Source: a virus. Taken from it: a DNA stretch of 46,533 nt. The DNA is taken from the IMG/VR virus record IMGVR_UViG_3300045988_064709. The stretch is one strand, 5' to 3'. The translations under genes were made by a program, and so were the position numbers. The notes under the pieces are model-generated. The model had not been told where the DNA came from and made no database searches. It was given only the letters and a program-made list of their open reading frames with translations. Below, piece after piece: positions 1 to 46,533 of this stretch; the stretch's first letter is position 1, and every line of letters starts with the position of its first letter.

Positions 1-99
1 ATTTTTTTTTCAGCCCTTTATATTGTATAGCTGCCCTATTTGCGAAAAATCTTGATTTTCTTTTATATTTACACTTGACAAGTAAATGCAAATATGCTA
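1..99 (+). repeat. Terminal direct repeat copy 1, identical to 46435..46533
   Basis: Base-by-base comparison of both window ends gives 99/99 identity. This implies a circular or terminally redundant genome with a unique length of 46434 bp. Confidence 0.95.
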
Positions 100-103
100 T
101 CTT
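75..103 (+). promoter_or_regulatory. SigmaA-type promoter (TTGACA, 17-nt spacer, TGcTATCTT extended -10)
   Basis: TTGACA at 75..80, a 17-nt spacer, and TG at 95..96 before TATCTT at 98..103. It lies upstream of the 256.. operon and is related to the promoter at 1804..1832. Confidence 0.55.
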
Positions 104-255
104 GTATTTACCGAAAAGCAGTAAATGTAAATGCACCTTGAAAATTAAATCCCCGTACATTTCCCCATATAGGCCGGTGAAATAGGCTTTCAGCGTATCA
201 AGGCCGAAAAAGGGAAAACGGAACGGAATATATATTATGAAAGGCTGATTGCTAT

Positions 256-609
256 ATGAAAAAGATTTTTGATTTACCCGTTTGCGGTTCTGATCGGGCA
301 AAAAGTTTTTACGGAAAGGCGAAAATCATTGAAACGGAAAACGGCGAAAAAGTTTTACAGTCCTATAATACTTTTGTTTGCCGTATCACGGCGGCGGGGC
401 GGTTCGTTCGTATGTGGGGCGGTTATTCTGTTACCACAATGCGCCATGTAAATAGTTTTCTTTCATTCTATGATATGAACGGCGGCGGGAAATCATGGTG
501 GGATATGCAGCCGGTAGAAACGGAAAAGCCGAAAGCGGCGGATATGACCCCCGCCGAAAGTTTGAAAGCCATGTGTAACCGCCGTGCAGCTAACAACATG
601 AATTATTGA
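256..609 (+). CDS. Hypothetical protein (cargo island)
   Basis: 117-aa ORF, first gene after promoter 75..103, in the visibly AT-richer segment. I recognise no family motif. Confidence 0.6.
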   Translation: MKKIFDLPVCGSDRAKSFYGKAKIIETENGEKVLQSYNTFVCRITAAGRFVRMWGGYSVTTMRHVNSFLSFYDMNGGGKSWWDMQPVETEKPKAADMTPAESLKAMCNRRAANNMNY

Positions 610-623
610 AAGGGGTGTATTAA

Positions 624-968
624 ATGAAATTCAAGACAACACAAAAGGAAATCCGGGCGAATTACAATAAAATTATTTGTGTTCCCTATTGCGGATTGCA
701 AAACCTTTTGAATTATGAAAGTCCGGTTGCGTACACGGCACGCCGTGAGGGGTGGGCGGCTGATATTTACGATATGGGCGGCGGGGTTGCCATTGTAACA
801 GGATATGCCCCATTCGGAAATATTCGCCCGTCCTATGAATTGCGGGAACGGTATGAAACGCAAGCCGAAAAAATCCGTTATGATTATAGTCTTTCCTATG
901 AACAACAACGGGAAAGTTTGAAAAGCCTTGCAAGGGATTTTATAAAGGGGGTTTGCAATCATGAATAA
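624..968 (+). CDS. Hypothetical protein (cargo island)
   Basis: 114-aa ORF with GGGG upstream of the ATG, tightly packed with its neighbours. Confidence 0.6.
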   Translation: MKFKTTQKEIRANYNKIICVPYCGLQNLLNYESPVAYTARREGWAADIYDMGGGVAIVTGYAPFGNIRPSYELRERYETQAEKIRYDYSLSYEQQRESLKSLARDFIKGVCNHE

Positions 969-1203
969 ACGGGAATATTGCGAAAGCCGGGAAAGTATCG
1001 CATATTATAGCGGCTTGAATGGCCTTGAAATCAAAGGCATTGAATATGGCATTGACGATCATGTTTACTGCGTTTCCGGTGCATGGGGCGGCGGTAAAGC
1101 GTTCCACCGTTGCAAGATACAGTATACCCGGAAAGGGGCGGCTTTTTTCCGGGTGCATGGGTATAGGGTTCCGCTTGATGAATGTATCAGAATGGGGGTT
1201 TAA
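961..1203 (+). CDS. Hypothetical protein (cargo island)
   Basis: 80-aa ORF overlapping the previous stop by 8 nt, an operon-style arrangement. Confidence 0.55.
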   Translation: MNKREYCESRESIAYYSGLNGLEIKGIEYGIDDHVYCVSGAWGGGKAFHRCKIQYTRKGAAFFRVHGYRVPLDECIRMGV

Positions 1204-1205
1204 TT

Positions 1206-1412
1206 ATGAATTACATTTTCAAAACAACGGCAACAATGAAAGAATACAACAATAAAAAGTGGTACATTGACGGCGGCATTGTTTCGGATATGCGCATAGA
1301 TGCGGATAGCGTGGAAAATGCGCTTGAAATTTACCGGGAACGGGTGGAAGAAAAGCATTATATCAACATTTCCAAAAATGCTATAAAAAAACAAGTCGGA
1401 AATGTTCGCTGA
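1206..1412 (+). CDS. Hypothetical protein, apparently frameshifted at an A7 run; continuation ORF at 1402..1554
   Basis: ATG at 1206 follows the previous stop at 1203. The ORF ends 21 nt after the A7 run (1385..1391). Another frame then stays open to 1554 (FADLSDGSIKQVGYVITGKTEF...). Confidence 0.5.
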   Translation: MNYIFKTTATMKEYNNKKWYIDGGIVSDMRIDADSVENALEIYRERVEEKHYINISKNAIKKQVGNVR

Positions 1413-1642
1413 TCTATCAGACGGGAGCATAAAACAAGTTGGCTATGTTATTACGGGCAAAACAGAATTTGACAAGGGCGATTATACCGGATACAGCACA
1501 CAATATATTGATTTGTGGGTAACAATTCTAACCGTTGTTGATACGGTATTTTAACGGGGGTGAAAGCGTGTATCTAATTCTTTTGTTGCTTTTGCTGCCG
1601 GTGCAAATCCTGATTGAAATATTGAAATTGAATAAGTGAACG

Positions 1643-1676
1643 CCGCCCCGGTGCTATTCCGGGGCGGTTGTTTTTT
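1643..1676 (+). terminator. Rho-independent terminator
   Basis: Perfect 9-bp stem CCGCCCCGG/CCGGGGCGG (1643..1651 and 1659..1667), a 7-nt loop, then TTGTTTTTT. Confidence 0.8.
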
Positions 1677-1680
1677 GCGT

Positions 1681-1696
1681 TTTCCGGCCTGATTTG
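1681..1696 (+). repeat. Right copy of the imperfect direct repeat flanking the AT-rich segment (TTTCCGGCCTGATTTG)
   Basis: Matches TTTCGGCCTGATCTG at 46409..46423 apart from one extra C and one C/T difference. It sits right after the island terminator. Confidence 0.5.
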
Positions 1697-1803
1697 GGCG
1701 GCGTGAATGGGTGACGGGGGCGGGGGATATGCCAGCGGCAGCGAGGGTGGGGTGAGCTGAAAAATACCCGCAAAAAATAAAAAGGCTTATTTACACTTAC
1801 CTA

Positions 1804-1832
1804 TTGACAATTACATTTACCTATGCTATCTT
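1804..1832 (+). promoter_or_regulatory. SigmaA-type promoter of the recombinase cassette
   Basis: TTGACA at 1804..1809, a 17-nt spacer, then TGcTATCTT. It shares ATTTACACTT and TATGCTATCTT with promoter 75..103. Confidence 0.55.
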
Positions 1833-1851
1833 ATATGCAAGAGGTGATCTT

Positions 1852-2625
1852 ATGATGACATTCAAAAACGCAATCGGCTATATCCGAGTCTCCACCGAGC
1901 GACAGGCCGATGATGACAAATACGGTATCGAGGTTCAGAAGCAGGCCATTCTTCTCTACGCCAACGACAACGGCTATAACATCGTAGACTGGAAGGTCGA
2001 TGAAATCAGTGGTGCGAAAGATGACCGTCCCGGTCTGAACGAAATCCTTTATGGGGACGATGTAAGCAATCCTCCCTATGAAGCGGTGATCGTATTCAAG
2101 AATGACCGTGTGGCTCGTGATACCAAGCTGTACTTCTACTACCTGTATGTGCTGGAAAAGAAGAACATCAAACTTCTGAGTACGCAGGAGAGCTTCACAG
2201 AGGGCAGTGAGTTTGCCAACATCTACCGTGCGCTGTTGCAGTTCGTAGCGGAGCAGGAAAGAAAGAACATCGCTCTGCGAACCGGCAAGGGTCGTTCCAT
2301 TAAGGCTTCCTGCGGCGGGTACAGCGGTGGTCGCCGTCCTTACGGCTACAAGGTGGTTGATGGTGTTCTCACCATTGACGAGCAGGAAGCTCCTATCGTG
2401 AAGTTCATCTTCGAGAAGCACGAGGACGGCGTTTCCATGCTGGGTATCACGGAGCTGCTGGAAAAGGCGGGATACCAGACCCGTTCCGGCAAGCGGTTTC
2501 AGGTGTCCACCATCAAGAGTATTCTTGGCAACCGTCCTTTGTACGAGGGTATGTATAAATACGGCGACATGAATTGGGTCAAGGGCGTTCATGAGCCTAT
2601 TTTGAAGGGGGCGGGAGAGGAATGA
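1852..2625 (+). CDS. Small serine recombinase (resolvase catalytic domain plus partial recombinase domain)
   Basis: N-terminus IGYIRVSTERQ carries the catalytic Ser motif. GGRRPYGYKV...EAPIVKFIF resembles a recombinase domain. No zinc ribbon or coiled coil. GAGGTG RBS precedes the ATG at 1852. Confidence 0.8.
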   Translation: MMTFKNAIGYIRVSTERQADDDKYGIEVQKQAILLYANDNGYNIVDWKVDEISGAKDDRPGLNEILYGDDVSNPPYEAVIVFKNDRVARDTKLYFYYLYVLEKKNIKLLSTQESFTEGSEFANIYRALLQFVAEQERKNIALRTGKGRSIKASCGGYSGGRRPYGYKVVDGVLTIDEQEAPIVKFIFEKHEDGVSMLGITELLEKAGYQTRSGKRFQVSTIKSILGNRPLYEGMYKYGDMNWVKGVHEPILKGAGEE

Positions 2626-3092
2626 ATAAGGTGGTGTGGCTGATAGGGCTGGCGGTCATCGTGGTCTTCTTGCTGGTCGGGTGTTCTAAGAAGGACTCGG
2701 CTGAACCTGTTGCGTGGGACTCGGCTCTTTCCGAAGCCGGGTTCACCGATGACGAGATCGCAAGCTATCGGAAAGTGTTTGACACCGTAGGGGTGACTGA
2801 TTTCCACGATGTTTCTATCGTAGATAATGACCCGATGACCGTGATTTGTGGTAAAATTTATGACAGCGAGGATTTACAGCTCAATGTGACACTGGAAAAT
2901 CACCAGATCATCTATGTAGAGTTGGCTGGTATCCCTGACACCAAGACCCAAGCCTATTTCAACTGGCGTGGCAAAGTGAAATGGAAGACAGTGAATACGA
3001 AAAAAGCAGTTGAGCTATATTCTGACACCGAGGGCGGCTATTTAGGGGTTCTGGATTGGGGCAATAAGACGATTTCGGAGTATGAGGGCTGA
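2622..3092 (+). CDS. Lipoprotein (possible lysogenic-conversion or exclusion factor)
   Basis: Signal peptide with lipobox LLVGC|S. ATGA overlap with the recombinase stop. Confidence 0.7.
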   Translation: MNKVVWLIGLAVIVVFLLVGCSKKDSAEPVAWDSALSEAGFTDDEIASYRKVFDTVGVTDFHDVSIVDNDPMTVICGKIYDSEDLQLNVTLENHQIIYVELAGIPDTKTQAYFNWRGKVKWKTVNTKKAVELYSDTEGGYLGVLDWGNKTISEYEG

Positions 3093-3096
3093 TACC

Positions 3097-3186
3097 ATGA
3101 GATTTTTTCTCAATGTAATAGGGTATTTTCTGATAATCAGTTCTATTTTGCTGGTTCTGGCGTTTGTGATACCGAAAATTCTATAA
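3097..3186 (+). CDS. Small hydrophobic peptide (29 aa)
   Basis: MRFFLNVIGYFLIISSILLVLAFVIPKIL is a single TM-like segment, 4 nt after the lipoprotein stop. Too short for strong support. Confidence 0.3.
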   Translation: MRFFLNVIGYFLIISSILLVLAFVIPKIL

Positions 3187-3220
3187 TCGGCTTCTGTTAG
3201 GACAGAAGTGACAGCCATAA

Positions 3221-3262
3221 CGGGCTATCTGTGTAGAAATACACGGGTAGCTCGTTTTTTTT
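3221..3262 (+). terminator. Rho-independent terminator
   Basis: 15-bp stem (with G-U pairs) CGGGCTATCTGTGTA / TACACGGGTAGCTCG, GAAA loop, T8 tail. Confidence 0.75.
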
Positions 3263-3274
3263 GTTGGAAAGGAA

Positions 3275-4927
3275 ATGCACATGAATTATGAAAAACTCTC
3301 CGGCTCTATCCGAGCCGTGATCGACCGCCGACCGGGAGATAACGGGGCGTACAGCGACCTTTTTTCTCTATGCCGGGAGTGGGAAACCGAGGATTTCTCG
3401 GCGGCACATAAGGCGAACAAGGAGCTGCTGGCACTCTCCGCAGATCAGGTAGTCCGTGGCGGCGGGGCGAAGTTCTATGAACAGTGGCGGCGGTGTCTTC
3501 TCTTTGAAGCACCCCATGATTTTGACTCCTTCATGACCTATATTGAACTCGACCGCAAGCCGGAAAAGCGGTTCTATGCTCCCCGTAAGCACTATCTCAG
3601 ACCGATGGTGCAGGGGTTCCAAGATGTTCTGGACGGGAAGCTGCGCCTTTTGACGATCTCCATGCCGAAACGAGCGGGTAAGTCACAAACAGGTATCAAT
3701 TTTGTGAATATGCTCTCCGGGAAGTTCCCTGACCGCTCGACCCTGATGGAAGGGACAGGCGATGACCTTGTAAAGAGCTTCTACAATGGTTGTCTGGAAT
3801 ACCTGACAGTCCCTAACGAGTATCTATTCTATGATGTATTCCCGGACGCACGGCTGGTGCAGACCAACGCCGACACGAAGACGGTGAACCTGAAAAGCAA
3901 GTCCCGTTTCCCCACCATCATGTGTCGTTCCATTGACGCTCGACAGGTGGGCTTGTCCGAAGCCACTAATGTCCTCTACCTTGATGACTGTGTGGAAGGT
4001 CGTGAGGAAGCCAAGAACCGCCAGCGGCTTGATGACAAGTGGGAAGTGATCTCCGGCGATATTATGGGTCGTGCCATTGAAGGTACGCCGATGGTCTTTA
4101 CCGGTACTCGTTATTCCCTGTATGACCCCATCGGTCGTGTGCAGGAACACGCACAGCGGGAGGGCTGGGCTTGGAGAGCGATTGAGATACCCGCCCTCGA
4201 TCTCGTGACGGACGAGAGCAATTATGAATACGAGCGGGAGGGCAAAAAGGTTTTCACCACCGCCTACTTCCGGGAGCAACGGGAGCTTCTGAGCGCAGAG
4301 CAGTTTGAGAGCGAGTTCCAGCAACAACCCTTTGAAGCGAAGGGTCTGCTGTTCAACAAGGACGAGCTGAACTACTTCTTTGAGCTGCCGAAAGACCGTG
4401 ACCCGGATACTATCATCGCCGTTGGCGATACGGCGGAAAGCGGCTCTGACTCGACCTCTATGCCGGTGGCGAAGATTTACGGCAACGATGTGTATATCGT
4501 TGATGTGGTCTTTGATGACTCTCCCGCTGAGGTGACGAAGCCGGAATGTGCCAAGTGCCTGATCGAGAACAAGGTTGCTTCCGCCGTCTTTGAGTCCAAC
4601 AATGCCGGTCAGTATTATGCCAGAGATGTTGACCAGATCATTCGTGAGCGTGGGTACTCTGTTGGTATCCGCACGAAGCGCACGATCTCCAACAAGCAGA
4701 CCCGTATCGAGTTCGCTTCCGACAATATCAAGAAGAACTTCTACTTCAAGCACCCCTCCACCTACAAGCGGGGCAGTCAGTATTGGAACTTCATGAAGGA
4801 AGTGACCACCTACACTCGCTCCGGCAAGGTTCCGCACGATGACGCTCCTGACTCCCTCTCCCTGTTGGAGAACGAAATCCGTATGCTGTCCGGGGGCAAG
4901 GTTGAGGTTTTCAAACGGCCTTACTGA
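3275..4927 (+). CDS. terL: Terminase large subunit
   Basis: 550 aa. Walker A-like PKRAGKS, Walker B-like LYLDDCVEG, and a C-terminal nuclease region (IIAVGDTAESG..., HDDAPDSL). Lies immediately upstream of the portal gene. Confidence 0.85.
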   Translation: MHMNYEKLSGSIRAVIDRRPGDNGAYSDLFSLCREWETEDFSAAHKANKELLALSADQVVRGGGAKFYEQWRRCLLFEAPHDFDSFMTYIELDRKPEKRFYAPRKHYLRPMVQGFQDVLDGKLRLLTISMPKRAGKSQTGINFVNMLSGKFPDRSTLMEGTGDDLVKSFYNGCLEYLTVPNEYLFYDVFPDARLVQTNADTKTVNLKSKSRFPTIMCRSIDARQVGLSEATNVLYLDDCVEGREEAKNRQRLDDKWEVISGDIMGRAIEGTPMVFTGTRYSLYDPIGRVQEHAQREGWAWRAIEIPALDLVTDESNYEYEREGKKVFTTAYFREQRELLSAEQFESEFQQQPFEAKGLLFNKDELNYFFELPKDRDPDTIIAVGDTAESGSDSTSMPVAKIYGNDVYIVDVVFDDSPAEVTKPECAKCLIENKVASAVFESNNAGQYYARDVDQIIRERGYSVGIRTKRTISNKQTRIEFASDNIKKNFYFKHPSTYKRGSQYWNFMKEVTTYTRSGKVPHDDAPDSLSLLENEIRMLSGGKVEVFKRPY

Positions 4928-4937
4928 AAGGTTGGTT

Positions 4938-4966
4938 TTGACAAATGTTGTGGCGAATGGTATGAT
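4938..4966 (+). promoter_or_regulatory. Near-consensus sigmaA promoter (TTGACA, 17-nt spacer, TATGAT)
   Basis: Hexamers and the 17-nt spacer read directly from the terL-portal intergenic region. Confidence 0.55.
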
Positions 4967-4979
4967 TGAAGATTAACTA

Positions 4980-5008
4980 TTGACAACCATTGGACACAAC
5001 GGTATACT
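4980..5008 (+). promoter_or_regulatory. Near-consensus sigmaA promoter (TTGACA, 17-nt spacer, TATACT)
   Basis: Second tandem promoter, 42 bp after the first. Both share GGTAT just before or at the -10 element. Confidence 0.55.
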
Positions 5009-5088
5009 TATAGATAGAAACCAGCAGAAACCAACAAAACGGTATACGAATGAACAGATAACGATAGGGTGGAAAGGAGGTGCTGTAA

Positions 5089-6525
5089 GTGGGTGCGAGA
5101 GCGTTGTTTGGTCGCCGTGTGATCTATACCGATGTTGCCGAAATCAATGCCGGGAACATCATTGATGTTCTGCAAAAGGCTTTGTTCGTCCATCTGCAAA
5201 ACAGCGCCGACATTGACTATCTCTATCGGTACTATCGTGGAGATCAGCCTGTGCTTTACCGAGAGAAGGAAGTACGGCCTGAAATCTGCAACAAAGTCGT
5301 TGAGAACCGAGCCAATGAGATCGTGTCCTTCAAGGTCGGCTATCTGATGGGGGAACCCGTTCAGTATGTGAGCCGCAGCGATGACGAGAGCATTTCCGCT
5401 GAGGTCAGCCGCTTGAACGATTATGTTCTCAGTGAGGATAAGCCTGCCAAGGACAAGGAACTGGCGGACTGGTCGCACATTGGCGGCACTTCCTATCGCA
5501 TGGTGCTTCCTGATGGGGAAGCCGATGCAGAGGAAGACGAAGCCCCCTTCGAGATTTTCACCCTTGACCCTCGCTTCGCCTTTGTGGTCTACTCCACCGC
5601 CCTCGGCAACCCTGCCATGATGGGCGTGAAGTATGTGAAGGACGAGAACGGAAACCTGATTTTCAGTTGCTATACCCGTGACCATTACTACGAGGTGGAG
5701 AACACTTGGGCGATCATTCGGAGCGAACCTCAGATTTTGGGTATTCCTATCATCGAGTACCCGGCAAATAAGGCTCGGCTGGGTGCTTTTGAGATCGTCC
5801 TCCCCCTACTGGACGCTATCAATACCGTGGAAAGCAACCGCCTTGACGGTGTGGAGCAGTTCGTACAGGCTCTCATGCTGTTCCACAATGTTGACATTAA
5901 CACCGAGGATTTTCGCCAGCTTCGTGACGAGGGTGCAATCAAGTACAAGGACATTGACCAGCAGTTCAAGGCTGAGATCGAGTATCTGACCTCGGAAATG
6001 AACCAGACGCAGACGCAGACCCTCGTGGACAGTATGTATAACACTGTCCTGACGATCTGTGGTATGCCGAACCGCAACGGTGGTTCTTCCACCAGTGATA
6101 CCGGCTCTGCGGTCATCATGCGTGATGGCTGGTCTGCCGCCGAAGCGAGGGCGAAGGACTCCGAGCTAATGTTCAAGCAGTCCGAGAAGGATTTCTTGAA
6201 GTTGGTTCTGCGTATTTGCCGTGACCTGAGCGACCTGACGCTGAAACTCAGCGGTCTGGAAATCCGCTTCACCCGCAGAAATTACGAAAATATCACGGAA
6301 AAGGCAAATGTGCTGACTGCTATGCTTGCCAATTCGAAGATCGCCCCGGTTCTGGCCTTTACCCATTGTGGTTTGTTCTCTGACCCGCAGCTTGCGTACC
6401 GTATGAGCATGGATTACGCTGAGGAACAGGAGAAAAAGGCCGCTGAACTCGCAATCAAGCAGAAGGAGGTTAATCCTGATGGAGAAGGAAATCCGCCTGA
6501 CCCCGGAAGCGGTCAGACAGATTGA
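5089..6525 (+). CDS. Portal protein (SPP1 gp6-like)
   Basis: 478 aa. N-terminal DIDYLYRYYRGDQP...NKVVENRANEIVSFKVGY is typical of SPP1-type portals. GTG start follows an AGGAGG RBS. Confidence 0.85.
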   Translation: MGARALFGRRVIYTDVAEINAGNIIDVLQKALFVHLQNSADIDYLYRYYRGDQPVLYREKEVRPEICNKVVENRANEIVSFKVGYLMGEPVQYVSRSDDESISAEVSRLNDYVLSEDKPAKDKELADWSHIGGTSYRMVLPDGEADAEEDEAPFEIFTLDPRFAFVVYSTALGNPAMMGVKYVKDENGNLIFSCYTRDHYYEVENTWAIIRSEPQILGIPIIEYPANKARLGAFEIVLPLLDAINTVESNRLDGVEQFVQALMLFHNVDINTEDFRQLRDEGAIKYKDIDQQFKAEIEYLTSEMNQTQTQTLVDSMYNTVLTICGMPNRNGGSSTSDTGSAVIMRDGWSAAEARAKDSELMFKQSEKDFLKLVLRICRDLSDLTLKLSGLEIRFTRRNYENITEKANVLTAMLANSKIAPVLAFTHCGLFSDPQLAYRMSMDYAEEQEKKAAELAIKQKEVNPDGEGNPPDPGSGQTD

Positions 6526-6631
6526 GGAAATCTTGACTACGGGAAAGACCGTTGAGATCGCAGAACGACACGAGAAGGTGATCGTGTGGGCGGTCAGCAG
6601 CAAAAAGAAATATGAACAGCCTATCGCATAG
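6479..6631 (+). CDS. Small hypothetical protein (50 aa) overlapping the portal 3' end
   Basis: AAGGAGGT RBS 8 nt before the ATG at 6479. MEKEIRLTPEAVRQIEEIL... Confidence 0.45.
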   Translation: MEKEIRLTPEAVRQIEEILTTGKTVEIAERHEKVIVWAVSSKKKYEQPIA

Positions 6632-6651
6632 GTGATAGGAACAGCCATTAC

Positions 6652-6692
6652 GGGCTACTGATACCGAAAAGGTATTGGTAGCCCTTTTATTT
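6652..6692 (+). terminator. Rho-independent terminator
   Basis: 14-bp stem GGGCTACTGATACC / GGTATTGGTAGCCC (two G-U pairs), GAAAA loop, TTTTATTT tail. Confidence 0.7.
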
Positions 6693-6894
6693 ATCCTCTC
6701 AATGCCCTCGGAGTTTTCGGACAGTCCGTGAAAGCTCAGTCTTTTCGGAGATATGAGAAAGGCGAAGACAATGATTTGACCGCCGCAAGGCGTTGAATGG
6801 TCAGGGAAGACCTTAATCGCAAACGGGAGACAACCCGCAAAAACGGAAAATAGTGCTGAGTGAACAGCCTTGTTAAACGCAGGAGGTAATCATT

Positions 6895-7482
6895 ATGGCA
6901 AAGATCGACACCAGCAAAATCACGGGCTATGCGGAAATGTCTGCGGAAGACAAGCTGAAAGCTCTGGAAGCGTTCGAGTATGAGGACAACGCCGCCGAGC
7001 TGGAAAAGCAGAAAGCCGCTGTTTCCAAGGCCAACTCCGAAGCCGCTGAGTGGAAGCGCAAGCACAACGCTCTGTTAGGTGAGGACGAGAAGAAGAAGCA
7101 GGAGCAGGAGGAAAAGTTCGCCAACATGGAGAAGGAGCTTTCCGAACTGCGGGAAGCCAAGAGTGCTTCTGAGTACAAAGCTCAACTGATTGGGCTGGGG
7201 TATGCAGAAGATTTGGCGTCTAAGACCGCAAAGGCGATGGTTGCTGGTGATACCATGACGGTTATCGCTAATCAGCAGAAGTTCCTTGACGAGTACACAA
7301 AACAGGTCAAGGCTGACACTCTGAAAAAGACCCCCAAGCCCACTCCCGGTGCCGGTGGCGGTACTGGCGAGATGGATTACGCCAAGAAAATCGAGGAAGC
7401 ACGGACAAACGGTGATTTTGCCGCCGTTGCTTACTACACCCGCCTGCAAGCCGAAGCGGAAGCGCAGGCGAAAAAAGAGTAA
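6895..7482 (+). CDS. Scaffolding protein (GP20-like, coiled coil)
   Basis: 195 aa, rich in E, K and A. Sits between the portal and capsid genes. AGGAGG RBS. Confidence 0.7.
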   Translation: MAKIDTSKITGYAEMSAEDKLKALEAFEYEDNAAELEKQKAAVSKANSEAAEWKRKHNALLGEDEKKKQEQEEKFANMEKELSELREAKSASEYKAQLIGLGYAEDLASKTAKAMVAGDTMTVIANQQKFLDEYTKQVKADTLKKTPKPTPGAGGGTGEMDYAKKIEEARTNGDFAAVAYYTRLQAEAEAQAKKE

Positions 7483-7497
7483 AGGAGAGTTTTTACT

Positions 7498-8526
7498 ATG
7501 GCAGATCAGTTTGCTATGAGTTTCGGGGTACTCAATTACTCCGGTATGCTCTTTAACAAGGGCAACACCCGCACCCCTCTGAGTTCTATCATCGGCGGTC
7601 GTGCCAAGACCACGAACCATGTTGAGTTCGTGACCGGTCAGGAGTTCACCTCTGGCGGCGGCGCTCAGCCTGCTATCAGCGAGAGTGCTTCTCTGACCGC
7701 CCCTGACGCTACCGTTGTGACCCGTGCGCAGAAGACCAATGTGACTCAGATCTTTCAGGAGTCTGTCGGCATTTCCTACGGAAAGATGTCTAACATGGGT
7801 ACTCTGAGCGGTATCAATGTGGCGGGTCAGCAGGCCAACCCCATGAACGAGCTGGACTTTCAGGTTGCCGCCAAGATGATGAAGGTCAATGCCGACATTG
7901 AGTACACCTTCATTAACGGTGTCTACAACAAGGCCACTGATGATACCAAGATCAACAAGACCCGTGGTCTGGTTCCCGCAATCACTTCCAACACTACGGC
8001 GATGGCTTCCAAGCCCCTCGGCCTGTGGGATATTGCCGACATGGTGAAGAAGATTTACGGCGCTCACGCTCCCACCGATGGCCTGTGCCTGTGGTGTGAC
8101 GCTGTGACCATGTTCCAGATCAACGCTGACGCTGTTCAGAACGGTCTGACCGTGGTTCCCGCTGCCCGTAACATCAACGGTATCGCCCTGTCCAGCGTGG
8201 TCACGCCCATCGGCGTTGTCTATCTGTACCTTGGCGAGTACCTGCCTGCCGGTACTGCCCTGCTGCTGAACCTGAGCGTTCTGGCTCCCGTTTATCAGCC
8301 TGTCCCCGGCAAGGGCAACTTCTTCCTTGAGCCGCTGGCGAAGGTCGGCGCTGGTGAGAAGTATCAGCTCTTTGGTCAGATCGGCCTTGACCACGGCCCT
8401 GAGTGGTTCCACGGTAAGTTTACCGGTATCTCTACCGAGTTTACCGCTCCCACTTACAGCCGCAGCGTCTTTATCGCCAATGACGCAAACAACCCCGTGA
8501 ACACTAAGGCCGTTGCTGGCGGCTAA
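7498..8526 (+). CDS. Major capsid protein
   Basis: 342 aa, directly after the scaffold gene, with a strong RBS. The composition fits an HK97-fold capsid protein. The family assignment is from memory only. Confidence 0.75.
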   Translation: MADQFAMSFGVLNYSGMLFNKGNTRTPLSSIIGGRAKTTNHVEFVTGQEFTSGGGAQPAISESASLTAPDATVVTRAQKTNVTQIFQESVGISYGKMSNMGTLSGINVAGQQANPMNELDFQVAAKMMKVNADIEYTFINGVYNKATDDTKINKTRGLVPAITSNTTAMASKPLGLWDIADMVKKIYGAHAPTDGLCLWCDAVTMFQINADAVQNGLTVVPAARNINGIALSSVVTPIGVVYLYLGEYLPAGTALLLNLSVLAPVYQPVPGKGNFFLEPLAKVGAGEKYQLFGQIGLDHGPEWFHGKFTGISTEFTAPTYSRSVFIANDANNPVNTKAVAGG

Positions 8527-8566
8527 GAGTGGCGCAGGAGTAAAACAGACATTTTAGAAAGGAACG

Positions 8567-8893
8567 GTGGAAAGCATGACGGACGCTGAGAAGTTGAAAA
8601 TGGTGAAAGCCATGACCGGCGAGACAGACGAGGACACGCTTTCCACCTACCTTTCTATCGCCGGAAACAAGGTGTGCCGCAAGGCATACCCCTTTGACCC
8701 CACCGTGACCGCTGTTCCTGACCAGTACGCTCACATTCAGGTGGAGGTTGCCGTGTATCTGCTGAACAAGCGGGGAGCCGAAGGGCAGACCGCTCACAGC
8801 GAGAACGGTATCTCCCGCTCCTATGAAGACGGTGATGTGCCGCCTACGCTGCTGAGGGACATTGTTCCCTTTGCCGCTGTGATGGGAGGTTGA
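8567..8893 (+). CDS. Head-tail connector (gp6-like adaptor)
   Basis: 108 aa. The pattern EKLK..L....DEDTL...L..A is typical of gp6-like connectors. An alternative ATG start lies at 8576. Confidence 0.55.
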   Translation: MESMTDAEKLKMVKAMTGETDEDTLSTYLSIAGNKVCRKAYPFDPTVTAVPDQYAHIQVEVAVYLLNKRGAEGQTAHSENGISRSYEDGDVPPTLLRDIVPFAAVMGG

Positions 8894-8897
8894 GTGC

Positions 8898-9272
8898 ATG
8901 AGGACGTTGAACCGCAACAAATCGCCCTTCTGGTATCTGTTGTATGACCGCAAGGGACCTGCAAAGGACGAGTACGGCAACGAAACTGGTGAGGAACTGG
9001 TGGTTTACAAGCCTGCCGTGGCGATGAACGCCAATATCTCGGCGGCGACCGGCTCCGCTCAGGTGGAACAGTTCGGTAATTTCGCAGGGTACGACAAGGT
9101 GATCGTCACCGATGACCTGAGCTGCCCCATTGACGAGAATACCGTGTTGTTCATCGACAAGGAGCCGCAGTATGACGAGGACGGAAAACCGCTCTACGAT
9201 TACATGGTCAAGCGGGTCGCCAAGTCCCTCAATTCCATTTCTTATGCGGTCAGTAAGGTGACGGTATCGTGA
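8898..9272 (+). CDS. Head closure or neck protein (by position)
   Basis: 124 aa, within the neck module. Confidence 0.35.
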   Translation: MRTLNRNKSPFWYLLYDRKGPAKDEYGNETGEELVVYKPAVAMNANISAATGSAQVEQFGNFAGYDKVIVTDDLSCPIDENTVLFIDKEPQYDEDGKPLYDYMVKRVAKSLNSISYAVSKVTVS

Positions 9273-9793
9273 GTCAGACGATCAATGTTCCACTCTCCGG
9301 GAGAGGGATTGAGCAGCTGATACAGGAAGTTGAAAATCGTAAAACTTGGCTTCGAGATCGTGCAACGGTTTTTCTTGAACGCTTAGTTGCGATGGGGGTT
9401 GGAATTGCTTCTGCGTGTTTCGATGACGCAGCCTATGATGGCACAAATGATGTTGTTGTATCTGCGGAATATCGAGGTGAAAATGCAAGGGCGATTGTGG
9501 CAGTCGGTAAAGCGGTTTTATTTATCGAGTTCGGCACAGGTGTGACCTATCCCGATAACCACCCGGAAGCCAGAGATCACAATATGAAGCGTGGCGAGTA
9601 CGGTCAAGGTCACGGCAAGCAACAGTCTTGGGGCTATTACGGCGAACCCGGCACGAACGGAGTGCTGAAAGAAAAGAAGAACGGCGGGTTCGTGGTCATC
9701 ACTCACGGCAACCCCGCCAATATGCCGATGTATGAAACAAAGAAGGAATTGCAGTTTCAGCTTACCCGAATTGCGAAGGAGGTGTTTTCATGA
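9269..9793 (+). CDS. HK97 gp10-like neck/tail joining protein
   Basis: 174 aa. AVLFIEFGTG resembles the gp10-family EFGT motif. Overlapping start and stop codons with its neighbours. Confidence 0.45.
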   Translation: MSQTINVPLSGRGIEQLIQEVENRKTWLRDRATVFLERLVAMGVGIASACFDDAAYDGTNDVVVSAEYRGENARAIVAVGKAVLFIEFGTGVTYPDNHPEARDHNMKRGEYGQGHGKQQSWGYYGEPGTNGVLKEKKNGGFVVITHGNPANMPMYETKKELQFQLTRIAKEVFS

Positions 9794-10191
9794 TTGATGT
9801 GGAGAGTCAAATCTACACGCCGATTGCGGAAGCCCTGAGAGCGCAGTTTCCCGGTATCTTGGTCAGCGGTGAGTATGTCAATGCTCCTACCCGTTTCCCC
9901 TATGTGAGCTTGGTGGAGCAGGATAACTACACCACGGAAGCTCACATGGACAGCGGCGATACGGAGAGGTTCGCTACGCTGATGTACGAGGTGAATGTCT
10001 ACTCCGATAAGGCAGGCGGTAAGAAATCCGTTTGCCGGAAAATCATGAGGTTTGTGGACGATCTCATGTACGCCAAGAATTTCCGGCGTACTTCTCTGTC
10101 CCCGGTTCCCAATTTGGAGAACGCAACAATCTACCGTCTGGTTGCCCGATACAAGGCTGAAACGGACGGAACCACTCTTTATAGGAGGTAA
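9790..10191 (+). CDS. Tail completion/terminator protein (by position)
   Basis: 133 aa, immediately upstream of the tail tube gene. Confidence 0.35.
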   Translation: MIDVESQIYTPIAEALRAQFPGILVSGEYVNAPTRFPYVSLVEQDNYTTEAHMDSGDTERFATLMYEVNVYSDKAGGKKSVCRKIMRFVDDLMYAKNFRRTSLSPVPNLENATIYRLVARYKAETDGTTLYRR

Positions 10192-10196
10192 ATGAA

Positions 10197-10628
10197 ATGG
10201 CTATTTCCACCTACAAGGTTTTTCTGATGAAGAAAGCCGACACTGGTGAACAGTGGAGCAAGCTGATCGACATTAAGGAGTTTCCTGACCTCGGCGGCGA
10301 ACCCGAAATGCTGGAAACTACCACCCTGAGCGACAATATGCAGACCTACATCGCCGGTATCCAGTCCCTCGATGGTCTGTCCTTCACCGCCAACTACACG
10401 CTGGCTGATTTCCAGACCCTCAAGGCTTTGGAAGGCAAGAAGGTCAGCTATGCGGTCTGGTTTGGCGGCACCGAGAGCGATGGTACTGTTACTCCCGATG
10501 GCTCTAACGGCAAGTTCAGCTTTGACGGTGAGCTGTCCGTGTATCCCGTGGGCGGCGGCGTGAACGAAGTGGTGAACATGAACATCACCATCGCTCCTTC
10601 CACCCCCATCGCTTTCTCCGCAACCTAA
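10197..10628 (+). CDS. Major tail (tube) protein
   Basis: 143 aa. The pattern I.EFPDLGGEPEMLETTTLSD...Y.AGIQ is typical of siphovirus tube proteins. AGGAGG RBS. Confidence 0.75.
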   Translation: MAISTYKVFLMKKADTGEQWSKLIDIKEFPDLGGEPEMLETTTLSDNMQTYIAGIQSLDGLSFTANYTLADFQTLKALEGKKVSYAVWFGGTESDGTVTPDGSNGKFSFDGELSVYPVGGGVNEVVNMNITIAPSTPIAFSAT

Positions 10629-10666
10629 GACACCAACAATCGCCGTATTGATAAGGAGGATTTATC

Positions 10667-11008
10667 ATGGCAAAGCAGTTGACGATCAATGACCCTACTA
10701 CCGGCGTGACCTACACGCTGGAATACACCCGCAAGACCGTTGAAGCAATGGAGAAGAACGGCTTTGTTGCCGCCGATGTGGAGCGCAAGCCTATGACCCT
10801 GCTTCCGGCTCTGTTTGCCGGTGCGTTCCTCGCCCATCATCGGTTTGTGAAGCGTGATGTGATCGACAGCATTTACGCTCGTATGAACCACAAGGACGAG
10901 CTGATTGCCGCTCTGGTAGAGATGTATAACGACCCCCTGCTGAGTCTGCTGGACGAGCCTGAGCAGGAGGGCAACGAGGGAAACCTGAGCTGGAAGACCG
11001 GCTGGTAA
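10667..11008 (+). CDS. Tail assembly chaperone (G-like, short form)
   Basis: 113 aa, between the tube and tape measure genes. It contains the slippery site near its 3' end. Confidence 0.75.
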   Translation: MAKQLTINDPTTGVTYTLEYTRKTVEAMEKNGFVAADVERKPMTLLPALFAGAFLAHHRFVKRDVIDSIYARMNHKDELIAALVEMYNDPLLSLLDEPEQEGNEGNLSWKTGW

Positions 11009-11463
11009 GCGACCGATCTTCCAGAAGTGAGGGGGGCGGCGGCGACCATCGCCCCGCTCCCCTTCTCGCTTACACACCGAAGTTTTATGAGGTTTTTCCG
11101 TACTATCTTTCCATCGGCATGACCTATGAGCAGTTTTGGGAACAGGACTGCGAATTGGTGAAGTATTACCGAAAGGCGGCGCAGATCAGGCAAGACCTGA
11201 GAAATCAAGACGCTTGGCTCCAAGGAGCTTATTTTTACGAAGCTCTTATTGATGCTGCCCCGGTTCTTCGTGCTTTCGCCAAGAAGGGAACCAAGCCCAC
11301 GCCGTATCGGGAAAGCCCCTATGAGCTGTTCAGTCGGCAGGACAAGAAACAACAGAAGCAGCTTCAAGAAAAACACGATGACCAAGCCAAGGCATACATG
11401 GAAGCCTTTATGGTGTCGGTCAATAAGAAATTTCAAGAGAAAGGTGGTGGCGTAAATGGCTGA
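10667..11463 (+). CDS. Tail assembly chaperone GT-like fusion (requires a -1 shift at 10978..10984)
   Basis: After the slip the frame reads GGG AAA CCT GAG... without stops to 11463. The listed ORF 11119..11463 is only the ATG-bounded tail of this frame. Confidence 0.65.
10978..10984 (+). promoter_or_regulatory. -1 programmed ribosomal frameshift slippery heptamer G GGA AAC
   Basis: An X XXY YYZ heptamer in the zero frame of 10667..11008. The -1 frame is open from 10963 to 11463. Confidence 0.75.
10991..11023 (+). promoter_or_regulatory. Putative frameshift-stimulating hairpin
   Basis: TGGAAGA/TCTTCCA stem plus inner CGG/CCG pairs, starting 6 nt after the heptamer. Confidence 0.5.
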
Positions 11464-14400
11464 CAATGTGGAAATTCAGGGGTTGGAGTTTCAGATCGTC
11501 AATGACAGTACGCAGGCGGTCGCAGGGCTTCAAAACCTGATTAACACGCTCAATCGTTTGAAAACCGCTACCAACGGCGGCGCAACGGGTCTGAGCAAGA
11601 CCGCTCAGGGTATTCGGGAGCTTTCCAATTCTCTGAAAGGCTTGAACAGCGGTGACGCTTCGCAGAAGATCACCCGGCTTACCAATGCGCTGACCGCTCT
11701 GAGTCAGGTTGGAAATGTGAAGATTTCTTCCTCCATCGCCAACCAGCTCACGGCAATCAACACCGCTCTCGCTGGCCTGAAATGGACGGACGGCGACAAG
11801 TTGACTTCCCTTGCCAACGGTTTACGCCCTCTCTCCGAGTTGGGTAAGGCCAACATGACCACCTTTATCAATCAGCTCTCCAAGCTGCCGAAGGTGATCG
11901 AGGATTTGGAAGCGGCGGACATTGACAAGTTCACACAGCAGATGACCGCTCTTGCCGCCGCCATGAAGCCTTTTGCCGATGAAATGCAGAAGGTGTCCAA
12001 CGGCTTCTCGGCGTTTCCGTCCAAAATCCAAAAGCTGATTACCAGCACGGAGAAATACAACGCTTCTGCCCGTAAAGCAACCTCCACTACCGGTAAGTTC
12101 ACAAGCGGATTGAAAGCGTTGAATGTCGCCGCTGTTGCAATCACTTTCCGCAAAATTGGACATTTCATCGCACAGGCGGTCACGGAGTCCAACAAGTATC
12201 AAGAAGACCTGAACCTGTTCACGGTTGCCTTGGGGCAGTATGCCGCCGAAGCTCAAAACTACGCTGAAAAGGTATCCGATGTTATGGGTATCGACCCGGC
12301 ACAGTGGCTCCGCAATCAGGGTGTTTTCAACACGCTGCTGACCGGCTTCGGTGACACGGCTGAACGAGCGCAGCTCATGAGCCAAAACCTGACACAGCTC
12401 GGCTACGATATTTCTTCCTTCTTCAATATTTCCATTGAAGACGCTATGCAGAAGTTACAGTCCGGTATTTCCGGCGAGTTGGAACCTCTACGGCGCTTGG
12501 GCTACGATTTGTCGCAGGCACGGTTGGAGCAGACCGCTTTGAACCTTGGTATCAAGGAAAGCGTTGCAAACATGACGCAGGCAGAAAAGGCCGAGCTGAG
12601 ATACTACGCCATTATGACTCAGGTAACGACCGCTCAGGGCGATATGGCGAGAACGCTGGAAGCTCCCGCAAACCAGCTTCGTATCTTGCAGGCACAACTT
12701 ACACAGGCCGCACGAGCGATCGGTAACATCTTCATTCCCGCACTGAACGCAATTCTTCCTTATGCAATCGCTGTTGTTCAGGTCATTCGGGAGATCGCTG
12801 ATGCCCTTGCCAACCTTGCAGGGTTCAAGCTAACCGATGTGGACTATTCGGGAGTGAATAGCGCTGCTGTCGGAGCCGGGTCTTTGGCTAATAATCTCGA
12901 TGACGCTGCCGGTGCTGCCAAGAAGCTGAAACAGTACACCGCAGGCTTTGACGAGCTGAATGTCTTTGCTCCCAACACGGGAAGCGGTTCCGGGGCGGGT
13001 GCTGGTGGCGCAGGCGGATTCGATTTCGATTTGCCTACCTACGATTTCCTTGGTGACGCTGTGCAGACTCGCATTGGTGAAATCAAGAAGATGATTGAGG
13101 ACACTCTCGCAGAGATCACCACGATTGTTTCCGGCTTTATGCTGGCGGTAGGTGCAATTCTGGTTGTAACCGGTGTGAATATTCCGCTGGGTGTCGGCCT
13201 GATGGCGGCGGGTGCAGTCGGCCTTGCGGCTACCGTTGGGCTGAATTGGACGGCTATGAGTAGCGAACTGGCAAGTACGCTGGCTCTCATTACAGGTGTT
13301 GTCGGCGGCTTCCTGCTGGCTCTTGGCGCAATTATGGCGTTCTCCGGGGCGAACCTTCCTCTTGGTATCGCTTTGATGGCCTTGGGTGGAGCAAGCCTTG
13401 TATCTGCCGCTGTTATCAACTGGCATAACAGCGACCGGCACCTCACTGACGCTTTGACCACCTTAACGGGAGTTCTGGCGGGTGCTTCTCTGGCGGTAGG
13501 CGCTATGTTGGCCTTTACCGGGGTCGCAACCGGGCTGGGTATTGCGCTGATGGCTGTTGGTGCTGTCACGCTTGTATCTGCCGCAGCTCTGAACTGGAAC
13601 AGTATCCCGGACGCTCTGGCTTCTCCCTTGTCCAGAGTAGGATTGCTGGTCAGCGGAGCAACCTTGGCGCTCGGCGCTATCCTCGCTTTCTCCGGGTGTA
13701 TGCCCCTCGGCATTGCGCTGATGGCTATTGGCGCTACTTCTTTGGTTTCTGTAATGGCTCTTAACTGGAATGGCCTGAGCGATGAAATCCAGAATGTGAT
13801 TGCCATTATTACCACGGTCGTATCTGTGGCGTTCCTCGCTATCGGTGCGGCACTGGCGTTCTCCGGGGCGAATATTCCGTTGGGTCTGGCTCTGCTGGCG
13901 GCGGGTGCGGTCACAATGGGTACGGCTATTATGCCGAACTGGAATGACCTCTCTGACAATGTTCAGCAGAAGATCAGCATGATTACCACCGTTGTCGGCG
14001 GCGCTCTCTTGGCGGTCGGCGCTATCCTTGCTCTGAGCGGAGTCGCCCTTCCTCTTGGTCTTGGCCTGATGGCGGCTGGCGCATTGAGCCTTGGCGCTGT
14101 TGCTACCCTGAATTGGGATTTTGTTGTTAATTCCATTAAGAAGGTTGTATCGGTCATTACAGGTATTCTCAGCGGTGCATTGATCGTTCTCGGTGTCCTG
14201 CTGTGCCTGAGCGGTGCGGGTGTTGGCCTTGGTCTGGCGGTACTGGCGGCGGGTCTGTCCCTGTCGTATGCGGCATGGACGCTGGACGATAACCCCATTA
14301 CTCGCTTTGTACGACAGATGGCAAACTCCATCATTGGACTTGTGAACGGTGTCATTGACGCAATCAATGATATGTTCCACATCCAGTTCAACGGCCTGTC

Positions 14401-14776
14401 TGTTATGGGTATCACGCTTATTCCGGCGTTTGATATTCGATTGGTGGATATTCCGCATATTCCGTTCTTTGAAGACGGCGGTTTCCCGAATGAAGGGCAG
14501 CTCTTTATCGCCCGTGAAGCGGGTGCGGAAATGGTCGGTGCGATGGGTCGCAGAACAGCGGTTGCCAACAATGACCAGATCGTTGAGGGTATCTCCGCAG
14601 GCGTGTCCATCGCCAACGATGGCGTAATCGCCGCTATTTACGCTCTGCTGAATGTCGTTGAGGAAAAGGACTTCTCCGTGAATATTGGTGACAATCAGAT
14701 CGGTGAGTCTTATGACCGTTATAACCGAGCCAGAGGTGTTCGCGTGAATACCGGCGCTTTCAGTAATGCCTACTAA
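11456..14776 (+). CDS. Tape measure protein
   Basis: 1106 aa, the largest gene, sitting after the chaperones. Helical N-terminal half, hydrophobic repeat core, conserved C-terminal region. Confidence 0.85.
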   Translation: MADNVEIQGLEFQIVNDSTQAVAGLQNLINTLNRLKTATNGGATGLSKTAQGIRELSNSLKGLNSGDASQKITRLTNALTALSQVGNVKISSSIANQLTAINTALAGLKWTDGDKLTSLANGLRPLSELGKANMTTFINQLSKLPKVIEDLEAADIDKFTQQMTALAAAMKPFADEMQKVSNGFSAFPSKIQKLITSTEKYNASARKATSTTGKFTSGLKALNVAAVAITFRKIGHFIAQAVTESNKYQEDLNLFTVALGQYAAEAQNYAEKVSDVMGIDPAQWLRNQGVFNTLLTGFGDTAERAQLMSQNLTQLGYDISSFFNISIEDAMQKLQSGISGELEPLRRLGYDLSQARLEQTALNLGIKESVANMTQAEKAELRYYAIMTQVTTAQGDMARTLEAPANQLRILQAQLTQAARAIGNIFIPALNAILPYAIAVVQVIREIADALANLAGFKLTDVDYSGVNSAAVGAGSLANNLDDAAGAAKKLKQYTAGFDELNVFAPNTGSGSGAGAGGAGGFDFDLPTYDFLGDAVQTRIGEIKKMIEDTLAEITTIVSGFMLAVGAILVVTGVNIPLGVGLMAAGAVGLAATVGLNWTAMSSELASTLALITGVVGGFLLALGAIMAFSGANLPLGIALMALGGASLVSAAVINWHNSDRHLTDALTTLTGVLAGASLAVGAMLAFTGVATGLGIALMAVGAVTLVSAAALNWNSIPDALASPLSRVGLLVSGATLALGAILAFSGCMPLGIALMAIGATSLVSVMALNWNGLSDEIQNVIAIITTVVSVAFLAIGAALAFSGANIPLGLALLAAGAVTMGTAIMPNWNDLSDNVQQKISMITTVVGGALLAVGAILALSGVALPLGLGLMAAGALSLGAVATLNWDFVVNSIKKVVSVITGILSGALIVLGVLLCLSGAGVGLGLAVLAAGLSLSYAAWTLDDNPITRFVRQMANSIIGLVNGVIDAINDMFHIQFNGLSVMGITLIPAFDIRLVDIPHIPFFEDGGFPNEGQLFIAREAGAEMVGAMGRRTAVANNDQIVEGISAGVSIANDGVIAAIYALLNVVEEKDFSVNIGDNQIGESYDRYNRARGVRVNTGAFSNAY
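13127..14290 (+). repeat. About 7 tandem coding repeats of roughly 174 bp (58 aa) inside the tape measure gene
   Basis: The L/I-N-W codon motif recurs at 13241, 13415, 13589, 13760, 13934 and 14108, with spacings of 174/174/171/174/174 nt. Each unit is a Gly/Ala/Leu-rich hydrophobic pair (..GAILAFSG.N.PLG.ALMA.GA..L....LNW). Confidence 0.8.
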
Positions 14777-14790
14777 GGAGGGCTGAGGAA

Positions 14791-15177
14791 ATGCAAAGTT
14801 TCATTACAATCAATGGCACAAAGTTTCCTCAGCCCCGCAGGGGCTTAGAGCTGCTGTCTGCCACTATCGTAGACTCCGCCAGAAATGCCAACGGCGTTGT
14901 GGTAGGTCAGAAGGTAGGCAGAGATCAACAGAAGCTCAACAACCTCTTTTGGGGCTACTTGACAGCGGAACAGTGGTCTGCCATGTTGCAGATTTTTGAT
15001 AAGAACTTCTTTGTGACGGTCACTTATCCTGATATGGTAAACAACCGCTGGACAACCAGAAAGATGTACCCCGGCGACCGCACGGCGACCCCGTACCATC
15101 TTGACCCGAACACGGGGCTTCCTGCGGACTACATCAACTGCAAAGTCAACATCATTGACTGCGGCGAACCGTTCTAA
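14791..15177 (+). CDS. Tail component (in the distal-tail-protein position)
   Basis: 128 aa, directly after the tape measure gene. AGGAGG RBS. Confidence 0.35.
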   Translation: MQSFITINGTKFPQPRRGLELLSATIVDSARNANGVVVGQKVGRDQQKLNNLFWGYLTAEQWSAMLQIFDKNFFVTVTYPDMVNNRWTTRKMYPGDRTATPYHLDPNTGLPADYINCKVNIIDCGEPF

Positions 15178-15189
15178 GGAGGTGTAGCC

Positions 15190-17442
15190 GTGAAACAGGT
15201 AAGCAACGCTTACAAGCTGTCGATGAAGTCTTTGCTCCGTGAGCAGTCCTTTGTGGAGATCACCTTCTCTCAGGTGGACACGGCGGCGGCAACAGACGGT
15301 AATTGGGTCAGCAACGGGGCGCAGAGCTATTCTGAGTTCGACACGCTGGACTACGGATATGATTATCAGGAGTCCTATGCGGCGTTGGAGCTGAACCGGT
15401 GGGCGCTGGACGGGAATACGGTCATCGTTCCTTCTTCCGGGACGATGTATGACGGCTTTGTTTCGAGTCACATGAGTAATGCTGAGGGCAAGTTCACCAT
15501 CCCTGCGGTGCTAACCCGTGCTTTCAGCAATCCTCATACCTTCCCCGGTATCACTCTGACTTTTGACACCCGCTATCAGGAATGGCCTGATACCGTGACG
15601 GTTGATTTCTACCTGAATGGGGCGGTACTGGAAAGTCTGACCCTTCCCGTAGAGGGAACAGAGTTGGTCATCAACACGAAGGTCGCTTCTTGTGACAAGA
15701 TCGTGTTGACGATGGGGAACACCCTCCCGTACCGCCGACCTCGGTTGCAACAGGTTCTCTACGGTGTGCAGAAGAAATTTGGAAATGATGACATTGTTTC
15801 CATCAAGGAGTCTCACGATGTAGACCCGCTCTCCCGCAGACTGCCGCAGGAAACCATGCAGTTCGTTCTTTTGGACTACGAACACAATTATGACCCGGAT
15901 AACCCGAAAGGCATTTATGCCTATCTGGATAAGAAGTCACCGATTTCTCTCCGATACGGTTATATGCTTCCCACGGGCAAGGTCGAGTGGCTGAAAGCGG
16001 ACAAGTATGTGCTGAACAGCAAACCGAAAGCCGCCAAAAATCAGGCCACCTTCACAGGGACAGGTCTGGTTGGAAGTCTGACCGGAACCTTCTACAAGAG
16101 TAAGCTCGGCTCCAAAAACTTCTATGACATGGCTGAGGAAGTGCTTTTGGACGCAGACCTGACGCTGACAGCGCAGGGTACACACCCGTGGGTGATTGAC
16201 CCAACCTTGAAGCAGATGTTCACTACGGCGGCGCTCCCCATTGACTCGCACATGAACTGCCTGCAACTGATCGCTCACGCCTGCCGCTGCCGCCTGTTTA
16301 CAGACGATGACAATATCATTCACATCAAGCCTTTTGGCGTGACTGTGGTTGGTATTTACAGCGGCGTATGGGCGGATAACGGTCATCTGTGGTACAGCGA
16401 GTGGGACACTGTTGACCGTGGCAATAAGGTCGGCAACACCTATGCGGCGTTGGAACTGAACCGCTGGACATTGGACGGTGGAGATCAGGTTATTGTTGAA
16501 GATACCAACCCCTCCGGTCGAGGGTTTATCAGCGAAGCGATGACTGCGGCAGATGGCACTTATACCACAAAGCCGACCTTCACCAAGACCTTTGATGTTT
16601 CTCACGACCTTCCCGTGTTGGCTCTCCGCTTTGATACCCCCTTGGACGAGTACCCCACCTCTATTCAGGTGAAGTATTACGCCGGGACGAAGCTGCTGGA
16701 CACGCAGACTGTGAAGGGTATCACTTCTGCGGAGGTGTTTGTCAACAGCGAAGCGGCGATTGACTGCACCAAAATTGAGGTAACGATGGACGGTGGCCTG
16801 CCGTATCGCCGTATGCGGGTGAGCAAGCTCTACTACCGTGAAACGGACTTCACGCTGGACTTTGACTCGATTGATAAGGACTCTCAATCCATCGCAAAAA
16901 TCGACCAGCTCAAAGCGGTGTCTGTCGCCAAGTATGCGTACACGGCGGCAAATGACACCACCAAACTTTTCGAGGGAACGACCACCGAAACTCAGCTTCA
17001 TGTCGAGTTCTCTGGTCTTGCACAAGATGTTTCTATCTCTGTTTCTGGCGGCTCGTTGGTATCCTCCAACATTTACGCCAGAGCTGCGGATTTGGTGTTA
17101 TCCTCCGGCACTAAAACCGTAGTTGTTACCGGTAAAACTCTGTCTGAGAACTCGGTGGTCGTTTCCTATCCCGTAGCTCTCGATGGAGAAATCGACAAGG
17201 AGGAAAACCCCCTTATCACCAACGATACGATGTGCGCCGCTCTTGCCGATCAGGTGAAAAAGTATCTGCAAATGCAGAACACCTATCAGACAAAGTACCG
17301 TGGCAATCCTGAGTTGGAAGTGGGCGATGTGATTGGCTTGCAGACGCTCTACACCGATGAAATGGACGCATTGATCTTGGTGGACGAGATCACATTTAAC
17401 GGCTCTCTGAGCGGAAAGTTGAAGGTGAAAGGTCTGATATGA
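15190..17442 (+). CDS. Tail tip/baseplate protein with an internal domain duplication
   Basis: 750 aa. YAALELNRW(A/T)LDG ... LPYRR(P/M)R occurs twice, near aa 60-195 and aa 415-550. Confidence 0.55.
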   Translation: MKQVSNAYKLSMKSLLREQSFVEITFSQVDTAAATDGNWVSNGAQSYSEFDTLDYGYDYQESYAALELNRWALDGNTVIVPSSGTMYDGFVSSHMSNAEGKFTIPAVLTRAFSNPHTFPGITLTFDTRYQEWPDTVTVDFYLNGAVLESLTLPVEGTELVINTKVASCDKIVLTMGNTLPYRRPRLQQVLYGVQKKFGNDDIVSIKESHDVDPLSRRLPQETMQFVLLDYEHNYDPDNPKGIYAYLDKKSPISLRYGYMLPTGKVEWLKADKYVLNSKPKAAKNQATFTGTGLVGSLTGTFYKSKLGSKNFYDMAEEVLLDADLTLTAQGTHPWVIDPTLKQMFTTAALPIDSHMNCLQLIAHACRCRLFTDDDNIIHIKPFGVTVVGIYSGVWADNGHLWYSEWDTVDRGNKVGNTYAALELNRWTLDGGDQVIVEDTNPSGRGFISEAMTAADGTYTTKPTFTKTFDVSHDLPVLALRFDTPLDEYPTSIQVKYYAGTKLLDTQTVKGITSAEVFVNSEAAIDCTKIEVTMDGGLPYRRMRVSKLYYRETDFTLDFDSIDKDSQSIAKIDQLKAVSVAKYAYTAANDTTKLFEGTTTETQLHVEFSGLAQDVSISVSGGSLVSSNIYARAADLVLSSGTKTVVVTGKTLSENSVVVSYPVALDGEIDKEENPLITNDTMCAALADQVKKYLQMQNTYQTKYRGNPELEVGDVIGLQTLYTDEMDALILVDEITFNGSLSGKLKVKGLI

Positions 17443-18029
17443 GCATTATTGATACTCTCGTCTACGACCGCACACAGGCTGATGTAGACAGGGTTTTTAC
17501 CCTGAAAAACAAAATCCTCACGGAAGGGCTTTCGAGCCTTTCCGCTGAGGAAAAGACCGAGTACATGGCTGGCATGAAGGGTGCTTACAATTACGGGGAC
17601 ATGAACCGTGTGGGGCAAGCGGTAGCCTATATCGCCAACCGCATGACTTCTCTCCCCGGACAGTTGGCGGCATACCGAGCGGAGAAAGGAGTCGCTGATG
17701 ACCCGATCTACCAAGTTCCGTATAACCCTTCCTCGGTGGTGGTTGCGGCAAAGACAAATTGGGCGATGGGTGATACGCCCACCCAATCTCTCGTGAAAGC
17801 CTACTTGAACAACCTGACGGTTCTCCGAAAGCAACTCACGCTTCCCCCGGACGCACCGCTGGTTCCGAGCAGTCTGGACAATCTCACTTTTTCCACGGCA
17901 AACAACATTGAATATCTCCTGTATGTCATCGACACAACGCTGACCGAGGTAGAAACCGAGCTGTATTCCAAGATCGACCGCACGGTGGACGCTTTCGCCT
18001 ATGTTGGTCTGTATAACTGCGGAGAGTAA
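17439..18029 (+). CDS. Tail fibre-associated protein (by position)
   Basis: 196 aa. ATGA overlap with the upstream gene. Lies directly upstream of the DGR target. Confidence 0.35.
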   Translation: MSIIDTLVYDRTQADVDRVFTLKNKILTEGLSSLSAEEKTEYMAGMKGAYNYGDMNRVGQAVAYIANRMTSLPGQLAAYRAEKGVADDPIYQVPYNPSSVVVAAKTNWAMGDTPTQSLVKAYLNNLTVLRKQLTLPPDAPLVPSSLDNLTFSTANNIEYLLYVIDTTLTEVETELYSKIDRTVDAFAYVGLYNCGE

Positions 18030-18041
18030 GGAGGAAATTTC

Positions 18042-19187
18042 ATGAAAGATACTGTCATTAAGGGCAACGGTAAGTCCCGTTCTGTCAAGGCTCCTACCGA
18101 TATGCCTGCAACCTTCGAGGAATGGCGCACACAGCTTCTCGCCGGAACTGCCACCCTCGACATTGGTCTGAACGCCGCAGGCTGTGATGTGGTCGGCACA
18201 GCCATGAGCAAGGCAAATCTGCTGTCCGACACCACCAAGTCGGCACTGGAACTGAGCGGCAGCGACCCCACGGTGAATGACGCTCTGTATGCTCTGAGCC
18301 AGAAAGGTTCCCCCGCAGAGGTGCGTGTCATCGCTGATACAGGCTCGACCGTCACCATGAGCAGGGGCGGTAAAACCCTGACCGGTAAGGTTGCTTCGAC
18401 CGGCTATGCCACTCTGTACCCGACCGAGCTGGGTGACTGGACTATCGTGTTTACTTATAACGGTTCTCAGAAAACCAAGGTTTACACGCTGGAAGTCATC
18501 GGTATTGTGTATGTTTATCCCTTTGTGGTTGGCGCTACGCTGGAAGCTACCTCTTGGGATAACATCGCCGCTGTTTCCAAGTTCGGTCAGGCTCCGAACT
18601 ACTGGAAGGTCGGTGACAAGAAGAACATTACCGTCAACGGTGTGACCTATGCGGCACAGATCATCGGTTTTGACCATGACACTCTGACCACCGCAGACGG
18701 TAGCCGCACCAAGGCTGGTATCACCTTCCAGTTGGTCGATTGTTTGAACACGACCTATTCCATGAACGGCTCCAATACCAATGTGAACGGCTGGCGTGGT
18801 TCCACTATGCGTACCTCCACAATGGCAACACTGCTGAACCAGCTTTCCTCTGACCTGAAAAGTGTGTTGAAGTTCGTCAACAAAGTGACCAGCAAGGGCA
18901 ACAATCAGTCCGGTTTGGAAACCACTTCTGACAAGCTGTTCCTTCTGTCCGAGATCGAAGTTTTTGGTGCTACTCAGTATTCTTACGCCGGTGAGGGTAA
19001 GCAATACGAGTATTATACCGCAGGCAACAGCACCATTAAGAAGGTCAATGGTTCTGCGCACAGCTGGTGGGAGCGTTCTCCTATTTCCGGCAACACCTCC
19101 GACTTCTGTAGTGTGAACAGCAGCGGCACCGCCGACTATTACACCGCCAGCTACTCCTGTGGCGTGTCCTTCGGCTTCTGCGTTTAA
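18042..19187 (+). CDS. Tail fibre / receptor-binding protein, DGR target 1
   Basis: 381 aa. The C-terminus WWERSPISGNTSDFCSVNSSGTADYYTASYSCGVSFGFCV is encoded by VR1. Confidence 0.85.
   Translation: MKDTVIKGNGKSRSVKAPTDMPATFEEWRTQLLAGTATLDIGLNAAGCDVVGTAMSKANLLSDTTKSALELSGSDPTVNDALYALSQKGSPAEVRVIADTGSTVTMSRGGKTLTGKVASTGYATLYPTELGDWTIVFTYNGSQKTKVYTLEVIGIVYVYPFVVGATLEATSWDNIAAVSKFGQAPNYWKVGDKKNITVNGVTYAAQIIGFDHDTLTTADGSRTKAGITFQLVDCLNTTYSMNGSNTNVNGWRGSTMRTSTMATLLNQLSSDLKSVLKFVNKVTSKGNNQSGLETTSDKLFLLSEIEVFGATQYSYAGEGKQYEYYTAGNSTIKKVNGSAHSWWERSPISGNTSDFCSVNSSGTADYYTASYSCGVSFGFCV
19052..19181 (+). repeat. DGR variable repeat VR1
   Basis: Ungapped alignment to TR 19715..19844. In the body I count 18 mismatches, all at TR adenines. 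Confidence 0.9.
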
Positions 19188-19211
19188 TCCTCGGTTTCAT
19201 CAACACCAATC

Positions 19212-19229
19212 CCGCCCCGTCAGGGGCGG
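19212..19229 (+). promoter_or_regulatory. GC hairpin downstream of VR1 (CCGCCCC GTCA GGGGCGG)
   Basis: 7-bp perfect stem with a 4-nt loop. The 24-nt context AATCCCGCCCCGTCAGGGGCGGTG is repeated after VR2. Confidence 0.75.
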
Positions 19230-19249
19230 TGTAAGAAAGGAATGTTGGC

Positions 19250-19678
19250 GTGTCAGTCATCAAAGCTATGCGTGGCGAAAGCTCCATGCAGTTCATCGAA
19301 ACCGCCAGACGGTTAGAGCTTCACGCTTTCTCTGTCTGCACCAAGGCTCCTAAAAGATACGCACCTCTGCTGACAAACCGTATCTTCGAGCTGGCTTCCA
19401 CGGTTCACGAGGAAGTCCGAGCGGCGAACAACATCTACCCGCACAATCAGCATGAAGCGCAAATGCGGCGAGATCACCTGATTAACGCCAACATCGCCCT
19501 TCAAAATCTTAGCCCGAAGCTGACTTTGCTCTATGACGCTATTCTTCAAAACCCTGAAAAGTGTCCGTGGATTGACCACGCCATGAAGGAATTTGGAGAG
19601 TACATCACGGACGAAGCACAGCTTATCTCCAAGGTTCGGAAAGCTGACCACGAGAGGTATAAAGACCTCCCTGTGTGA
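19250..19678 (+). CDS. avd: DGR accessory variability determinant (Avd-like)
   Basis: About 140 aa, helical and basic, located between the target gene and the TR as in BPP-1. GTG at 19250 or ATG at 19268. Confidence 0.7.
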   Translation: MSVIKAMRGESSMQFIETARRLELHAFSVCTKAPKRYAPLLTNRIFELASTVHEEVRAANNIYPHNQHEAQMRRDHLINANIALQNLSPKLTLLYDAILQNPEKCPWIDHAMKEFGEYITDEAQLISKVRKADHERYKDLPV

Positions 19679-19714
19679 GTTTTTCATTGGGTCAAGCCCT
19701 GTAATTGTTACCGT

Positions 19715-19844
19715 TTCTGCGAACAACTGGTGGGAGCGTTCTCCTAATTCCGGCAACACCAACAACTTCTGTAATGTGAACAACAACGGCAACGCCAACA
19801 ATAACAACGCCAGCAACTCCAATGGCGTGTCCTTCGGACTCTGC
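19715..19844 (+). repeat. DGR template repeat (TR)
   Basis: AAC/AAT-rich. It would translate as NNWWERSPNSGNTNNFCNVNNNGNANNNNASNSNG. It serves as template for both VR1 and VR2. Confidence 0.9.
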
Positions 19845-20066
19845 AACTTCGCATAGGTCAGTCGTAGTAACCCCTTTGGGCGAAATCGGTACCTTTTGCA
19901 GAGGGAGGGCTTGTTCCCGGCTACCAAGCCAAAACACCCCGTCCGATGTAGTCAGCCGGACGCTTCTTGCATGGTGAGCGATTGTACGGTAGCTCATTTC
20001 ATGGCTGGTACTACAAGCAGTTAGAACCCGTACCCGACAATAAGACTGTACGGAGGGGAACATTTT
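19715..20066 (+). ncRNA. Putative DGR RNA (TR plus about 220-nt spacer upstream of the RT)
   Basis: No credible ORF. It lies between avd and the RT. In characterised DGRs the TR-spacer RNA primes cDNA synthesis. The boundaries here are inferred. Confidence 0.5.
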
Positions 20067-21215
20067 ATGACAAGTGAAGAACGGAGAGAAGCCCGTTATC
20101 AGCGCAGAAAAGCCAAGCGGGATGAAGCTCGTCTGCGGCGAAGCAAAGAATGTGGTGATTTCGATGAAGTCTTTTCGTTCAGACACCTTTACCTTTCCGG
20201 GAAGAAATGCTGTAAGGGTGTCTACTGGAAAAACTCAACTCAGCGGTATATCGGCAATATCATTCCGATCATCGCAAAGACCCATCGTGAACTTCAAAAC
20301 GGAACCTTCAAGCACCGTGGTTTTCACGCTTTCACCATCATGGAACGAGGGAAAAAGCGGTATATCCGATCAGTCCATATCACGGAACGAGCGGTTCAAA
20401 AGTGTCTGTGTGACTACTGCTTGGTTCCCATCTATTCGGCCTGTTTTATCTATGACAACTCAGCCAGTTTGAAACACCGAGGTATGGACTTCGCCCTGCG
20501 CCGTATGACCTGTTACCTTCAACGGCATTACAGGAAGTACGGTCTGGAAGGAGGGGTTCTGCTTTACGATTTTCACAGCTTCTTTGACTCAGCTCCACAT
20601 GAGCCGCTGTTCCGTGAAGCCGACCGCAGACTTCATGACCCGAAAATCAGAGAGCTTGCGAACAGCTTTGTTACAGACTTCGGTTCTGTGGGCTTGGGTC
20701 TTGGCAGTCAGGTGTCTCAGACAAACGCCCTCATGCTTCCCAATATGATCGACCACTATTTCAAAGAGGTCTGCCGTATCAAAGCCTATGAGCGATACAT
20801 GGACGATGGTGCGGCAATCAGCCCTGACATTGATGACCTGTATCTCTGTATGGACGGGTTGAAGATCATCTGCGAGAAGTGCGGTCTGGAACTGAACTTG
20901 AAGAAGACAAGGGTCATTCCTCTCAGAGATTATTACCGCTGGTTGAAAACGAGGTTCATCATCACACCGACCGGCAAGGTTGTTCGGAAGATGAACAGGG
21001 ACTCAACAAAAATCGTTCGACACAAGCTCAGGGCTTTCCGAGGAAAGCTCGACCGGGGCGAAATGACCTTGGCTGACATTCGGTGTTCCGTGGACTCCTA
21101 CAACGGTCACATGAAGCGAGGTCACAGCTTCAAGGTGCGGCAGCGCACCAATCAGTATTTCAAATCATTGTACGGGTTCTACCCGGACGAGAAAGGTTGG
21201 AAAAGCCATGTATAA
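20067..21215 (+). CDS. DGR reverse transcriptase
   Basis: 382 aa. Carries LGLGSQVSQ (the DGR-type LGxxxSQ motif 4) and RYMDDGA (YxDD). RBS GGAGGGG. Confidence 0.9.
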   Translation: MTSEERREARYQRRKAKRDEARLRRSKECGDFDEVFSFRHLYLSGKKCCKGVYWKNSTQRYIGNIIPIIAKTHRELQNGTFKHRGFHAFTIMERGKKRYIRSVHITERAVQKCLCDYCLVPIYSACFIYDNSASLKHRGMDFALRRMTCYLQRHYRKYGLEGGVLLYDFHSFFDSAPHEPLFREADRRLHDPKIRELANSFVTDFGSVGLGLGSQVSQTNALMLPNMIDHYFKEVCRIKAYERYMDDGAAISPDIDDLYLCMDGLKIICEKCGLELNLKKTRVIPLRDYYRWLKTRFIITPTGKVVRKMNRDSTKIVRHKLRAFRGKLDRGEMTLADIRCSVDSYNGHMKRGHSFKVRQRTNQYFKSLYGFYPDEKGWKSHV

Positions 21216-21876
21216 AATTATCAAGAAGGACGCAGTTCTCGGCATTGTGAGCAATCTAACTTGGGTATGTATGCAGGAAAACGGCTGCTACGGCCTGACG
21301 GTCGAGGACAATGCACAGGGTATTGCCTTGAACGGCACCGTGTACCATGTCAACGGACACCCCAAACTGGACGGTGCTGAAACGGTTTCGGTCGAAGAAG
21401 TGGACGATGGCGTTTACGCTTCCAGTCTGACCGCTCTGCTGACTGACCCGAACGACATCCGTAATTCTGAGCAGTTCCGCAAGGCTGTTCAGATGTTCGC
21501 CAAAAGCCTTGACGAAGACTCTGCGATGATGATTGCAACCATCTACGACCCCTATCAGGTCGGTCATGCCTATGCTGTTGGTGATTATTTCACCTACGGC
21601 GTGAACGGTGTAGGCGACCCGCAGCTCTACAAGGTAGTACAGGCGCACACTTCTCAAGCAGATTGGAAGCCTGACACACTTCCCGCTCTCTACACTCCGA
21701 TTGGCCTGACCCCCTCCGGCTACCCCGTGTGGACTCAGCCCACAGGCGCTCATGACGCTTACAACAAGGGTGACATTGTGAATTACAACGACAAGCTGTA
21801 CCGCAGTCTGATTGACGGGAATGTGTATTCCCCGGACGCTTATCCCGCTGGCTGGGAAGAATACACCAGCGAGTAA
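21208..21876 (+). CDS. Protein with two C-terminal CBM5/12-like carbohydrate-binding repeats
   Basis: 222 aa. YAVGDYFTYG...LYKVVQAHTSQADWKP and YNKGDIVNYNDKLYRSLIDGNVYSPDAYPAGWEEY both fit the CBM5/12 pattern. Overlaps the RT by 8 nt. Confidence 0.5.
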   Translation: MYKIIKKDAVLGIVSNLTWVCMQENGCYGLTVEDNAQGIALNGTVYHVNGHPKLDGAETVSVEEVDDGVYASSLTALLTDPNDIRNSEQFRKAVQMFAKSLDEDSAMMIATIYDPYQVGHAYAVGDYFTYGVNGVGDPQLYKVVQAHTSQADWKPDTLPALYTPIGLTPSGYPVWTQPTGAHDAYNKGDIVNYNDKLYRSLIDGNVYSPDAYPAGWEEYTSE

Positions 21877-21891
21877 GGGAGGGGGCAGGAC

Positions 21892-22152
21892 ATGAGTGAC
21901 GCAATTCTGGTCGCTATTATCACGGGTAGTCTGAGCCTGCTTGGTATCATCTACTCGTCCAGCAAGTCCGCCAGCAAGGTTGACGCAAAACTGGACAAGC
22001 AGCAGGCGGTTATCGAAACCAAGTTGAACGAACTGACCCGTGAAGTGCGGGAACACAACAATTTTGCAAGGCGTGTACCTGTGGTTGAGGAACAGATCAA
22101 GGTCATCAACCACCGTATCGAGGACTTGGAGGGCTTTCACAAGCCTGCCTGA
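21892..22152 (+). CDS. Membrane-anchored coiled-coil protein (lysis-associated?)
   Basis: 86 aa. N-terminal TM segment (ILVAIITGSLSLLGIIY) followed by a coiled coil. Confidence 0.4.
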   Translation: MSDAILVAIITGSLSLLGIIYSSSKSASKVDAKLDKQQAVIETKLNELTREVREHNNFARRVPVVEEQIKVINHRIEDLEGFHKPA

Positions 22153-22161
22153 CCCGAAAGT

Positions 22162-22272
22162 AAGGTGAAAAAGGTGAGTAATCGGGTCAAAATCCCTATA
22201 ACTTTCTTTTAGTATGCGTGTATAAGAAGGAGTTTATAGGAAAAACGCCCGATTACTCACCTAACTCACCTA
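22162..22272. repeat. Palindromic element A (about 111 bp), upstream of the holin gene
   Basis: Perfect 15-bp arms AGGTGAGTAATCGGG (22172..22186) and CCCGATTACTCACCT (22248..22262). An extra AGGTGA half-site lies outside each arm. Inner CCTATAACT / AGTTTATAGG pairing. Confidence 0.85.
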
Positions 22273-22296
22273 AATTAAAAATTGGAGGTAAAAATT

Positions 22297-22692
22297 ATGC
22301 TCGAAACCATTTTGCACAACCTGACGAACATTGGCTGGGCTATGCTCATTTTCCTGTGTGCCTACCTATCCAATGTGTCCTTTTCTCTGTATTACAACAT
22401 CAAAATCCTGCTGGAACCGTTCAGCAAGGAAAAGCTGATAAACTCAGGCTTGAAGATCGCCGCTTTTGTCTGCGGTCTGACCTTGCTGTGTGTGGCTATT
22501 ACCACGCTGCCGCTGTTTGCGGATATGGTCGGGTGGGAAATTCCGTCTGAGTATGTAGATATTTTCAGTAATTTGGTGATTATTGGTGCGGTACTCATGG
22601 TGTCCTGCAAGTACATCGCAGAAGCATTTACGAAATTTAAGGCCATTTTGGACGCTACCAAGGAGGACAAGAGCTATGATGAAGTCAAGTGA
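22297..22692 (+). CDS. Holin
   Basis: 131 aa with 3-4 TM segments and a charged C-terminus. GGAGG RBS. Its 3' end overlaps the endolysin start. Confidence 0.7.
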   Translation: MLETILHNLTNIGWAMLIFLCAYLSNVSFSLYYNIKILLEPFSKEKLINSGLKIAAFVCGLTLLCVAITTLPLFADMVGWEIPSEYVDIFSNLVIIGAVLMVSCKYIAEAFTKFKAILDATKEDKSYDEVK

Positions 22693-23533
22693 ACTGGTCG
22701 CCAAGGTCGTTGATATTGCTAAGCACTACAAGACCCTGTATGTTATGGGGTGCTTTGGTGCGCCGCTGACCGACACAAACAAGTCTCGGTATATCAAGAA
22801 CCACCCCTACAACATGGCGGCAGCTCGTACCTCTATGATTATGGCGGCGACCCCTGACACCTTCGGCTTTGACTGCGTGAACCTTATTAAAGCCGTTCTG
22901 TGGGGCTGGACAGGGGATAAAACCAAGTCCTACGGCGGCGCAAAATACGCCACCAACGGCGTACCTGACGAGGGCGCTGACACTATGATTAAGAGGTGCA
23001 AGGACGCTTCCGCTTCCGGGTGGGACAAGGTTGACCCCGGCGAAGTGGTGTGGACTACGGGACATATCGGCGTGTATATTGGCAACGGCCTTGCGGTCGA
23101 GTGTTCCCCTCGTTGGGCGAACAATGTGCAGATCACCGCTGTCGGTAACATCGGGAAGAAGAACGGGTACAATACCCGTATGTGGAAGAAGCACGGACAC
23201 CTCCCCTATGTGACCTACGACAAAACCGTGACCCCCGCACAGCCCGAAACGGTCAAGCCCGTTCCTACCACCGAGGTCAAGGCGAAGGGTGTTGCACGGT
23301 CTTTCAATAAAGTTGTGGCAGGCACTTACACCGTGACCGCTGGTGCTGGCCTGAATGTCCGTGACGCTGCCGGGACGGACAGTAAAGTGCTGGTGACAAT
23401 CCCCAAGGGAACCACCATCAAGAACTACGGCTACTACACCGTTGTAAACGGCGTTAAATGGCTCTATGTGGCGTTCTCGCACAAGAGGGTGAATTATACT
23501 GGCTTCGTGCATGAACGCTTCCTGAGCCGCTGA
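22676..23533 (+). CDS. Endolysin: NlpC/P60-type peptidase with a C-terminal SH3b domain
   Basis: FGFDCVNLI (catalytic Cys context), GHIGVYIG (His), and a C-terminal SH3-like LNVRDAAGTDSKVLVTIPKGTTI. AGGAGG RBS precedes the ATG at 22676. Confidence 0.75.
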   Translation: MMKSSELVAKVVDIAKHYKTLYVMGCFGAPLTDTNKSRYIKNHPYNMAAARTSMIMAATPDTFGFDCVNLIKAVLWGWTGDKTKSYGGAKYATNGVPDEGADTMIKRCKDASASGWDKVDPGEVVWTTGHIGVYIGNGLAVECSPRWANNVQITAVGNIGKKNGYNTRMWKKHGHLPYVTYDKTVTPAQPETVKPVPTTEVKAKGVARSFNKVVAGTYTVTAGAGLNVRDAAGTDSKVLVTIPKGTTIKNYGYYTVVNGVKWLYVAFSHKRVNYTGFVHERFLSR

Positions 23534-23544
23534 GAGGGCTTCCT

Positions 23545-23793
23545 ATGGGTGGTAAACGAGTGCAACCTAAGCCGAAGAAGAAAAGAATGAGAAAGCGCAC
23601 GAAGTTCACGATCTTGTCCATCTTCAATCTGACTTGGTATGCCGTTGTGGTTCTGATTTTGAACGCCTGCGGTCACACGGTTGACACAGAATTGACGGTC
23701 GGCTGGTTTACGGCTTGGACTGTTGAACTCGCCATTCTGTACGGTATTAAGGTCAAGTCAAAAGAAACCTCAGACGAGGACGCTCAGGGGTGA
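23545..23793 (+). CDS. Small membrane protein with a very basic N-terminus
   Basis: 82 aa. KPKKKRMRKRTK followed by two TM segments. Lies downstream of the endolysin. Confidence 0.4.
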   Translation: MGGKRVQPKPKKKRMRKRTKFTILSIFNLTWYAVVVLILNACGHTVDTELTVGWFTAWTVELAILYGIKVKSKETSDEDAQG

Positions 23794-23797
23794 GAAA

Positions 23798-24004
23798 ATG
23801 CAAGTGCTGAAAGAAATCACGCTCGATAAGGTTATCAATCTCTATGAGGGTCAAGTCGTTCACGACAAAAAGCAGCTCATTGAATGGGACGATCATCGCC
23901 GTACTCCACTCTATGAGCTGAAAGAACGAACGCTGGCTCAGGACAAGATGATCTTGGGTGCGCTGAAATGCGCCAGAGCGAACGGGTATTCCGGCGAAGA
24001 ATAA
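23798..24004 (+). CDS. Hypothetical protein
   Basis: 68 aa from the ATG at 23798. The listed ORF 23723.. is its upstream extension. Confidence 0.4.
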   Translation: MQVLKEITLDKVINLYEGQVVHDKKQLIEWDDHRRTPLYELKERTLAQDKMILGALKCARANGYSGEE

Positions 24005-24007
24005 AAG

Positions 24008-24043
24008 AAGACACTCCCTACCGATTAAGGTAAGGAGTGTCTT
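24008..24043. terminator. Bidirectional hairpin between convergent genes
   Basis: AAGACACTCC(CTACC) / (GGTAA)GGAGTGTCTT gives about 14 bp of stem with one mismatch, with A/T runs on both sides. It overlaps the integrase stop codon. Confidence 0.6.
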
Positions 24044-25686
24044 TTAGTTTGAACGAACACCGTTCCCCACACAATGTAGGGTTCGGATATGCGCTCAATG
24101 GTACACTCAGACTCCCCAAAATCGAACCCTGTCGCTTCTTCGGCGGCGGGGTTCTTTTCTACCCGGAAAGTCTTGGTTTTGCAAGAGGTTAGGTTATATG
24201 CGGTAGTGATTTTATATCCGTCAGGTTCGTCCCACACTGTAACGGAATTGACGAGCAAATCAATGAGCCGCCTGCGGAAGTCTTCGTCTTCGATATTCCC
24301 GTATTTGAACTGGCTCAACCAGAATACGATCTGGTCACGGTCAATTCGGTAGACGAATTTTTCCTCAGCTTTAATCTCTTTGTTGAGGGTCTTCTTTTCA
24401 TGTTCGAGCTGGACAAGTCGGTTCATCAATGTTTCGGAAGCAATACCCTTTTCAATGGCAGCGGTGATATTTGTGATTGACTTTTCGACCTCCGATAACT
24501 GAGCGGTCAACTGCGGAATGTGTGTGTCGTTTATTAAATCCCGTTCACTCTGCCGGATTGCCATGTCTGCAATTTCATCAATAAGTTGATCGGTCAAAAG
24601 GTTGAGAGCATCACGGGCTACTATCCCTTCGATATAATCTTTTTTCAAAGGTCGCTTGTCACACCCAAGTTTTCTCTTTTTCGTGTAGCAGGAATAGTAG
24701 TGGTAGACCTTGCCATGTCTACCGGCTCCGCTTTCACCATTCATAGAAGCCCCACAATGACCGCAGAACAGCTTTCCAGACAAGAGGTAATCTACCTTAG
24801 CCTTACCCCTTGCTGGGGCTGTAGCGGTCTTAGAAAGCCGCCGCTGTACCGTTTCAAACAGCTCCTTATCAATGATGGCGGGAATACCATTTTCAATGAC
24901 AATATCCTTGTAGGTATAAGTGCCGATATAGCGAGTATTACGGAACATGGCCTTAAAGCTACTGCGGTTGAACTCCGTGTTTTTGGCGGTCTTATATCCG
25001 GCAGAGTTAAACTTTCGGCAAATGCCAGCGACACTTTCACCGTTGGCATAAAGAGAGAACGCTTCCTGAACGATGTGGGCGGTGTCGGGGGCAACGACCA
25101 GTTTGTGATTTTCCACCTTGTACCCAAGGGGGATATGACCGCCTACACTGTGGCACTTCAAGGCGGACTCACGCATACCTCTTGTGACCTTCTGCGACAG
25201 CTCGGCGGAGAAAAACTCAGCCATACCCTCTAACACAGATTCCAAAATGATACTCTCAGGGCTGTCGGTAAGGTGTTCTGTGGCGGAGAGGACTTTCACG
25301 CCGTTCTTCCGCAGACGCATTTTCATAATTGCGCTATCGTTGCGGTTACGAGCAAAACGGTCGAGCTTCCAGACGATGACATATTCCCAATTCTGTTTTG
25401 CGCTGTCTGCAATCATTTCCATGAGGTGAACCCGCTTTTCCACATCTTTGCGAGCGGTCGTTGCTCGGTCAACATAGATTGCTACAATGCGGTAGTGGTT
25501 TGCTTTACAGAAGGCACGGCAGTCACGAAGCTGCCCTTCAATGGATTGGTCACTTTGGCCTGTGGAGCTATACCGAAGATAGAGAGCAACATCTTGATCG
25601 CCGTTGTAAAGCGTATATGGGTCTTCCTGAAATTGAGAGATTTCTTCCTCTGTCAGACAGGAAAGGTCGATTGGAAATTTTTTCAT
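24025..25686 (-). CDS. Large serine recombinase (integrase)
   Basis: 553 aa. Contains VALYLRYSSTGQ (catalytic Ser), a recombinase domain, the zinc ribbon CGHCG...YYSCYTKKRKLGC, and a C-terminal coiled coil. Confidence 0.9.
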   Translation of the reverse strand: MKKFPIDLSCLTEEEISQFQEDPYTLYNGDQDVALYLRYSSTGQSDQSIEGQLRDCRAFCKANHYRIVAIYVDRATTARKDVEKRVHLMEMIADSAKQNWEYVIVWKLDRFARNRNDSAIMKMRLRKNGVKVLSATEHLTDSPESIILESVLEGMAEFFSAELSQKVTRGMRESALKCHSVGGHIPLGYKVENHKLVVAPDTAHIVQEAFSLYANGESVAGICRKFNSAGYKTAKNTEFNRSSFKAMFRNTRYIGTYTYKDIVIENGIPAIIDKELFETVQRRLSKTATAPARGKAKVDYLLSGKLFCGHCGASMNGESGAGRHGKVYHYYSCYTKKRKLGCDKRPLKKDYIEGIVARDALNLLTDQLIDEIADMAIRQSERDLINDTHIPQLTAQLSEVEKSITNITAAIEKGIASETLMNRLVQLEHEKKTLNKEIKAEEKFVYRIDRDQIVFWLSQFKYGNIEDEDFRRRLIDLLVNSVTVWDEPDGYKITTAYNLTSCKTKTFRVEKNPAAEEATGFDFGESECTIERISEPYIVWGTVFVQTKRHSLP

Positions 25687-26321
25687 GCAAATCTCCTTTT
25701 TAGCTCCATGACTCTACCGACAAAGCGCAATCGTCCAATTTCAACACCGCCGAAAACACGGGGAGGATAGTGTGGGTTAAAAGAGCGAAGGGTCACAGTA
25801 TCTTCATCAATGCTGATTTTCTTAACAAATCCTTCTTCGTCATCAACAATGACAACCATAAGAGTATCTGTTTCGGGAGGTGTATCCTTTTTAACCAGCA
25901 CTAAATCGTGATCGTCTAAGACTGGCGACATACTATCTCCGTCAACTTGTAACCAGAAACAATCATCACAGTCATATTCGGGGTCAACTTGTTCATACCC
26001 CAATGCTTCTTGCTGAGCGATGACACCTTTTCCTGCGGACGCATGACCGAAAATAGGTCGCTTGCAATTCTTTTCATAAGGTTCGGTGGTTAAACCAACA
26101 GAGGACAAGTGAAAGAGAGGGTCGTCAGTTTCACCTTTCAAATACTCAGCCGTTGTTCCAAGATTGATAGCGAGAGTTTTCAAGTCTTCATCTGAAATCA
26201 TGCGGTCAGGCTTTTTATCTACATCGTTCAAATAATATTTGGGGCGGTCGATAAGTTTGCAAATATAGGTGACGCTTTTCCCTTGTTGTTTGGCTAAATC
26301 TCTAATACGACTTGTGTTCAT
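25683..26321 (-). CDS. CI/LexA-like repressor (HTH plus S24 peptidase domain)
   Basis: N-terminal HTH (IRDLAKQQGKSVTYICKLI). C-terminal GDSMSP and VKK form the Ser-Lys dyad. GAAGGAGG RBS before the ATG at 26321. ATGA overlap with int. Confidence 0.85.
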   Translation of the reverse strand: MNTSRIRDLAKQQGKSVTYICKLIDRPKYYLNDVDKKPDRMISDEDLKTLAINLGTTAEYLKGETDDPLFHLSSVGLTTEPYEKNCKRPIFGHASAGKGVIAQQEALGYEQVDPEYDCDDCFWLQVDGDSMSPVLDDHDLVLVKKDTPPETDTLMVVIVDDEEGFVKKISIDEDTVTLRSFNPHYPPRVFGGVEIGRLRFVGRVMELKRRFA

Positions 26322-26339
26322 AAATACCTCCTTCAAAAA

Positions 26340-26359
26340 AATCCTACTTTTTTAGGATT
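26340..26359. promoter_or_regulatory. Operator-like inverted repeat AATCCTA-N6-TAGGATT
   Basis: Perfect 7-bp arms, immediately upstream of the -35 element of the rightward promoter. Confidence 0.6.
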
Positions 26360-26364
26360 TGCTA

Positions 26365-26393
26365 TTGACAATCCTACAAAGGTAGGATATACT
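26365..26393 (+). promoter_or_regulatory. Rightward early promoter (TTGACA, 17-nt spacer, TATACT)
   Basis: Near-consensus hexamers read directly from the sequence. Confidence 0.7.
26371..26388. promoter_or_regulatory. Operator-like inverted repeat ATCCTAC-N4-GTAGGAT
   Basis: Perfect 7-bp arms filling the spacer between the -35 and -10 elements of the rightward promoter. Confidence 0.65.
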
Positions 26394-26497
26394 TTGGATT
26401 GTGAACAAGAGATTTTGACAACAAAAACCCGACCCCCGAAAGGTTTTCTTTTTTTCGGCGGTTGCTGTGGTCAATGGTTTAATTGTCTGGCAAGTAA

Positions 26498-26526
26498 ATT
26501 GTACCATTACGCCCACTGGTTGTCAA
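26498..26526 (-). promoter_or_regulatory. Leftward promoter (TTGACA, 17-nt spacer, TACAAT) facing the rightward promoter
   Basis: The reverse complement of 26498..26526 reads TTGACA ACCAGTGGGCGTAATGG TACAAT. It would transcribe towards the repressor-integrase operon. Confidence 0.6.
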
Positions 26527-26563
26527 TAAATATTGTTCTCAATTCAAAGAAAGGAGAGGTTTT

Positions 26564-26782
26564 GTGAAAGAGCGTGAGAAAATTCGCTATCGCCTGAGCG
26601 TCAATCACCTGTCGTTTGCATGGTTGATTGATATGCTCCGAAAGCGGGGTATTGAAACGAACGGCCCTGTCCTGAGTGCAATTCTCGCAGGGACTCGTAA
26701 CGGCCCTTCTGTGGACAAAATCATCGCTGAGTCTATCGACATTCTGGACTGGTACGAGCGGCAGATCGGCGGTGTGTCATGA
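26564..26782 (+). CDS. Small early protein in the Cro position
   Basis: 72 aa. GTG start after AAAGGAGAGG. First gene of the rightward operon, with a possible HTH. Confidence 0.4.
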   Translation: MKEREKIRYRLSVNHLSFAWLIDMLRKRGIETNGPVLSAILAGTRNGPSVDKIIAESIDILDWYERQIGGVS

Positions 26783-26961
26783 GCGACAGTGTATTTGCCC
26801 CGGAAGTGCGAGGACAGGCCAAAGCGTTCAGCTCACTCCTTGCTCGATCTGTCCGAGAGTTTTTCAAGGACGAAGGGAACCGCAAGCAGTTCGAGAGCTG
26901 GTACGAGCAGAAGTACGGAACACCGTATCAATGGAAACCTATGGTTTGGAGGAACAGATAA
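26779..26961 (+). CDS. Hypothetical protein
   Basis: 60 aa. ATGA overlap with the previous gene. Confidence 0.4.
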   Translation: MSDSVFAPEVRGQAKAFSSLLARSVREFFKDEGNRKQFESWYEQKYGTPYQWKPMVWRNR

Positions 26962-27158
26962 TGAAAAAAGTATTTGGAGTATTGGCATTTCTCTCGTTTT
27001 TCTACCTGTTGGGTGTCGTTGGTGCGGTAGAGCAAGACACAATGGCTCTCGGCGCAGGCATTGTTCGCATGGGTATCGGCCTTGGCTGCTTCTGGCTGTT
27101 CTGTGAGCTGTCTGGTGCGTTTTATCCCGCCCCGCCGAGAAAAAGAAAGAGCCGCTGA
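26961..27158 (+). CDS. Small membrane protein (2 TM segments)
   Basis: 65 aa from the ATG at 26961: MKKVFGVLAFLSFFYLLGVVG...GIGLGCFWLFCEL. Confidence 0.45.
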   Translation: MKKVFGVLAFLSFFYLLGVVGAVEQDTMALGAGIVRMGIGLGCFWLFCELSGAFYPAPPRKRKSR

Positions 27159-27241
27159 CGGAACTGGTACTTCCATCAACGGCAAGCGTAAAAGCTCAAT
27201 CTGATTATATCAGAACCTATCATTTTGTAAAGGAGAACTTT

Positions 27242-28075
27242 ATGAATAGTACGATTGCAAAACTCGCTGACGAGTTCGAGAAGATGGAGAAAATCATCGC
27301 TTCTCAGAAGAAGATGATCGAAACCCTTATGCCTACGGGCTATGTTGATACCGATACCGTCAAACTTCACCTTAATTCTGTGTATGGTGTCATGTTCGGC
27401 GGTCGCCCCTCTCCGAAGCGCTGCAAGCTGGAAGACTGTTCTTGGGACGAGATCAATATGTATTCCTCCTTCGGCCTTGCCGACAAGATGTTCGAGGTCG
27501 GTGATACCAAGAAGTTCCGTCTGGCTGACGGCTCCTACCTGACTGCCCGTATCATCGGGTTCAACCATGACTACGCAAGAGACGGCAGTCTGGTTCATAT
27601 CACCTTTGAGACTGTGGAAACCCTTGACGGTGACATTCCTATGAATGAGAAGCCTACCAACGAGGGCGGCTGGGACGCTTCCTATCTCCGTGCCAAGCTC
27701 AACGGCAACTTCTTCGAGAAGCAGCTTCCCGCTGATTTGAAAGCGGTCATCAAGCCCGTGGTGAAGATGACCGCCAAGAGCAGCAAGAACGAAGTACGGG
27801 TTCCTTCCGTTGACAAGCTGTTCGTTCTTTCTGAGCAGGAGGTCTTCGGTCGCAAGATTTATTCCTGCGGTTATGAGGGTAAGTGGTACGAGTGGTACAA
27901 GCGAGAGAACACGCCCTATGGCAAGTGCAAGCAGAATGGTGAGAAGGATTGGAGATGGGAGCGTTCTCCTTGTTCCGGCGACACCAACTACTTCTGTAGG
28001 GTGAACTACAACGGCATCGCCAACGGTAACAACGCCAGCTACTCCTTTGGCGTGTCCTTCGGCTTCTGCATTTGA
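27242..28075 (+). CDS. DGR target 2, a paralogue of the C-terminal half of target 1
   Basis: 277 aa. Shares SWD, IIGF(D/N)HD, LF(L/V)LSE.EVFG and W.ERSP....GVSFGFC with 18042..19187. AAAGGAG RBS. Confidence 0.85.
   Translation: MNSTIAKLADEFEKMEKIIASQKKMIETLMPTGYVDTDTVKLHLNSVYGVMFGGRPSPKRCKLEDCSWDEINMYSSFGLADKMFEVGDTKKFRLADGSYLTARIIGFNHDYARDGSLVHITFETVETLDGDIPMNEKPTNEGGWDASYLRAKLNGNFFEKQLPADLKAVIKPVVKMTAKSSKNEVRVPSVDKLFVLSEQEVFGRKIYSCGYEGKWYEWYKRENTPYGKCKQNGEKDWRWERSPCSGDTNYFCRVNYNGIANGNNASYSFGVSFGFCI
27956..28069 (+). repeat. DGR variable repeat VR2
   Basis: Ungapped alignment to TR 19731..19844 shows 13 mismatches at TR adenines plus one T-to-G difference at 28000. Confidence 0.85.
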
Positions 28076-28093
28076 TCGGGTATCTCGTAAATC

Positions 28094-28111
28094 CCGCCCC
28101 GTCAGGGGCGG
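28094..28111 (+). promoter_or_regulatory. GC hairpin downstream of VR2, identical to the one after VR1
   Basis: CCGCCCC GTCA GGGGCGG within the identical 24-nt context. Confidence 0.75.
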
Positions 28112-28127
28112 TGAAAGGAGTGAAAAC

Positions 28128-28532
28128 ATGAATGTCAATCGTAAGGTTGGCACTGGCTTTGAAAGAGACTTATGCCTGAGCCTGTCGGGTTGTGGCTTTT
28201 GGGCGCACAATCTCACTCAGAACAGTCAAGGTCAGCCGTTCGATGTGATTGCGGCTCGAAACGGTATCAGCTATCCCATTGACTGTAAGGATTGTTCCAA
28301 GAACATTTTCAAGATGGAGCGTATCGAAGAAAACCAGTTTTCCGCTATGACGCTCTGGAAGGAAACCGGGAATGGAGAGGGCTGGTTTGCAATCAGGTTG
28401 ATAACTGGTGAAGTTCGATTTATCTCCTTCTCTACGCTTTTGGAATTGTCTGTTTTGCGAACCGTGCTGTCTGCCAACGATATTAGGCGATACGGTATCA
28501 CACTCGGAGAGTGGGTGTCCCAATGCAAGTGA
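28128..28532 (+). CDS. Holliday junction resolvase (Hjc/PD-(D/E)XK-like)
   Basis: 134 aa. The G.GFER....L...G, D+IA and DCK pattern is present. AAAGGAG RBS. Confidence 0.6.
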   Translation: MNVNRKVGTGFERDLCLSLSGCGFWAHNLTQNSQGQPFDVIAARNGISYPIDCKDCSKNIFKMERIEENQFSAMTLWKETGNGEGWFAIRLITGEVRFISFSTLLELSVLRTVLSANDIRRYGITLGEWVSQCK

Positions 28533-29923
28533 CTGTTGGCAATCAGCTTCGAATTGAAAATCCGTCTGAGCAGTTGCTTACATGGTGCAAGAAGCAACTT
28601 ATCCTTCCCAATCCTGAGTACGCCAAGAAAGTCCGTATGCACTTTTGGGTCGGCAACACCCCTGAGAAGTTGTATCTGTTTCAATGGGACGGTGACACAT
28701 TAGTTCTTCCCTATGGTTGTCTGAATGATGTGCTGGTGATGGACGATTGCAACATGAAGGTCAATCTTCCTACACCGACCGAGGTGGACTTCGGTTGCGC
28801 CATTCCGCTCTATGACTACCAAGTAGAAGCCAAGGAAGCACTGATAACTGCCTACTATGGTATTCTTCAAGCCCCTGCGGGGTGTGGTAAAACGCAGATC
28901 GGAATTGCTGTTGCGGCAGATACAGGTCGAAGGACACTCTGGCTGACCCATACACGGGATTTGCTCGTACAGAGTAAAAGCCGAGCGGAGCAGTACATGA
29001 GTCCTTCTCTGACTGGCACGATTACCGAAGGTAGGGTTCAAATCGGTAAGGCAATCACCTTCGCAACGGTGCAGACCATGTGCAACCTCAATCTGAGTCA
29101 ATACCGTGATGTTTGGGATTGTATCATCGTGGACGAGTGCCACCGTGTAGCCGGAACCCCGACCGCTATGACGCAGTTCTCAAAGGTGCTGAACGCTCTG
29201 GCAGCTCGGCACAAGTACGGCCTATCTGCTACGGTTCATCGAGCAGACGGTATGATTGCCGCCACCTACGCATTGCTGGGCGGGATTGCCTATCAAGTGC
29301 CGGAGGAAGCGGTGAAAGACAAGATCATGACCGTTAGCGTTCTCCCCCGTGCCACCCATCAAGGACTCAGCCGTGAGTTCTTGGACACGGACGGTACGAT
29401 CATCTATGCCAAGTTGGTCAATTTCCTCGCTGACCGTTATCCCCGAAACAATCTGATTGTCGCTGATCTTGTGGCAAACCGAGATCACTACAATCTCATT
29501 CTCTCTGACCGGCTGACGCATTTGGAAACTCTGATGAACAGGCTTCCGCCCGACCTGAGAAAACAGGCGGTCATGATTGATGGGAAGATGACCACGAAGA
29601 AAGCCAAAGCTCTCCGAGAGCAGGCCATTGAGGAAATGCGGCAGGGGCGCAAGCGGTATCTGTTCGCCACTTACTCTCTGGCGAAAGAGGGTCTGGATAT
29701 TCCTCGGCTCGACCGGCTGTACCTGACTACGCCGCAGAAAGACTACGCTGTAATAACTCAGAGCATTGGTCGTATCGCTCGTACTTTCGAGGGAAAGGGT
29801 GAACCCATCGCCTATGATTATGTGGACGATGGTATCCAGTATCTCGTGAGAAGTTACAAGAAGCGGTGTACCACCTACCGCAAGTGCGGTTGTAAATTCA
29901 TCGAACAGGAGGTGTCGAAGTGA
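28523..29923 (+). CDS. SF2 DEAD/DEAH-box helicase
   Basis: Motif I APAGCGKT, motif II VDECHR, motif III SAT, motif VI QSIGRIAR. Confidence 0.8.
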   Translation: MQVTVGNQLRIENPSEQLLTWCKKQLILPNPEYAKKVRMHFWVGNTPEKLYLFQWDGDTLVLPYGCLNDVLVMDDCNMKVNLPTPTEVDFGCAIPLYDYQVEAKEALITAYYGILQAPAGCGKTQIGIAVAADTGRRTLWLTHTRDLLVQSKSRAEQYMSPSLTGTITEGRVQIGKAITFATVQTMCNLNLSQYRDVWDCIIVDECHRVAGTPTAMTQFSKVLNALAARHKYGLSATVHRADGMIAATYALLGGIAYQVPEEAVKDKIMTVSVLPRATHQGLSREFLDTDGTIIYAKLVNFLADRYPRNNLIVADLVANRDHYNLILSDRLTHLETLMNRLPPDLRKQAVMIDGKMTTKKAKALREQAIEEMRQGRKRYLFATYSLAKEGLDIPRLDRLYLTTPQKDYAVITQSIGRIARTFEGKGEPIAYDYVDDGIQYLVRSYKKRCTTYRKCGCKFIEQEVSK

Positions 29924-30741
29924 AGTTAGGCAGTCTGTTTGATGGCAGCGGGACTTGTCCTCTTGCCGCTTCTGCGGTCGGTATTATTCCGGCATGGGCG
30001 AGTGAGATCGAGCCTTTCCCAAAAGCTGTCACACAGTCCCGTTTTCCCAAGATGGTTCACCTTGGCGATATTACCGAGATGAACGGCGCAGAAATTGAGC
30101 CGGTCGATGTTATCACCTTCGGCTCTCCGTGCCAAAACCTCTCGATTGCTGGGAATGGTAAGGGTCTTGCTGGTCAGGAGTCTTCTCTATTCTTTGAAGC
30201 AATCCGAGTTATTCAGGAAATGAGGTGTGCCACCAATGGGAGATTTCCTCAAATCGTCATTTGGGAAAATGTTTATGGAGCTTTTAGCTCGACACAGGGA
30301 GAAGACTTCCGAACAGTCATCGAAACTCTCTGGAAAATCTGCGAGGGAGACGATAGCGTTCCTCGATATGCGGAAGACAAGCAAGGACGGCAAAAATGGC
30401 CGCACACCGGATTTGTCTTGGGAGATCATTCCTCTATCGCTTGGAGAGGACTTGATGCACAAGGTTGGGGAGTTCCCCAAAGACGCAAGCGTGTCTTCGT
30501 TGTCCTCGATCTTGGAGGTCAATGTGCCGGACGGATACTATTTGAGCGTGAGGGCTTGCGAAGGGATTTTAAGAAGGTCGGGCGAACGGGGGAAACCGTT
30601 AGACCCACTTTTGAAACAAGCCCTGCTGAATACCATCGTGTTTATGCAGTCGAAAACCACGCTCAAGACAGCCGAGTGTCCCTCAGACCCGATAACACCG
30701 TCCAAACCCTCGCTGGACGAATGGGAACAGGGGGGGGGTAA
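29920..30741 (+). CDS. C5 methyltransferase N-terminal fragment (motifs I-VIII)
   Basis: LFDGSG (motif I), GSPCQNLS (IV), ENV (VI), QRRKRVF (VIII). It ends at a TAA directly after the G9 tract. Confidence 0.8.
   Translation: MKLGSLFDGSGTCPLAASAVGIIPAWASEIEPFPKAVTQSRFPKMVHLGDITEMNGAEIEPVDVITFGSPCQNLSIAGNGKGLAGQESSLFFEAIRVIQEMRCATNGRFPQIVIWENVYGAFSSTQGEDFRTVIETLWKICEGDDSVPRYAEDKQGRQKWPHTGFVLGDHSSIAWRGLDAQGWGVPQRRKRVFVVLDLGGQCAGRILFEREGLRRDFKKVGRTGETVRPTFETSPAEYHRVYAVENHAQDSRVSLRPDNTVQTLAGRMGTGGG
30730..30738 (+). repeat. Poly-G tract 1 (G9) followed by TAA
   Basis: Counted directly. A G8 tract would read GTGGGNVPLV in frame. Confidence 0.9.
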
Positions 30742-30841
30742 TGTCCCTTTAGTTCTTGTTCCATGCTTCGGACAGGCTTCCTATGATGAATATGCGCTCA
30801 CGGAACAAGCGGTTACGCTGAAAGCCACGGGCGGCAATTAT

Positions 30842-30851
30842 GGGGGGGGGG
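30842..30851 (+). repeat. Poly-G tract 2 (G10) followed by TAC
   Basis: Counted directly. G8 or G11 would read YGGGTETLVLEP in frame. Confidence 0.9.
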
Positions 30852-30908
30852 TACTGAGACATTGGTGTTAGAACCAATCGGAGCAGATTTTTATAATCAG
30901 GCTATTAC

Positions 30909-30916
30909 GGGGGGGG
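30909..30916 (+). repeat. Poly-G tract 3 (G8) followed by TAA
   Basis: Counted directly. The current length reads through as ITGGVTMTL. Confidence 0.9.
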
Positions 30917-31007
30917 TAACGATGACATTGGCTGCCGCCAGACCTGACCATCATCATCTTCCATGTGCGCTTATCCCGTACACCTTAAAAATCCGCTCTG
31001 GTTGTGA

Positions 31008-31015
31008 GGGGGGGG
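31008..31015 (+). repeat. Poly-G tract 4 (G8) followed by TAA
   Basis: Counted directly. A G9 tract would read CEGGGKGALIQEDKSATL in frame with the C-terminal fragment. Confidence 0.9.
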
Positions 31016-31025
31016 TAAGGGCGCT

Positions 31026-31334
31026 TTGATACAGGAAGATAAGAGTGCAACGCTCTCATGTAACAACGACCAGACTCTCTTTGTTCCCACACAGACCGAG
31101 AACGGTGAAGTCATTTATCTGGCTCGAAAGCTCACCCCTACTGAGTGTGCTTCCCTTCAAGGGTTCGAGAAAGATTGGTGTGCGCTGGTTCCTCACAAGG
31201 ACTCTGCGGAGTACAAGATGTGGGGAAATGGCATGGCTTTTCCCTGTATGCTCTACATCATGGAGGGTGTTCAGGAAGTCCTTGCCGAAAGGTATCTGGA
31301 TAATCTCTTTGGAGGTGATACCACTGAACCTTGA
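31026..31334 (+). CDS. C5 methyltransferase C-terminal fragment (motifs IX-X)
   Basis: RKLTPTECASLQGF (motif IX) and WGNGMAFP (motif X). It has no ATG of its own; the frame opens just inside G tract 4. Confidence 0.7.
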   Translation: MIQEDKSATLSCNNDQTLFVPTQTENGEVIYLARKLTPTECASLQGFEKDWCALVPHKDSAEYKMWGNGMAFPCMLYIMEGVQEVLAERYLDNLFGGDTTEP

Positions 31335-33168
31335 ACCTTTCATTTTTGACTGCGAGGTGTTTGCCTACGATTGGCTTTTTGTCTTCAAGAACAAGGTCAC
31401 GGGGGAATACACCGAGATTTGGAATGACAATGAAGCGGTCGAACAATTCATGACCCAAGAACCCCTGTTGGCAGGGTTCAACAATAAGCACTATGACCAA
31501 TTCATTCTGAAAGCGGTTCTTTCAGGCTTCACGCCGGAGGAAATCAAGGCGGTCAACGATTTTATCATCGTTGGTGGTCACGAGGGCTGGGAGTACGCCC
31601 CTCTCCGTGACTGCGGGATTTTCTTTGACCAATATGACCTGATGGACGATTGCCAGATGGGGTTGTCCTTGAAAGCAATCGAAGCGCACCTCGGAATGGA
31701 TATTCGTGAAACCACCGTTCCGTTCAACATCGACCGCCCTCTGACTGAGGACGAGAAGCGAGAGGTCGAGTTCTACTGCCGCCATGATGTTGACGCAACC
31801 GACAGGCTGGACGATCTTCGTCAAGGCTACCTGTCCAGTAAGCTCACGCTGGGTCGTGAAAAGGGGCTGTATCCTGCAAAAGCCCTCTACATGACCAACG
31901 CCAAGCTGACCGCTGCTTACCTTGATGCAGAGCAAAAGCCGCACTATGACGAGCGGGAATATCAGTATCCGCCGAAGCTGCTTCGTCAGTACATTCCGCA
32001 GGAAGTGTTCGACTTTTTTGAACGGTTGAAGGATAAGAGTATTCCTGACGAAGTGGTGTTCAAAGAAAAGCTCGATTTAATGGTAGGCGGCTGTCCTTGC
32101 ACCATCGCCTACGGTGGTATTCACGGGGCTATTCCATGTTACCGAGAGGAAGCCACGGAAACCCGCTCTATCCGCAACAAAGATGTTGCAAGTTACTACC
32201 CGCACCAGATGACCTTGAACGGTTATTGTAGCCGAAACATTCCCTCTCCCGATGTGTATGCCGCCACCATTGAGCGGCGAGTTAACGCAAAGAGAGCCGG
32301 GGACAAGGCTACGGCGAACGTTTTGAAGCTGGTGCTGAACACCACCTACGGAGCCATGCTGAACCGCTACAACGATCTGTATGACCCGCTCATGGGACGC
32401 TCGGTCTGTATCTCAGGCCAGTTGCAGTTGCTTGAAATGGCGGAACATCTTGTTCAGGACTGTCCTACCTTGAAGATCATTCAGCTCAACACCGATGGTA
32501 TCATGGTTAGCCTTGATGACTGTGATGTGCCTATGTATCAGGAAATCACGCAGGAGTGGCAGGACAGAACCGGCTTTGAGTTAGAGGAAGACCTTATCAA
32601 GATGATCTGTCAGAAAGATGTGAACAATTATGTCGAGGTTCCCTTTGAGGGCGACCCCAAAATCAAGGGCGGCGTTCTCGTTCGTGGAATTGCCCCGGCA
32701 GGAGCGTTCAACATCAACAACAACGCCTGCGTGGTTGCCAAGGCCGTCAAGGATTATCTGGCCTACGGTATCCCGGTCGAAGACACCATCATGAGCTGCG
32801 ACCGCCTGCTGGACTTCCAGTTGGTCGCCAAGGCCGGAAGTAAATACGGTGATGCTCTCCATGAGGTAGACGGTCAGATGGAGGTCGTACAGAAGGTCAA
32901 CCGGGTATATGCCACGGAAGACCATCGGTACGGAACCCTCTACAAAATACACCTCGGCACTGGCAATCCCGTCAAGATTGCTGGACTCCCCGCAAAATGT
33001 GTCGTAGACAACGACAATCACCTGACGATTGATGTGGTTGACCGTGACTGGTATATTCGGCTGGCACGGCGTTATGTCCGAGATTTCCTCGGAGAGAAGC
33101 CGCCCAAGCGAAATACCCGCAGAGTCAATTCTATCAAGAAAAAATTATTAGAAATGTTGGAGGTATAA
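31315..33168 (+). CDS. Family B DNA polymerase with a 3'-5' exonuclease domain
   Basis: Exo motifs FDCEV, NNKHYD and YCRHDVDAT. Pol motifs DVASYYPH (A), KLVLNTTYGA (B) and LNTDGI (C). The start is uncertain (TTG at 31309 or GTG at 31315, after GGAGG). Confidence 0.8.
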   Translation: MIPLNLEPFIFDCEVFAYDWLFVFKNKVTGEYTEIWNDNEAVEQFMTQEPLLAGFNNKHYDQFILKAVLSGFTPEEIKAVNDFIIVGGHEGWEYAPLRDCGIFFDQYDLMDDCQMGLSLKAIEAHLGMDIRETTVPFNIDRPLTEDEKREVEFYCRHDVDATDRLDDLRQGYLSSKLTLGREKGLYPAKALYMTNAKLTAAYLDAEQKPHYDEREYQYPPKLLRQYIPQEVFDFFERLKDKSIPDEVVFKEKLDLMVGGCPCTIAYGGIHGAIPCYREEATETRSIRNKDVASYYPHQMTLNGYCSRNIPSPDVYAATIERRVNAKRAGDKATANVLKLVLNTTYGAMLNRYNDLYDPLMGRSVCISGQLQLLEMAEHLVQDCPTLKIIQLNTDGIMVSLDDCDVPMYQEITQEWQDRTGFELEEDLIKMICQKDVNNYVEVPFEGDPKIKGGVLVRGIAPAGAFNINNNACVVAKAVKDYLAYGIPVEDTIMSCDRLLDFQLVAKAGSKYGDALHEVDGQMEVVQKVNRVYATEDHRYGTLYKIHLGTGNPVKIAGLPAKCVVDNDNHLTIDVVDRDWYIRLARRYVRDFLGEKPPKRNTRRVNSIKKKLLEMLEV

Positions 33169-33170
33169 AT

Positions 33171-33926
33171 ATGGCTACTACCAAGAAAGCCGCTGAGACT
33201 GCGGCGGCGGATTATTCCACCATGAATGTATTCCAGAAGTTGCAGCTTGCCCGTGTGCGCTTCCTCGAAGCTGGCGTGGACAAGAGCGGCAAGCACATGA
33301 AGCTCGAATATAAGTATTTCGAGTTGGCGGACATTGTTCCCAAGGCCGAGCAGATTTTCCTTGAAATCGGTCTGATGATGGTTCCGTCCATGTACGGCGA
33401 CAAGGCGACCGCTCGTGTCTACAATGTCAATGACCGTGAGGACTACATTGACTTCGTGGCACCGTACACCCCCATCGCTCCTATCATGTCCAACGCTGGC
33501 AATCAGGTCACAAACGAAATGCAGGCGACCGGCAGCTCTATCACCTATATTCGCCGCTACCTGTGGCAGCTCGTTTTGGACATTGTGGAGCATGACAGTA
33601 TCGACAGCGGCGAGTTTGACACGACTCCCGCCCCCGCTCCCACCGTTACCAAGAAGCCACCTGTGACCACCGAACAGCGTCAGGAAATCAAGAAGGAACT
33701 GACTGGCGCTCCTGCTGGTGCGGCTACCGTGGAACAGGTCGGCACGCTGAAAAGTCTGCTGAAAAAGCTCATGGATATTGACGCAGAGCAGGAACAGTTC
33801 GTGCAGACCATCGCCATGAAGACGGAAGGTTTCTCCAAGATCGAAGCCGACAAGTGTGACGCTCTGATCGAGGGCGTGAACAATATGCTGGCTGGCTACG
33901 AAATGAAAACGGCGAAGGAGGGCTAA
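33171..33926 (+). CDS. ERF-family single-strand annealing protein
   Basis: 251 aa. GSSITYIRRYLW matches the ERF GS.iTY.RRY motif. Sits next to a YqaJ-like exonuclease. Confidence 0.65.
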   Translation: MATTKKAAETAAADYSTMNVFQKLQLARVRFLEAGVDKSGKHMKLEYKYFELADIVPKAEQIFLEIGLMMVPSMYGDKATARVYNVNDREDYIDFVAPYTPIAPIMSNAGNQVTNEMQATGSSITYIRRYLWQLVLDIVEHDSIDSGEFDTTPAPAPTVTKKPPVTTEQRQEIKKELTGAPAGAATVEQVGTLKSLLKKLMDIDAEQEQFVQTIAMKTEGFSKIEADKCDALIEGVNNMLAGYEMKTAKEG

Positions 33927-33929
33927 GGC

Positions 33930-34082
33930 ATGATTGAAATTGATTGTCGCAAGTGCGCCAATGCAGACTTGGAAGCGGATTGCTGTAAGCTCTACGGTAA
34001 CGACCCTGATACTGCCGTTCGGGAATGTGCCGCTGACGAATTTGTGAATTATAAGGAGGTAAACAAAAATGGAATGGCTTGA
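33930..34082 (+). CDS. Small Cys-rich protein (50 aa)
   Basis: MIEIDCRKCANADLEADCCKLYG... It fills the Erf-exonuclease gap and overlaps the next start. Confidence 0.35.
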   Translation: MIEIDCRKCANADLEADCCKLYGNDPDTAVRECAADEFVNYKEVNKNGMA

Positions 34083-35115
34083 CGGCAACAAAATCCAGAT
34101 TATTCCTCCCAAGCGTCCTAAGAAGCTGACTGGTACTCGCTTCGCCACTATCCTCGGTCTGAACCCGTGGTCTACGCCGTTCGAGATTTGGTGTGAAGTG
34201 ACCCGCACCTATCAAAAGCCGTTCGAGGACACGATCTACACCATTGCTGGTAAGACCATCGAGCCTAAGCAGGCTGAGTACATGAAGCATACCTATTTCA
34301 TGAGCAATCTGGTCACACCGACCGACATTTGGGGCAAAGACTACTTCCGTCAGACCTACGGTGACTTCTTTAGGGAAAGCCCCGTTCTCGGCGGTATGTG
34401 GGACTACTTGCTCTATGGTAAAGATGGTAAGCCCACCACCGTCCTCGAAATGAAGACTTCCAAGCGTGTCGAGGACTGGAAGGACGATATTCCTGAGTAT
34501 TACGCTTTGCAGGCGGCGTTGTACGCTTACCTTCTTGGCGTGGACGAAGTTATCATGGTCGCTTCCTTCCTTGAACCCAAGGATTACGACAATCCTGAGA
34601 AGTTCGTGTGTAGCGGTGAGAATACCATCACCCGTCCCTTCAAGGTGTCTGAGCGGTATCCTGACTTCGAGAAGAAGTATGTGAAGCCTGCCCTGAAATG
34701 GTGGAAGGACTTCGTTGAGAGCGGCATTTCTCCCGCCTTTGACGAGCGCAAGGACGCTGAAATCCTGAAAGCCCTTCGCACCAACAACCTGTCTCCCGAA
34801 ACGGATATGGCGGCGCTGGTAAAGGAAGCTGAAGACCTGAAAGTCAAGCTGGACGCTCACGCTGCTGAGGTGGCTGAGGACGAGAAGCGGTACAAGGTCT
34901 TGACCGACATGATTAAGAAAGCCGCAATCGCTCAGTTCCGTGACGGTGACAAGAAGGTATCTATCGCTGGCTCTGCCTATAATTGGGAAGTCAGCCGTAC
35001 TTCCACTACGAAGATCGACAAGGACGCTATGAAAGCGGACGGTATTCTGGCGAAGTACACGACCACCGAGGACAGCTACCGCATTTCCCCGAAAGCCTTG
35101 AAAGAAGGTGCGTGA
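34069..35115 (+). CDS. YqaJ-like recombination exonuclease with a C-terminal extension
   Basis: LTGTRFATILGLNPWSTPFEIWCE is the typical YqaJ N-terminus. EMKT and the Y..Q...Y context fit a PD-(D/E)XK nuclease. Confidence 0.7.
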   Translation: MEWLDGNKIQIIPPKRPKKLTGTRFATILGLNPWSTPFEIWCEVTRTYQKPFEDTIYTIAGKTIEPKQAEYMKHTYFMSNLVTPTDIWGKDYFRQTYGDFFRESPVLGGMWDYLLYGKDGKPTTVLEMKTSKRVEDWKDDIPEYYALQAALYAYLLGVDEVIMVASFLEPKDYDNPEKFVCSGENTITRPFKVSERYPDFEKKYVKPALKWWKDFVESGISPAFDERKDAEILKALRTNNLSPETDMAALVKEAEDLKVKLDAHAAEVAEDEKRYKVLTDMIKKAAIAQFRDGDKKVSIAGSAYNWEVSRTSTTKIDKDAMKADGILAKYTTTEDSYRISPKALKEGA

Positions 35116-35128
35116 AGTGGCGCAGAGT

Positions 35129-35278
35129 ATGCAGAGATTGAGCAAAGATGATTTGCTTAAACTTCTCGACCAGTATGCCGATGACGATTTTGTTGGGGTT
35201 TTGTTCACAGCAGCTCGTGATATTCACTCCGACCAGTCCACCATCTTCGTATTCTATGACAAAGTAACGGAGGTTTAA
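35129..35278 (+). CDS. Small hypothetical protein (49 aa)
   Basis: Fills the gap 35116..35280. An alternative GTG start lies at 35117. Confidence 0.3.
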   Translation: MQRLSKDDLLKLLDQYADDDFVGVLFTAARDIHSDQSTIFVFYDKVTEV

Positions 35279-35280
35279 TT

Positions 35281-35784
35281 ATGAAATTTTCCAAGTTCGT
35301 GAAGTCCTTCGCCCCTGATGGCGGCGCTATCTATGAGTACATGGACGAACGCTGGCTTGCTTCCCCGTCCGTACTTATGCTCATTCCCGATGGTATCCGC
35401 AGCGTGACCGGGTACAGCAACGAGAAAATGCCTGACGGCATTGGTCGCCTGATTTCTCAGGTCGGTTGCACCGAGTACGCCACGCTGGTCAAGGCAATCA
35501 TGCCTGAGCCGGACGGCGCAATCAAGGATTGTATCCGTATCTTCGCCACGCAGGACAGCACCATGACCCTTCCCATCACCAACGATGATTGGTCGCTGAT
35601 CGAGAAGTCTGACTTCTGCGAAATCTTGTACGCTTACGATCTGGAAAGCGACAAGAGCGTACCGAAAGCTCTGCTGGTCAAGCAGTACGCCAAGTACCCC
35701 GATGACGAAGACCAGTTGGTTGGTATCATCTTCCCCTGCGAGTACACAGAACAGCTCAATTTCTACACCGTAAAAGAAGCATGA
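35281..35784 (+). CDS. Hypothetical protein
   Basis: 167-aa ORF with GGAGG upstream. Confidence 0.5.
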   Translation: MKFSKFVKSFAPDGGAIYEYMDERWLASPSVLMLIPDGIRSVTGYSNEKMPDGIGRLISQVGCTEYATLVKAIMPEPDGAIKDCIRIFATQDSTMTLPITNDDWSLIEKSDFCEILYAYDLESDKSVPKALLVKQYAKYPDDEDQLVGIIFPCEYTEQLNFYTVKEA

Positions 35785-36422
35785 GCGTTTGTGGTGGTTG
35801 CCCCATCTATTACAATGAATATTTCGGTGTTTATTGTGGAGGTGGGTGCTTAGGTCAAAGCGCTTGTGCCGAAAACCTAATAACTCTCGTTGCTAATATA
35901 GCAGACACTATTACAAGATCAAGAAAGGACGATAAAACAATGGCTAAAATCGGACTCACCGAGGGTTTCACCCTCATTCCCGAAGGTACTCATGTCTTTC
36001 AGATTACCGATGTGAAGTACAAGGAAGACTTCGGCAAGCTGGAAGTCTATATGCAGACGCAGAACGGCAGTAAGCACATCGAGCGCTTCTCTCTGCTGAA
36101 ATCCGATGGCTCCCCCAACGAGGGTGCATATAACGCTTTCAGCTACTTCGCCAAGACTGCCCTCGGCAATTTCGACTTGACCGAGATCGACCACACTGAC
36201 CTGATTGGTCACTTCATCGAGTGCGATGTAGAACATGATGTTCAGGAGAACAAGAAGAAGCCCGGACAGAGTATTACCTTCGTCCGTTTGGCTGATAAGC
36301 GCCCCTCTGAGGGCTGGGGCGGCTCCGGCAATACGGTTGCTACCCCTGCTGTTAAAACCGCTCCTGCGGCTTCTCAGGCCGCTCCTAAGACCCCGATGGA
36401 TTTGGCAGCTCTCCTTGGCTGA
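35781..36422 (+). CDS. DUF669-like protein (possible ssDNA-binding protein)
   Basis: The core from the ATG at 35940 (MAKIGLTEGFTLIPEGTHVFQI...) resembles DUF669. The Cys-rich extension from 35781 is of uncertain reality. Confidence 0.4.
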   Translation: MSVCGGCPIYYNEYFGVYCGGGCLGQSACAENLITLVANIADTITRSRKDDKTMAKIGLTEGFTLIPEGTHVFQITDVKYKEDFGKLEVYMQTQNGSKHIERFSLLKSDGSPNEGAYNAFSYFAKTALGNFDLTEIDHTDLIGHFIECDVEHDVQENKKKPGQSITFVRLADKRPSEGWGGSGNTVATPAVKTAPAASQAAPKTPMDLAALLG

Positions 36423-36509
36423 TACCGAGTGCGAGGGAGGGCTAATTTGAAAGACTCTCCCTCGCCAATGGTATGTTGAAAACTATGTTGAAAGTGAGGA
36501 TAAGCTACA

Positions 36510-36818
36510 ATGGCAGAAGCCTATATTTGTTCGCTCTCCAAGGTTCAGCGCCACGCTGAAATCTGCAAGGAGATCAACAGGCTCTATGAGCAGAAGAACC
36601 ATGACTACGGTAACAGCTTCCACCAGACCTTCGTGGAAGAAGGAATGGCGATGGCTCGTATCCGTTTGGGCGATAAACTCAGCCGCTTCAAGACTCTCTC
36701 CCGTGGCGGTGAGCAGAAGGTCAATGACGAGTCTATCCGAGATACCCTGATTGACCTCGCCAACTACGCCATTATGACGGTGCTGGAAATGGAGGTTGCG
36801 GAAGATGACGCTGAATGA
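36510..36818 (+). CDS. DUF1599-like (nucleotide modification associated) protein
   Basis: KNHDYGNSF ... RLGDKLSRF ... DLANYA fits the DUF1599 pattern as I recall it. Confidence 0.45.
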   Translation: MAEAYICSLSKVQRHAEICKEINRLYEQKNHDYGNSFHQTFVEEGMAMARIRLGDKLSRFKTLSRGGEQKVNDESIRDTLIDLANYAIMTVLEMEVAEDDAE

Positions 36819-37140
36819 TTATCAGAAAGCCGCCGAGCGCACTTCCGGCAACCTGACCTCGTGGGATAAGGTTCGCAACGGCTGTTACGGTCTGAACGGC
36901 GAAGCCGGAGAGTGCATTGACATTCTGAAAAAGACCGAGTTTCAGGGCCATGCTTTCGACCCGATGAAGATGGTTGACGAGCTGGGCGATGTTCTCTGGT
37001 ATGTCGCACAGTTGGCGACCGGCTTGGGTGTGACCCTCGAATATGTGGCGCAGCACAATGTCGATAAGCTGCTGGCTCGTTACCCTGACGGGTTCGACAG
37101 TGAAAAAAGTATCCATAGAAAGGAGTACGAAAATGCCTGA
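36796..37140 (+). CDS. MazG-like nucleoside triphosphate pyrophosphohydrolase
   Basis: LNDYQ, GLNGEAGE and ELGDVLWY are typical MazG helices. Confidence 0.7.
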   Translation: MRKMTLNDYQKAAERTSGNLTSWDKVRNGCYGLNGEAGECIDILKKTEFQGHAFDPMKMVDELGDVLWYVAQLATGLGVTLEYVAQHNVDKLLARYPDGFDSEKSIHRKEYENA

Positions 37141-37729
37141 CTGCTTCTCCAAGTCCGAAGTGACCGATTTTCTGAACTTCATGAAGCTGCCTGACGGAAC
37201 CTGTGTTGTTTCCGATGACATGATGAATTACCTGACGGCTTACGGCTTCTTCACCGCCCCTGCTTCCACCAAGTACCACGGCAATTACGAGGGCGGTCTT
37301 CTGAACCACTCCCGCATGGTCACGGAGTACCTTTTGGCGCTCACTCAGGCCAATCACCTGATCTGGCGCAAGGCTCGTTCTCCCTTCATTGTGGGTATGT
37401 TCCATGATCTATGTAAGATCGATCAGTACCGCCACCCGGTAACAGGCCACATTGAAGAATTTAATGGTGGGTGTACACCAATCTATGACGAACAGGCGTG
37501 GGAGTACAACCCCGACACCCTTCTGAAAGGTCACGGCGATAAGTCCGTCATGCTTCTCTCTCAATTCTACACGCTGACTGATGAAGAAATCATGTGTATC
37601 CGCTACCACATGGGCGCTTTCACCGACAAGTCTGAGTGGAATGACTATACCAGAGCAGTCCGCCAGTACCCGAATGTGCTGTGGACACATCAAGCCGATA
37701 TGCTGGCAAGTCATGTTGCGGGGGTGTGA
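37133..37729 (+). CDS. HD-domain phosphohydrolase
   Basis: KYHG..EGGLLNHS, FHDLCK and GHGDKS. AAAGGAG RBS before the ATG at 37133. Confidence 0.65.
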   Translation: MPDCFSKSEVTDFLNFMKLPDGTCVVSDDMMNYLTAYGFFTAPASTKYHGNYEGGLLNHSRMVTEYLLALTQANHLIWRKARSPFIVGMFHDLCKIDQYRHPVTGHIEEFNGGCTPIYDEQAWEYNPDTLLKGHGDKSVMLLSQFYTLTDEEIMCIRYHMGAFTDKSEWNDYTRAVRQYPNVLWTHQADMLASHVAGV

Positions 37730-37732
37730 AGT

Positions 37733-38107
37733 ATGTATATTCCAACGGTTTCTTTCGATTTCGATGGCGTAATTCATTCCTACCGAAGCGGGTGGAAGGG
37801 TGCCGCTGTTATCCCCGACCCTCCCGTAGAAGGGATTAAAGAGGTCATTGAACAACTCATAAGCGATGGTTTATGTGTGGTCATCTGTTCTTCTCGTGCG
37901 GAGTCCTTTGAAGGACAGGCGGCGATTGCTGAATGGCTGAAACACTACGGGTTCCCGATGGTGCAAATTCAAGCGAGAAAAGTTCCTTCCATCGTTCATG
38001 TTGATGACCGCACAATCTGTTTTGATGGCAGAGCAAACCACCTCCACGAACAGATTATCAACTTCAAACCTTGGTATGAAAGGGAGTCTGAAAGTGAAAA
38101 TCATTGA
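37733..38107 (+). CDS. HAD-like phosphatase / deoxyribonucleotidase-like protein
   Basis: N-terminal FDFDGV matches the DxDG motif, and there is a late VDDR. Confidence 0.5.
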   Translation: MYIPTVSFDFDGVIHSYRSGWKGAAVIPDPPVEGIKEVIEQLISDGLCVVICSSRAESFEGQAAIAEWLKHYGFPMVQIQARKVPSIVHVDDRTICFDGRANHLHEQIINFKPWYERESESENH

Positions 38108-38717
38108 ACCTTCTGTGGAGCTTATCAACGCTCCCGATTATAAGACCCTTCTGACCACCATCGAAGCCGCAGGGCGCACTTGCTACAAGTCCGAGGATAA
38201 AATTACGGACGGAAGCGCAGAGAAGTTCGTCCGGGGTATCATCAAGCGGGGCCACGAGGCTGTCATTGAGCATGGCTCTCTCACTGTCCGCTTCATCTGC
38301 GACCGGGGCGTGAGCCATGAGATCGTCCGTCACCGTCTGGCGGCGTTCTGTCAGGAGTCCACTCGGTACTGCAATTACGGTAAGGAGGGCTTCGGCGGCG
38401 AAATTACCGTCATTCGTCCCTCAACCTTCGCCAAGACCGACTCGACCTACCACATCTGGAAACGGTCGTGTGAACACGCTGAGGTCGCCTACTTTGATCT
38501 GCTGAACGAGGGTTGTACCCCGCAGGAAGCCCGATCTGTCCTTCCGAACAGCCTTAAAACCGAGGTGGTCATGACCGCCGACCTCAGAGAATGGCGGCAT
38601 TTCTGCCGTATGCGTTGCCCCGTAGCGGCTCACCCTGATATGCGGGTCGTTGCCAATATGCTCCTGACCCTGCTGAAACAGACATACCCCGTCTTCTTCG
38701 AGGACATTGAAGTATGA
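38094..38717 (+). CDS. thyX: Flavin-dependent thymidylate synthase
   Basis: RHRLAAFCQESTRY matches the ThyX signature RHR..S.QE.S.RY. GTG start at 38094 after AGGGAG. Confidence 0.8.
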   Translation: MKIIEPSVELINAPDYKTLLTTIEAAGRTCYKSEDKITDGSAEKFVRGIIKRGHEAVIEHGSLTVRFICDRGVSHEIVRHRLAAFCQESTRYCNYGKEGFGGEITVIRPSTFAKTDSTYHIWKRSCEHAEVAYFDLLNEGCTPQEARSVLPNSLKTEVVMTADLREWRHFCRMRCPVAAHPDMRVVANMLLTLLKQTYPVFFEDIEV

Positions 38718-39064
38718 GGATTAAGAAAGCTGGCGGCAAGGTGTTCGGTGCGGTCTTAACTGCCGCCGAGAGAAAAGCGATGGACATGGAGATCAATCGT
38801 CAGATCGTGGAAGCCGACAGGCGCTACGCCGATGATATTGACGCTATGGTGCTTTACACCCTTCATGTTCACCTTGGTTTCGGCAAGAAACGCCTACGGA
38901 AGTTCTATGACGCTTTCTCTGCCGAGCATGACCGCCTTATTCAGTATTATCAAATGCCAGACGATTACACATGGCTCTGCAAAGAGATGTTGAAGCGTAT
39001 CGGCGTTGATGTTGAAGCGTGGAACAAAGAAAGGAAAGAACCTGATGAAACTGAAAAGCATTGA
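38714..39064 (+). CDS. Hypothetical protein
   Basis: 116 aa. ATGA overlap with thyX. Confidence 0.5.
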   Translation: MRIKKAGGKVFGAVLTAAERKAMDMEINRQIVEADRRYADDIDAMVLYTLHVHLGFGKKRLRKFYDAFSAEHDRLIQYYQMPDDYTWLCKEMLKRIGVDVEAWNKERKEPDETEKH

Positions 39065-39275
39065 CGGCAAAGTGCCGTATATCATGGCTGCTGGAAAGGA
39101 CTTCGTGAAAGATGAAATGTCGCTGGCGGCGGCAGAGCAGATTTGCTCCCGTGGGACGCAGACCACCAGCAAGCTCTTTCCTGATTTCCCCATCTGCGTA
39201 GATGACAAGTTCTATTTTGCTGGAACCTCGACAAAGCCCAAGTCCAGCAAGTCTAAGACCCCTTGCGAGGGCTGA
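39045..39275 (+). CDS. Hypothetical protein
   Basis: 76 aa from the ATG at 39045. Confidence 0.4.
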   Translation: MKLKSIDGKVPYIMAAGKDFVKDEMSLAAAEQICSRGTQTTSKLFPDFPICVDDKFYFAGTSTKPKSSKSKTPCEG

Positions 39276-39808
39276 GATTTTCAATCTTCCTGTGGTTCGT
39301 CACCATTGTCGCAGTCCTGTGCCTGAAATTACCCACGGTTGAGGTTGAAGAACCTTCTCCCGTTGTCGAGGTGGTAGAGGTAGTCACCCCGGAGCCAGAG
39401 CCGGAGGTGACACCTCAGCCGTGGACAGACGAGGAAGTGATTGTACTGGCGAAAATGCTATGGGGAGAAGCCAGAGGGGTCAGCTCTGACGCTGAGAAAG
39501 CGGCTTGTGTGTGGTGTGCGCTCAACCGTGTCGATCATGGTTACGGCGATATTATAACGGTCGTGACTACACCTAAACAATTCGTAGGGTACAAAGAGAA
39601 AAATCCGGTCGATGACGATTTGATTACTCTCTGTATAGATGTACTGACTCGCTGGTATGCAGAGAGAGAAGGTCAGGTTGAGGTCGGTCGTGTCCTCCCT
39701 GCGGATTACCTGTGGTTCTCTGGCGATGGCGAGAGAAACCACTTCCGCAACGCCTACCGTGGCGGCGATAGATGGGACTGGTCTTTACCGAGTCCGTATG
39801 AAAGCTGA
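39263..39808 (+). CDS. SleB-like cell wall hydrolase with an N-terminal membrane anchor
   Basis: MLWGEARGVSSDAEKAACVWCALNRV...PKQF fits the SleB/Hydrolase_2 pattern. It needs a non-ATG start (TTG at 39263). Confidence 0.55.
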   Translation: MRGLRFSIFLWFVTIVAVLCLKLPTVEVEEPSPVVEVVEVVTPEPEPEVTPQPWTDEEVIVLAKMLWGEARGVSSDAEKAACVWCALNRVDHGYGDIITVVTTPKQFVGYKEKNPVDDDLITLCIDVLTRWYAEREGQVEVGRVLPADYLWFSGDGERNHFRNAYRGGDRWDWSLPSPYES

Positions 39809-39817
39809 GGTAAGCCT

Positions 39818-40603
39818 ATGAGCTATTTGAATATACCCGCTGAGCTTCGAGGGGAAAAGGCATGGGTCAATGTGTGGGACAGGTCAAAGGTTCCCATGCA
39901 GGCTACCGTAAGAAAGGCGGCTTCTTCCTCTAATCCTGATACATGGTCAAATTACATTGACGCTGAACACAATGTCCAGCACGGCTACTATGACGGTCTT
40001 GGCTATGTATTTCACGATACAGGGATTGTAGGTATCGATATTGACGATGGCTTTACTGATGGGCTTTTAAACCCGCTGGCGGCTGACATTATCGGTCGTT
40101 GCCACTCCTACACGGAAAAGTCCCGAAGCGGAAGAGGGGTTCACATTCTCGTTCGTGGAGAGCTGCCTTTCAAGGGTAAGAACAACCGTGCCGCCGTGGA
40201 GATTTACAAGAGCAATCGGTACTTCATCATGACCGGCGAGGTTTTGATCTTCTCCGAGATCGTTGAAAACCAGTCAGCGATTGACTATGTGATCGAGAAG
40301 TATTTTCCCGACACACCGAAGGAAAGTAACTCAGGTACGGTTGCCCCTCAGCGTATCTATTCTCCCATCTACCGCCGCCCTGAAAACGGCAAGCTGCATT
40401 TGAAGCCCGAATACCCGCCTATCACACCGGGAAGCCGGAACCTCAGCCTGACTTCTCTGGCGGGTCAGCTCCATAACCAAGGATACACCAAAGCAGAGAT
40501 TTACAAAGAGCTGTTGTACGCCAACTCCCAAGCCTGCAAGCCCCCTCTCCCGCAGTCAGAAGTTGAGTTGATTGTCAACAGCGTGACCAGATACAGGAGG
40601 TAA
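39818..40603 (+). CDS. Primase-polymerase (Prim-Pol) with a PriCT-like C-terminus
   Basis: GIVGIDIDDG, YTEKSRSGRGVHILVRG and EIYKSNRYFIMTG, with a C-terminal ITPGSRNLSLTSLAGQL...PPLPQSEVELIVNS. Confidence 0.75.
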   Translation: MSYLNIPAELRGEKAWVNVWDRSKVPMQATVRKAASSSNPDTWSNYIDAEHNVQHGYYDGLGYVFHDTGIVGIDIDDGFTDGLLNPLAADIIGRCHSYTEKSRSGRGVHILVRGELPFKGKNNRAAVEIYKSNRYFIMTGEVLIFSEIVENQSAIDYVIEKYFPDTPKESNSGTVAPQRIYSPIYRRPENGKLHLKPEYPPITPGSRNLSLTSLAGQLHNQGYTKAEIYKELLYANSQACKPPLPQSEVELIVNSVTRYRR

Positions 40604-40605
40604 TT

Positions 40606-40953
40606 ATGAAACCTTATCAGCGTGGCGATGTTGTTATCATTGATGTTCCCATGCTTGCCAACAGTCATATTCAGGCCGGTAAGCGTCCGTGGGTGGTTGT
40701 GCAAAACAATGTCGGCAATCAGTTTTCTTCCACCAGTATTGTCGTTCCCCTGACCACTAAAATCAAGCGGCTCGAACTGCCGACCCATGTGGCTGTCACT
40801 TGGGGTTCTTTACAGCCGAGCATGGTTGAGTGTGAACAGGTGCGTGTCGTAGATGTGTCCGATGATTGGGAATACATCTGCACTCTGCCGCCTGAGATCA
40901 TGCGTCATGTGGACACCGCTTTGAAGAACGCTTTCTTCTATGGGGAGGTGTAG
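40606..40953 (+). CDS. MazF/PemK-family endoribonuclease toxin
   Basis: RGDVVIIDVP...GKRPWVVVQNN...IVVPLTTK...PTHV...CEQVRVVD follows the PemK fold consensus. Confidence 0.8.
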   Translation: MKPYQRGDVVIIDVPMLANSHIQAGKRPWVVVQNNVGNQFSSTSIVVPLTTKIKRLELPTHVAVTWGSLQPSMVECEQVRVVDVSDDWEYICTLPPEIMRHVDTALKNAFFYGEV

Positions 40954-40956
40954 ATA

Positions 40957-41145
40957 ATGACAAAACTCGAATATGACAGTTTGCAGATGGCGTTATCTGC
41001 CCTACTTGATAAAGAGCGGCTATATCGCAAGCGTATAAGCGGTAGTGAACAAGACGGTTATAAGATGGGTGTCAGAGCTTGTAAAAGCGCACTTTCCAAC
41101 TTTAATCCAAACGGAAAAGGCAAAGGAGGTGAAATCCATGAGTGA
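40957..41145 (+). CDS. Small hypothetical protein (candidate downstream antitoxin)
   Basis: 62 aa, 3 nt after the mazF-like stop. No recognised antitoxin motif. Confidence 0.3.
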   Translation: MTKLEYDSLQMALSALLDKERLYRKRISGSEQDGYKMGVRACKSALSNFNPNGKGKGGEIHE

Positions 41146-42646
41146 TGAAGTTATGACAGCCCCCGAAGAACAGGCTCTTTTCCAGCTCTCCAACGGTCGT
41201 TACATCATGGACGAAGCTCAGTCCAGAGTGATGTTTCAGATTAAGGAAGCACAGCCTGAGCATAGCCACCCGATCAGCGGTACGGGGTATTCGTGGGACG
41301 AGTCTGGCATGGCGGAGCTGTTCTCCGAGTGCTACAAGAATGATACCCGCTACTGCCCCGAAGCGAAAAGCTGGTTCACCTACTCCGAGGGTGCATGGCG
41401 TAAGGACACCGGCTCTCTGCTGGTAGCGGAAAAGATCAAGGAGTTCTGCCGCCTGATGGCTCTCTATTGCGGCGAGATCGCCAATGAAGAACGCCGTACC
41501 GAGTACATGAAGTTCATCGTAAAGATGGGCGATCGGCGCTTCCGTGATCGGCTGATGAAGGACGCTGCCAGTGTGCTTCCTATTGCTTCGGTGGAGTTTG
41601 ACGCAAATCCCTACCTTATCAACTGCAAGAACGGCACTTTCGACCTCGAAAAGATGGAGTTCCGGGAACATGACTGGAAAGACTTCCTGACCATGCAGAC
41701 CAATTTCAACTACACCTTGCAGGACGCACGGTGCCGCCGCTGGGAGAAGTTCGTTGCGGAGGTCACTTGCAATGATGAAGATAAGGCTGACTATCTGCAA
41801 AAGGCGCTGGGGTACTCCATGTTGGGTATGGCGAACGAGGAATGTATGTTCATTCTCCATGGTAAGACCACTCGCAACGGCAAGTCCACCATGCTCTCGG
41901 CAATTCACCACCTTCTCGGTGACTATGCTTCCGTGTCCCCCGTGTCGATCATCTGCAAGGCAGAACGGTCGAAGAACGCCGAAGCAGCGAACCCCATGCT
42001 GGCTTCCCTGAAAGGCAAACGGTTCGTCACAATGGCAGAGAGCAACCAGTATGGCAAGCTGGACGAAGAAACGATTAAGCAGCTCACGGGCGGCGAGGAA
42101 ATCAAGGCTCGGAACCTCTATGAAACTGCTACAACCTTCCTGCCGCAGTTCACCCTTTGGCTCTCCTGCAACGATCTTCCCACCGTCAGCGATAAGTCCC
42201 TGTTCGCTTCCGACCGTGTGCGGGTCATTGAGTTCAACCGCCATTTCACCGAAGCGGAACAGGACAAGAACCTGAAAAATGAGTTTCAGACGCAAGAAGC
42301 TATGCAGGGCATTTTCGCTTGGCTGGTCGCCGGATACTTCAAGTACAAGCGGTTCGGTCTGAAAATGTCCCCCGCCATGCGGAAGGTGGTCAACCAGTAC
42401 GAGCGTGACAACGATCTGTGCTTGCAGTTCCTCGAAGAACGCTGTGAGCAGGCTGAGGGAGTCAACACCCGCTCGAAGTCTCTGTTTGACGCTTACAAGA
42501 TTTGGTGCAAGTCCAACGGGTACTTCGCCTGTTCCGCCAAGCGGTTCAACGCCGACATGGAAACGCATCCTGAGTGGCACGGCGGCAAGGTTGTGTATCA
42601 GGGCTACCCCGTCTACAAGAACCTCAGACTGAAAGGAGCGTCCTAA
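41138..42646 (+). CDS. D5/P4-type primase-associated SF3 helicase
   Basis: NPYLINCKNGTFDL (D5_N-like), Walker A GKTTRNGKST and Walker B-like FVTMAESN. AAGGAGGTG RBS before the ATG at 41138. Confidence 0.8.
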   Translation: MSDEVMTAPEEQALFQLSNGRYIMDEAQSRVMFQIKEAQPEHSHPISGTGYSWDESGMAELFSECYKNDTRYCPEAKSWFTYSEGAWRKDTGSLLVAEKIKEFCRLMALYCGEIANEERRTEYMKFIVKMGDRRFRDRLMKDAASVLPIASVEFDANPYLINCKNGTFDLEKMEFREHDWKDFLTMQTNFNYTLQDARCRRWEKFVAEVTCNDEDKADYLQKALGYSMLGMANEECMFILHGKTTRNGKSTMLSAIHHLLGDYASVSPVSIICKAERSKNAEAANPMLASLKGKRFVTMAESNQYGKLDEETIKQLTGGEEIKARNLYETATTFLPQFTLWLSCNDLPTVSDKSLFASDRVRVIEFNRHFTEAEQDKNLKNEFQTQEAMQGIFAWLVAGYFKYKRFGLKMSPAMRKVVNQYERDNDLCLQFLEERCEQAEGVNTRSKSLFDAYKIWCKSNGYFACSAKRFNADMETHPEWHGGKVVYQGYPVYKNLRLKGAS

Positions 42647-42822
42647 TGAACCGTTCATGTAACTCTATCCTCTGCCGCTTCGGTATCCACACAGCAGACC
42701 CGTATGTTCATATTCAGGTCAAGTGCCGTAATGGTTCTCACCGCTGGCAGAGCAATTATGAAGTCTGTAAGCGGTGCGGCAAACGCCTGAGAAAAATTCG
42801 TATTGTGAAGGAGCGTCCGTGA
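42646..42822 (+). CDS. Small zinc-ribbon-like protein
   Basis: 58 aa with C..C and CKRCG pairs. AAAGGAG RBS. Confidence 0.45.
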   Translation: MNRSCNSILCRFGIHTADPYVHIQVKCRNGSHRWQSNYEVCKRCGKRLRKIRIVKERP

Positions 42823-43043
42823 TGAAGTGGAAAAGGATTAAGTGTTTCCTGACTGGTGGACACCGCCTGTACGATAAGAACCTTCAAACCATTCATGACA
42901 CAAATGGGTATCACTTCATTAACTACTGCGTGAAGTGCGGTAAGGTGTTCGCTGCGTTCATGGCGGAAGATGAATTGAATGGCCTGATCGACCGAGACAT
43001 TGAGCAGTTCAGAAAGGAGAGATTGCATGATCGCAACGACTGA
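42822..43043 (+). CDS. Small Cys-containing protein
   Basis: 73 aa containing YCVKCG. GTGATG overlap with the previous gene. Confidence 0.4.
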   Translation: MKWKRIKCFLTGGHRLYDKNLQTIHDTNGYHFINYCVKCGKVFAAFMAEDELNGLIDRDIEQFRKERLHDRND

Positions 43044-43389
43044 GGAACAACACCTACTGGAAAAGTGGCAGAAGAAGCTATGTTTGCAGGAGTGGCGCAT
43101 AAAGCTCGTCACTCACCTTCTCCCCGAAGAAATGTCCGTCAGTAATGCGGCTGGGTGTACGGATTGGTCGGAGTCCATCAAGACCGCCCGTATTGAGATC
43201 ATCAATCCCGCCTGTTACGGCGACCGCATTGTACCGTTCAACTTTGAAAAGACATTGGTGCATGAGCTGTTGCACCTGAAATTCTCTTTCTGGTGTCAGG
43301 ACGAGTACAGCGTAGCTGATAGGCTTATGCACCAGATGATTGACGATCTCGCAAGAGCTTTGACGGAAGGTGACAGCGATGAAGACTGA
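43027..43389 (+). CDS. HExxH-motif protein (putative zinc metallopeptidase)
   Basis: 120 aa containing LVHELLHL. Confidence 0.4.
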   Translation: MIATTEEQHLLEKWQKKLCLQEWRIKLVTHLLPEEMSVSNAAGCTDWSESIKTARIEIINPACYGDRIVPFNFEKTLVHELLHLKFSFWCQDEYSVADRLMHQMIDDLARALTEGDSDED

Positions 43390-43573
43390 ATACTGCCCCG
43401 ATTATGTGGGCGTTGCCTGCGTTGATGGCACTTGCCCTGTTGCCAACTGTGAAGAATACGCTGAGCGGTGTATGCCTGTCATTTCCTGTTGTCGGGACTG
43501 CTTCTATTATAAGGGCTGTGAAGACTGTGCAATCTCTGACGATTGCGACCGAATGGAGGATAAACATGAGTAA
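43370..43573 (+). CDS. Cys-rich small protein
   Basis: 67 aa with 12 Cys residues (CPDYVGVACVDGTCPVANC...CCRDCFYYKGCEDC). Confidence 0.4.
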   Translation: MTAMKTEYCPDYVGVACVDGTCPVANCEEYAERCMPVISCCRDCFYYKGCEDCAISDDCDRMEDKHE

Positions 43574-43796
43574 AAAGTGTGTATGCGGTAACGAAATGTT
43601 CACCGTCTTCATGTGTCGTAAGTGCGAACACCTTCTGTATGTCGAGGAAGACGAGAATTTTCCTCAGAAACTCGGAAAAATCGCCGCCAAATCCTGCCCC
43701 TGTTGCGGTGAACAGGACGAGGGACTGTGGAGACTTCTCGGTCGAGCGGAAGGGTTCGAGGGAACCGTGTTCACGGAGGAACTGGACGATGAATAA
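43566..43796 (+). CDS. Zinc-ribbon small protein
   Basis: 76 aa with CVCG...CRKC...CPCCG. Confidence 0.4.
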   Translation: MSKKCVCGNEMFTVFMCRKCEHLLYVEEDENFPQKLGKIAAKSCPCCGEQDEGLWRLLGRAEGFEGTVFTEELDDE

Positions 43797-43968
43797 TGAC
43801 GCTGTGAGAGAATTGCTGAACGCCGTTGGTGCTTTGGCTGAAATGTCTCTGAATTTTTACAGGGCTTTACTCAATGCTGGTGCGACCAAAGAAGAAGCCT
43901 TTGTGCTGTTGCAGTCATTCATCTCTGCTTCCATTCACGGCAACAAGGAGGACAGCAATGAAGACTGA
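43789..43968 (+). CDS. Hypothetical protein
   Basis: 59 aa, helical. Confidence 0.35.
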   Translation: MNNDAVRELLNAVGALAEMSLNFYRALLNAGATKEEAFVLLQSFISASIHGNKEDSNED

Positions 43969-44143
43969 GAAAAAGAACCTCCGCCGTATTTCCATCGTAG
44001 TCACGGCACAGACCAAGGGCAACCTTGAACGGCTGGCGGCGGTCTGCGGGTACTCGGAGATCGGTCGGGTGGTTGACAAGCTCACCCGTGAAAAGATGAT
44101 CTCCCTCCATGACTTTGAAAGAAAGGAGAAGCACTATGAATGA
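43958..44143 (+). CDS. Possible ribbon-helix-helix protein
   Basis: 61 aa. RRISIVVTAQTKGNLERLAA fits a beta strand followed by a helix. Confidence 0.3.
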   Translation: MKTEKKNLRRISIVVTAQTKGNLERLAAVCGYSEIGRVVDKLTREKMISLHDFERKEKHYE

Positions 44144-44789
44144 TGTAATGGAGCAAATCAAAACGCTTTCTGCCACCTTGGACGAGGAAACCACCCGCTT
44201 TCACCCTACTGGCAGACTGCTGTTGCTGGGTTCCTACGAGAGCGTATTTCTGAAAGCGGTCAAGCGCAAGGCTGATCTGTTGGGCATTGACTGTGACCTC
44301 ACTCAATACCCTTGCCCTCCGTACAAGGCCGTGGTGGTGGACAGAGAAACCGTCCCGTCTGACATTAAGCTCACCGCCGAGGTTGACATTGACCATTCCT
44401 ACTCACAGGGAATGTCATCGGTGTCTCAGGCGACTTTGGCGCTCCTGCTGGCATTGGACTTGGTTCATGCTAAGGACATTACCATTGTAGGTCGGGGTCA
44501 CGCCGTTCAGAACTTGGCAAAATACCTCACCCTCGGTAACGCAACTGTGACGGTGGCGCACTCCAAAACCAAGAGTCTCTTGCAGGCCACGATGAACCGT
44601 GATGTGGTGATCTACGCTACGCCGACTATCACGAAGGACATTTCCTACAACACCCGTGATCTGGTCATCGACCTCGGCAACAGCGTTCCCCACCCTGACC
44701 GCTTCAACTGTCCCTATGTAAACAGGATTGGTCAGCTCACCGTGAGCGTGTTGCTCAACCGCTTTGCGAGAAAGGAGCATAGGACATGA
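44136..44789 (+). CDS. FolD-like methylenetetrahydrofolate dehydrogenase/cyclohydrolase homologue (shortened)
   Basis: ITIVGRGHAVQNLAKYL..GNATVTVAHSKT, LVIDLG and IGQLTVSVLL align by eye to E. coli FolD (VVIGASNIVGRPM..TVTHRFT, IVIDVG, VGPMTVATLI). Confidence 0.55.
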   Translation: MNDVMEQIKTLSATLDEETTRFHPTGRLLLLGSYESVFLKAVKRKADLLGIDCDLTQYPCPPYKAVVVDRETVPSDIKLTAEVDIDHSYSQGMSSVSQATLALLLALDLVHAKDITIVGRGHAVQNLAKYLTLGNATVTVAHSKTKSLLQATMNRDVVIYATPTITKDISYNTRDLVIDLGNSVPHPDRFNCPYVNRIGQLTVSVLLNRFARKEHRT

Positions 44790-44923
44790 GTGACATTCTG
44801 ACAACTATCGCCGCCGTTGAATGGATTGTTGTAGGCTGTCTATTCCTCTGGCGACTACGCCACTGGAACCGCCGCTTTTCGGAACTCTATGACGAGCTGC
44901 GAAAGGAGATCGACCATGAATAA
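44786..44923 (+). CDS. Small membrane peptide (45 aa)
   Basis: ATGA overlap with the FolD-like gene and one TM segment. Short, so weakly supported. Confidence 0.3.
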   Translation: MSDILTTIAAVEWIVVGCLFLWRLRHWNRRFSELYDELRKEIDHE

Positions 44924-45125
44924 GGAAGACGCTCACATTGTCATAGCGATGGCAAATCACAACATGAATGTCACCGATGTTGCTCGTGCTATTTTCGCAC
45001 ACAGAAATACCGTTCTCTATCACTTGGACAAGGTGAAACAGCAGACCGGGTTAGACCCTCGGCGGTTCTATGATTTGGTCGAGCTGGTGAAGATGGCGCA
45101 GGAGGTGTTGGAAAATGGGTCTTGA
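44916..45125 (+). CDS. Small HTH regulator (PucR C-terminal-like HTH)
   Basis: 69 aa. VTDVARAIFAHRNTVLYHLDKVKQQTGLDP fits the L.+HRNT+.YRL.KI...TGLD pattern. Confidence 0.55.
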   Translation: MNKEDAHIVIAMANHNMNVTDVARAIFAHRNTVLYHLDKVKQQTGLDPRRFYDLVELVKMAQEVLENGS

Positions 45126-45444
45126 TATTACGGTCATGGAACGCAAAGATGTTCGCTGCCCTCATTGTGGTGAGGTCGTCGATACGGTAGAGGTTGACAG
45201 TACCGACAGCGGCGGTAGCCTTTGGTACGACTTTCTGGAAAAGCTCGGCTACTATGTTCCTTATGAGAAGCGAACCAAGGAGAATGACTGGTATGGTAAG
45301 GACATGGTTCTTGACAACGAGCAGGCAAAGCAGCTTGCCGATTACGCCGTGAAGAAAGAGGTCTACAACTGGGACGGCGTGGAGCGGATTGTGACGGAAG
45401 CACTCGCTCATGGGAACAAGGTGGTCATCAACGCCGACTGGTAG
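45115..45444 (+). CDS. Hypothetical protein
   Basis: 109 aa with CPHCG near the N-terminus. Confidence 0.5.
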   Translation: MGLDITVMERKDVRCPHCGEVVDTVEVDSTDSGGSLWYDFLEKLGYYVPYEKRTKENDWYGKDMVLDNEQAKQLADYAVKKEVYNWDGVERIVTEALAHGNKVVINADW

Positions 45445-45446
45445 TT

Positions 45447-45463
45447 AGGTGATAAAGGTGAGT
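45447..45463 (+). repeat. Extra copy of the tandem half-site AGGTGATAAAGGTGAGT
   Basis: Same 17-mer as the reverse complement of 45614..45630. Confidence 0.7.
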
Positions 45464-45520
45464 GTTTTTGCAAAGACTTTTTTCAAATTGGCGTGTTTTG
45501 AAAAATTGTTTTTCGTATTT

Positions 45521-45630
45521 TAGGTGAGTTAGGTGAGTAATCGGGCATAAATGCCTATAACTCTCTCTTATACGCGCGTATATAGAAATAGTTATAGGGA
45601 AATGCACCCGATTACTCACCTTTATCACCT
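45521..45630. repeat. Palindromic element B (about 110 bp), upstream of terS
   Basis: Arms AGGTGAGTAATCGGG (45531..45545) and CCCGATTACTCACCT (45607..45621), inner CCTATAACT/AGTTATAGG, and the centre palindrome TACGCGCGTA. The 25-mer 45521..45545 equals the reverse complement of 22248..22272. Confidence 0.9.
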
Positions 45631-45657
45631 TGGCGACTTTGAAAGGAGAAAAAGACT

Positions 45658-46206
45658 ATGGCAGATGAAATTGTGAAAAAGCGAACTCGCCCTGATCGTA
45701 AGGAAGCCATGAGCGTCCATACAGAGCCGGGTGACAATAGAAAATATCTGGAACATTCGATGGTCATGATGGACTGGCCTGATGTGAATGTGAGAGAACC
45801 TGAACAGGTCAAAGAGCGTATGGGAATGTACTTTGCTCTGTGCGCTCAAGACGATATGAAACCCTCGGTTGCTGGTATGGCATTGGCTTTTGGAGTTGAT
45901 AGGAAGACGATATGGGCATGGGCAAATGGAGTGGATAGTAAGACGCTACCCGCCGAGAGCCGTAACTTAATTAAAAAGGCGTATCAACTTTTGAACGCTC
46001 AGATGGAAAGTTATATGCAGAACGGGAAGATCAATCCGGTCGCCGGTATCTTCCTGATGAAGAACAACATGGGCTATGCGGACAAGCAGGAGGTCGTGTT
46101 GACCCCCAACCAGCAGCTCGGAAATCAGGTTCCCGCTGAGGACTTGGAGAAGAAGTACCTCGAAGATGTGGTGGGTGCGTCCAGCGACTATGACCCGGAG
46201 GACTGA
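45658..46206 (+). CDS. terS: Terminase small subunit (gp3-package-like)
   Basis: PSVAGMALAFGVDRKTIWAW... and GIFLMKNNMGYADKQEV fit the HTH plus LKN.GW.DKQE pattern of small terminases. AAAGGAG RBS. Confidence 0.7.
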   Translation: MADEIVKKRTRPDRKEAMSVHTEPGDNRKYLEHSMVMMDWPDVNVREPEQVKERMGMYFALCAQDDMKPSVAGMALAFGVDRKTIWAWANGVDSKTLPAESRNLIKKAYQLLNAQMESYMQNGKINPVAGIFLMKNNMGYADKQEVVLTPNQQLGNQVPAEDLEKKYLEDVVGASSDYDPED

Positions 46207-46207
46207 G

Positions 46208-46308
46208 CGACTTTCACGACTTTTGCGACTATGGCTTACGACTATGCCGAGCGACTTTACGACTTTCGCCCGAACGACTTTGCGACTTTCCGGCGAGGGT
46301 CTGCGACT
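46208..46308 (+). repeat. Array of 9 CGACT(T/A)T direct repeats (candidate pac / TerS-binding site)
   Basis: CGACT starts at 46208, 46217, 46226, 46239, 46252, 46260, 46275, 46283 and 46304. One more copy lies at 45634, just before terS. Confidence 0.6.
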
Positions 46309-46314
46309 TTGACA

Positions 46315-46356
46315 GAGCTGCCGATCTCCCCACGGGGTCGGCGGCTCTTTCGCTTT
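46315..46356 (+). terminator. Terminator-like hairpin downstream of terS
   Basis: GAGCTGCCGA / TCGGCGGCTC gives 10 bp with one G-U pair, plus inner CCCC/GGGG, then TTTCGCTTTT. Confidence 0.5.
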
Positions 46357-46408
46357 TCCCGGCTGATCGGCGGCGGGTTTTACCAGGGCGGCGTGGGCGC
46401 TGCCGGGG

Positions 46409-46423
46409 TTTCGGCCTGATCTG
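46409..46423 (+). repeat. Left copy of the imperfect direct repeat flanking the AT-rich segment (TTTCGGCCTGATCTG)
   Basis: Matches 1681..1696. The AT-rich DNA begins about 10 bp downstream. Confidence 0.5.
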
Positions 46424-46434
46424 AAAGCGGAAAC

Positions 46435-46533
46435 ATTTTTTTTTCAGCCCTTTATATTGTATAGCTGCCCTATTTGCGAAAAATCTTGATTTTCTTTTAT
46501 ATTTACACTTGACAAGTAAATGCAAATATGCTA
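46435..46533 (+). repeat. Terminal direct repeat copy 2, identical to 1..99
   Basis: 99/99 identity. Confidence 0.95.

Follow-up and report, generated by a model that had tools for sequence, protein, structure and literature searches.

An active adenine-templated diversity-generating retroelement with two DUF6273 targets in a gut phage that probably infects Dysosmobacter

The question raised by the locus between positions 18042 and 21215 of the IMG/VR virus record IMGVR_UViG_3300045988_064709 is whether it holds a complete diversity-generating retroelement (DGR) and, if so, whether that element is still at work. The window, that is, the whole stretch of DNA that was analysed, is 46 533 nt long, and all features described below lie on its + strand. 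An earlier note had read this interval, from the letters alone, as a DGR in the tail fibre locus with the gene order of Bordetella phage BPP-1 (target-avd-TR-RT), and every component that it named was found there, encoded by genes of the expected size (a target of 381 aa, an Avd candidate of 142 aa and a reverse transcriptase, RT, of 382 aa in the ORF list). Evidence from within and beyond the window supports the reading of a complete DGR, and we put at about 95 % the probability that this is an active DGR of target-avd-TR-RT architecture, carried by a temperate, siphovirus-like phage that infects Oscillospiraceae of the human gut, probably Dysosmobacter.

The first evidence comes from the two repeats. 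The template repeat (TR, 19715–19838) has 37 adenines in 19715–19837, with 17 AAY codons and three other variable codons, and lies, as had been proposed, within a false Asn-rich ORF, a mechanical 87-aa reading frame (19593–19856) read in a different frame from avd, whose 3′ end it overlaps. Ungapped alignment at an offset of 663 of TR with the 3′ end of target gene 1 (19052–19175) gave 18 mismatches, all of which fall on TR adenines and none on the other three bases, exactly as the earlier note had counted; for a TR with 38 A in 124 nt the hypergeometric probability of this is 1.6e-11. The claim that the copies are otherwise identical until their extreme 3′ end also holds, the first mismatch at a base other than adenine being 19176/19839. 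As a record of mutagenesis, however, the count must be lowered to 17. The remaining mismatch, A19838 against C19175, is at a position that is C in at least 90 % of 36 copies of the first variable repeat (VR1) and 18 copies of the second (VR2), and because C stands there in essentially all copies and is followed by a fixed C-to-T change, we regard it as part of a fixed boundary (IMH versus IMH*). VR1 as delimited here thus spans 19052–19174, with mutagenized sites at 19059–19159 and 17 A-templated differences in the window. Seventeen of the 18 mismatched adenines, and 37 of the 38 TR adenines overall, occupy codon position 1 or 2; this confinement avoids stop codons, and substitution of adenines in TR cannot turn any variable codon into a stop.

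VR1 ends in an invariant GC-rich stretch of 14 nt (19161–19174, GGCGTGTCCTTCGG) that is common to TR, VR1 and VR2. Immediately after it, both VRs read CTTCTGC and TR reads ACTCTGC, a difference fixed in all copies. The IMH-like 3′ boundary of VR1 (CTTCTGCGTTTAA, 19175–19187), which recurs at VR2 with two substitutions, differs from the TR counterpart (ACTCTGCAACTTC) by fixed changes that are identical in all VR1 and VR2 copies. The pattern of IMH at the VRs and IMH* at TR is therefore present, and a function as IMH is putative.

Target gene 1 (18042–19187), the recipient of VR1, opens with an unmodelled N-terminal region, continues with a central beta-sandwich and ends in a domain of Pfam family DUF6273 (E = 1.4e-17; 64.5 bits against a cut-off of 23.5), with the VR at the C-terminal end of that domain. 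The AF2 model had a pLDDT of 47 and was confident only for residues 93–158, which form beta strands; the alignment behind it was shallow, consisting of homologues 89–96 % identical plus target 2. A PDB profile search with the target alignment found nothing. DUF6273 proteins of other phages have been modelled as lectin-like (PMC10743442), and by analogy with them the targets described here may adopt a C-type lectin fold. The gene lies downstream of the tape measure gene (11456–14776) and of tail genes, and it is this synteny that suggests the label 'tail fibre'. In PHROG it matched phrog_37900 (E = 1.5e-28) and no tail-fibre family, one match being annotated 'Hoc-like head decoration'. We consider it a candidate for a protein of the tail tip or one that binds the receptor.

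The element extends beyond the interval from 18042 to 21215, in which the components named so far do lie. The same TR (19731–19837) also serves as template for VR2 (27956–28062), which ends a second target gene encoding 277 aa (27242–28075), and 13 of the 14 mismatches between VR2 and TR are at adenines; 27956–28062 contains 12 A-templated differences and a single one at another base (T19775 to G). Target 2, a short N-terminal segment followed by a DUF6273 domain (53.7 bits against the same cut-off of 23.5) with the VR again at the C-terminal end, shares 41 % identity with target 1 across 248 aa. VR2 and TR resemble each other in nucleotide sequence over the repeat only. The gene opens the replication module and immediately precedes genes for an Hjc-like resolvase and a helicase; a relative with a 69 % identical RT shows the same arrangement. 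No signal or structural family was matched by target 2, and no signal peptide was apparent by eye. That target 2 might be a non-virion, early-expressed variable binder, cytoplasmic or associated with the lysogen, is a speculative reading that we think unlikely.

The element also takes in a GC-rich hairpin or cruciform (CCGCCCC-GTCA-GGGGCGG), which follows each VR and never TR: one copy (19212–19229) is 24 nt past the stop codon of target 1 and the other, identical to it, 18 nt past that of target 2 (28094–28111). Its 7-bp stem and 4-nt loop are of the lengths laid down in the published rule (a GC stem of 7–10 bp and a GRNA loop of 4 nt, 4–34 bp from the VR; PMC3240598), and the loop sequence GTCA departs from GRNA at its second position. 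In diverged relatives the changes in the stem are compensatory. Folded as single-strand DNA, the 91-nt windows that follow the VRs fell short of significance when each was scored as a whole (z = −1.1 to −1.5), and the argument for the hairpin is accordingly drawn from its conservation and the compensatory changes. We propose that it is a putative target-recognition element.

Two paralogous, putatively lectin-like genes in one genome could in principle have arisen by duplication and then drifted apart under diversifying selection or recombination, next to an RT of unrelated type (group II intron, retron or defence). The 41 % identity of the targets and weak matches of the RT to group II and DRT models would fit such a history, whereas selection or recombination cannot restrict changes to the adenine positions of an invariant, non-coding third copy, nor would it leave nucleotide likeness between VR2 and TR over the repeat alone in genes whose remainder is 41 % identical as protein. 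The RT itself (20067–21215) also speaks against it. As marks of a DGR RT we took [ILV]GxxxSQ in motif 4, YxDD, and a closer relationship to bRT than to the RTs of group II introns, retrons or defence systems. The motifs reported earlier are in place (LGSQVSQ at residues 212–218, YMDD at 244–247), and the best solved relative, the 328-aa RT of PDB 8ub7 (E = 1.6e-14), aligns I181-GSLTSQ with L212-G-x-x-x-S-Q218 and R74 with R98 and shares YMDD; we take 8ub7 to be the BPP-1 bRT from its length and motif numbering, and a literature search on 8UB7 returned nothing useful. Drt3a came next in the PDB search (E = 4.6e-4), where RTs of group II introns or retrons gave no match below 0.01. Among the candidate classes tried and rejected, the group II intron RT model (NCBIfam TIGR04416) scored 53 bits against a cut-off of 300 and the Drt3a defence model 25 bits against a cut-off of 200, PADLOC yielded just generic or weak RT matches, and an Rfam scan of the window returned RT-2 alone, with no intron or retron RNA. 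The expectation that the RT would fall outside the group II intron and retron classes was thus borne out, and its motifs and relatives indicate an RT of DGR type. A history of duplication beside an unrelated RT is already contradicted by these data, and we give it next to no credence.

That a DGR produced this pattern does not by itself tell whether the element still functions in this genome, and it might be a decayed relic whose TR/VR pattern records past retrohoming. Evidence for activity comes from comparison between contigs. In favour of a relic are the divergent Avd candidate (see below) and the one mismatch at a base other than adenine in VR2. Yet all DGR ORFs are intact, the catalytic YMDD is present, and TR, the RT-2 RNA, the IMH-like ends and both hairpins are intact as well. 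Among relatives drawn from the 67 IMG/VR loci with this RT, TR was identical in 45 of 62 copies, and the VR sequences were almost all distinct (48 of 49 for VR1, 23 of 24 for VR2). On contigs with identical TR, 49 % of A cells differed from TR in VR1 (n = 36) and 48 % in VR2 (n = 18), against 0–0.8 % of C, G and T cells in the VRs. TR is thus invariant, and the very high variation of both VRs is confined to A-templated sites. A 96.9 % identical contig from Mexican faecal samples, with the same TR, has 19 differences in VR1, of which 18 are A-templated, and contigs with 95–99 % identical RTs nearly all differ in their VRs on an identical TR, so that turnover of the VRs is faster than neutral phage divergence. 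Moreover, at 12 loci, including a Dysosmobacter segnis prophage, variants of TR at bases other than adenine are mirrored in VR1 and VR2 of the same contig; recent single-base variants of TR have already entered the VRs, and transfer among these close relatives runs one way, from TR to VR. We therefore judge it very improbable that the element is a fossil, and hold to the reading of an active DGR. In four loci no VR1 was seen in the ungapped scan, and tblastn found target 1 in all four, so VR1 was probably overlooked there through divergence or indels.

The gap between TR and the RT gene is filled by a spacer RNA, Rfam RF03077 (RT-2; 19853–20078), which overlaps the ribosome-binding site and start codon of the RT gene. 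The match is full length (model positions 1–222 of 222) at 167.2 bits against a gathering score of 40, and the RNA was found full length and in the same place in all eight diverged relatives tested, with compensatory changes at six pairs. The 3′ flank of TR (CTCTGCAA, 19839–19846), which begins immediately 3′ of the last transferred base, is complementary to a segment of the spacer (TTGCAGAG, 19896–19903) over 8 bp, and three compensatory pair changes are seen in two relatives, L060 and L064. Unconstrained RNAduplex comparison of the TR flanks with the spacer was no better than shuffles, and the duplex surfaced only through comparison of lineages: among RT-2-bearing IMG/VR loci, 39 of 63 distinct types have at least six contiguous in-register pairs; permuting the partners gave a mean of 9.3 and a maximum of 17. 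By analogy with BPP-1, the duplex probably sets the priming site, and G19903 at its end is the predicted priming base, corresponding to Sp A56 of BPP-1 (PMC6182149). In BPP-1, G acts as the priming base in the double mutant U118C/A56G (PMC6182149); the same is predicted here, with G19903, as the natural state. The exact start of the cDNA is uncertain, since A19838, the predicted first template base, is never seen transferred into any VR.

The paper that described the RT motifs linked only RT-10 to DGRs and left the others unassigned (PMC5737381), and a literature search for RT-2 together with DGR found nothing useful. The match to RF03077 (Weinberg et al. 2017) is full length and adjoins an RT gene; the difference is that a conserved segment unpaired in the model pairs here with the 3′ flank of TR. 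In a large clade of gut-phage DGRs, RT-2 seems to provide the scaffold for cis-priming, with a priming duplex defined by covariation and, in this lineage, a natural G as the priming base, a reading both likelier and more modest than that of a non-virion target 2.

The gene in the Avd position (19250–19678, GTG start, 142 aa), between target 1 and TR, is less clear-cut. By an Avd we understand a pentameric, basic four-helix bundle encoded between target and TR. The AF2 model of the candidate is a four-helix bundle (pLDDT 80), and it matched the PHROG family 'Avd protein of DGR' (E = 2.5e-6). The top Foldseek matches were two four-helix bundles, 2gsc and 2rld, with probabilities of 0.99–1.0 but E values of at least 0.13; the title of 2rld is 'S23 ribosomal protein family'. 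The candidate was without a Pfam or NCBIfam match, and PDB sequence and profile searches returned chance matches only. The earlier note had described a helical, basic protein of about 140 aa; helical and of that length it is, but not notably basic, with a pI of 7.8 and 19 K+R against 18 D+E, and bAvd is described as highly basic (PMC5758913). Its homology to bAvd is weak, and an Avd role for it is putative.

Our working model is as follows. A transcript that reaches from the 3′ end of avd through TR and across the RT-2 spacer would fold so that 19839–19846 pair with 19896–19903, and the RT, together with the Avd-like four-helix-bundle protein, would use G19903, the spacer nucleotide that ends this pairing, to prime cDNA synthesis. 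Copying of TR would begin near 19838/19837 and run leftwards, faithfully at C, G and T and with misreading at adenines, and the cDNA would then replace the homologous stretch in the two recipient genes, which may be marked by the shared GC-rich 14-mer, the IMH-like tail and the GC-rich hairpin a few tens of nucleotides downstream. In two DUF6273 proteins, one in the tail module and one at the head of the replication module, the C-terminal face could then take up to ~6e21 forms.

Much of this resembles BPP-1 (mtd-avd-TR-brt): A-specific mutagenesis through AAY codons, a GC-rich 14-mer followed by IMH versus IMH* differences, a GC-rich hairpin with a 4-nt loop downstream of the VR (PMC3240598), and conservation of the RT motifs IGxxxSQ, R74 and YMDD (PMC6182149; PMC3240598). 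There are also differences, in that the present element has two targets and BPP-1 one, the targets are DUF6273 proteins without detectable sequence match to Mtd, the spacer RNA is Rfam RT-2 and not the RT-10 motif of BPP-1 (PMC5737381), the predicted priming base is G and not A, the Avd candidate is near-neutral and not highly basic like bAvd, and the hairpin loop is GTCA and not GRNA. Closer parallels are found in other phages of gut Bacillota, the Faecalibacterium prophages Lelie and CP11 (PMC11792537) and the 'tentaclin'/tgt2 phages of the gut virome (PMC10743442), whose DGRs likewise have one TR and two DUF6273 targets in which the VR forms the C-terminal end of that domain, one target being larger and multi-domain and the other small and mostly DUF6273; the present phage is a different one, with Dysosmobacter as its probable host. 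In INPHARED no named phage matched, and only faecal contigs from one Mexican study did.

The DGR described here, of common architecture, is a well-documented but ordinary instance of a known system, which rewrites the tips of two putatively lectin-like phage proteins at adenine-templated positions. Two by-products may interest DGR specialists, namely RT-2 as a DGR spacer RNA and a second target kept beside replication genes, and neither alters the existing view of DGR mechanism. The Rfam motif RT-2 can now be interpreted as the spacer RNA of a DGR, and covariation extends the cis-priming geometry of BPP-1 to many gut-phage DGRs. Were target 2 indeed non-virion, the DGR would diversify, in addition to a tail protein, a non-structural protein, for example one countering a variable host factor. 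The element is a clean natural DGR and a very abundant one, near-identical copies of which number in the thousands across gut metagenomes, and as its probable host, Dysosmobacter segnis, is cultured, it offers a handy system for two-target diversification.

A direct repeat of 130 nt (19052–19181 and 19715–19844; 85 % identity, offset 663) links the 3′ end of the 381 aa target 1 gene (18042–19187) to a non-coding copy downstream, the template repeat (TR, 19715–19838). When 19052–19175 was re-aligned without gaps to 19715–19838, all 18 mismatches fell on an adenine of the downstream copy, the first mismatch at any other base being at 19176/19839; with adenine at 38 of the 124 nt of the TR stretch, the chance of 18 random mismatches all doing so is 1.6e-11. 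In the frame of the upstream gene, 37 of the 38 TR adenines occupy codon position 1 or 2, and the downstream copy lies within a mechanical ORF of 87 aa (19593–19856), which reads as a run of Asn codons and overlaps, in a different frame, the 3′ part of the gene before it; this is the false Asn-rich ORF described in an earlier note on this DNA. For these reasons the adenine-only pattern claimed in that note is real and far beyond chance, although one of its 18 mismatches is not mutagenic. Opposite A19838, essentially every VR copy (at least 90 %) has C, and a fixed C-to-T change adjoins this site, so the eighteenth mismatch belongs to a fixed boundary, much like the difference between IMH and IMH*, the VR and TR 3′ boundary elements of Bordetella phage BPP-1, and 17 mutagenic mismatches are left. 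With 17 AAY and three further variable codons to draw on, VR1, the 3′ end of target 1 (19052–19174), can encode about 6e21 protein variants, and none of these codons can become a stop by adenine substitution.

The RT (20067–21215, 382 aa) matches RVT_1 and phrog_1423, and its closest solved relative is the 328 aa RT of PDB 8ub7 (E = 1.6e-14), which from its length and residue numbering we take to be the Bordetella phage enzyme, bRT. The alignment places L212-GSQVSQ on I181-GSLTSQ, R98 on R74 and YMDD on YMDD; in bRT, contacts to the template and to incoming bases have been reported for I181, R74 and Q187 (bioRxiv 10.1101/2023.10.23.563531). PADLOC gave only generic or weak RT matches. A group II intron RT was rejected, the corresponding model scoring 53 bits against a cut-off of 300, and this score together with the aligned motifs upholds assignment of the protein as a DGR-type RT. 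The Avd candidate (19250–19678, 142 aa) matches two PHROG families, 'Avd protein of DGR' (E = 2.5e-6) and one that is uncharacterised, with no match among Pfam, NCBIfam or PDB sequences. AlphaFold2, using an alignment of 37 homologues, modelled it as a four-helix bundle (mean pLDDT 80), for which the best Foldseek matches in the PDB were 2gsc and 2rld, the latter entitled 'S23 ribosomal protein family', at probabilities of 0.99–1.0 but E-values of only 0.13–0.5. The BPP-1 protein, bAvd, is a member of this fold family. The anticipated helical protein of about 140 aa is thus present, but with a predicted pI of 7.8 it is not the basic protein that had been described. With target, Avd candidate, TR and RT all found, the reading of the locus as a complete diversity-generating retroelement (DGR) is supported, and its avd-TR-RT order with an upstream target is the commonest DGR architecture described (PMC5758913).

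The bounds of 18042–21215 first given for the element are, however, too narrow. Sliding the TR along both strands of the whole window with A positions ignored revealed one further copy, at 27940, which matches the TR from 19731 on with 13 A-site differences and one at a non-adenine (T19775 to G). This copy (VR2, 27956–28062) forms the 3′ end of a 277 aa ORF, target 2 (27242–28075), the product of which carries DUF6273 (E = 3e-14) and shares 41 % identity with target 1 across 248 residues. VR1 and VR2 both end in GGCGTGTCCTTCGG-CTTCTGC, whereas the TR ends in GGCGTGTCCTTCGG-ACTCTGC. Target 2 lies outside the structural module, immediately before the genes for the resolvase and helicase, and has the same neighbours in a relative with a 69 % identical RT, which is without an integrase or repressor between the lysis genes and target 2. 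DGR targets that are non-adjacent but within the same prophage are already known (PMC5758913). In a close relative (L061), the 18.7 kb locus contains target 1 and the TR and is long enough to include target 2, yet no copy was present at the expected distance; this phage may be able to do without the second target or may carry it elsewhere. Minus-strand sequence immediately before target 2 (27151–27231) has a strong promoter-like site (11/12 matches, with TG) and a terminator-like hairpin, between which a small antisense or divergent transcript could run.

Target 1 matches Pfam DUF6273 (E = 1.4e-17) and phrog_37900. For gut-phage DGR targets, published models give DUF6273 a C-type lectin fold in which the VR lies at the surface (PMC10743442); our model of target 1 (pLDDT 47) was too poor for a test of fold, and the description of this protein as a tail fibre is drawn solely from gene position. 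One TR serving two DUF6273 targets, one larger and one small, as in this phage, has been described in the Faecalibacterium prophages Lelie and CP11 (PMC11792537); the two-target arrangement is already published. Homologues of target 1 numbered 2466 in the protein database at E <= 1e-5 and single 90 %-identity clusters had up to 4468 members, counts that indicate a very common phage; the VR probably splits one would-be cluster into many.

By PHROG annotation of the window, genes for the large terminase (3275–4927), portal (5089–6525), major head protein (7498–8526), tape measure (11456–14776) and tail (to 18029) precede the DGR (18042–21215), and are followed by those for a CBM_5_12 protein (21208–21876), endolysin (22583–23533), a serine integrase (24025–25686) and CI-like repressor (25683–26336), both on the minus strand, target 2, an Hjc-like resolvase (mechanical ORF 28047–28532; likely ATG start at 28128), helicase (28511–29923), DNA methyltransferase (29920–30741), DNA polymerase (31045–33168), an Erf-like annealing protein (33171–33926), a RecE-like exonuclease (34069–35115) and primase (41045–42646). 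Placed after the DGR and ahead of the lysis genes, the CBM_5_12 gene has its start 8 nt upstream of the RT stop codon, and its 222 aa product has two CBM_5_12 carbohydrate-binding modules. There are two serine recombinase genes, one for the 553 aa integrase beside the repressor and the other, integrase/invertase-like (1804–2625, 273 aa), just upstream of the terminase region. Nucleotides 1–99 recur exactly at 46435–46533 and the faecal contig MT837742 spans the end–start junction, from which we conclude that the genome, of about 46.4 kb, is complete and was assembled as a circle. The only matching deposited phage records were unannotated contigs of Mexican faecal samples, and a prophage of Dysosmobacter segnis BX15 has a 97 % identical RT with its own VR1 and TR. 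In a diverged relative (L055), a tmRNA gene (13791–14158, minus strand) about 2.6 kb beyond the RT suggests a prophage beside, or integrated at, the host ssrA.

Variation in natural populations follows the same rule. In the faecal contig MT837512, 96.9 % identical over the locus, the TR is identical and VR1 differs at 19 sites, 18 of them A-templated. IMG/VR held 67 loci with this RT, and among the repeat copies the TR was identical in 45 of 62, whereas 48 of 49 VR1 and 23 of 24 VR2 sequences were distinct. Across the 36 loci with identical TR, VR1 differed from it in 49.3 % of cells at A, 0.5 % at C, 0 % at G and 0.8 % at T; for VR2 (18 loci) the figure was 48.2 % at A versus 0.3, 0 and 0.8 % at the other bases. 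Where the TR has non-adenine substitutions, the same base appears in the VR1 and VR2 of that lineage (12 loci, including the Dysosmobacter prophage), the signature that would be expected of continuing one-way transfer from TR to VR. The T of one AAT codon (TR 19773–19775) is the sole non-adenine position to vary repeatedly, mostly T to G, in roughly 10–20 % of VR1 and VR2 copies (19775 in the TR, 19112 in VR1, 28000 in VR2); in this phage the change at 28000 yields AGG (Arg). Either a low-level non-adenine error beside AA or selection for Arg could account for it. In a few IMG/VR contigs (L028, L031 and L052; also L037 and L038) the TR itself has A-to-N changes, which in the first three (TR at about 9649 or 7861) are identical to those in the contig's own VR1; either the two repeats were mis-assembled or VR-to-TR conversion really took place.

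Rfam recognized a single family in the whole window, RF03077 (RT-2 RNA), at 19853–20078 (167 bits, full model). The BPP-1 spacer doubles back onto the TR 3′ end to form a short duplex, with Sp A56 acting as primer and copying of the template beginning at TR G117 (PMC6182149; bioRxiv 10.1101/2023.10.23.563531). Here, the 8 nt directly 3′ of the last shared base (19839–19846, CTCTGCAA) are the exact complement of 19896–19903 (TTGCAGAG), a segment drawn as unpaired in the Rfam consensus, and two diverged relatives have both strands altered together (TTCCGTAA with TTACGGAA, and CTCCGTAA with TTACGGAA). At least 120 IMG/VR stretches contain the conserved RT-2 core; the matches listed, pooled with the loci described above, gave 63 different pairings of a TR flank with a spacer segment, 39 of which form at least six contiguous pairs in the same register, as against a mean of 9.3 and a maximum of 17 when partners were permuted 1000 times. 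The spacer base at the duplex end is A in most lineages of this set; in our phage it is G, paired to C, the same state as in the U118C/A56G double mutant of BPP-1, where priming is from G (PMC6182149). By this analogy, the spacer segment would pair with the TR flank and cDNA synthesis is predicted to start at G19903. A19838, nominally the first template base, was not observed as transferred into any VR, which places the true cDNA start or integration junction at or left of 19837. The Shine–Dalgarno sequence of the RT gene (GGAGGGG, 20052–20058, 8 nt 5′ of the ATG at 20067) pairs with 19936–19944 in the long-range closing helix of the RT-2 RNA, with compensatory changes in relatives, and folding for reverse transcription could therefore hide the ribosome-binding site of the RT.

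An identical hairpin, CCGCCCC-GTCA-GGGGCGG, follows both VRs (19212–19229 and 28094–28111) and was found neither after the TR nor elsewhere in the window. Both copies fit the published rule for DGR targets, namely a GC-rich stem of 7–10 bp with a 4 nt loop, 4–34 bp from the VR, in which structure rather than stem sequence counts (PMC3240598). In all lineages examined, a hairpin of this kind accompanies each VR1 and VR2 but no TR, and the stems show compensatory changes (CCGCTCC/GGAGCGG, CGCGCCCC/GGGGCGCG and CGCACCCC/GGGGTGCG). Loops are mostly G-N-N-A; compared with the published GRNA, the GTCA of this phage differs in its second base. These hairpins would serve in target recognition.

About 31,000 DGRs have been counted in a published survey, with enrichment in the human gut, as quoted in bioRxiv 10.1101/2023.10.23.563531. 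Two points are of some interest to specialists: the assignment of the Rfam RT-2 RNA as a probable scaffold for DGR priming, in which the TR:spacer duplex co-varies, and a second target that keeps its place beside replication genes.

Follow-up and report, generated by a model that had tools for sequence, protein, structure and literature searches.

Identical GC-rich hairpins behind both VRs of a two-target phage DGR resemble the BPP-1 target-site element

Both target genes of a diversity-generating retroelement (DGR) encoded by an uncultured human-gut phage are followed by the same short GC-rich hairpin, and the evidence assembled here argues that each copy is most probably a cis-acting target-site stem-loop (hairpin or cruciform) of this DGR, of the kind described for Bordetella phage BPP-1. 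The hairpin sits a short distance past the end of each variable repeat (VR), just outside the region of homology to the template repeat (TR), and comparable hairpins were found behind the VRs of related phages.

The window, by which we mean the whole stretch of DNA that was analysed, comprises the 46,533 nucleotides of IMG/VR record IMGVR_UViG_3300045988_064709. It carries a 99-nt terminal direct repeat (positions 1-99 are identical to 46435-46533), and such repeats are typical of circular or terminally redundant phage assemblies. The features that concern us here are the following.

18042-19187, plus strand: target gene 1, with a C-terminal DUF6273 domain
19052-19181, plus strand: VR1, at the 3' end of target gene 1
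19182-19211, plus strand: spacer 1, 30 nt, from the end of VR1/TR homology (TGC, 19179-19181) to hairpin 1
19212-19229, plus strand: hairpin 1, with stem CCGCCCC (19212-19218), loop GTCA (19219-19222) and stem GGGGCGG (19223-19229)
19250-19678, plus strand: avd-like gene, 142 aa, matching phrog_3206 'Avd protein of DGR' (E = 2.5e-6)
19715-19844, plus strand: TR, from the repeat search, with the IMH*-like 3' end GGACTCTGC
19853-20078, plus strand: structured RNA between TR and RT, matching the Rfam RT-2 RNA (RF03077) with 167 bits
20067-21215, plus strand: DGR reverse transcriptase (RT), 382 aa, matching PF00078 and phrog_1423 (E = 2.6e-66)
27242-28075, plus strand: target gene 2, with a C-terminal DUF6273 domain
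27956-28069 (27940-28069 in the repeat search), plus strand: VR2, at the 3' end of target gene 2
28070-28093, plus strand: spacer 2, 24 nt, from the end of VR2/TR homology (TGC, 28067-28069) to hairpin 2
28094-28111, plus strand: hairpin 2, identical to hairpin 1, with stem arms at 28094-28100 and 28105-28111 and the loop at 28101-28104

The repeat search of the window returned one family of three members, namely VR1, the TR and VR2. The avd-like reading frame was recognised by PHROGs only and had no match in Pfam or NCBIfam. Its start codon lies 20 nt past hairpin 1, and the second target is situated about 8 kb downstream of the cassette. The two target proteins are paralogs with 41% amino acid identity, and their DNA has diverged. 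Ahead of the IMH all 17 differences between VR1 and the TR fall at TR adenines, as do 12 of the 13 between VR2 and the TR. The repeats end in GGCTTCTGC in both VRs versus GGACTCTGC in the TR, which differs at 19838-19839, and past the final TGC the VR and TR flanks are unrelated. Among related IMG/VR contigs nearly every VR sequence was distinct (41 of 43 for VR1 and 48 of 49 for VR2). Common variation affected 35 of the 38 TR-adenine positions of VR1 versus 3 of its 92 other positions, and 31 of 34 versus 1 of 80 in VR2. Judged by its gene content the phage encodes a complete two-target DGR, comprising target 1, avd, TR, RT-2 RNA, RT and the distant target 2, and the pattern of sequence variation indicates that both target genes are true DGR targets, diversified at TR-adenine positions in natural populations.

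The 24-mer that contains the hairpin, AATCCCGCCCCGTCAGGGGCGGTG, occurs at exactly two sites in the window, 19208-19231 and 28090-28113, both on the plus strand, and a search of the window allowing up to three mismatches gave no further match (expectation 0 in 100 shuffles). This agrees with an earlier, sequence-only reading of the same DNA, which had reported an identical 24-mer behind both VRs, a perfect 7-bp stem with the loop GTCA, and offsets of 21 and 15 nt from the two stop codons. The stem of both hairpins consists of seven base pairs, all G:C, formed by the perfect inverted repeat CCGCCCC/GGGGCGG; copy 1 of the 24-mer begins at the 21st base past the TAA of target 1 (19185-19187) and copy 2 at the 15th base past the TGA of target 2 (28073-28075). 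Folded as single-stranded DNA, the hairpin alone has a predicted energy of -9.8 kcal/mol, and against shuffled sequences the two VR flanks gave z = -2.4 and -3.3 versus +0.69 for the TR flank. No GC hairpin was found after the TR of the window (flank from 19845), as the earlier reading had also noted, and an Rfam scan at both hairpins returned no family match. Perfect hairpins with at least 7 bp, at least six G:C pairs and a loop of 4-6 nt are confined to these two sites in the 46.5 kb. Since shuffled sequence yields about one such hairpin under the same criterion (mean 0.98, maximum 5), a count of two is ordinary, and the unusual part is where the two copies lie and that their sequences are identical. 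The 24-mer forms an island of 100% identity beyond the region rewritten by homing, within target DNA that has otherwise diverged.

The earlier reading had predicted that every occurrence of the 24-mer in related genomes should mark a VR, and had regarded many copies at non-VR sites as the sign of a generic element. An exact scan of IMG/VR recovered 103 copies in 102 stretches, and all 103 directly follow the end of a VR, whether of target 1 or of target 2, although these copies come from close relatives of one human-gut phage and so are not independent. The prediction was thus borne out, with none of the 103 at a non-VR site. We also scanned for the VR end itself with GGCGTGTCCTTCGGCTTCTGC, and then with a relaxed form of it, which gave 72 distinct downstream sequences; those in which a stop codon directly follows the TGC were taken as VR-type. 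CCGCCCC-NNNN-GGGGCGG or a close variant was present in 53 of the 56 distinct VR-type flanks and in 0 of the 16 TR-type flanks, with the stem starting 24-26 or 30 nt past the TGC. The loops seen in these close relatives are GTCA, GTTA, GTAA, GGAA and GCAA, which gives a family consensus of GNNA. The stem variants include a double compensatory change, CCGCTCC/GGAGCGG, two with G-T wobble pairs (CCGCCTT in L140 and TCGCCCC in L111), and one with a single C-A mismatch on the sense strand (L133). A few natural variants have no intact hairpin, through loss of the 3' arm (L104) or through a deletion (L341 and L113). Lesions of this sort are carried by contig IMGVR_UViG_3300045988_089336, which lacks the 3' arm at target 2, and by contig IMGVR_UViG_3300045988_028085, which has lost the hairpin at target 1.

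A wider sample was collected through homologs of the RT and comprised 160 DGR loci with RTs 48-99% identical to that of the window, the 80 closest being 72-99% identical. VRs were detected by a script that looked for further copies of the sequence upstream of the RT and accepted those with 70% or more of their mismatches at TR adenines; it gave 204 VR matches in 151 loci and, from these, 90 distinct flanks. A strong hairpin, with at least 7 bp, six or more of them G:C, and a loop of 4-6 nt, was present within 90 nt in 82 of the 90 distinct VR flanks versus 0 of 74 TR flanks, so that the absence of the hairpin behind the TR extends to the relatives in both scans. The background for the same criterion was 2.3% in random 90-nt windows and 3.8% past the stop codons of other long ORFs. 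The eight VR flanks that fell short consist of one deletion and one clade with an imperfect hairpin, which lies about 57-62 nt from the VR and has an unchanged loop; elsewhere among the relatives the stem is 21-30 nt from the VR. Sister clades carry loops of five and six nucleotides, CTYGT and CTGTGY.

The stem-loop core by itself is far less discriminating. The degenerate core ATCCCGCCCCGNNAGGGGCGG was matched in 105 stretches of GTDB genomes, only six of which were linked to a VR. The four named ones among these six belong to Dysosmobacter or Oscillospiraceae, and they include a near-identical prophage in Dysosmobacter segnis BX15; the host of the phage is likely to be Dysosmobacter or another member of the Oscillospiraceae. 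About 100 matches lie at non-VR sites of unrelated bacteria and comprise terminators and repeat families. The terminators, in the related Clostridia Oscillibacter and Lawsonibacter, have a longer stem that is followed by TTTTT, and the repeat family is found in Planctomycetota, Verrucomicrobiota and Acidobacteriota. The core alone is therefore generic, and specificity must come from VR end, spacer and hairpin together.

Comparison of the stems indicates that base pairing has been kept while the sequence changed. Across the clades we found 13 distinct stems, all of which pair, with clade stems that include CCGCCCC, CGGGGCC, GCGGGGC, GCGGCCC, CCAGCCC, CCGGCCC, CCCGCCC, CCGCAGC, CCGCGCC and TGCGCCC. 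Over all 13 stems, double changes were observed at six of the seven pairs, and the closing pair is C-G in every stem except one wobble variant. The formal pair count was made on 12 tetraloop cores, and all 13 stems were tabulated by hand from the closing pair; a MAFFT alignment of all 20 cores was set aside, because it opened gaps at the 5' end where they belonged in the loops, which left the stems out of register. In the gap-free tetraloop subset four of the seven pairs have changed on both sides, none of 500 shuffles reached the covariation score, and sliding the partner column reduced pairing from 100% to 37-63%. As the cores were chosen as the best hairpins, the 100% pairing is partly by construction, and the independent evidence lies in how VR flanks differ from TR flanks and from background. 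The stem is near-invariant in the clade to which the window belongs, and the covariation comes mainly from sister clades.

Two VR hairpins were found in each of 45 loci, all with one layout, in which avd comes directly after target 1 and the RT start precedes target 2 by about 5.7-8 kb. In the window's clade the stem CCGCCCC is present at both targets while the loops vary separately, GTCA at one site being accompanied by GTTA, GTAA or GGAA at the other. Two sister clades have unlike stems at the two targets of a single genome (CGGGGCC versus GCGGGGC, and GCGGCCC versus CCAGCCC), with the loop class in common. Identity of the two copies is thus a feature of this lineage and not a requirement. 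The proposal that the conserved 24-mer is the target-recognition mark of this DGR is consequently supported as far as hairpin structure at VRs is concerned, which recurs across relatives, and not as regards the identity of the copies. Target 1 is always followed by avd, and what follows target 2 changes with the clade, between genes for an Hjc-like resolvase, for an 81-aa protein and for an Xre-type HTH protein. The hairpin is present whichever gene follows target 2, from which we infer that it belongs to the target and not to the neighbour. The resolvase neighbour had been considered because cruciforms resemble Holliday junctions; a conserved link between hairpin 2 and this gene was rejected, as the adjacency is limited to the window's clade.

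The spacers between VR and hairpin had been described as otherwise unrelated, and this holds only in part. In each of them TTTRATC is found at the stop codon, a further ATC inside the spacer, and AATC against the stem. Spacer 1 contains the last codon and stop of target 1 (GTT TAA), with ATC at 19187-19189, 19199-19201 and 19209-19211, and spacer 2 contains ATT TGA, with ATC at 28075-28077, 28082-28084 and 28091-28093. Conservation was assessed over 36 distinct spacers 23-27 nt long. There is little or no variation at positions +2 to +8, where TTTRATC overlaps with the stop codon, and positions +13 to +15 read ATC in 35 of the 36. The AWTC against the stem shows partial conservation, in that the first A and the final C hardly vary and the two bases between them are weaker. 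The columns between the ATC motifs hold about 0-0.6 bit. On average a spacer has 3.06 ATC triplets versus 0.58 expected, and the target-1 spacer of the window has the same three plus a 5-nt insertion. The pattern spans RT clades that are 52-99% identical, and was absent from the single locus with an RT 48% identical. The TTTAAT within the spacer was considered as a -10-like promoter element and found unconvincing, since it lacks the A at position 2 and reads TTTGAT at target 2.

It is possible, although we hold this only tentatively, that the DGRs of gut Oscillospiraceae phages use a composite and partly sequence-specific target site, made up of the VR end, a 24-30 nt spacer of the form TTTRATC-N4-ATC-N6-8-AWTC and the stem-loop, with the loop class (GNNA, CTYGT or CTGTGY) matched to the RT/Avd lineage. 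The ATC spacer and the five- and six-nucleotide loops could reflect lineage-specific recognition by RT/Avd or by a host factor, and could alternatively reflect simple co-inheritance.

The position of the hairpin raises the question of whether it acts in RNA. Each copy lies in a transcribed intergenic gap, 7-21 nt before the start codon of the following gene and shortly ahead of its Shine-Dalgarno sequence. In a polycistronic mRNA the hairpin could stabilise the 3' end of the target-gene transcript or be a site of its processing, or it could partly attenuate, and so tune, expression of the following gene (avd-TR-RT after target 1), with a role in homing either absent or additional. The stems of L140 and L111, which pair only through G-T, would be consistent with this, because these pairs become G-U in RNA; the C-A mismatch of L133 is a G-T wobble on the other strand, however, so the wobble evidence points both ways, and we rejected these variants as a means of telling RNA from DNA, the cases being too few and contradictory. 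An element acting in mRNA also fits poorly with a hairpin that occurs in the window only after the two VR-bearing genes and follows the VR whatever gene is next. No U-tract follows the hairpin, the ribosome-binding site is not sequestered by it, and the same type of element acts as DNA in BPP-1 (PMC3240598). We therefore regard an RNA-level role as unlikely. That the hairpin is a generic intrinsic terminator, or a dispersed repeat of the REP type, placed by chance after both targets, is in our judgement very unlikely. Such an origin is suggested by the roughly 100 non-VR matches to ATCCCGCCCCGNNAGGGGCGG in GTDB, with real terminators and a repeat family among them, and the terminator scan gave a weak terminator-like signal on the minus strand of copy 1. 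It gave none on the plus strand, however; the bases after the two stems are TGTAAGAAAGG and TGAAAGGAGTG, neither with a T-run, and none of the approximately 50 VR-linked variants has a T-run on the coding strand. The phage's own canonical terminator at 1643-1667, CCGCCCCGG-TGCTATT-CCGGGGCGG followed by TTGTTTTTTGCGTTTT, shows what is missing, having the same stem core together with a T-run. Most DGR inverted repeats likewise have no terminator features (Wu et al., PMC5758913), and a REP or MITE would have many copies at unrelated intergenic sites, whereas both copies in the window and all 103 in IMG/VR are at VRs.

The paralogy of the two targets also suggests a passive origin, in which the 24-mer would be a relic without function, left behind by duplication of the target gene or by recent gene conversion. 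The layout shared by the two 3' flanks and the common stem at both sites within the window's clade are in keeping with this. Against it, the stem is invariant while the coding DNA and the spacers on both sides of it have diverged heavily, and the loops at the two sites drift independently (GTCA with GTTA or GGAA in some genomes), which argues against ongoing conversion. The two stems of sister clades differ and are both still perfect hairpins, and TR flanks never carry the hairpin. We give a relic of this kind very little credence.

We return to the reading we prefer, that the hairpins are target-site elements of the DGR, and to how they might work by analogy with BPP-1. In target DNA that is unwound or negatively supercoiled, the inverted repeat is predicted to fold into a hairpin or cruciform. 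The folded structure would mark the recipient copy (VR) apart from the donor copy (TR), and would raise the efficiency with which the VR is replaced by the adenine-mutagenised cDNA made by RT-Avd. It may do so by keeping the target strand open for annealing of the cDNA, or by offering a site that some factor of the DGR or of the host recognises or cleaves. The hairpin probably boosts homing without being strictly essential, and the point of cDNA integration would not be set by it.

The current understanding of DGRs is unchanged by these observations, and we consider the window an ordinary but very clean instance of a DGR target hairpin. They indicate that the BPP-1 hairpin rule holds also in an abundant lineage of uncultured human-gut phages in which one RT serves two dispersed genes. 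Two minor features of the family depart from BPP-1, the ATC-phased spacer and the non-tetraloop variants, and the five- and six-nucleotide loops break the BPP-1 rule of a 4-nt loop. The relatives provide a natural mutational series, consisting of 13 stems, three loop classes, the spacer motif and rare hairpin deletions, which could help in designing engineered or orthogonal targets for DGRs. If the composite site proposed above is real, spacer and loop features together could serve as orthogonal target 'addresses' for the DGR machinery.

Several known elements share parts of this anatomy. Rho-independent terminators are likewise GC-rich stems with short loops that come after stop codons, but the hairpins described here have no T/U tract, and the next gene starts 16-20 nt further on and, at target 1, belongs to the same DGR cassette. 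Group IIC introns, whose RTs are relatives of those of DGRs, similarly use a GC-rich DNA stem-loop as a target landmark, in which structure and not sequence is what matters (PMC3240598). These introns insert downstream of real U-tract terminators and the loop sequence is unimportant to them (PMC3240598), whereas here there is no T-run, the ends of the loop are conserved, and the VR is replaced instead of receiving an insertion. A closer likeness is seen to the hairpins with GRA triloops in the DGRs of Nanoarchaeota (Paul et al. 2015, PMC4372165), where a short inverted repeat near the VR also has a constrained, lineage-specific loop, the form of which differs between DGR lineages (PMC4372165). 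Those hairpins have triloops and lie inside the target coding sequence, in contrast to the intergenic tetraloop of the window (PMC4372165).

Inverted repeats of high confidence were reported for 34% of 372 DGRs, and were absent after the TR (Wu et al., PMC5758913), from which it follows that the element is not universal to DGRs. In BPP-1 efficient homing depends on a hairpin or cruciform that arises from a GC-rich inverted repeat shortly downstream of the IMH (Guo et al. 2011, PMC3240598). Changes to its stem sequence are tolerated and changes to its loop are not, it does not set the site of cDNA integration, and together with the IMH it suffices to retarget the DGR to a new gene (PMC3240598). 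When the BPP-1 DGR was reconstituted in E. coli in 2026, deletion of the repeat impaired editing severely but not completely (PMC12875486). The survey of phage DGRs by Guo et al. 2011 (Fig. 5) described stems of 7-10 bp rich in GC with a 4-nt loop, situated 4-34 bp from the VR and absent after the TR (PMC3240598), with a sense-strand loop of GRNA that was the consensus of eight phage DGRs and not an absolute rule (PMC3240598).

Set beside BPP-1, the arrangement in the window differs in several respects. The loop GTCA has a T at position 2 where the GRNA consensus has a purine, although the GGAA of some relatives fits. The spacer is 24-30 nt long with phased ATC motifs, unlike the freely changeable 4-nt spacer of BPP-1, and two dispersed targets, both with the same hairpin, share a single RT. 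The five- and six-nucleotide loops of the sister clades also contrast with BPP-1, where adding two nucleotides to the loop abolished function. The correspondence is otherwise close, as the earlier reading had proposed in likening the hairpin to the BPP-1 cis element, and the anatomy agrees with the published class (PMC3240598). In both cases the hairpin lies downstream of the VR and beyond the homology to the TR, at 24-30 nt here compared with the published 4-34, and at target 1 it is found between the target gene and avd, as in BPP-1. The GC stem of 7 bp falls within the published 7-10, and the loop has four nucleotides with G first and A last. The hairpin is absent after the TR, and stem sequence varies while the structure is kept. 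The dependence of BPP-1 on the structure and not the sequence of the stem, and on the sequence of the loop, has a counterpart in the sister clades, where stems differ and the loop class is common. Assigned by these structural features, the hairpin is a further member of the known class of DGR target hairpins, and it agrees with that class in every structural respect except the strict GRNA loop.

The prophage carried by the cultured bacterium Dysosmobacter segnis BX15 (NZ_JACOQI010000020.1; fetched stretches L187 and L210) is near-identical to the window phage and has both variable repeat (VR) hairpins, the identical GC-rich stem-loops that in the window follow target 1 (19212-19229) and target 2 (28094-28111). 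This suggests that the host lineage is Oscillospiraceae and provides an experimental system. Natural variants in which a VR hairpin has been destroyed were also found. At target 2 of contig IMGVR_UViG_3300045988_089336 (L104) the 3' arm of the hairpin is deleted, and in contig IMGVR_UViG_3300045988_028085 (L113/L341) a deletion at target 1 takes out the hairpin together with the avd start.

Three features of the window bear on the hairpins and the diversity-generating retroelement (DGR):
1643-1686, + strand, canonical intrinsic terminator, CCGCCCCGG-TGCTATT-CCGGGGCGG, then TTGTTTTTTGCGTTTT
19853-20078, + strand, RT-2 RNA (RF03077), full-length Rfam match scoring 167 bits (gathering score 40)
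28128-28532, + strand, Hjc/RecU-like Holliday-junction resolvase gene (PF01870, phrog_843)

The terminator has a stem core in common with the VR hairpins and serves as an internal contrast for them. The resolvase gene starts 16 nt past hairpin 2, an adjacency of interest because cruciforms mimic Holliday junctions. This arrangement is limited to the window's clade, and in other clades the protein encoded at this position is either of HTH type or 81 aa long. The RT-2 RNA match is situated between the template repeat (TR) and the start of the reverse transcriptase (RT), and is presumably the structured RNA spacer of the DGR responsible for recruiting RT-Avd. Some 25 nt 3' of the TR end lies a small stem-loop with covariation, reading CCCC-TTT-GGG in the window and, among other forms, CCGCC-GGAA-GGCGG in relatives.

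Other repeats are present in the window:
1-99 and 46435-46533, exact direct repeat of 99 nt at the window's two ends
22162-22277 and 45516-45631, palindromic element of ~115 nt, present twice
13142-14254, six tandem repeats of 174 nt (58 aa) each, within the open reading frame 11456-14776 (1106 aa)

The end repeat indicates that the phage genome assembly is circular or terminally redundant. The two palindromic copies are 78% complementary to each other in inverted orientation, each consisting of repeated AGGTGA / AGGTGAGTAATCGGG motifs that flank an AT-rich central core; an operator, partition or origin-type function is possible for them. Gly, Ala and Leu abound in the 58-aa repeats, a composition typical of tape-measure or transmembrane repeats. 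A further hairpin repeat family is widespread in GTDB MAGs of Phycisphaerae, Chthoniobacter, Akkermansia-like bacteria, Thermoanaerobaculia and Chlamydiae (L165-L267), with a first hairpin, GCCACGGGTG...CAACCCGTGG, followed ~15-25 nt on by ATCCCGCCCCGGCAGGGGCGG(A/C)GGA. Rfam gave no match at these positions, and the family is unrelated to DGRs.

In sister DGR clades (L370-L428, for example L375, L377, L416 and L406) the VR hairpins have loops of 5 nt (CTYGT) or 6 nt (CTGTGY), as against the 4-nt GNNA. Loop class follows the RT lineage, and both targets of one genome have the same class even when their stems differ. The spacer between the VR end and the hairpin holds a phased motif, TTTRATC-N4-ATC-N6-8-AWTC-stem (19182-19211 and 28070-28093 in the window; L269-L428 among relatives), which is kept among RT clades 52-99% identical, while the bases separating the triplets are close to random. 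Across 36 distinct spacers of 23-27 nt, the average spacer contains 3.06 copies of ATC, where 0.58 would be expected. The phased ATC motif has no counterpart in BPP-1, the Bordetella phage with a published DGR hairpin/cruciform.

Follow-up and report, generated by a model that had tools for sequence, protein, structure and literature searches.

A second, remote DGR target encoded in the early operon of a temperate gut phage

A single DGR, composed of Avd, a template repeat (TR), an RT-2 RNA and a reverse transcriptase (RT), supplies two recipient sites in the phage genome described here: the variable repeat VR1 in Target 1 (T1), and the variable repeat VR2 in a smaller protein, Target 2 (T2), encoded in the early region. 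The window, meaning the whole 46,533-nt stretch of DNA that was analysed, represents a complete circular temperate phage of about 46.4 kb. It is a gut prophage whose host is Dysosmobacter or a related member of the Oscillospiraceae; a megablast search against named phages matched two unannotated fragments and nothing else, and the phage is not a described isolate. Judged from sequence, T2 is a further case of the remote second DGR targets already published, real and in use at population level. The explanation that is somewhat favoured overall is that T2 is an active second DGR target and likely an early, intracellular binder that is not part of the virion. Coordinates are collected in Table 1.

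Table 1. Features of the phage genome relevant to the DGR and to T2
Feature	Position	Strand	Remarks
Target 1 (T1), 381 aa	18042..19187	+	Last tail-module gene; VR1 at 19068..19175 (or from ~19052)
Avd accessory protein	19250..19678	+	phrog_3206 'Avd protein of DGR' and phrog_30516
TR (template repeat) for VR2	19731..19838	+	Start for VR1 ~19715; 34 adenines
RT-2 RNA motif	19853..20078	+	Rfam RF03077, in the TR-RT gap; 167 bits against a gathering score of 40, E 3.8e-40
DGR reverse transcriptase	20067..21215	+	Pfam RVT_1 and phrog_1423, 2.6e-66
CI-like S24 repressor	25683..26336	-	Left side of immunity switch; Pfam Peptidase_S24, phrog_4
Promoter-like site TTGACA-17-TATACT	26365..26393	+	11/12 matches, consensus scan only; would drive the rightward operon with T2
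Divergent promoter-like site	26526..26498	-	Consensus scan only
Cro-like HTH regulator	26564..26782	+	First rightward-operon gene; phrog_1468; followed by small ORFs, then T2
Target 2 (T2), 277 aa	27242..28075	+	Pfam DUF6273 3e-14; phrog_37900; VR2 at C-terminus
VR2, variable repeat	27956..28063	+	36 codons, 15 templated by AAC/AAT; ungapped TR match
VR-type 3' end (IMH-like), GGCGTGTCCTTCGGCTTCTGC	28049..28069	+	Same in VR1; 2 positions differ from TR
24-nt element with hairpin, AATCCCGCCCCGTCAGGGGCGGTG	28090..28113	+	7-bp GC stem 28094-28100 / 28105-28111, 4-nt loop GTCA
Hjc-type Holliday-junction resolvase	28128..28532	+	Pfam Hjc, phrog_843; 52 nt 3' of T2
DEAD/ResIII helicase	28511..29923	+	Followed by methyltransferase, DNA polymerase, Erf, exonuclease

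The cognate RT, Avd and TR RNA are all encoded in the genome that bears VR2, as is expected for a DGR recipient. The TR is conserved at 108/108 positions in most related genomes, and the RT-2 RNA motif most probably serves the DGR RNA as its structured spacer. The preliminary description of this sequence placed VR2 about 8 kb from the TR, which holds for the circular, or virion, form but not for the integrated prophage, in which the separation is about 38 kb. VR2 aligns to the TR without gaps over 108 nt (94/108 identical). The earlier count of 13 mismatches at TR adenines stands, but the total is 14, a T-to-G change having been missed. Twelve of the 14 are diversified adenines; another, A to C at TR 19838, is a fixed difference between the VR end and the TR end and not a product of diversification; and the T-to-G change, at TR 19775, turns an AAT codon into AGG (Arg). 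Differences between TR and VR2 are essentially confined to TR adenines (13/14), the pattern by which a DGR recipient is recognised, and all 16 mismatches between VR1 and TR fall at adenines. The TR homology of VR1 extends about 16 nt further 5' than that of VR2. VR2 lies in frame (frame 0) within the T2 reading frame and ends 12 nt before the stop codon, and its variable adenines are located in AAC/AAT codons, which adenine substitution cannot turn into stops.

The 3' side of VR2 carries recipient signals. VR1 and VR2 end in the VR-type sequence GGCTTCTGC, whereas the TR ends in the TR-type sequence GGACTCTGC, and this distinction is invariant across 98 VR-type and 28 TR-type copies from related genomes. 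The 24-nt hairpin element behind VR2 recurs identically after VR1 (19208..19231) and nowhere else in the genome. Among relatives it follows 72 VR2 and 22 VR1 copies and 0/28 TRs, and relatives with about 55% T2 identity have a compensatory stem variant (CCGCTCC/GGAGCGG); this GC hairpin is taken to be the target-recognition hairpin of the DGR. Shuffled sequence is expected to contain about zero matches to either the 21-nt VR end or the 18-nt hairpin, and chance is excluded. VR2 is thus a working recipient, since it has the 3' end of VR1 and the GC hairpin, both of which are absent from the TR. Together with the adenine-confined variation, these signals bear out the earlier view that the single TR has VR2 as a genuine second target. 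The same hairpin was also considered as an intrinsic terminator between T2 and Hjc, which was rejected, as no U-run follows it.

The mechanism proposed here is based on the model reportedly established for Bordetella BPP-1. RT and Avd would reverse-transcribe the TR RNA, misincorporating opposite adenines, and the resulting cDNA would act in trans, replacing any VR that is provided with an IMH and the hairpin. Owing to this action in trans, the distance between TR and VR would be irrelevant in the circular form and in the prophage alike.

Comparison of relatives indicates how VR2 has been used. VR2 peptides are all different among close relatives (55/55), with variation limited to adenine-templated codons, and the population entropy is 2.38 bits at these codons, compared with 0.04 at the remaining codons of the VR and 0.08 beyond the repeat. 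In 25 related genomes with their own TR, 425 of the 445 VR2 mismatches (95.5%) are found at TR adenines. The TRs of two diverged lineages (L077 and L114) carry 4-10 lineage-specific non-adenine changes that are also present in VR1 and VR2, which points to information flowing from TR to VR2. In L105, L058 and L084, which are recombinant or mutant lineages, VR2 was not updated to the changed TR, while in L105 VR1 was; VR2 may therefore be rewritten less often than VR1. At population level, the rewriting of VR2 from the TR is no less thorough than that of VR1 and is independent of it, and its adenine mutagenesis is as heavy and as clean, in contrast to the inactive, decayed VR2 that the preliminary description had allowed for. 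Such population diversity is rewriting over evolutionary time, as distinct from activity within a culture. Human gut metagenomes contain T2-family proteins in great abundance: four 90%-identity clusters (1967, 1856, 7308 and 1469 distinct members) together comprise more than 12,000 distinct protein variants. This exact T2 protein occurs in samples ERZ28662543 / SAMEA3665086 and ERR1137442. Related phages were also compared for T2 with and without a DGR, as had been suggested. One of them, L331, keeps T2 although a genuine 1.6-kb deletion has removed Avd-C, TR and RT, and in L307 a serine-recombinase element is inserted after Avd; T2 relatives seemingly devoid of a DGR proved to be mostly truncated prophage-form contigs.

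T2 is a paralogue of the C-terminal part of T1, as previously proposed, this part amounting to roughly two thirds of T1: residues 34-277 of T2 align to residues 139-381 of T1 with 41% identity (E 2e-49), the shared motifs quoted earlier are present, and both proteins match Pfam DUF6273 above the gathering score. VR1 and VR2 of this genome differ at 13/15 AAY codons, in agreement with the claim that most adenine-templated codons differ. Across genomes, both repeats keep roughly half of their adenines. Identity between VR1 and VR2 at adenine sites is 0.460 within genomes and 0.449 between genomes (permutation p = 0.30), and this lack of within-genome correlation supports the independent diversification that had been suggested. 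Co-conversion of both repeats from one cDNA, or their selection for the same ligand, was rejected on this comparison. At the AAT codons, Arg, Tyr and Phe are strongly enriched in a site-specific manner (chi-square p 1e-6 to 1e-15), and VR1 has these preferences too. This bias reflects a variable face under selection or scaffold constraint; it was also considered as a sign of a T2-specific ligand, which was rejected because VR1 shares the preferences.

The T2 gene has a strong RBS (AAAGGAG) 6 nt upstream. According to AF2, its product has an N-terminal amphipathic helix (aa 3-29); a linker modelled at low confidence follows (aa 30-56), and a lectin-like domain of the DUF6273 type makes up aa ~60-277. 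The match to DUF6273 (PF19789) reaches 53.7 bits (threshold 23.5) and is shared by 51/51 family members; a Pfam scan of these 51 members at E up to 1 placed no family on the N-terminal helix or linker and returned only DUF6273. With the family of orf43 from Roseburia phage Shimadzu added to the alignment, the model of the domain alone attained a pLDDT of 90.1, and in it the VR residues form four short beta-strands and hairpins at the C-terminus. A full-length model built from a T2-only alignment was set aside (pLDDT 67.6 in the C-terminal half), its PDB fold search being meaningless, and a profile search of PDB sequences with T2 gave no match. By the criterion of Baykov 2023, T2 is not a tentaclin, having no Ig-like domain and a C-terminal VR. 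The coiled-coil-like, divergent N-terminus noted before corresponds to the heptad-patterned amphipathic helix. Likewise upheld is the absence of a tail-fibre-like N-terminus and of a signal peptide: residues 1-138 of T1 have no counterpart in T2, neither signal peptide nor lipobox is seen in the T2 sequence, and no Pfam or PHROG structural match outside DUF6273 indicates a virion-attachment domain. The helix would probably drive oligomerisation, followed by a flexible linker and a single DUF6273 domain, whose C-terminal beta-hairpins would display 15 randomisable positions, equivalent to about 4e17 possible peptides. This helix may also mediate docking to the virion.

The gene context confirms that T2 belongs to the rightward early operon, between the immunity switch and the resolvase and helicase genes. 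A consensus scan for + strand terminators between the rightward promoter-like site and T2 found none, and Hjc, whose 134-aa form is the database-called version, is probably co-transcribed with T2. The gene lies outside the late structural/tail module, where the gene of a virion receptor-binding or tail-fibre protein would be expected. This position is conserved in relatives, and the order Int-CI-Cro-T2-Hjc-helicase is kept in Oscillospiraceae prophages at 42-56% T2 identity. Early transcripts, for their part, can persist late into infection.

T2 would be translated from the early rightward transcript alongside recombination and replication genes, and this expression, together with the lack of an export signal and of a virion-attachment domain, forms the basis for an intracellular reading. 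It is about evenly balanced whether T2 is a soluble, multivalent, hypervariable binder inside the newly infected or induced cell and not a virion receptor-binding protein. Its ligands could be variable host factors such as defence proteins, and by acting early and within the cell it would keep the linkage between genotype and phenotype that is needed for hypervariation to be selectable. A non-virion role is plausible, and the conserved non-structural gene position in four phage lineages favours it.

Possible, though doubtful, is a role of T2 as a second virion adhesin or receptor-binding protein encoded outside the late module, with the helix oligomerising and docking on tail or capsid. The particle would then display two independently diversified specificities, for example for a host receptor and for mucus or another surface. 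With T1, its paralogue, T2 shares 41% identity over the presumed receptor-binding domain as well as the TR and the residue preferences of the variable face, as would be expected of such an adhesin; attachment to a head or tail protein could be provided by the N-terminal coiled coil. Additionally, its structural neighbours in BFVD include DUF6273 proteins annotated as tail-collar fibre, and receptor binding has been guessed for the tgt2 proteins of gut phages nd4/nd12 (PMC10743442) and proposed for the small targets of the Lelie group (bioRxiv 10.1101/2024.10.15.618418). This role is at odds with the position of T2 next to the resolvase and helicase in the early operon, conserved down to 42% identity, and with the non-structural location of the second targets of Shimadzu, Lagaffe, Lelie and Quimbyvirus. 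Nor does T2 possess the 138-aa N-terminal region of T1 or any recognisable virion-attachment domain, and VR1 and VR2 are uncorrelated within genomes.

A free extracellular lectin that leaves the cell at lysis or through some unrecognised export route, and that would block receptors on debris or bind glycans of the host or the mucosa, is improbable; action of this type has recently been proposed for the tentaclin of Mushuvirus. The T2 domain is lectin-like, and a DGR-diversified DUF6273 tentaclin is reported from the Faecalibacterium secretome (2026 preprint 10.64898/2026.05.08.723808). T2, however, has neither signal peptide nor lipobox; a diffusing product would uncouple genotype from phenotype and make hypervariation hard to select; expression in the lysogen would be unlikely behind a repressor-controlled promoter; and receptor masking predicts a correlation between VR1 and VR2, of which none was found. 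That VR2 is a decayed, untargeted copy, left over from domain duplication, is highly improbable and effectively refuted at population level, for although its one non-adenine mismatch, the lack of updating in three lineages and the retention of T2 in the natural DGR-deletion phage would fit, its IMH-like end and its hairpin show no decay and match those of VR1 exactly, its mismatches concentrate at adenines, it differs in every close relative only at adenine-templated codons, and it has received lineage-specific non-adenine TR changes.

The Quimbyvirus reading aside, phage DGRs are understood as tropism switches acting on virion receptor-binding proteins. An early-made and equally diversified target without a virion anchor, as T2 probably is, suggests a further phage use of directed hypermutation, possibly the intracellular recognition of variable host factors; should T2 turn out to be an adhesin of the virion, the early operon would contain a structural gene, which is unusual. 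A closely related prophage is present in Dysosmobacter segnis (BX15), a cultivated species, and since Shimadzu and Lelie are inducible in culture, the role of small remote DGR targets is directly testable.

T2 is not the first of its type, because remote second DGR targets have already been reported in several phages. The novelty implied in the preliminary description is therefore not sustained, as Shimadzu orf43, the Lagaffe second target, the small targets of Lelie and CP11, and Quimbyvirus are already published. Bordetella BPP-1 reportedly has an Avd-TR-RT cassette and adenine-specific mutagenesis. Its target Mtd, of the FGE/Mtd sequence family, is a lectin-fold protein with a C-terminal VR and is a proven tail-fibre tip protein. 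As in the present phage, IMH differs from IMH*, and the VR is followed on its 3' side by a GC hairpin whose loop has 4 nt; in contrast, BPP-1 has a single, adjacent target, which is not of the DUF6273 type. Cellular DGRs with several or remote targets have been described in Treponema denticola, Legionella and cyanobacteria (PMC4891356, PMC5758913, PMC10907252). They likewise combine one TR with several distant VRs, and some of their targets are intracellular sensors or conflict-system proteins, but they are chromosomal, and their targets are lipoproteins or STAND- or kinase-linked proteins, none of them a phage early gene.

Shimadzu also combines one TR with two VRs, of which VR1 lies in a tail-fibre gene directly 5' of Avd, TR and RT and VR2 in orf43, and diversification of both has been shown experimentally (Cornuault et al., bioRxiv 10.1101/575076; ISME J 2020). 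Like T2, orf43 is a small DUF6273-only protein, encoded about 14 kb away and 27% identical to T2 (tblastn E 6e-7). Its gene sits between a methyltransferase gene and erf in the replication/recombination module, and its family also forms clusters of thousands of variants; its function was left open by the authors, who did not comment on the gene module. Unlike the present phage, Shimadzu is a myovirus with a Lachnospiraceae host, and orf43 has 209 aa and no N-terminal helix. The Faecalibacterium phages Lelie/Toutatis and CP11 have 'large' and 'small' DUF6273 DGR targets (PMC11792537; bioRxiv 10.1101/2024.10.15.618418), and thus, as here, a DUF6273 pair served by one TR, whereas the Lagaffe pair is Mtd-like. 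In all of these, adenine-specific variation is seen at both VRs in population alignments, as in the present case, while Lelie and CP11 gave no read-level diversification signal in culture (PMC11792537). The small target of Lelie, orf58, sits in a non-structural module between a methyltransferase and a replication initiator, and the second target of Lagaffe is an FGE-domain protein encoded in a non-structural region just 5' of exonuclease, Gam, Erf and SSB. Some Toutatis-like phages keep both targets without a DGR, as L331 does here. These phages differ from the present one in being myoviruses, and the large target of Lelie lies 3' of the RT and is tentaclin- or Hoc-like; a tblastn comparison of T2 with the targets of the Lelie group and Lagaffe showed similarity too low for a match.

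The tgt2 proteins of nd4/nd12 (Baykov et al. 2023, PMC10743442) consist of a single globular DUF6273/C-lec-like domain with short helices on either side. They resemble T2 in having a C-terminal VR, which in tgt2 forms a surface beta-hairpin, and nd12_tgt2 has an extra N-terminal helical motif; unlike here, target 1 is a tentaclin whose VR lies close to the 5' end, and both targets belong to the DGR cassette, neither being reported in an early operon. Quimbyvirus, a Bacteroides phage, has a target in the structural module and, away from it, a C-type-lectin target among nuclease and methyltransferase genes, the latter read explicitly as non-structural and as serving phage-host conflict (Benler et al. 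2021, Microbiome 9:78, PMC8008677). The likeness is one of description; Quimbyvirus belongs to an unrelated phage family with a Bacteroidetes host, its second target is on the opposite strand and its RT is frameshifted. Tentatively, at least four to five unrelated temperate gut phage lineages (the present one, Shimadzu, Lagaffe, Lelie/Toutatis and Quimbyvirus) may have placed a stripped-down paralogue of a DGR-diversified receptor-binding domain in the early DNA-metabolism/methyltransferase region. As the domain type differs, being DUF6273 or FGE/Mtd-like, this would be convergence between lineages. Such proteins might form a class of early, intracellular, antibody-like hypervariable binders directed against variable host factors, for instance as programmable inhibitors of defence, and DGRs would in that event serve counter-defence besides adsorption.

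Target 2 (T2), a gene of the early operon, is a bona fide, actively used and remote recipient of the DGR. Its variable repeat (VR2) aligns without gaps to the template repeat (TR), as the preliminary description had proposed, with 14 mismatches, 12 of them at diversified adenines. The earlier count of 13 mismatches at TR adenines stands if A-to-C at 19838 is included, where the VR-type end GGCTTCTGC always departs from the TR-type end GGACTCTGC; the total was one short, missing a T-to-G change at 19775 that turns codon AAT into AGG (Arg). VR1, carried by the tail-module gene target 1 (T1), shows 16 mismatches, all at adenines, and its TR homology begins ~16 nt further 5' than that of VR2. T2 residues 34-277 share 41% identity with T1 residues 139-381 (E 2e-49), and both proteins match Pfam DUF6273, which bears out the suggested paralogy with the C-terminal part of T1.

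Features of the window that bear on the second DGR target
Feature	Position	Strand	Remarks
Terminal direct repeat	1..99; 46435..46533		99 nt
T1 ORF	18042..19187		381 aa
VR1	19068..19175		within T1
Hairpin element	19208..19231; 28090..28113		no other site within the window
Avd	19250..19678		DGR cassette, ahead of TR
TR	19731..19838		
RT-2 RNA motif	19853..20078	+	Rfam RF03077, full-length match, 167 bits; between TR and RT start codon
RT	20067..21215		DGR cassette
CBM5/12 protein gene	21208..21876	+	222 aa; directly 3' of RT, overlaps its stop codon
Host DNA junction	~24098		inside 3' end of serine-integrase gene
Serine integrase, S24 repressor		-	ahead of divergent promoter-like sites
Divergent promoter-like sites	26526..26498; 26365..26393	-; +	
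Cro-like HTH gene, then 60-aa ORF			followed by 65-aa ORF and T2
65-aa ORF	26963..27160	+	directly 5' of T2; two predicted transmembrane segments
Leftward promoter-like region	27140..27231	-	directly 5' of T2
Predicted leftward -35	27231..27226	-	TTTACA
Predicted leftward -10	27212..27204	-	TGaTATAAT, perfect extended -10
Leftward hairpin and U-run	27183..27141	-	13-bp stem
T2 ORF	27242..28075		277 aa; VR2 in frame at 3' end
VR2	27956..28063		
Hjc, helicase, methyltransferase, DNA polymerase, Erf, YqaJ-type exonuclease			3' of T2, in this order

Both VRs end with the 21-mer GGCGTGTCCTTCGGCTTCTGC, from which TR deviates at two positions, and both are followed by an identical 24-nt element, AATCCCGCCCCGTCAGGGGCGGTG, with a 7-bp GC stem and a 4-nt loop. 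Among the related genomes fetched, the VR-type end with hairpin occurs on 72 VR2 and 22 VR1 copies, and the TR-type end without hairpin on 28 TR copies; relatives with ~55% T2 identity carry a compensatory stem (CCGCTCC/GGAGCGG). Such an end and hairpin reportedly define the recipient site in the BPP-1 model, as described by Doulatov in 2004 and Guo in 2008 and 2011. Following the BPP-1 paradigm, RT and Avd would copy TR RNA into adenine-mutagenised cDNA, which would act in trans on any VR with a VR-type 3' end (IMH) and hairpin. The RT-2 RNA is presumably a structured spacer of the DGR RNA. The protein encoded beside RT contains CBM5/12 carbohydrate-binding repeats, and its gene keeps this place in relatives.

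Human gut metagenomes hold the T2 family in great abundance, and its 90%-identity clusters comprise 1967, 1856, 7308 and 1469 distinct members. Among 55 distinct relatives with 93% identity or more beyond the VR, no two had the same VR2 peptide. Entropy in this set reached 2.38 bits at the 18 VR2 codons with a TR adenine in position 1 or 2, against 0.04 bits at the remaining 18 codons of the repeat and 0.08 bits in the rest of the protein. In 25 related genomes with their own TR and VR2, 425 of 445 VR2 mismatches fell at adenines, and the TR was identical (108/108) in most of them. In two diverged lineages (L077 and L114), the TR is marked by 4-10 non-adenine substitutions peculiar to the lineage, and all of these recur in both VR1 and VR2, which shows that information flows from TR to VR2. 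Likeness between VR1 and VR2 at adenine sites was no greater within genomes (0.460) than between them (0.449; permutation p = 0.30, n = 16), and about half of the adenines were retained in each. VR2 is thus rewritten independently of VR1, as the preliminary description had supposed, and equally heavily; at the population level it is not a decayed, inactive repeat, and that it is a relic is highly improbable.

Some relatives depart from this pattern. In one (L105), six adenines are gone from the TR, and VR1 agrees with the new TR at those sites while VR2 does not. In two others (L058 and L084), an 18-nt duplication in TR is missing from VR2, and a different T1-TR-RT cassette (RT 76% identical) stands beside an unchanged VR2 of canonical length. 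Both cases suggest that VR2 may be updated less frequently than VR1, or that a swapped cassette can orphan it. A search for T2 with and without the DGR found both together in nearly all near-complete relatives. One exception is L331 (IMGVR_UViG_3300013383_000041), where a natural 1.6-kb deletion (window 19415..21035) joins Avd codon ~55 to RT codon ~320, removing the C-terminal part of Avd, TR and most of RT. This genome retains T1 and an intact T2 (on locus L096), and its VR2 has four non-adenine differences from the canonical TR, above the usual number. In another relative, L307 (IMGVR_UViG_3300029375_000327, 7250..9949), window homology ends ~20 nt past Avd, just ahead of TR, and two large serine recombinase genes follow, which points to either a mobile element inserted in the DGR or an assembly junction.

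The terminal direct repeat indicates a complete circular assembly of ~46.4 kb. Its closest genome match is a prophage in Dysosmobacter segnis BX15 (93% T2 identity), and further relatives occur in Oscillospiraceae. The position of the host junction in prophage-form contigs implies that integration alters the integrase C-terminus, as likewise reported for phage Shimadzu. The distance of about 8 kb first given between T2 and TR holds across attP in the circular form; in the prophage the two lie at opposite ends, ~38 kb apart. The placement of T2 in the rightward early operon, between immunity switch and resolvase/helicase, is upheld by the order Int-CI-Cro-T2-Hjc-helicase, maintained at 42-56% T2 identity (loci L005, L006, L109, L111, L113, L114 and L116). 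Hjc starts 52 nt past T2, and no plus-strand terminator-like site was found ahead of T2.

The 65-aa protein encoded directly upstream has a basic C-terminus (MKKVFGVLAFLSFFYLLGVVGAV...PPRKRKSR) and no family match, and could serve in superinfection exclusion or as a holin-like protein. The minus-strand promoter-like site next to it would yield a leftward RNA of ~55-60 nt, with the hairpin ~14 nt past its predicted start, antisense to the 3' end of the 65-aa gene and the T2 intercistronic leader; the arrangement is reminiscent of lambda oop RNA. In relatives with as little as 42% T2 identity, the -10 and the TCTGAT-TAT-ATCAGA palindrome hardly vary, while changes in the hairpin are compensatory.

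T2 encodes a helix joined to a lectin-like protein domain. Residues 3-29 formed a helix in a first structural model, with hydrophobic heptad positions 5, 8, 12, 15, 19, 22, 26 and 29, in agreement with the coiled-coil-like N-terminus noted earlier; E11, M15 and I19 are nearly invariant across the family. The linker (30-56) is of low confidence and variable length, and in many homologues contains Cys-Pro-Cys motifs. A second model, of residues 57-277 (pLDDT 90.1, pTM 0.89), placed the VR2 residues on C-terminal beta-hairpins. Arg, Tyr and Phe are strongly favoured at AAT-templated sites (for example, 23 of 67 sequences have CGT for Arg at site 244, where ~3% would be expected), and T1 has the same preferences. 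This bias shows that selection or the demands of the scaffold act on the variable face, in T2 as in T1, and does not reveal the ligand. Among solved structures, only PDB 9qa6 resembles the domain (model m6ac1a79f40e4); it shows the N-terminal DUF6273 domain of an IgA peptidase from Thomasclavelia ramosa, a surface protein with which this gut bacterium cuts the IgA of its host. DUF6273 has evidently also expanded as a cellular family: uncultured Bacilli and Mycoplasma-like genomes, including Bacilli MAGs from horse faeces (L012, L016, L024 and others), carry 3-4 paralogues in tandem at 25-33% identity to T2, with no recognised phage genes nearby.

Three points argue, at about an even chance, for an early hypervariable binder that is not part of the virion and probably acts inside the cell: T2 keeps its module position in relatives, it has neither an export signal nor an anchor domain, and genotype must stay linked to phenotype. 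As the preliminary description had stated, no signal peptide is found in the T2 sequence, nor a lipobox or transmembrane segment, and 51 members scanned gave no family match besides DUF6273. A second adhesin borne on the virion is a possible but less probable role, and a released or secreted lectin is a doubtful one.

Two-target phage DGRs whose second target is a small DUF6273 or C-lec protein have been described before. In Shimadzu, VR2 lies in orf43 and both VRs were experimentally diversified (10.1101/575076); further cases are known from Lelie, CP11 and Lagaffe (PMC11792537), Toutatisvirus (10.1101/2024.10.15.618418), and nd4 and nd12, as tgt2 (PMC10743442). Both the separate facts and the idea of a non-structural target are prior art; the recurrence of non-structural placement was not drawn together in the published two-target accounts compared. 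Positions checked here place Shimadzu orf43, a T2 homologue, between a methyltransferase gene and erf; Lagaffe VR2 in a protein with an FGE domain, encoded immediately ahead of an exonuclease, Gam, Erf and SSB; and Lelie VR2 in orf58, flanked by a DNA methyltransferase and by a regulator and replication initiator. Non-structural placement of the second target thus recurs in at least four lineages examined, with differing lectin-fold sequence families, which suggests convergence rather than a shared inherited accident.

Follow-up and report, generated by a model that had tools for sequence, protein, structure and literature searches.

Four poly-G tracts in the C5 methyltransferase gene of a temperate gut phage: a probable contingency locus for DNA methylation

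Why should the gene of a phage DNA methyltransferase be broken repeatedly at long runs of G, within the very region that recognizes its target? The question is raised by an orphan C5 cytosine methyltransferase gene in the window, the whole 46,533-nt stretch of DNA that was analysed, which is the genome of a 46.5-kb circular phage (Table 1). The initial annotation had called the enzyme a C5 methyltransferase, and this was borne out: the gene matches Pfam PF00145 (E=4e-38), aligns with M.HhaI and M.HaeIII, and carries conserved motifs of that family (I, IV, VI, VIII, IX and X) in order between positions 29935 and 31244. Motifs I, IV, VI and VIII share one frame, and motifs IX and X lie in another. 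Since the genes overlap, the helicase and the methyltransferase belong to the same tightly packed early operon; downstream, the start of the DNA polymerase gene overlaps the final 53 nt of the methyltransferase gene. No endonuclease gene lies beside the methyltransferase, whose neighbours are the helicase and the DNA polymerase.

The phage is a temperate phage of the human gut and recurs in hundreds of human-gut metagenome assemblies. Its host has not been identified and is probably a member of the Clostridia; the best match of the host search in species-representative genomes was only 55% identical, and among annotated phages only distant relatives or unannotated human-faecal contigs were matched. 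The prophage also lies on contigs longer than 200 kb, which encode P0159 and P0188. The phage carries a DGR, which diversifies its receptor-binding protein.

Table 1. Features of the methyltransferase locus and its surroundings (positions in the window)
Feature	Positions	Strand	Remarks
Lysogeny module	24025..26336	-	divergent from the methyltransferase operon
Large serine recombinase	24025-25686	-	Pfam PF00239/PF07508/PF13408
S24/LexA-type repressor	25683-26336	-	PF00717
Helicase gene	28511..29923	+	stop overlaps methyltransferase start (GTGA)
Orphan C5 cytosine DNA methyltransferase gene	29920..31334	+	frameshifted in the assembly; 470 aa if tracts are 8/8/8/9
N-terminal fragment, 273 aa	29920..30741	+	motifs I, IV, VI, VIII; stop is the TAA directly past tract 1
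Motif I	29935-52	+	LFDGSG
Motif IV	30121-35	+	GSPCQ
Motif VI	30262-73	+	WENV
Motif VIII	30478-98	+	QRRKRVF
Tract 1	30730..30738	+	G9, OFF here; in frame if G8 or G11; codes GTGGGN
Tract 2	30842..30851	+	G10, OFF here; in frame if G8 or G11; codes YGGGTE
Tract 3	30909..30916	+	G8, in frame here; codes ITGGVT
Tract 4	31008..31015	+	G8, OFF here; in frame if G9; codes Gly of recognition loop CEGGGKGALIQEDKSATL
C-terminal part, third frame	31017..31334	+	motifs IX and X, then stop
Remainder of recognition loop and TL dipeptide	31017-31088	+	
Motif IX	31125-31166	+	RKLTPTECASLQGF
Motif X	31221-31244	+	WGNG
Phage DNA polymerase gene	31282..33168	+	PHROG 1252, E=2e-141; 628 aa as called in relatives

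A direct count gave the four tracts exactly the coordinates and lengths (G9/G10/G8/G8) of the initial annotation, and the motif coordinates agree with its placement of them between motifs VIII and IX. Its statement that the gene is split at three of the four tracts also holds: the reading frame passes 1 to 2 to 1 to 1 to 0, with breaks at tracts 1, 2 and 4 and tract 3 in frame. The lengths it had given for a continuous protein (8, 8 or 11, 8 and 9) all work, the permissible values being 8/11, 8/11, 8/11 and 6/9/12. Only 24 of the 2,401 combinations of lengths from 6 to 12 per tract yield a single ORF, each with every tract in frame, so that compensation between tracts, with an altered peptide between two shifts, is ruled out. 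The 273-aa N-terminal fragment of this window is also present in a public collection (P0215, JGI/IMG).

The window contains no G or C run of at least 7 other than the four tracts, and of its remaining G runs the longest is a lone G6. The motif GGGGGGGGTA occurs in four copies, all on the + strand and inside 287 nt, as against 0.05 expected from dinucleotide-preserving shuffles, none of 100 of which reached that count. The initial annotation had each tract followed by TA, which is correct for the window; in relatives, sister lineages differ at tract 1 (Gn-AAT or Gn-CAAT in L008-L013) and at tract 4 (GAA-Gn-AAG in the P0127 lineage); since such lineages lack it, TA cannot be a required component. 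It is better explained as a supplier of immediate stops in the wrong frames, which lie 0-10 codons past the tracts, on average after 3.6 codons where the background value is 30 (P ~1e-4). A G-quadruplex or other strand-specific DNA signal was set aside, as the runs match Gly codons and vary in length; moreover, in other family members runs are placed elsewhere and are sometimes C on the coding strand.

The variable region that harbours the tracts spans ~200 aa and consists of 4-5 TL-containing modules, only the last of which aligns with the HhaI recognition loop. There, the loop at tract 4, CEGGGKGALIQEDKSATL, aligns with M.HhaI 235-252, GGQGERIYSTRGIAITLS. The loop positions rest on this alignment with HhaI only; a structure model of an intact relative, from a shallow alignment of 23 sequences, had a mean pLDDT of 27 and a pTM of 0.23.

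When orthologues were compared, as the initial annotation had proposed, the four tracts were found at homologous positions with lengths that differ in independent assemblies. In relatives, tracts 1, 2 and 4 range from 7 to 10 and tract 3 from 6 to 9, with a G11 allele of tract 2 (P0081), a G5 allele of tract 3 (P0132) and an interrupted tract 3, GGGAGGGG, in L081; a length of 11 for tract 1 was inferred from a protein, not from DNA. All indels in 23 complete, closely related genes fall inside the four tracts. Between pairs with 3-4 substitutions in ~3.8 kb (~0.1% divergence), 2 of 3 unselected tracts differ, and all four lengths are shared by one pair with 0 substitutions and by one with 4. 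These comparisons indicate that tract lengths change far faster than the substitution rate.

What such changes do to the gene can be followed in the public proteins, where more than 100 relatives are intact at 470 aa (94-98% identity). Eight clusters whose representatives are truncated contain about 1,500-1,560 member sequences; among the 120 members listed, 113 end where out-of-frame lengths of tracts 1-4 predict and 4 are intact. Cluster listings are not random samples, and the ratio of ON to OFF forms is rough only. In most assemblies, annotation pipelines split the gene into two to four called fragments. The frame offsets at the four sites vary between genomes (+1, +2, -1, -2), and in many of these two, three or all four tracts are OFF together, so that a return to ON would need several slippages or recombination.

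Could the true DNA always be in frame, the frameshifts being only apparent and due to miscalling of G homopolymers? Homopolymers are prone to error, and this was the alternative left by the initial annotation. An always-intact gene would also show purifying selection when repaired; the concentration of contig ends just past the tracts (6 of 15 within 61 nt) could mean poor reads, and tract states have little phylogenetic signal beyond two identical pairs. Miscalling nevertheless seems to us quite unlikely. The length most often assembled is in many cases out of frame (15 loci have G9 at tract 2 and 10 have G8; at tract 1, 5 of 9 unselected loci have G9), unlike scatter around an in-frame value, and near-identical strains can share all four lengths. 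With short-read data, one would not expect the consensus of a G8-G10 run to be wrong in more than half of the assemblies. Identical truncated proteins turn up in tens of contigs, which come from various samples and pipelines, and neither the tract-to-tract deletions described below nor tracts interrupted by G-to-A changes are miscalls. Finally, the G9, C10, G8 and G7 runs of other lineages showed no difference in ~8 comparisons across independent metagenomes, and G9/C10 runs elsewhere in the family are unchanged over 1.2% divergence. This constancy also means that hypermutability is not uniform, or that selection masks it there.

Homopolymers would also have been discounted had orthologues encoded the same Gly-rich peptides with mixed GGN codons. 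This is so in a minority only (L007, tract 1 of L014/L015 and a few interrupted alleles), and most orthologues keep the homopolymers; the mixed codons therefore mean that the protein can be encoded without homopolymers, and artefact status is not shown by them.

Alternatively, the methyltransferase may be dispensable and the G runs mere weak spots for repeated, irreversible inactivation, without any adaptive value. The prevalence of OFF forms (roughly nine-tenths of the unselected DNA sample) would fit such decay, as would the frequency of multi-tract OFF states, with near-random frames at unselected tracts: in loci chosen solely as OFF at tract 1, the remaining tracts were in frame in 19 of 50 cases (38%). 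Decay is nonetheless very unlikely in view of what lies beyond the first frameshift. In 23 frame-repaired genes, pN/pS is 0.09 upstream of tract 1 and 0.03 downstream (0.028 for the C-terminal part), with pS ~0.10, and neither stops nor indels outside the tracts are present, although 22 of the 23 consensus sequences are OFF; the frame-repaired methyltransferase is, by this measure, under strong purifying selection. The homopolymers themselves are kept against both divergence and codon usage: between clades four-fold sites differ by 43% whereas only 1 of 13 in-tract codons does, GGG is the rarest Gly codon of the phage (12.9% of Gly codons), and none of 35 Gly-Gly pairs elsewhere is encoded GGG-GGG. 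If frames were random and independent, 1-2% of forms should be intact, and the intact ones are far commoner than that; the stop codons placed just past the tracts likewise argue against decay. We infer from the sequence comparisons that the tracts are genuine repeats, hypermutable and maintained by selection, and that they are neither assembly errors nor signs of gene decay.

It might still be asked whether the enzyme is made at any DNA length, the frame being mended by RNA polymerase slippage or ribosomal frameshifting. Such recoding would square strong purifying selection with DNA that is mostly OFF, and transcriptional slippage is possible on long homopolymers, but in bacteria it is known mostly at A/T runs. 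It is also highly improbable here because the offsets vary in sign and size and up to four fixes would be needed per molecule, with wrong-frame stops so soon past each tract; no single programmed shift fits, since such a shift would have one unvarying size and sign, at a conserved site of constant DNA length, and the offsets at the four sites here vary. That the fragments assemble into an active, fixed two- or multi-subunit methyltransferase like M.AquI, as the initial annotation had considered, is scarcely credible: split C5 enzymes can work (M.AquI, fragment complementation), and in OFF loci gene callers predict C-terminal fragments of 102-164 aa that match PF00145, but break points vary by genome, single-chain intact forms are common, the fragments have no conserved start sites and tract 4 in this window severs the canonical recognition loop, so that a stable split enzyme is unsuited and the conserved, fixed split of the M.AquI type is not found.

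We are left with the initial suggestion of slipped-strand ON/OFF tracts, which gains support from variable lengths at homologous sites, indels confined to the tracts, purifying selection and retention of the homopolymers. It is likely, in our judgement, that the tracts form a slipped-strand contingency locus for ON/OFF switching of phage DNA methylation, the activity being inferred and clonal switching unobserved. The comparisons meet three of the criteria for such a locus, namely a repeat within the ORF that sets the frame, length polymorphism among close relatives and selective maintenance. Strand slippage in replication would gain or lose G residues, a step that we regard as demonstrated, without read-level data. 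A tract that is off its in-frame length truncates the protein 0-10 codons later, ahead of motifs IX and X, and the truncated enzyme is presumed inactive; the gene would be ON solely when all four tracts are in frame. Because ON needs four in-frame tracts, phage and prophage populations may be mixtures, mostly OFF with a minority ON. Reversibility of switching is likewise an inference, which rests on selection and on the presence of ON forms beside OFF forms; contig breaks at the tracts give only an indirect hint of frequent switching within a clonal population.

What would be gained by such a switch? Given the place of the gene in the early lytic/replication operon, the progeny DNA of an ON phage would be methylated, although enzyme activity and target are not shown. 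Methylation would shield this DNA from cognate restriction enzymes and lay it open to Type IV (methylation-dependent) restriction; for OFF phages the opposite would hold. The locus is probably a bet-hedging switch for DNA methylation, one that would hedge over hosts with unpredictable defences; this is inference only. Expression of the methyltransferase in lysogens is doubtful, and so is the label phasevarion, for which no regulon effect is shown, because the gene lies in a repressor-controlled early lytic operon. If the switch is real, methylated and unmethylated genomes are always present side by side in phage populations, with effects on host range, on evasion of restriction-modification and Type IV restriction, and on how phage methylation is interpreted when metagenomes are used to link phages to hosts. 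In the family as a whole, 63 G/C runs of at least 8 lie in 351 kb of methyltransferase genes and 5 in 851 kb of flanks, and other members have (GA)10 and (AC)12 repeats; this enrichment suggests that phages of gut Firmicutes share the phenomenon generally.

The tracts have a second consequence. In relatives, modules of the recognition region are deleted or swapped, and exact in-frame tract-to-tract deletions of target-recognition modules were verified in DNA. The deletion alleles join tracts 1 and 2, 2 and 3, or 2 and 4. Since they lie at equivalent Gly loops of successive modules, the tracts serve as short direct repeats for in-frame module deletion, and module exchange, besides exact deletion, may possibly be mediated by them as well. 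It is tempting to see in the four tracts a combinatorial device by which recognition specificity as well as ON/OFF state varies in the phage population, but this remains a tentative and rather unlikely extension. If true, it would be a homopolymer-driven analogue of Type I hsdS specificity shuffling in a widespread temperate gut phage with a DGR. Tuning of loop length by in-frame changes of 3 G has little support, each such allele occurring once among 140 intact proteins.

Phase-variable methyltransferases are familiar in bacterial pathogens, and poly-G contingency tracts have been recognized recently, in a few phages; here the same logic would operate in a temperate gut phage and be aimed at its own DNA modification. 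With the bacterial simple-repeat enzymes (Type III mod phasevarions; Helicobacter, Campylobacter, Neisseria), some of which carry homopolymer or dinucleotide repeats, the locus shares slippage of a repeat within the ORF, ON/OFF states, a tract kept by selection and purifying selection on the rest of the gene. It differs in being a phage-borne orphan in a lytic early operon, with four independent homopolymers instead of one repeat, placed in a C5 target-recognition region and with no regulon effect shown. The Bacillus phages SPR, phi3T and rho11s have multispecific C5 methyltransferases with a similarly long variable region between motifs VIII and IX, tandem TL modules and natural gain, loss and swapping of modules; module exchange there is not known to be homopolymer-driven. 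M.AquI is a fixed two-gene, two-subunit C5 methyltransferase with its break also between motifs VIII and IX, whereas the breaks described here are variable frameshifts and intact forms coexist with them. Among phages, the nearest likeness is Bordetella phage BPP-1, for which a poly-G tract in the methylase gene bpm (Liu et al. 2004) is cited in a preprint (bioRxiv 10.1101/2025.10.21.683753) that describes it as left without further study. Its genome (NC_005357), which we checked, has a C8 at 29922-29929 inside bbp30 as its sole long G/C run. Both phages are temperate, have poly-G in a methyltransferase gene by the immunity region and possess a DGR, but in BPP-1 the run is one G8 and the gene is annotated as coding for an adenine methylase, as against four tracts, a C5 enzyme, tract-to-tract deletions and population data drawn from hundreds of assemblies. 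Campylobacter Fletchervirus, with its hypermutable poly-G tracts (Sorensen et al. 2021, Cell Rep), and T2/T4, with their contingency loci (bioRxiv 10.1101/2025.10.21.683753), share phage homopolymers of 7-11 G, ON/OFF subpopulations and bet-hedging; there receptor-binding and other genes of virulent phages of Proteobacteria are concerned, and here the DNA modification of a temperate gut phage.

The four G tracts of the C5 methyltransferase gene are hypervariable and selectively maintained; out-of-frame lengths cut the protein short before motifs IX and X, and ON forms (all four tracts in frame) and OFF forms (at least one out of frame) exist side by side in nature. Our recount gave exactly the tract coordinates and lengths of the initial annotation, with TA after each tract in the window, and the motif coordinates place all four between motifs VIII and IX, as it had claimed. 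The tracts are the sole G or C runs of at least 7 in the 46,533 nt, the next G run being a single G6, and GGGGGGGGTA is present in 4 copies where dinucleotide-preserving shuffles predict 0.05. The assembled gene follows the frame path 1 -> 2 -> 1 -> 1 -> 0 and is therefore broken at tracts 1, 2 and 4, bearing out the proposed split at three of the four. A single ORF requires 8 or 11 G at each of tracts 1, 2 and 3 and 6, 9 or 12 at tract 4; compensating shifts between tracts gave no read-through among the length combinations tried.

Features of the phage genome and tract-to-tract deletions in its relatives
Feature	Coordinates	Strand	Detail
C5 cytosine methyltransferase gene	29920-31334	+	PF00145, E=4e-38
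Motifs I, IV, VI, VIII	29935-30498	+	in methyltransferase gene
Tract 1	30730-30738	+	G9, direct count
Tract 2	30842-30851	+	G10, direct count
Tract 3	30909-30916	+	G8, direct count
Tract 4	31008-31015	+	G8, direct count
Motifs IX, X	31125-31244	+	in methyltransferase gene
Helicase stop/methyltransferase start overlap	29920-29923	+	GTGA
Methyltransferase last 53 nt/DNA polymerase start overlap	31282-31334	+	TTG at 31282
Large serine recombinase	24025-25686	-
S24 repressor	25683-26336	-
ThyX	37998-38717		PF02511
Tetrahydrofolate dehydrogenase/cyclohydrolase NAD(P)-binding domain protein	44109-44789		PF02882
Diversity-generating retroelement (DGR)	18042-21215
DGR variable repeat	19052-19181		at 3' end of ORF 18042-19187
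DGR template repeat	19715-19844
DGR reverse transcriptase gene	20067-21215
Relatives L261, L262	gene 1501-2802		tract 1 joined to tract 2, 111 bp lost
Relative L264	gene 1501-2847		tract 2 joined to tract 3, 66 bp lost
Relative L263	gene 1501-2748		tract 2 joined to tract 4, 165 bp lost

Residues 364-380 (GGKGALIQEDKSATLS) align in sequence with M.HhaI 235-252 (GGQGERIYSTRGIAITLS), a stretch that in the HhaI structure contains both the Gly-rich DNA-recognition loop and the conserved TL dipeptide. On the strength of this match, tract 4 is predicted to supply the canonical recognition loop with its Gly residues. Similar Gly loops, in upstream modules where TL dipeptides are also found, are encoded by tracts 1-3. 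In the wrong frames, a stop appears on average 3.6 codons past a tract, compared with 30 codons across the gene as a whole (P about 1e-4); such stops explain the TA(A) context better than a conserved DNA motif does, since sister lineages lack the T after the tract.

Independent public assemblies encode more than 100 intact proteins of about 470 aa that are related to the repaired product at 94-98% identity. To avoid bias toward intact genes, loci were gathered with a query limited to the 270 residues that precede tract 1. Loci encoding two truncated forms OFF at tract 1 were added. Close relatives carry the four tracts at the same positions with differing lengths (7-10, 7-10, 6-9 and 7-10 for tracts 1-4). 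Among nine complete close-relative genomes sampled without regard to tract state (the window, L001-L006, L081 and L082), one, L001, has all tracts in frame (8/8/8/9). Searching the protein collection with the N-terminal query returned many truncated forms whose ends fit specific out-of-frame lengths: 273, 276 and 277 aa (tract 1 at G9, G7 and G10), 311, 315 and 316 aa (tract 2 at G9, G7 and G10), 331 and 341 aa (tract 3 at G7 and G9), and 365 and 368 aa (tract 4 at G10 and G8). The window's own 273-aa product is present among them (P0215). About 1,560 sequences belong to eight clusters whose representatives are truncated. Among the 120 members listed, 113 terminate at a tract and 4 are intact; OFF states therefore outnumber ON by roughly 5-10 to 1, a ratio that is only approximate because such listings are not random samples.

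The initial annotation had offered homopolymer miscalling in the assembly as the alternative, and the evidence is against it. The length assembled most often is in many cases one that breaks the frame (for tract 2, 15 loci have G9 and 10 have G8), tens of contigs produced by different pipelines repeat the same truncated proteins, and G9, C10, G8 and G7 runs of other family lineages are identical across independent metagenomes. Of the 15 contigs whose ends lie beyond the gene start, six (L246-L250, L085) break off 8-61 nt past a G tract, an enrichment that fits unresolved assembly bubbles at the tracts and is compatible with mixed lengths within samples, without proving them. Tract change far outpaces substitution: pairs separated by 3-4 substitutions over about 3.8 kb already differ at 2 of 3 unselected tracts, and all four lengths are common to one pair with 0 substitutions and another with 4. 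Nor does the protein sequence force the homopolymers, GGG being the rarest Gly codon in the phage (12.9%) and GGG-GGG occurring in 0 of 35 Gly-Gly pairs outside the tracts. Orthologues encoding the same peptides with mixed GGN codons had been named as a refutation; a minority of relatives, L007 among them, fit that description, a sign that the protein leaves the codons free rather than that the runs are artefacts. Between clades with a 43% four-fold-site difference, 1 of 13 in-tract codons differs; given this and the rarity of GGG, the runs are therefore maintained. Simple decay is excluded, as all indels in 23 complete genes fall in the four tracts, frame-repaired genes contain no stops, and pN/pS is 0.09 before tract 1 and 0.03 after it (at pS about 0.10) despite 22 of the 23 being OFF.

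The tracts double as deletion endpoints. Each deletion in L261-L264 is exact, leaves one G run where the tracts meet and keeps the product in frame; we infer that repeat collapse in assembly is unlikely, because the sequence in common is shorter than assembler k-mers. In other relatives, modules between tracts 1 and 4 are swapped or extra, and alleles with a 3-G in-frame difference, as well as interrupted ("locked") alleles, are present at low frequency. Across the wider family (218 distinct loci), G/C runs of at least 8 occur 63 times within methyltransferase genes (351 kb) and 5 times in flanks (851 kb), and distant members carry them at different gene positions. The methyltransferase gene of L014 has two (GA)10/(AG)10 repeats (3719-3738 and 3989-4008) and that of L018 has (AC)12 (3792-3815) plus a G9, suggesting that several kinds of contingency repeat are in use in the family.

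Bases 1-99 recur exactly at 46435-46533, a 99-nt terminal overlap; the window represents a complete circular genome, 46,434 nt long once closed. The phage is temperate and tailed, with terminase, portal, major head protein and tape measure genes, and its rightward early operon encodes DUF6273, Hjc, helicase, methyltransferase, DNA polymerase, Erf, YqaJ exonuclease, ThyX and primase. In one relative (L243, 1-423), an IS110-family transposase gene (PF01548/PF02371) replaces DUF6273 upstream of the Hjc-helicase-methyltransferase block. No endonuclease gene was found adjoining the methyltransferase, which is therefore an orphan. Since its end overlaps the polymerase start, early termination in the OFF state might alter polymerase translation through lost coupling. 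ThyX and the PF02882 protein may supply the phage with its own thymidylate and folate metabolism. The DGR repeats are 85% identical, 18 of 19 mismatches being template A to another base, and the diversified ORF probably encodes a receptor-binding or tail protein. Attempts to identify the host gave no result; distant relatives of the methyltransferase gene are carried by human faecal phages of Oscillospirales, Ruminococcus, Faecalibacterium and Clostridium.

We propose that replication slippage would give reversible ON/OFF switching. An ON phage may methylate its progeny DNA, an inference that draws on the gene's place in an early lytic operon, and the mixture could spread the risk between hosts whose restriction is methylation-sensitive and hosts whose restriction is methylation-dependent. 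One weak point of the switching model is that frames at unselected tracts are near-random (19 of 50 in frame) and that OFF lengths at more than one tract are common among the genomes, so that return to ON would need several events or recombination. We speculate that such a pattern would arise if selection on the gene were absent in lysogeny and acted only while the phage spreads.

The nearest kinds of system are the bacterial phase-variable methyltransferases driven by simple sequence repeats and a few known phage poly-G loci. Phage precedents include the receptor-binding genes of Campylobacter Fletchervirus (Sorensen et al. 2021) and the contingency loci of phages T2/T4 (bioRxiv 10.1101/2025.10.21.683753); the latter source also reports a methylase poly-G in Bordetella phage BPP-1, without further study. 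The BPP-1 genome (L265, NC_005357) has one long G/C run, a single C8 on the + strand at 29922-29929, which is G8 on the coding strand of bpm, annotated as an adenine methylase and lying beside the cI/cro region. In the literature searched we found no earlier description of a four-tract C5 methyltransferase system. BPP-1 and this unrelated gut phage have in common a DGR paired with a poly-G methyltransferase. Unlike these nearest kinds, the present system places four tracts within a C5 enzyme's recognition region, belongs to a temperate gut phage with population-scale evidence, and uses tracts that also mediate module deletion.
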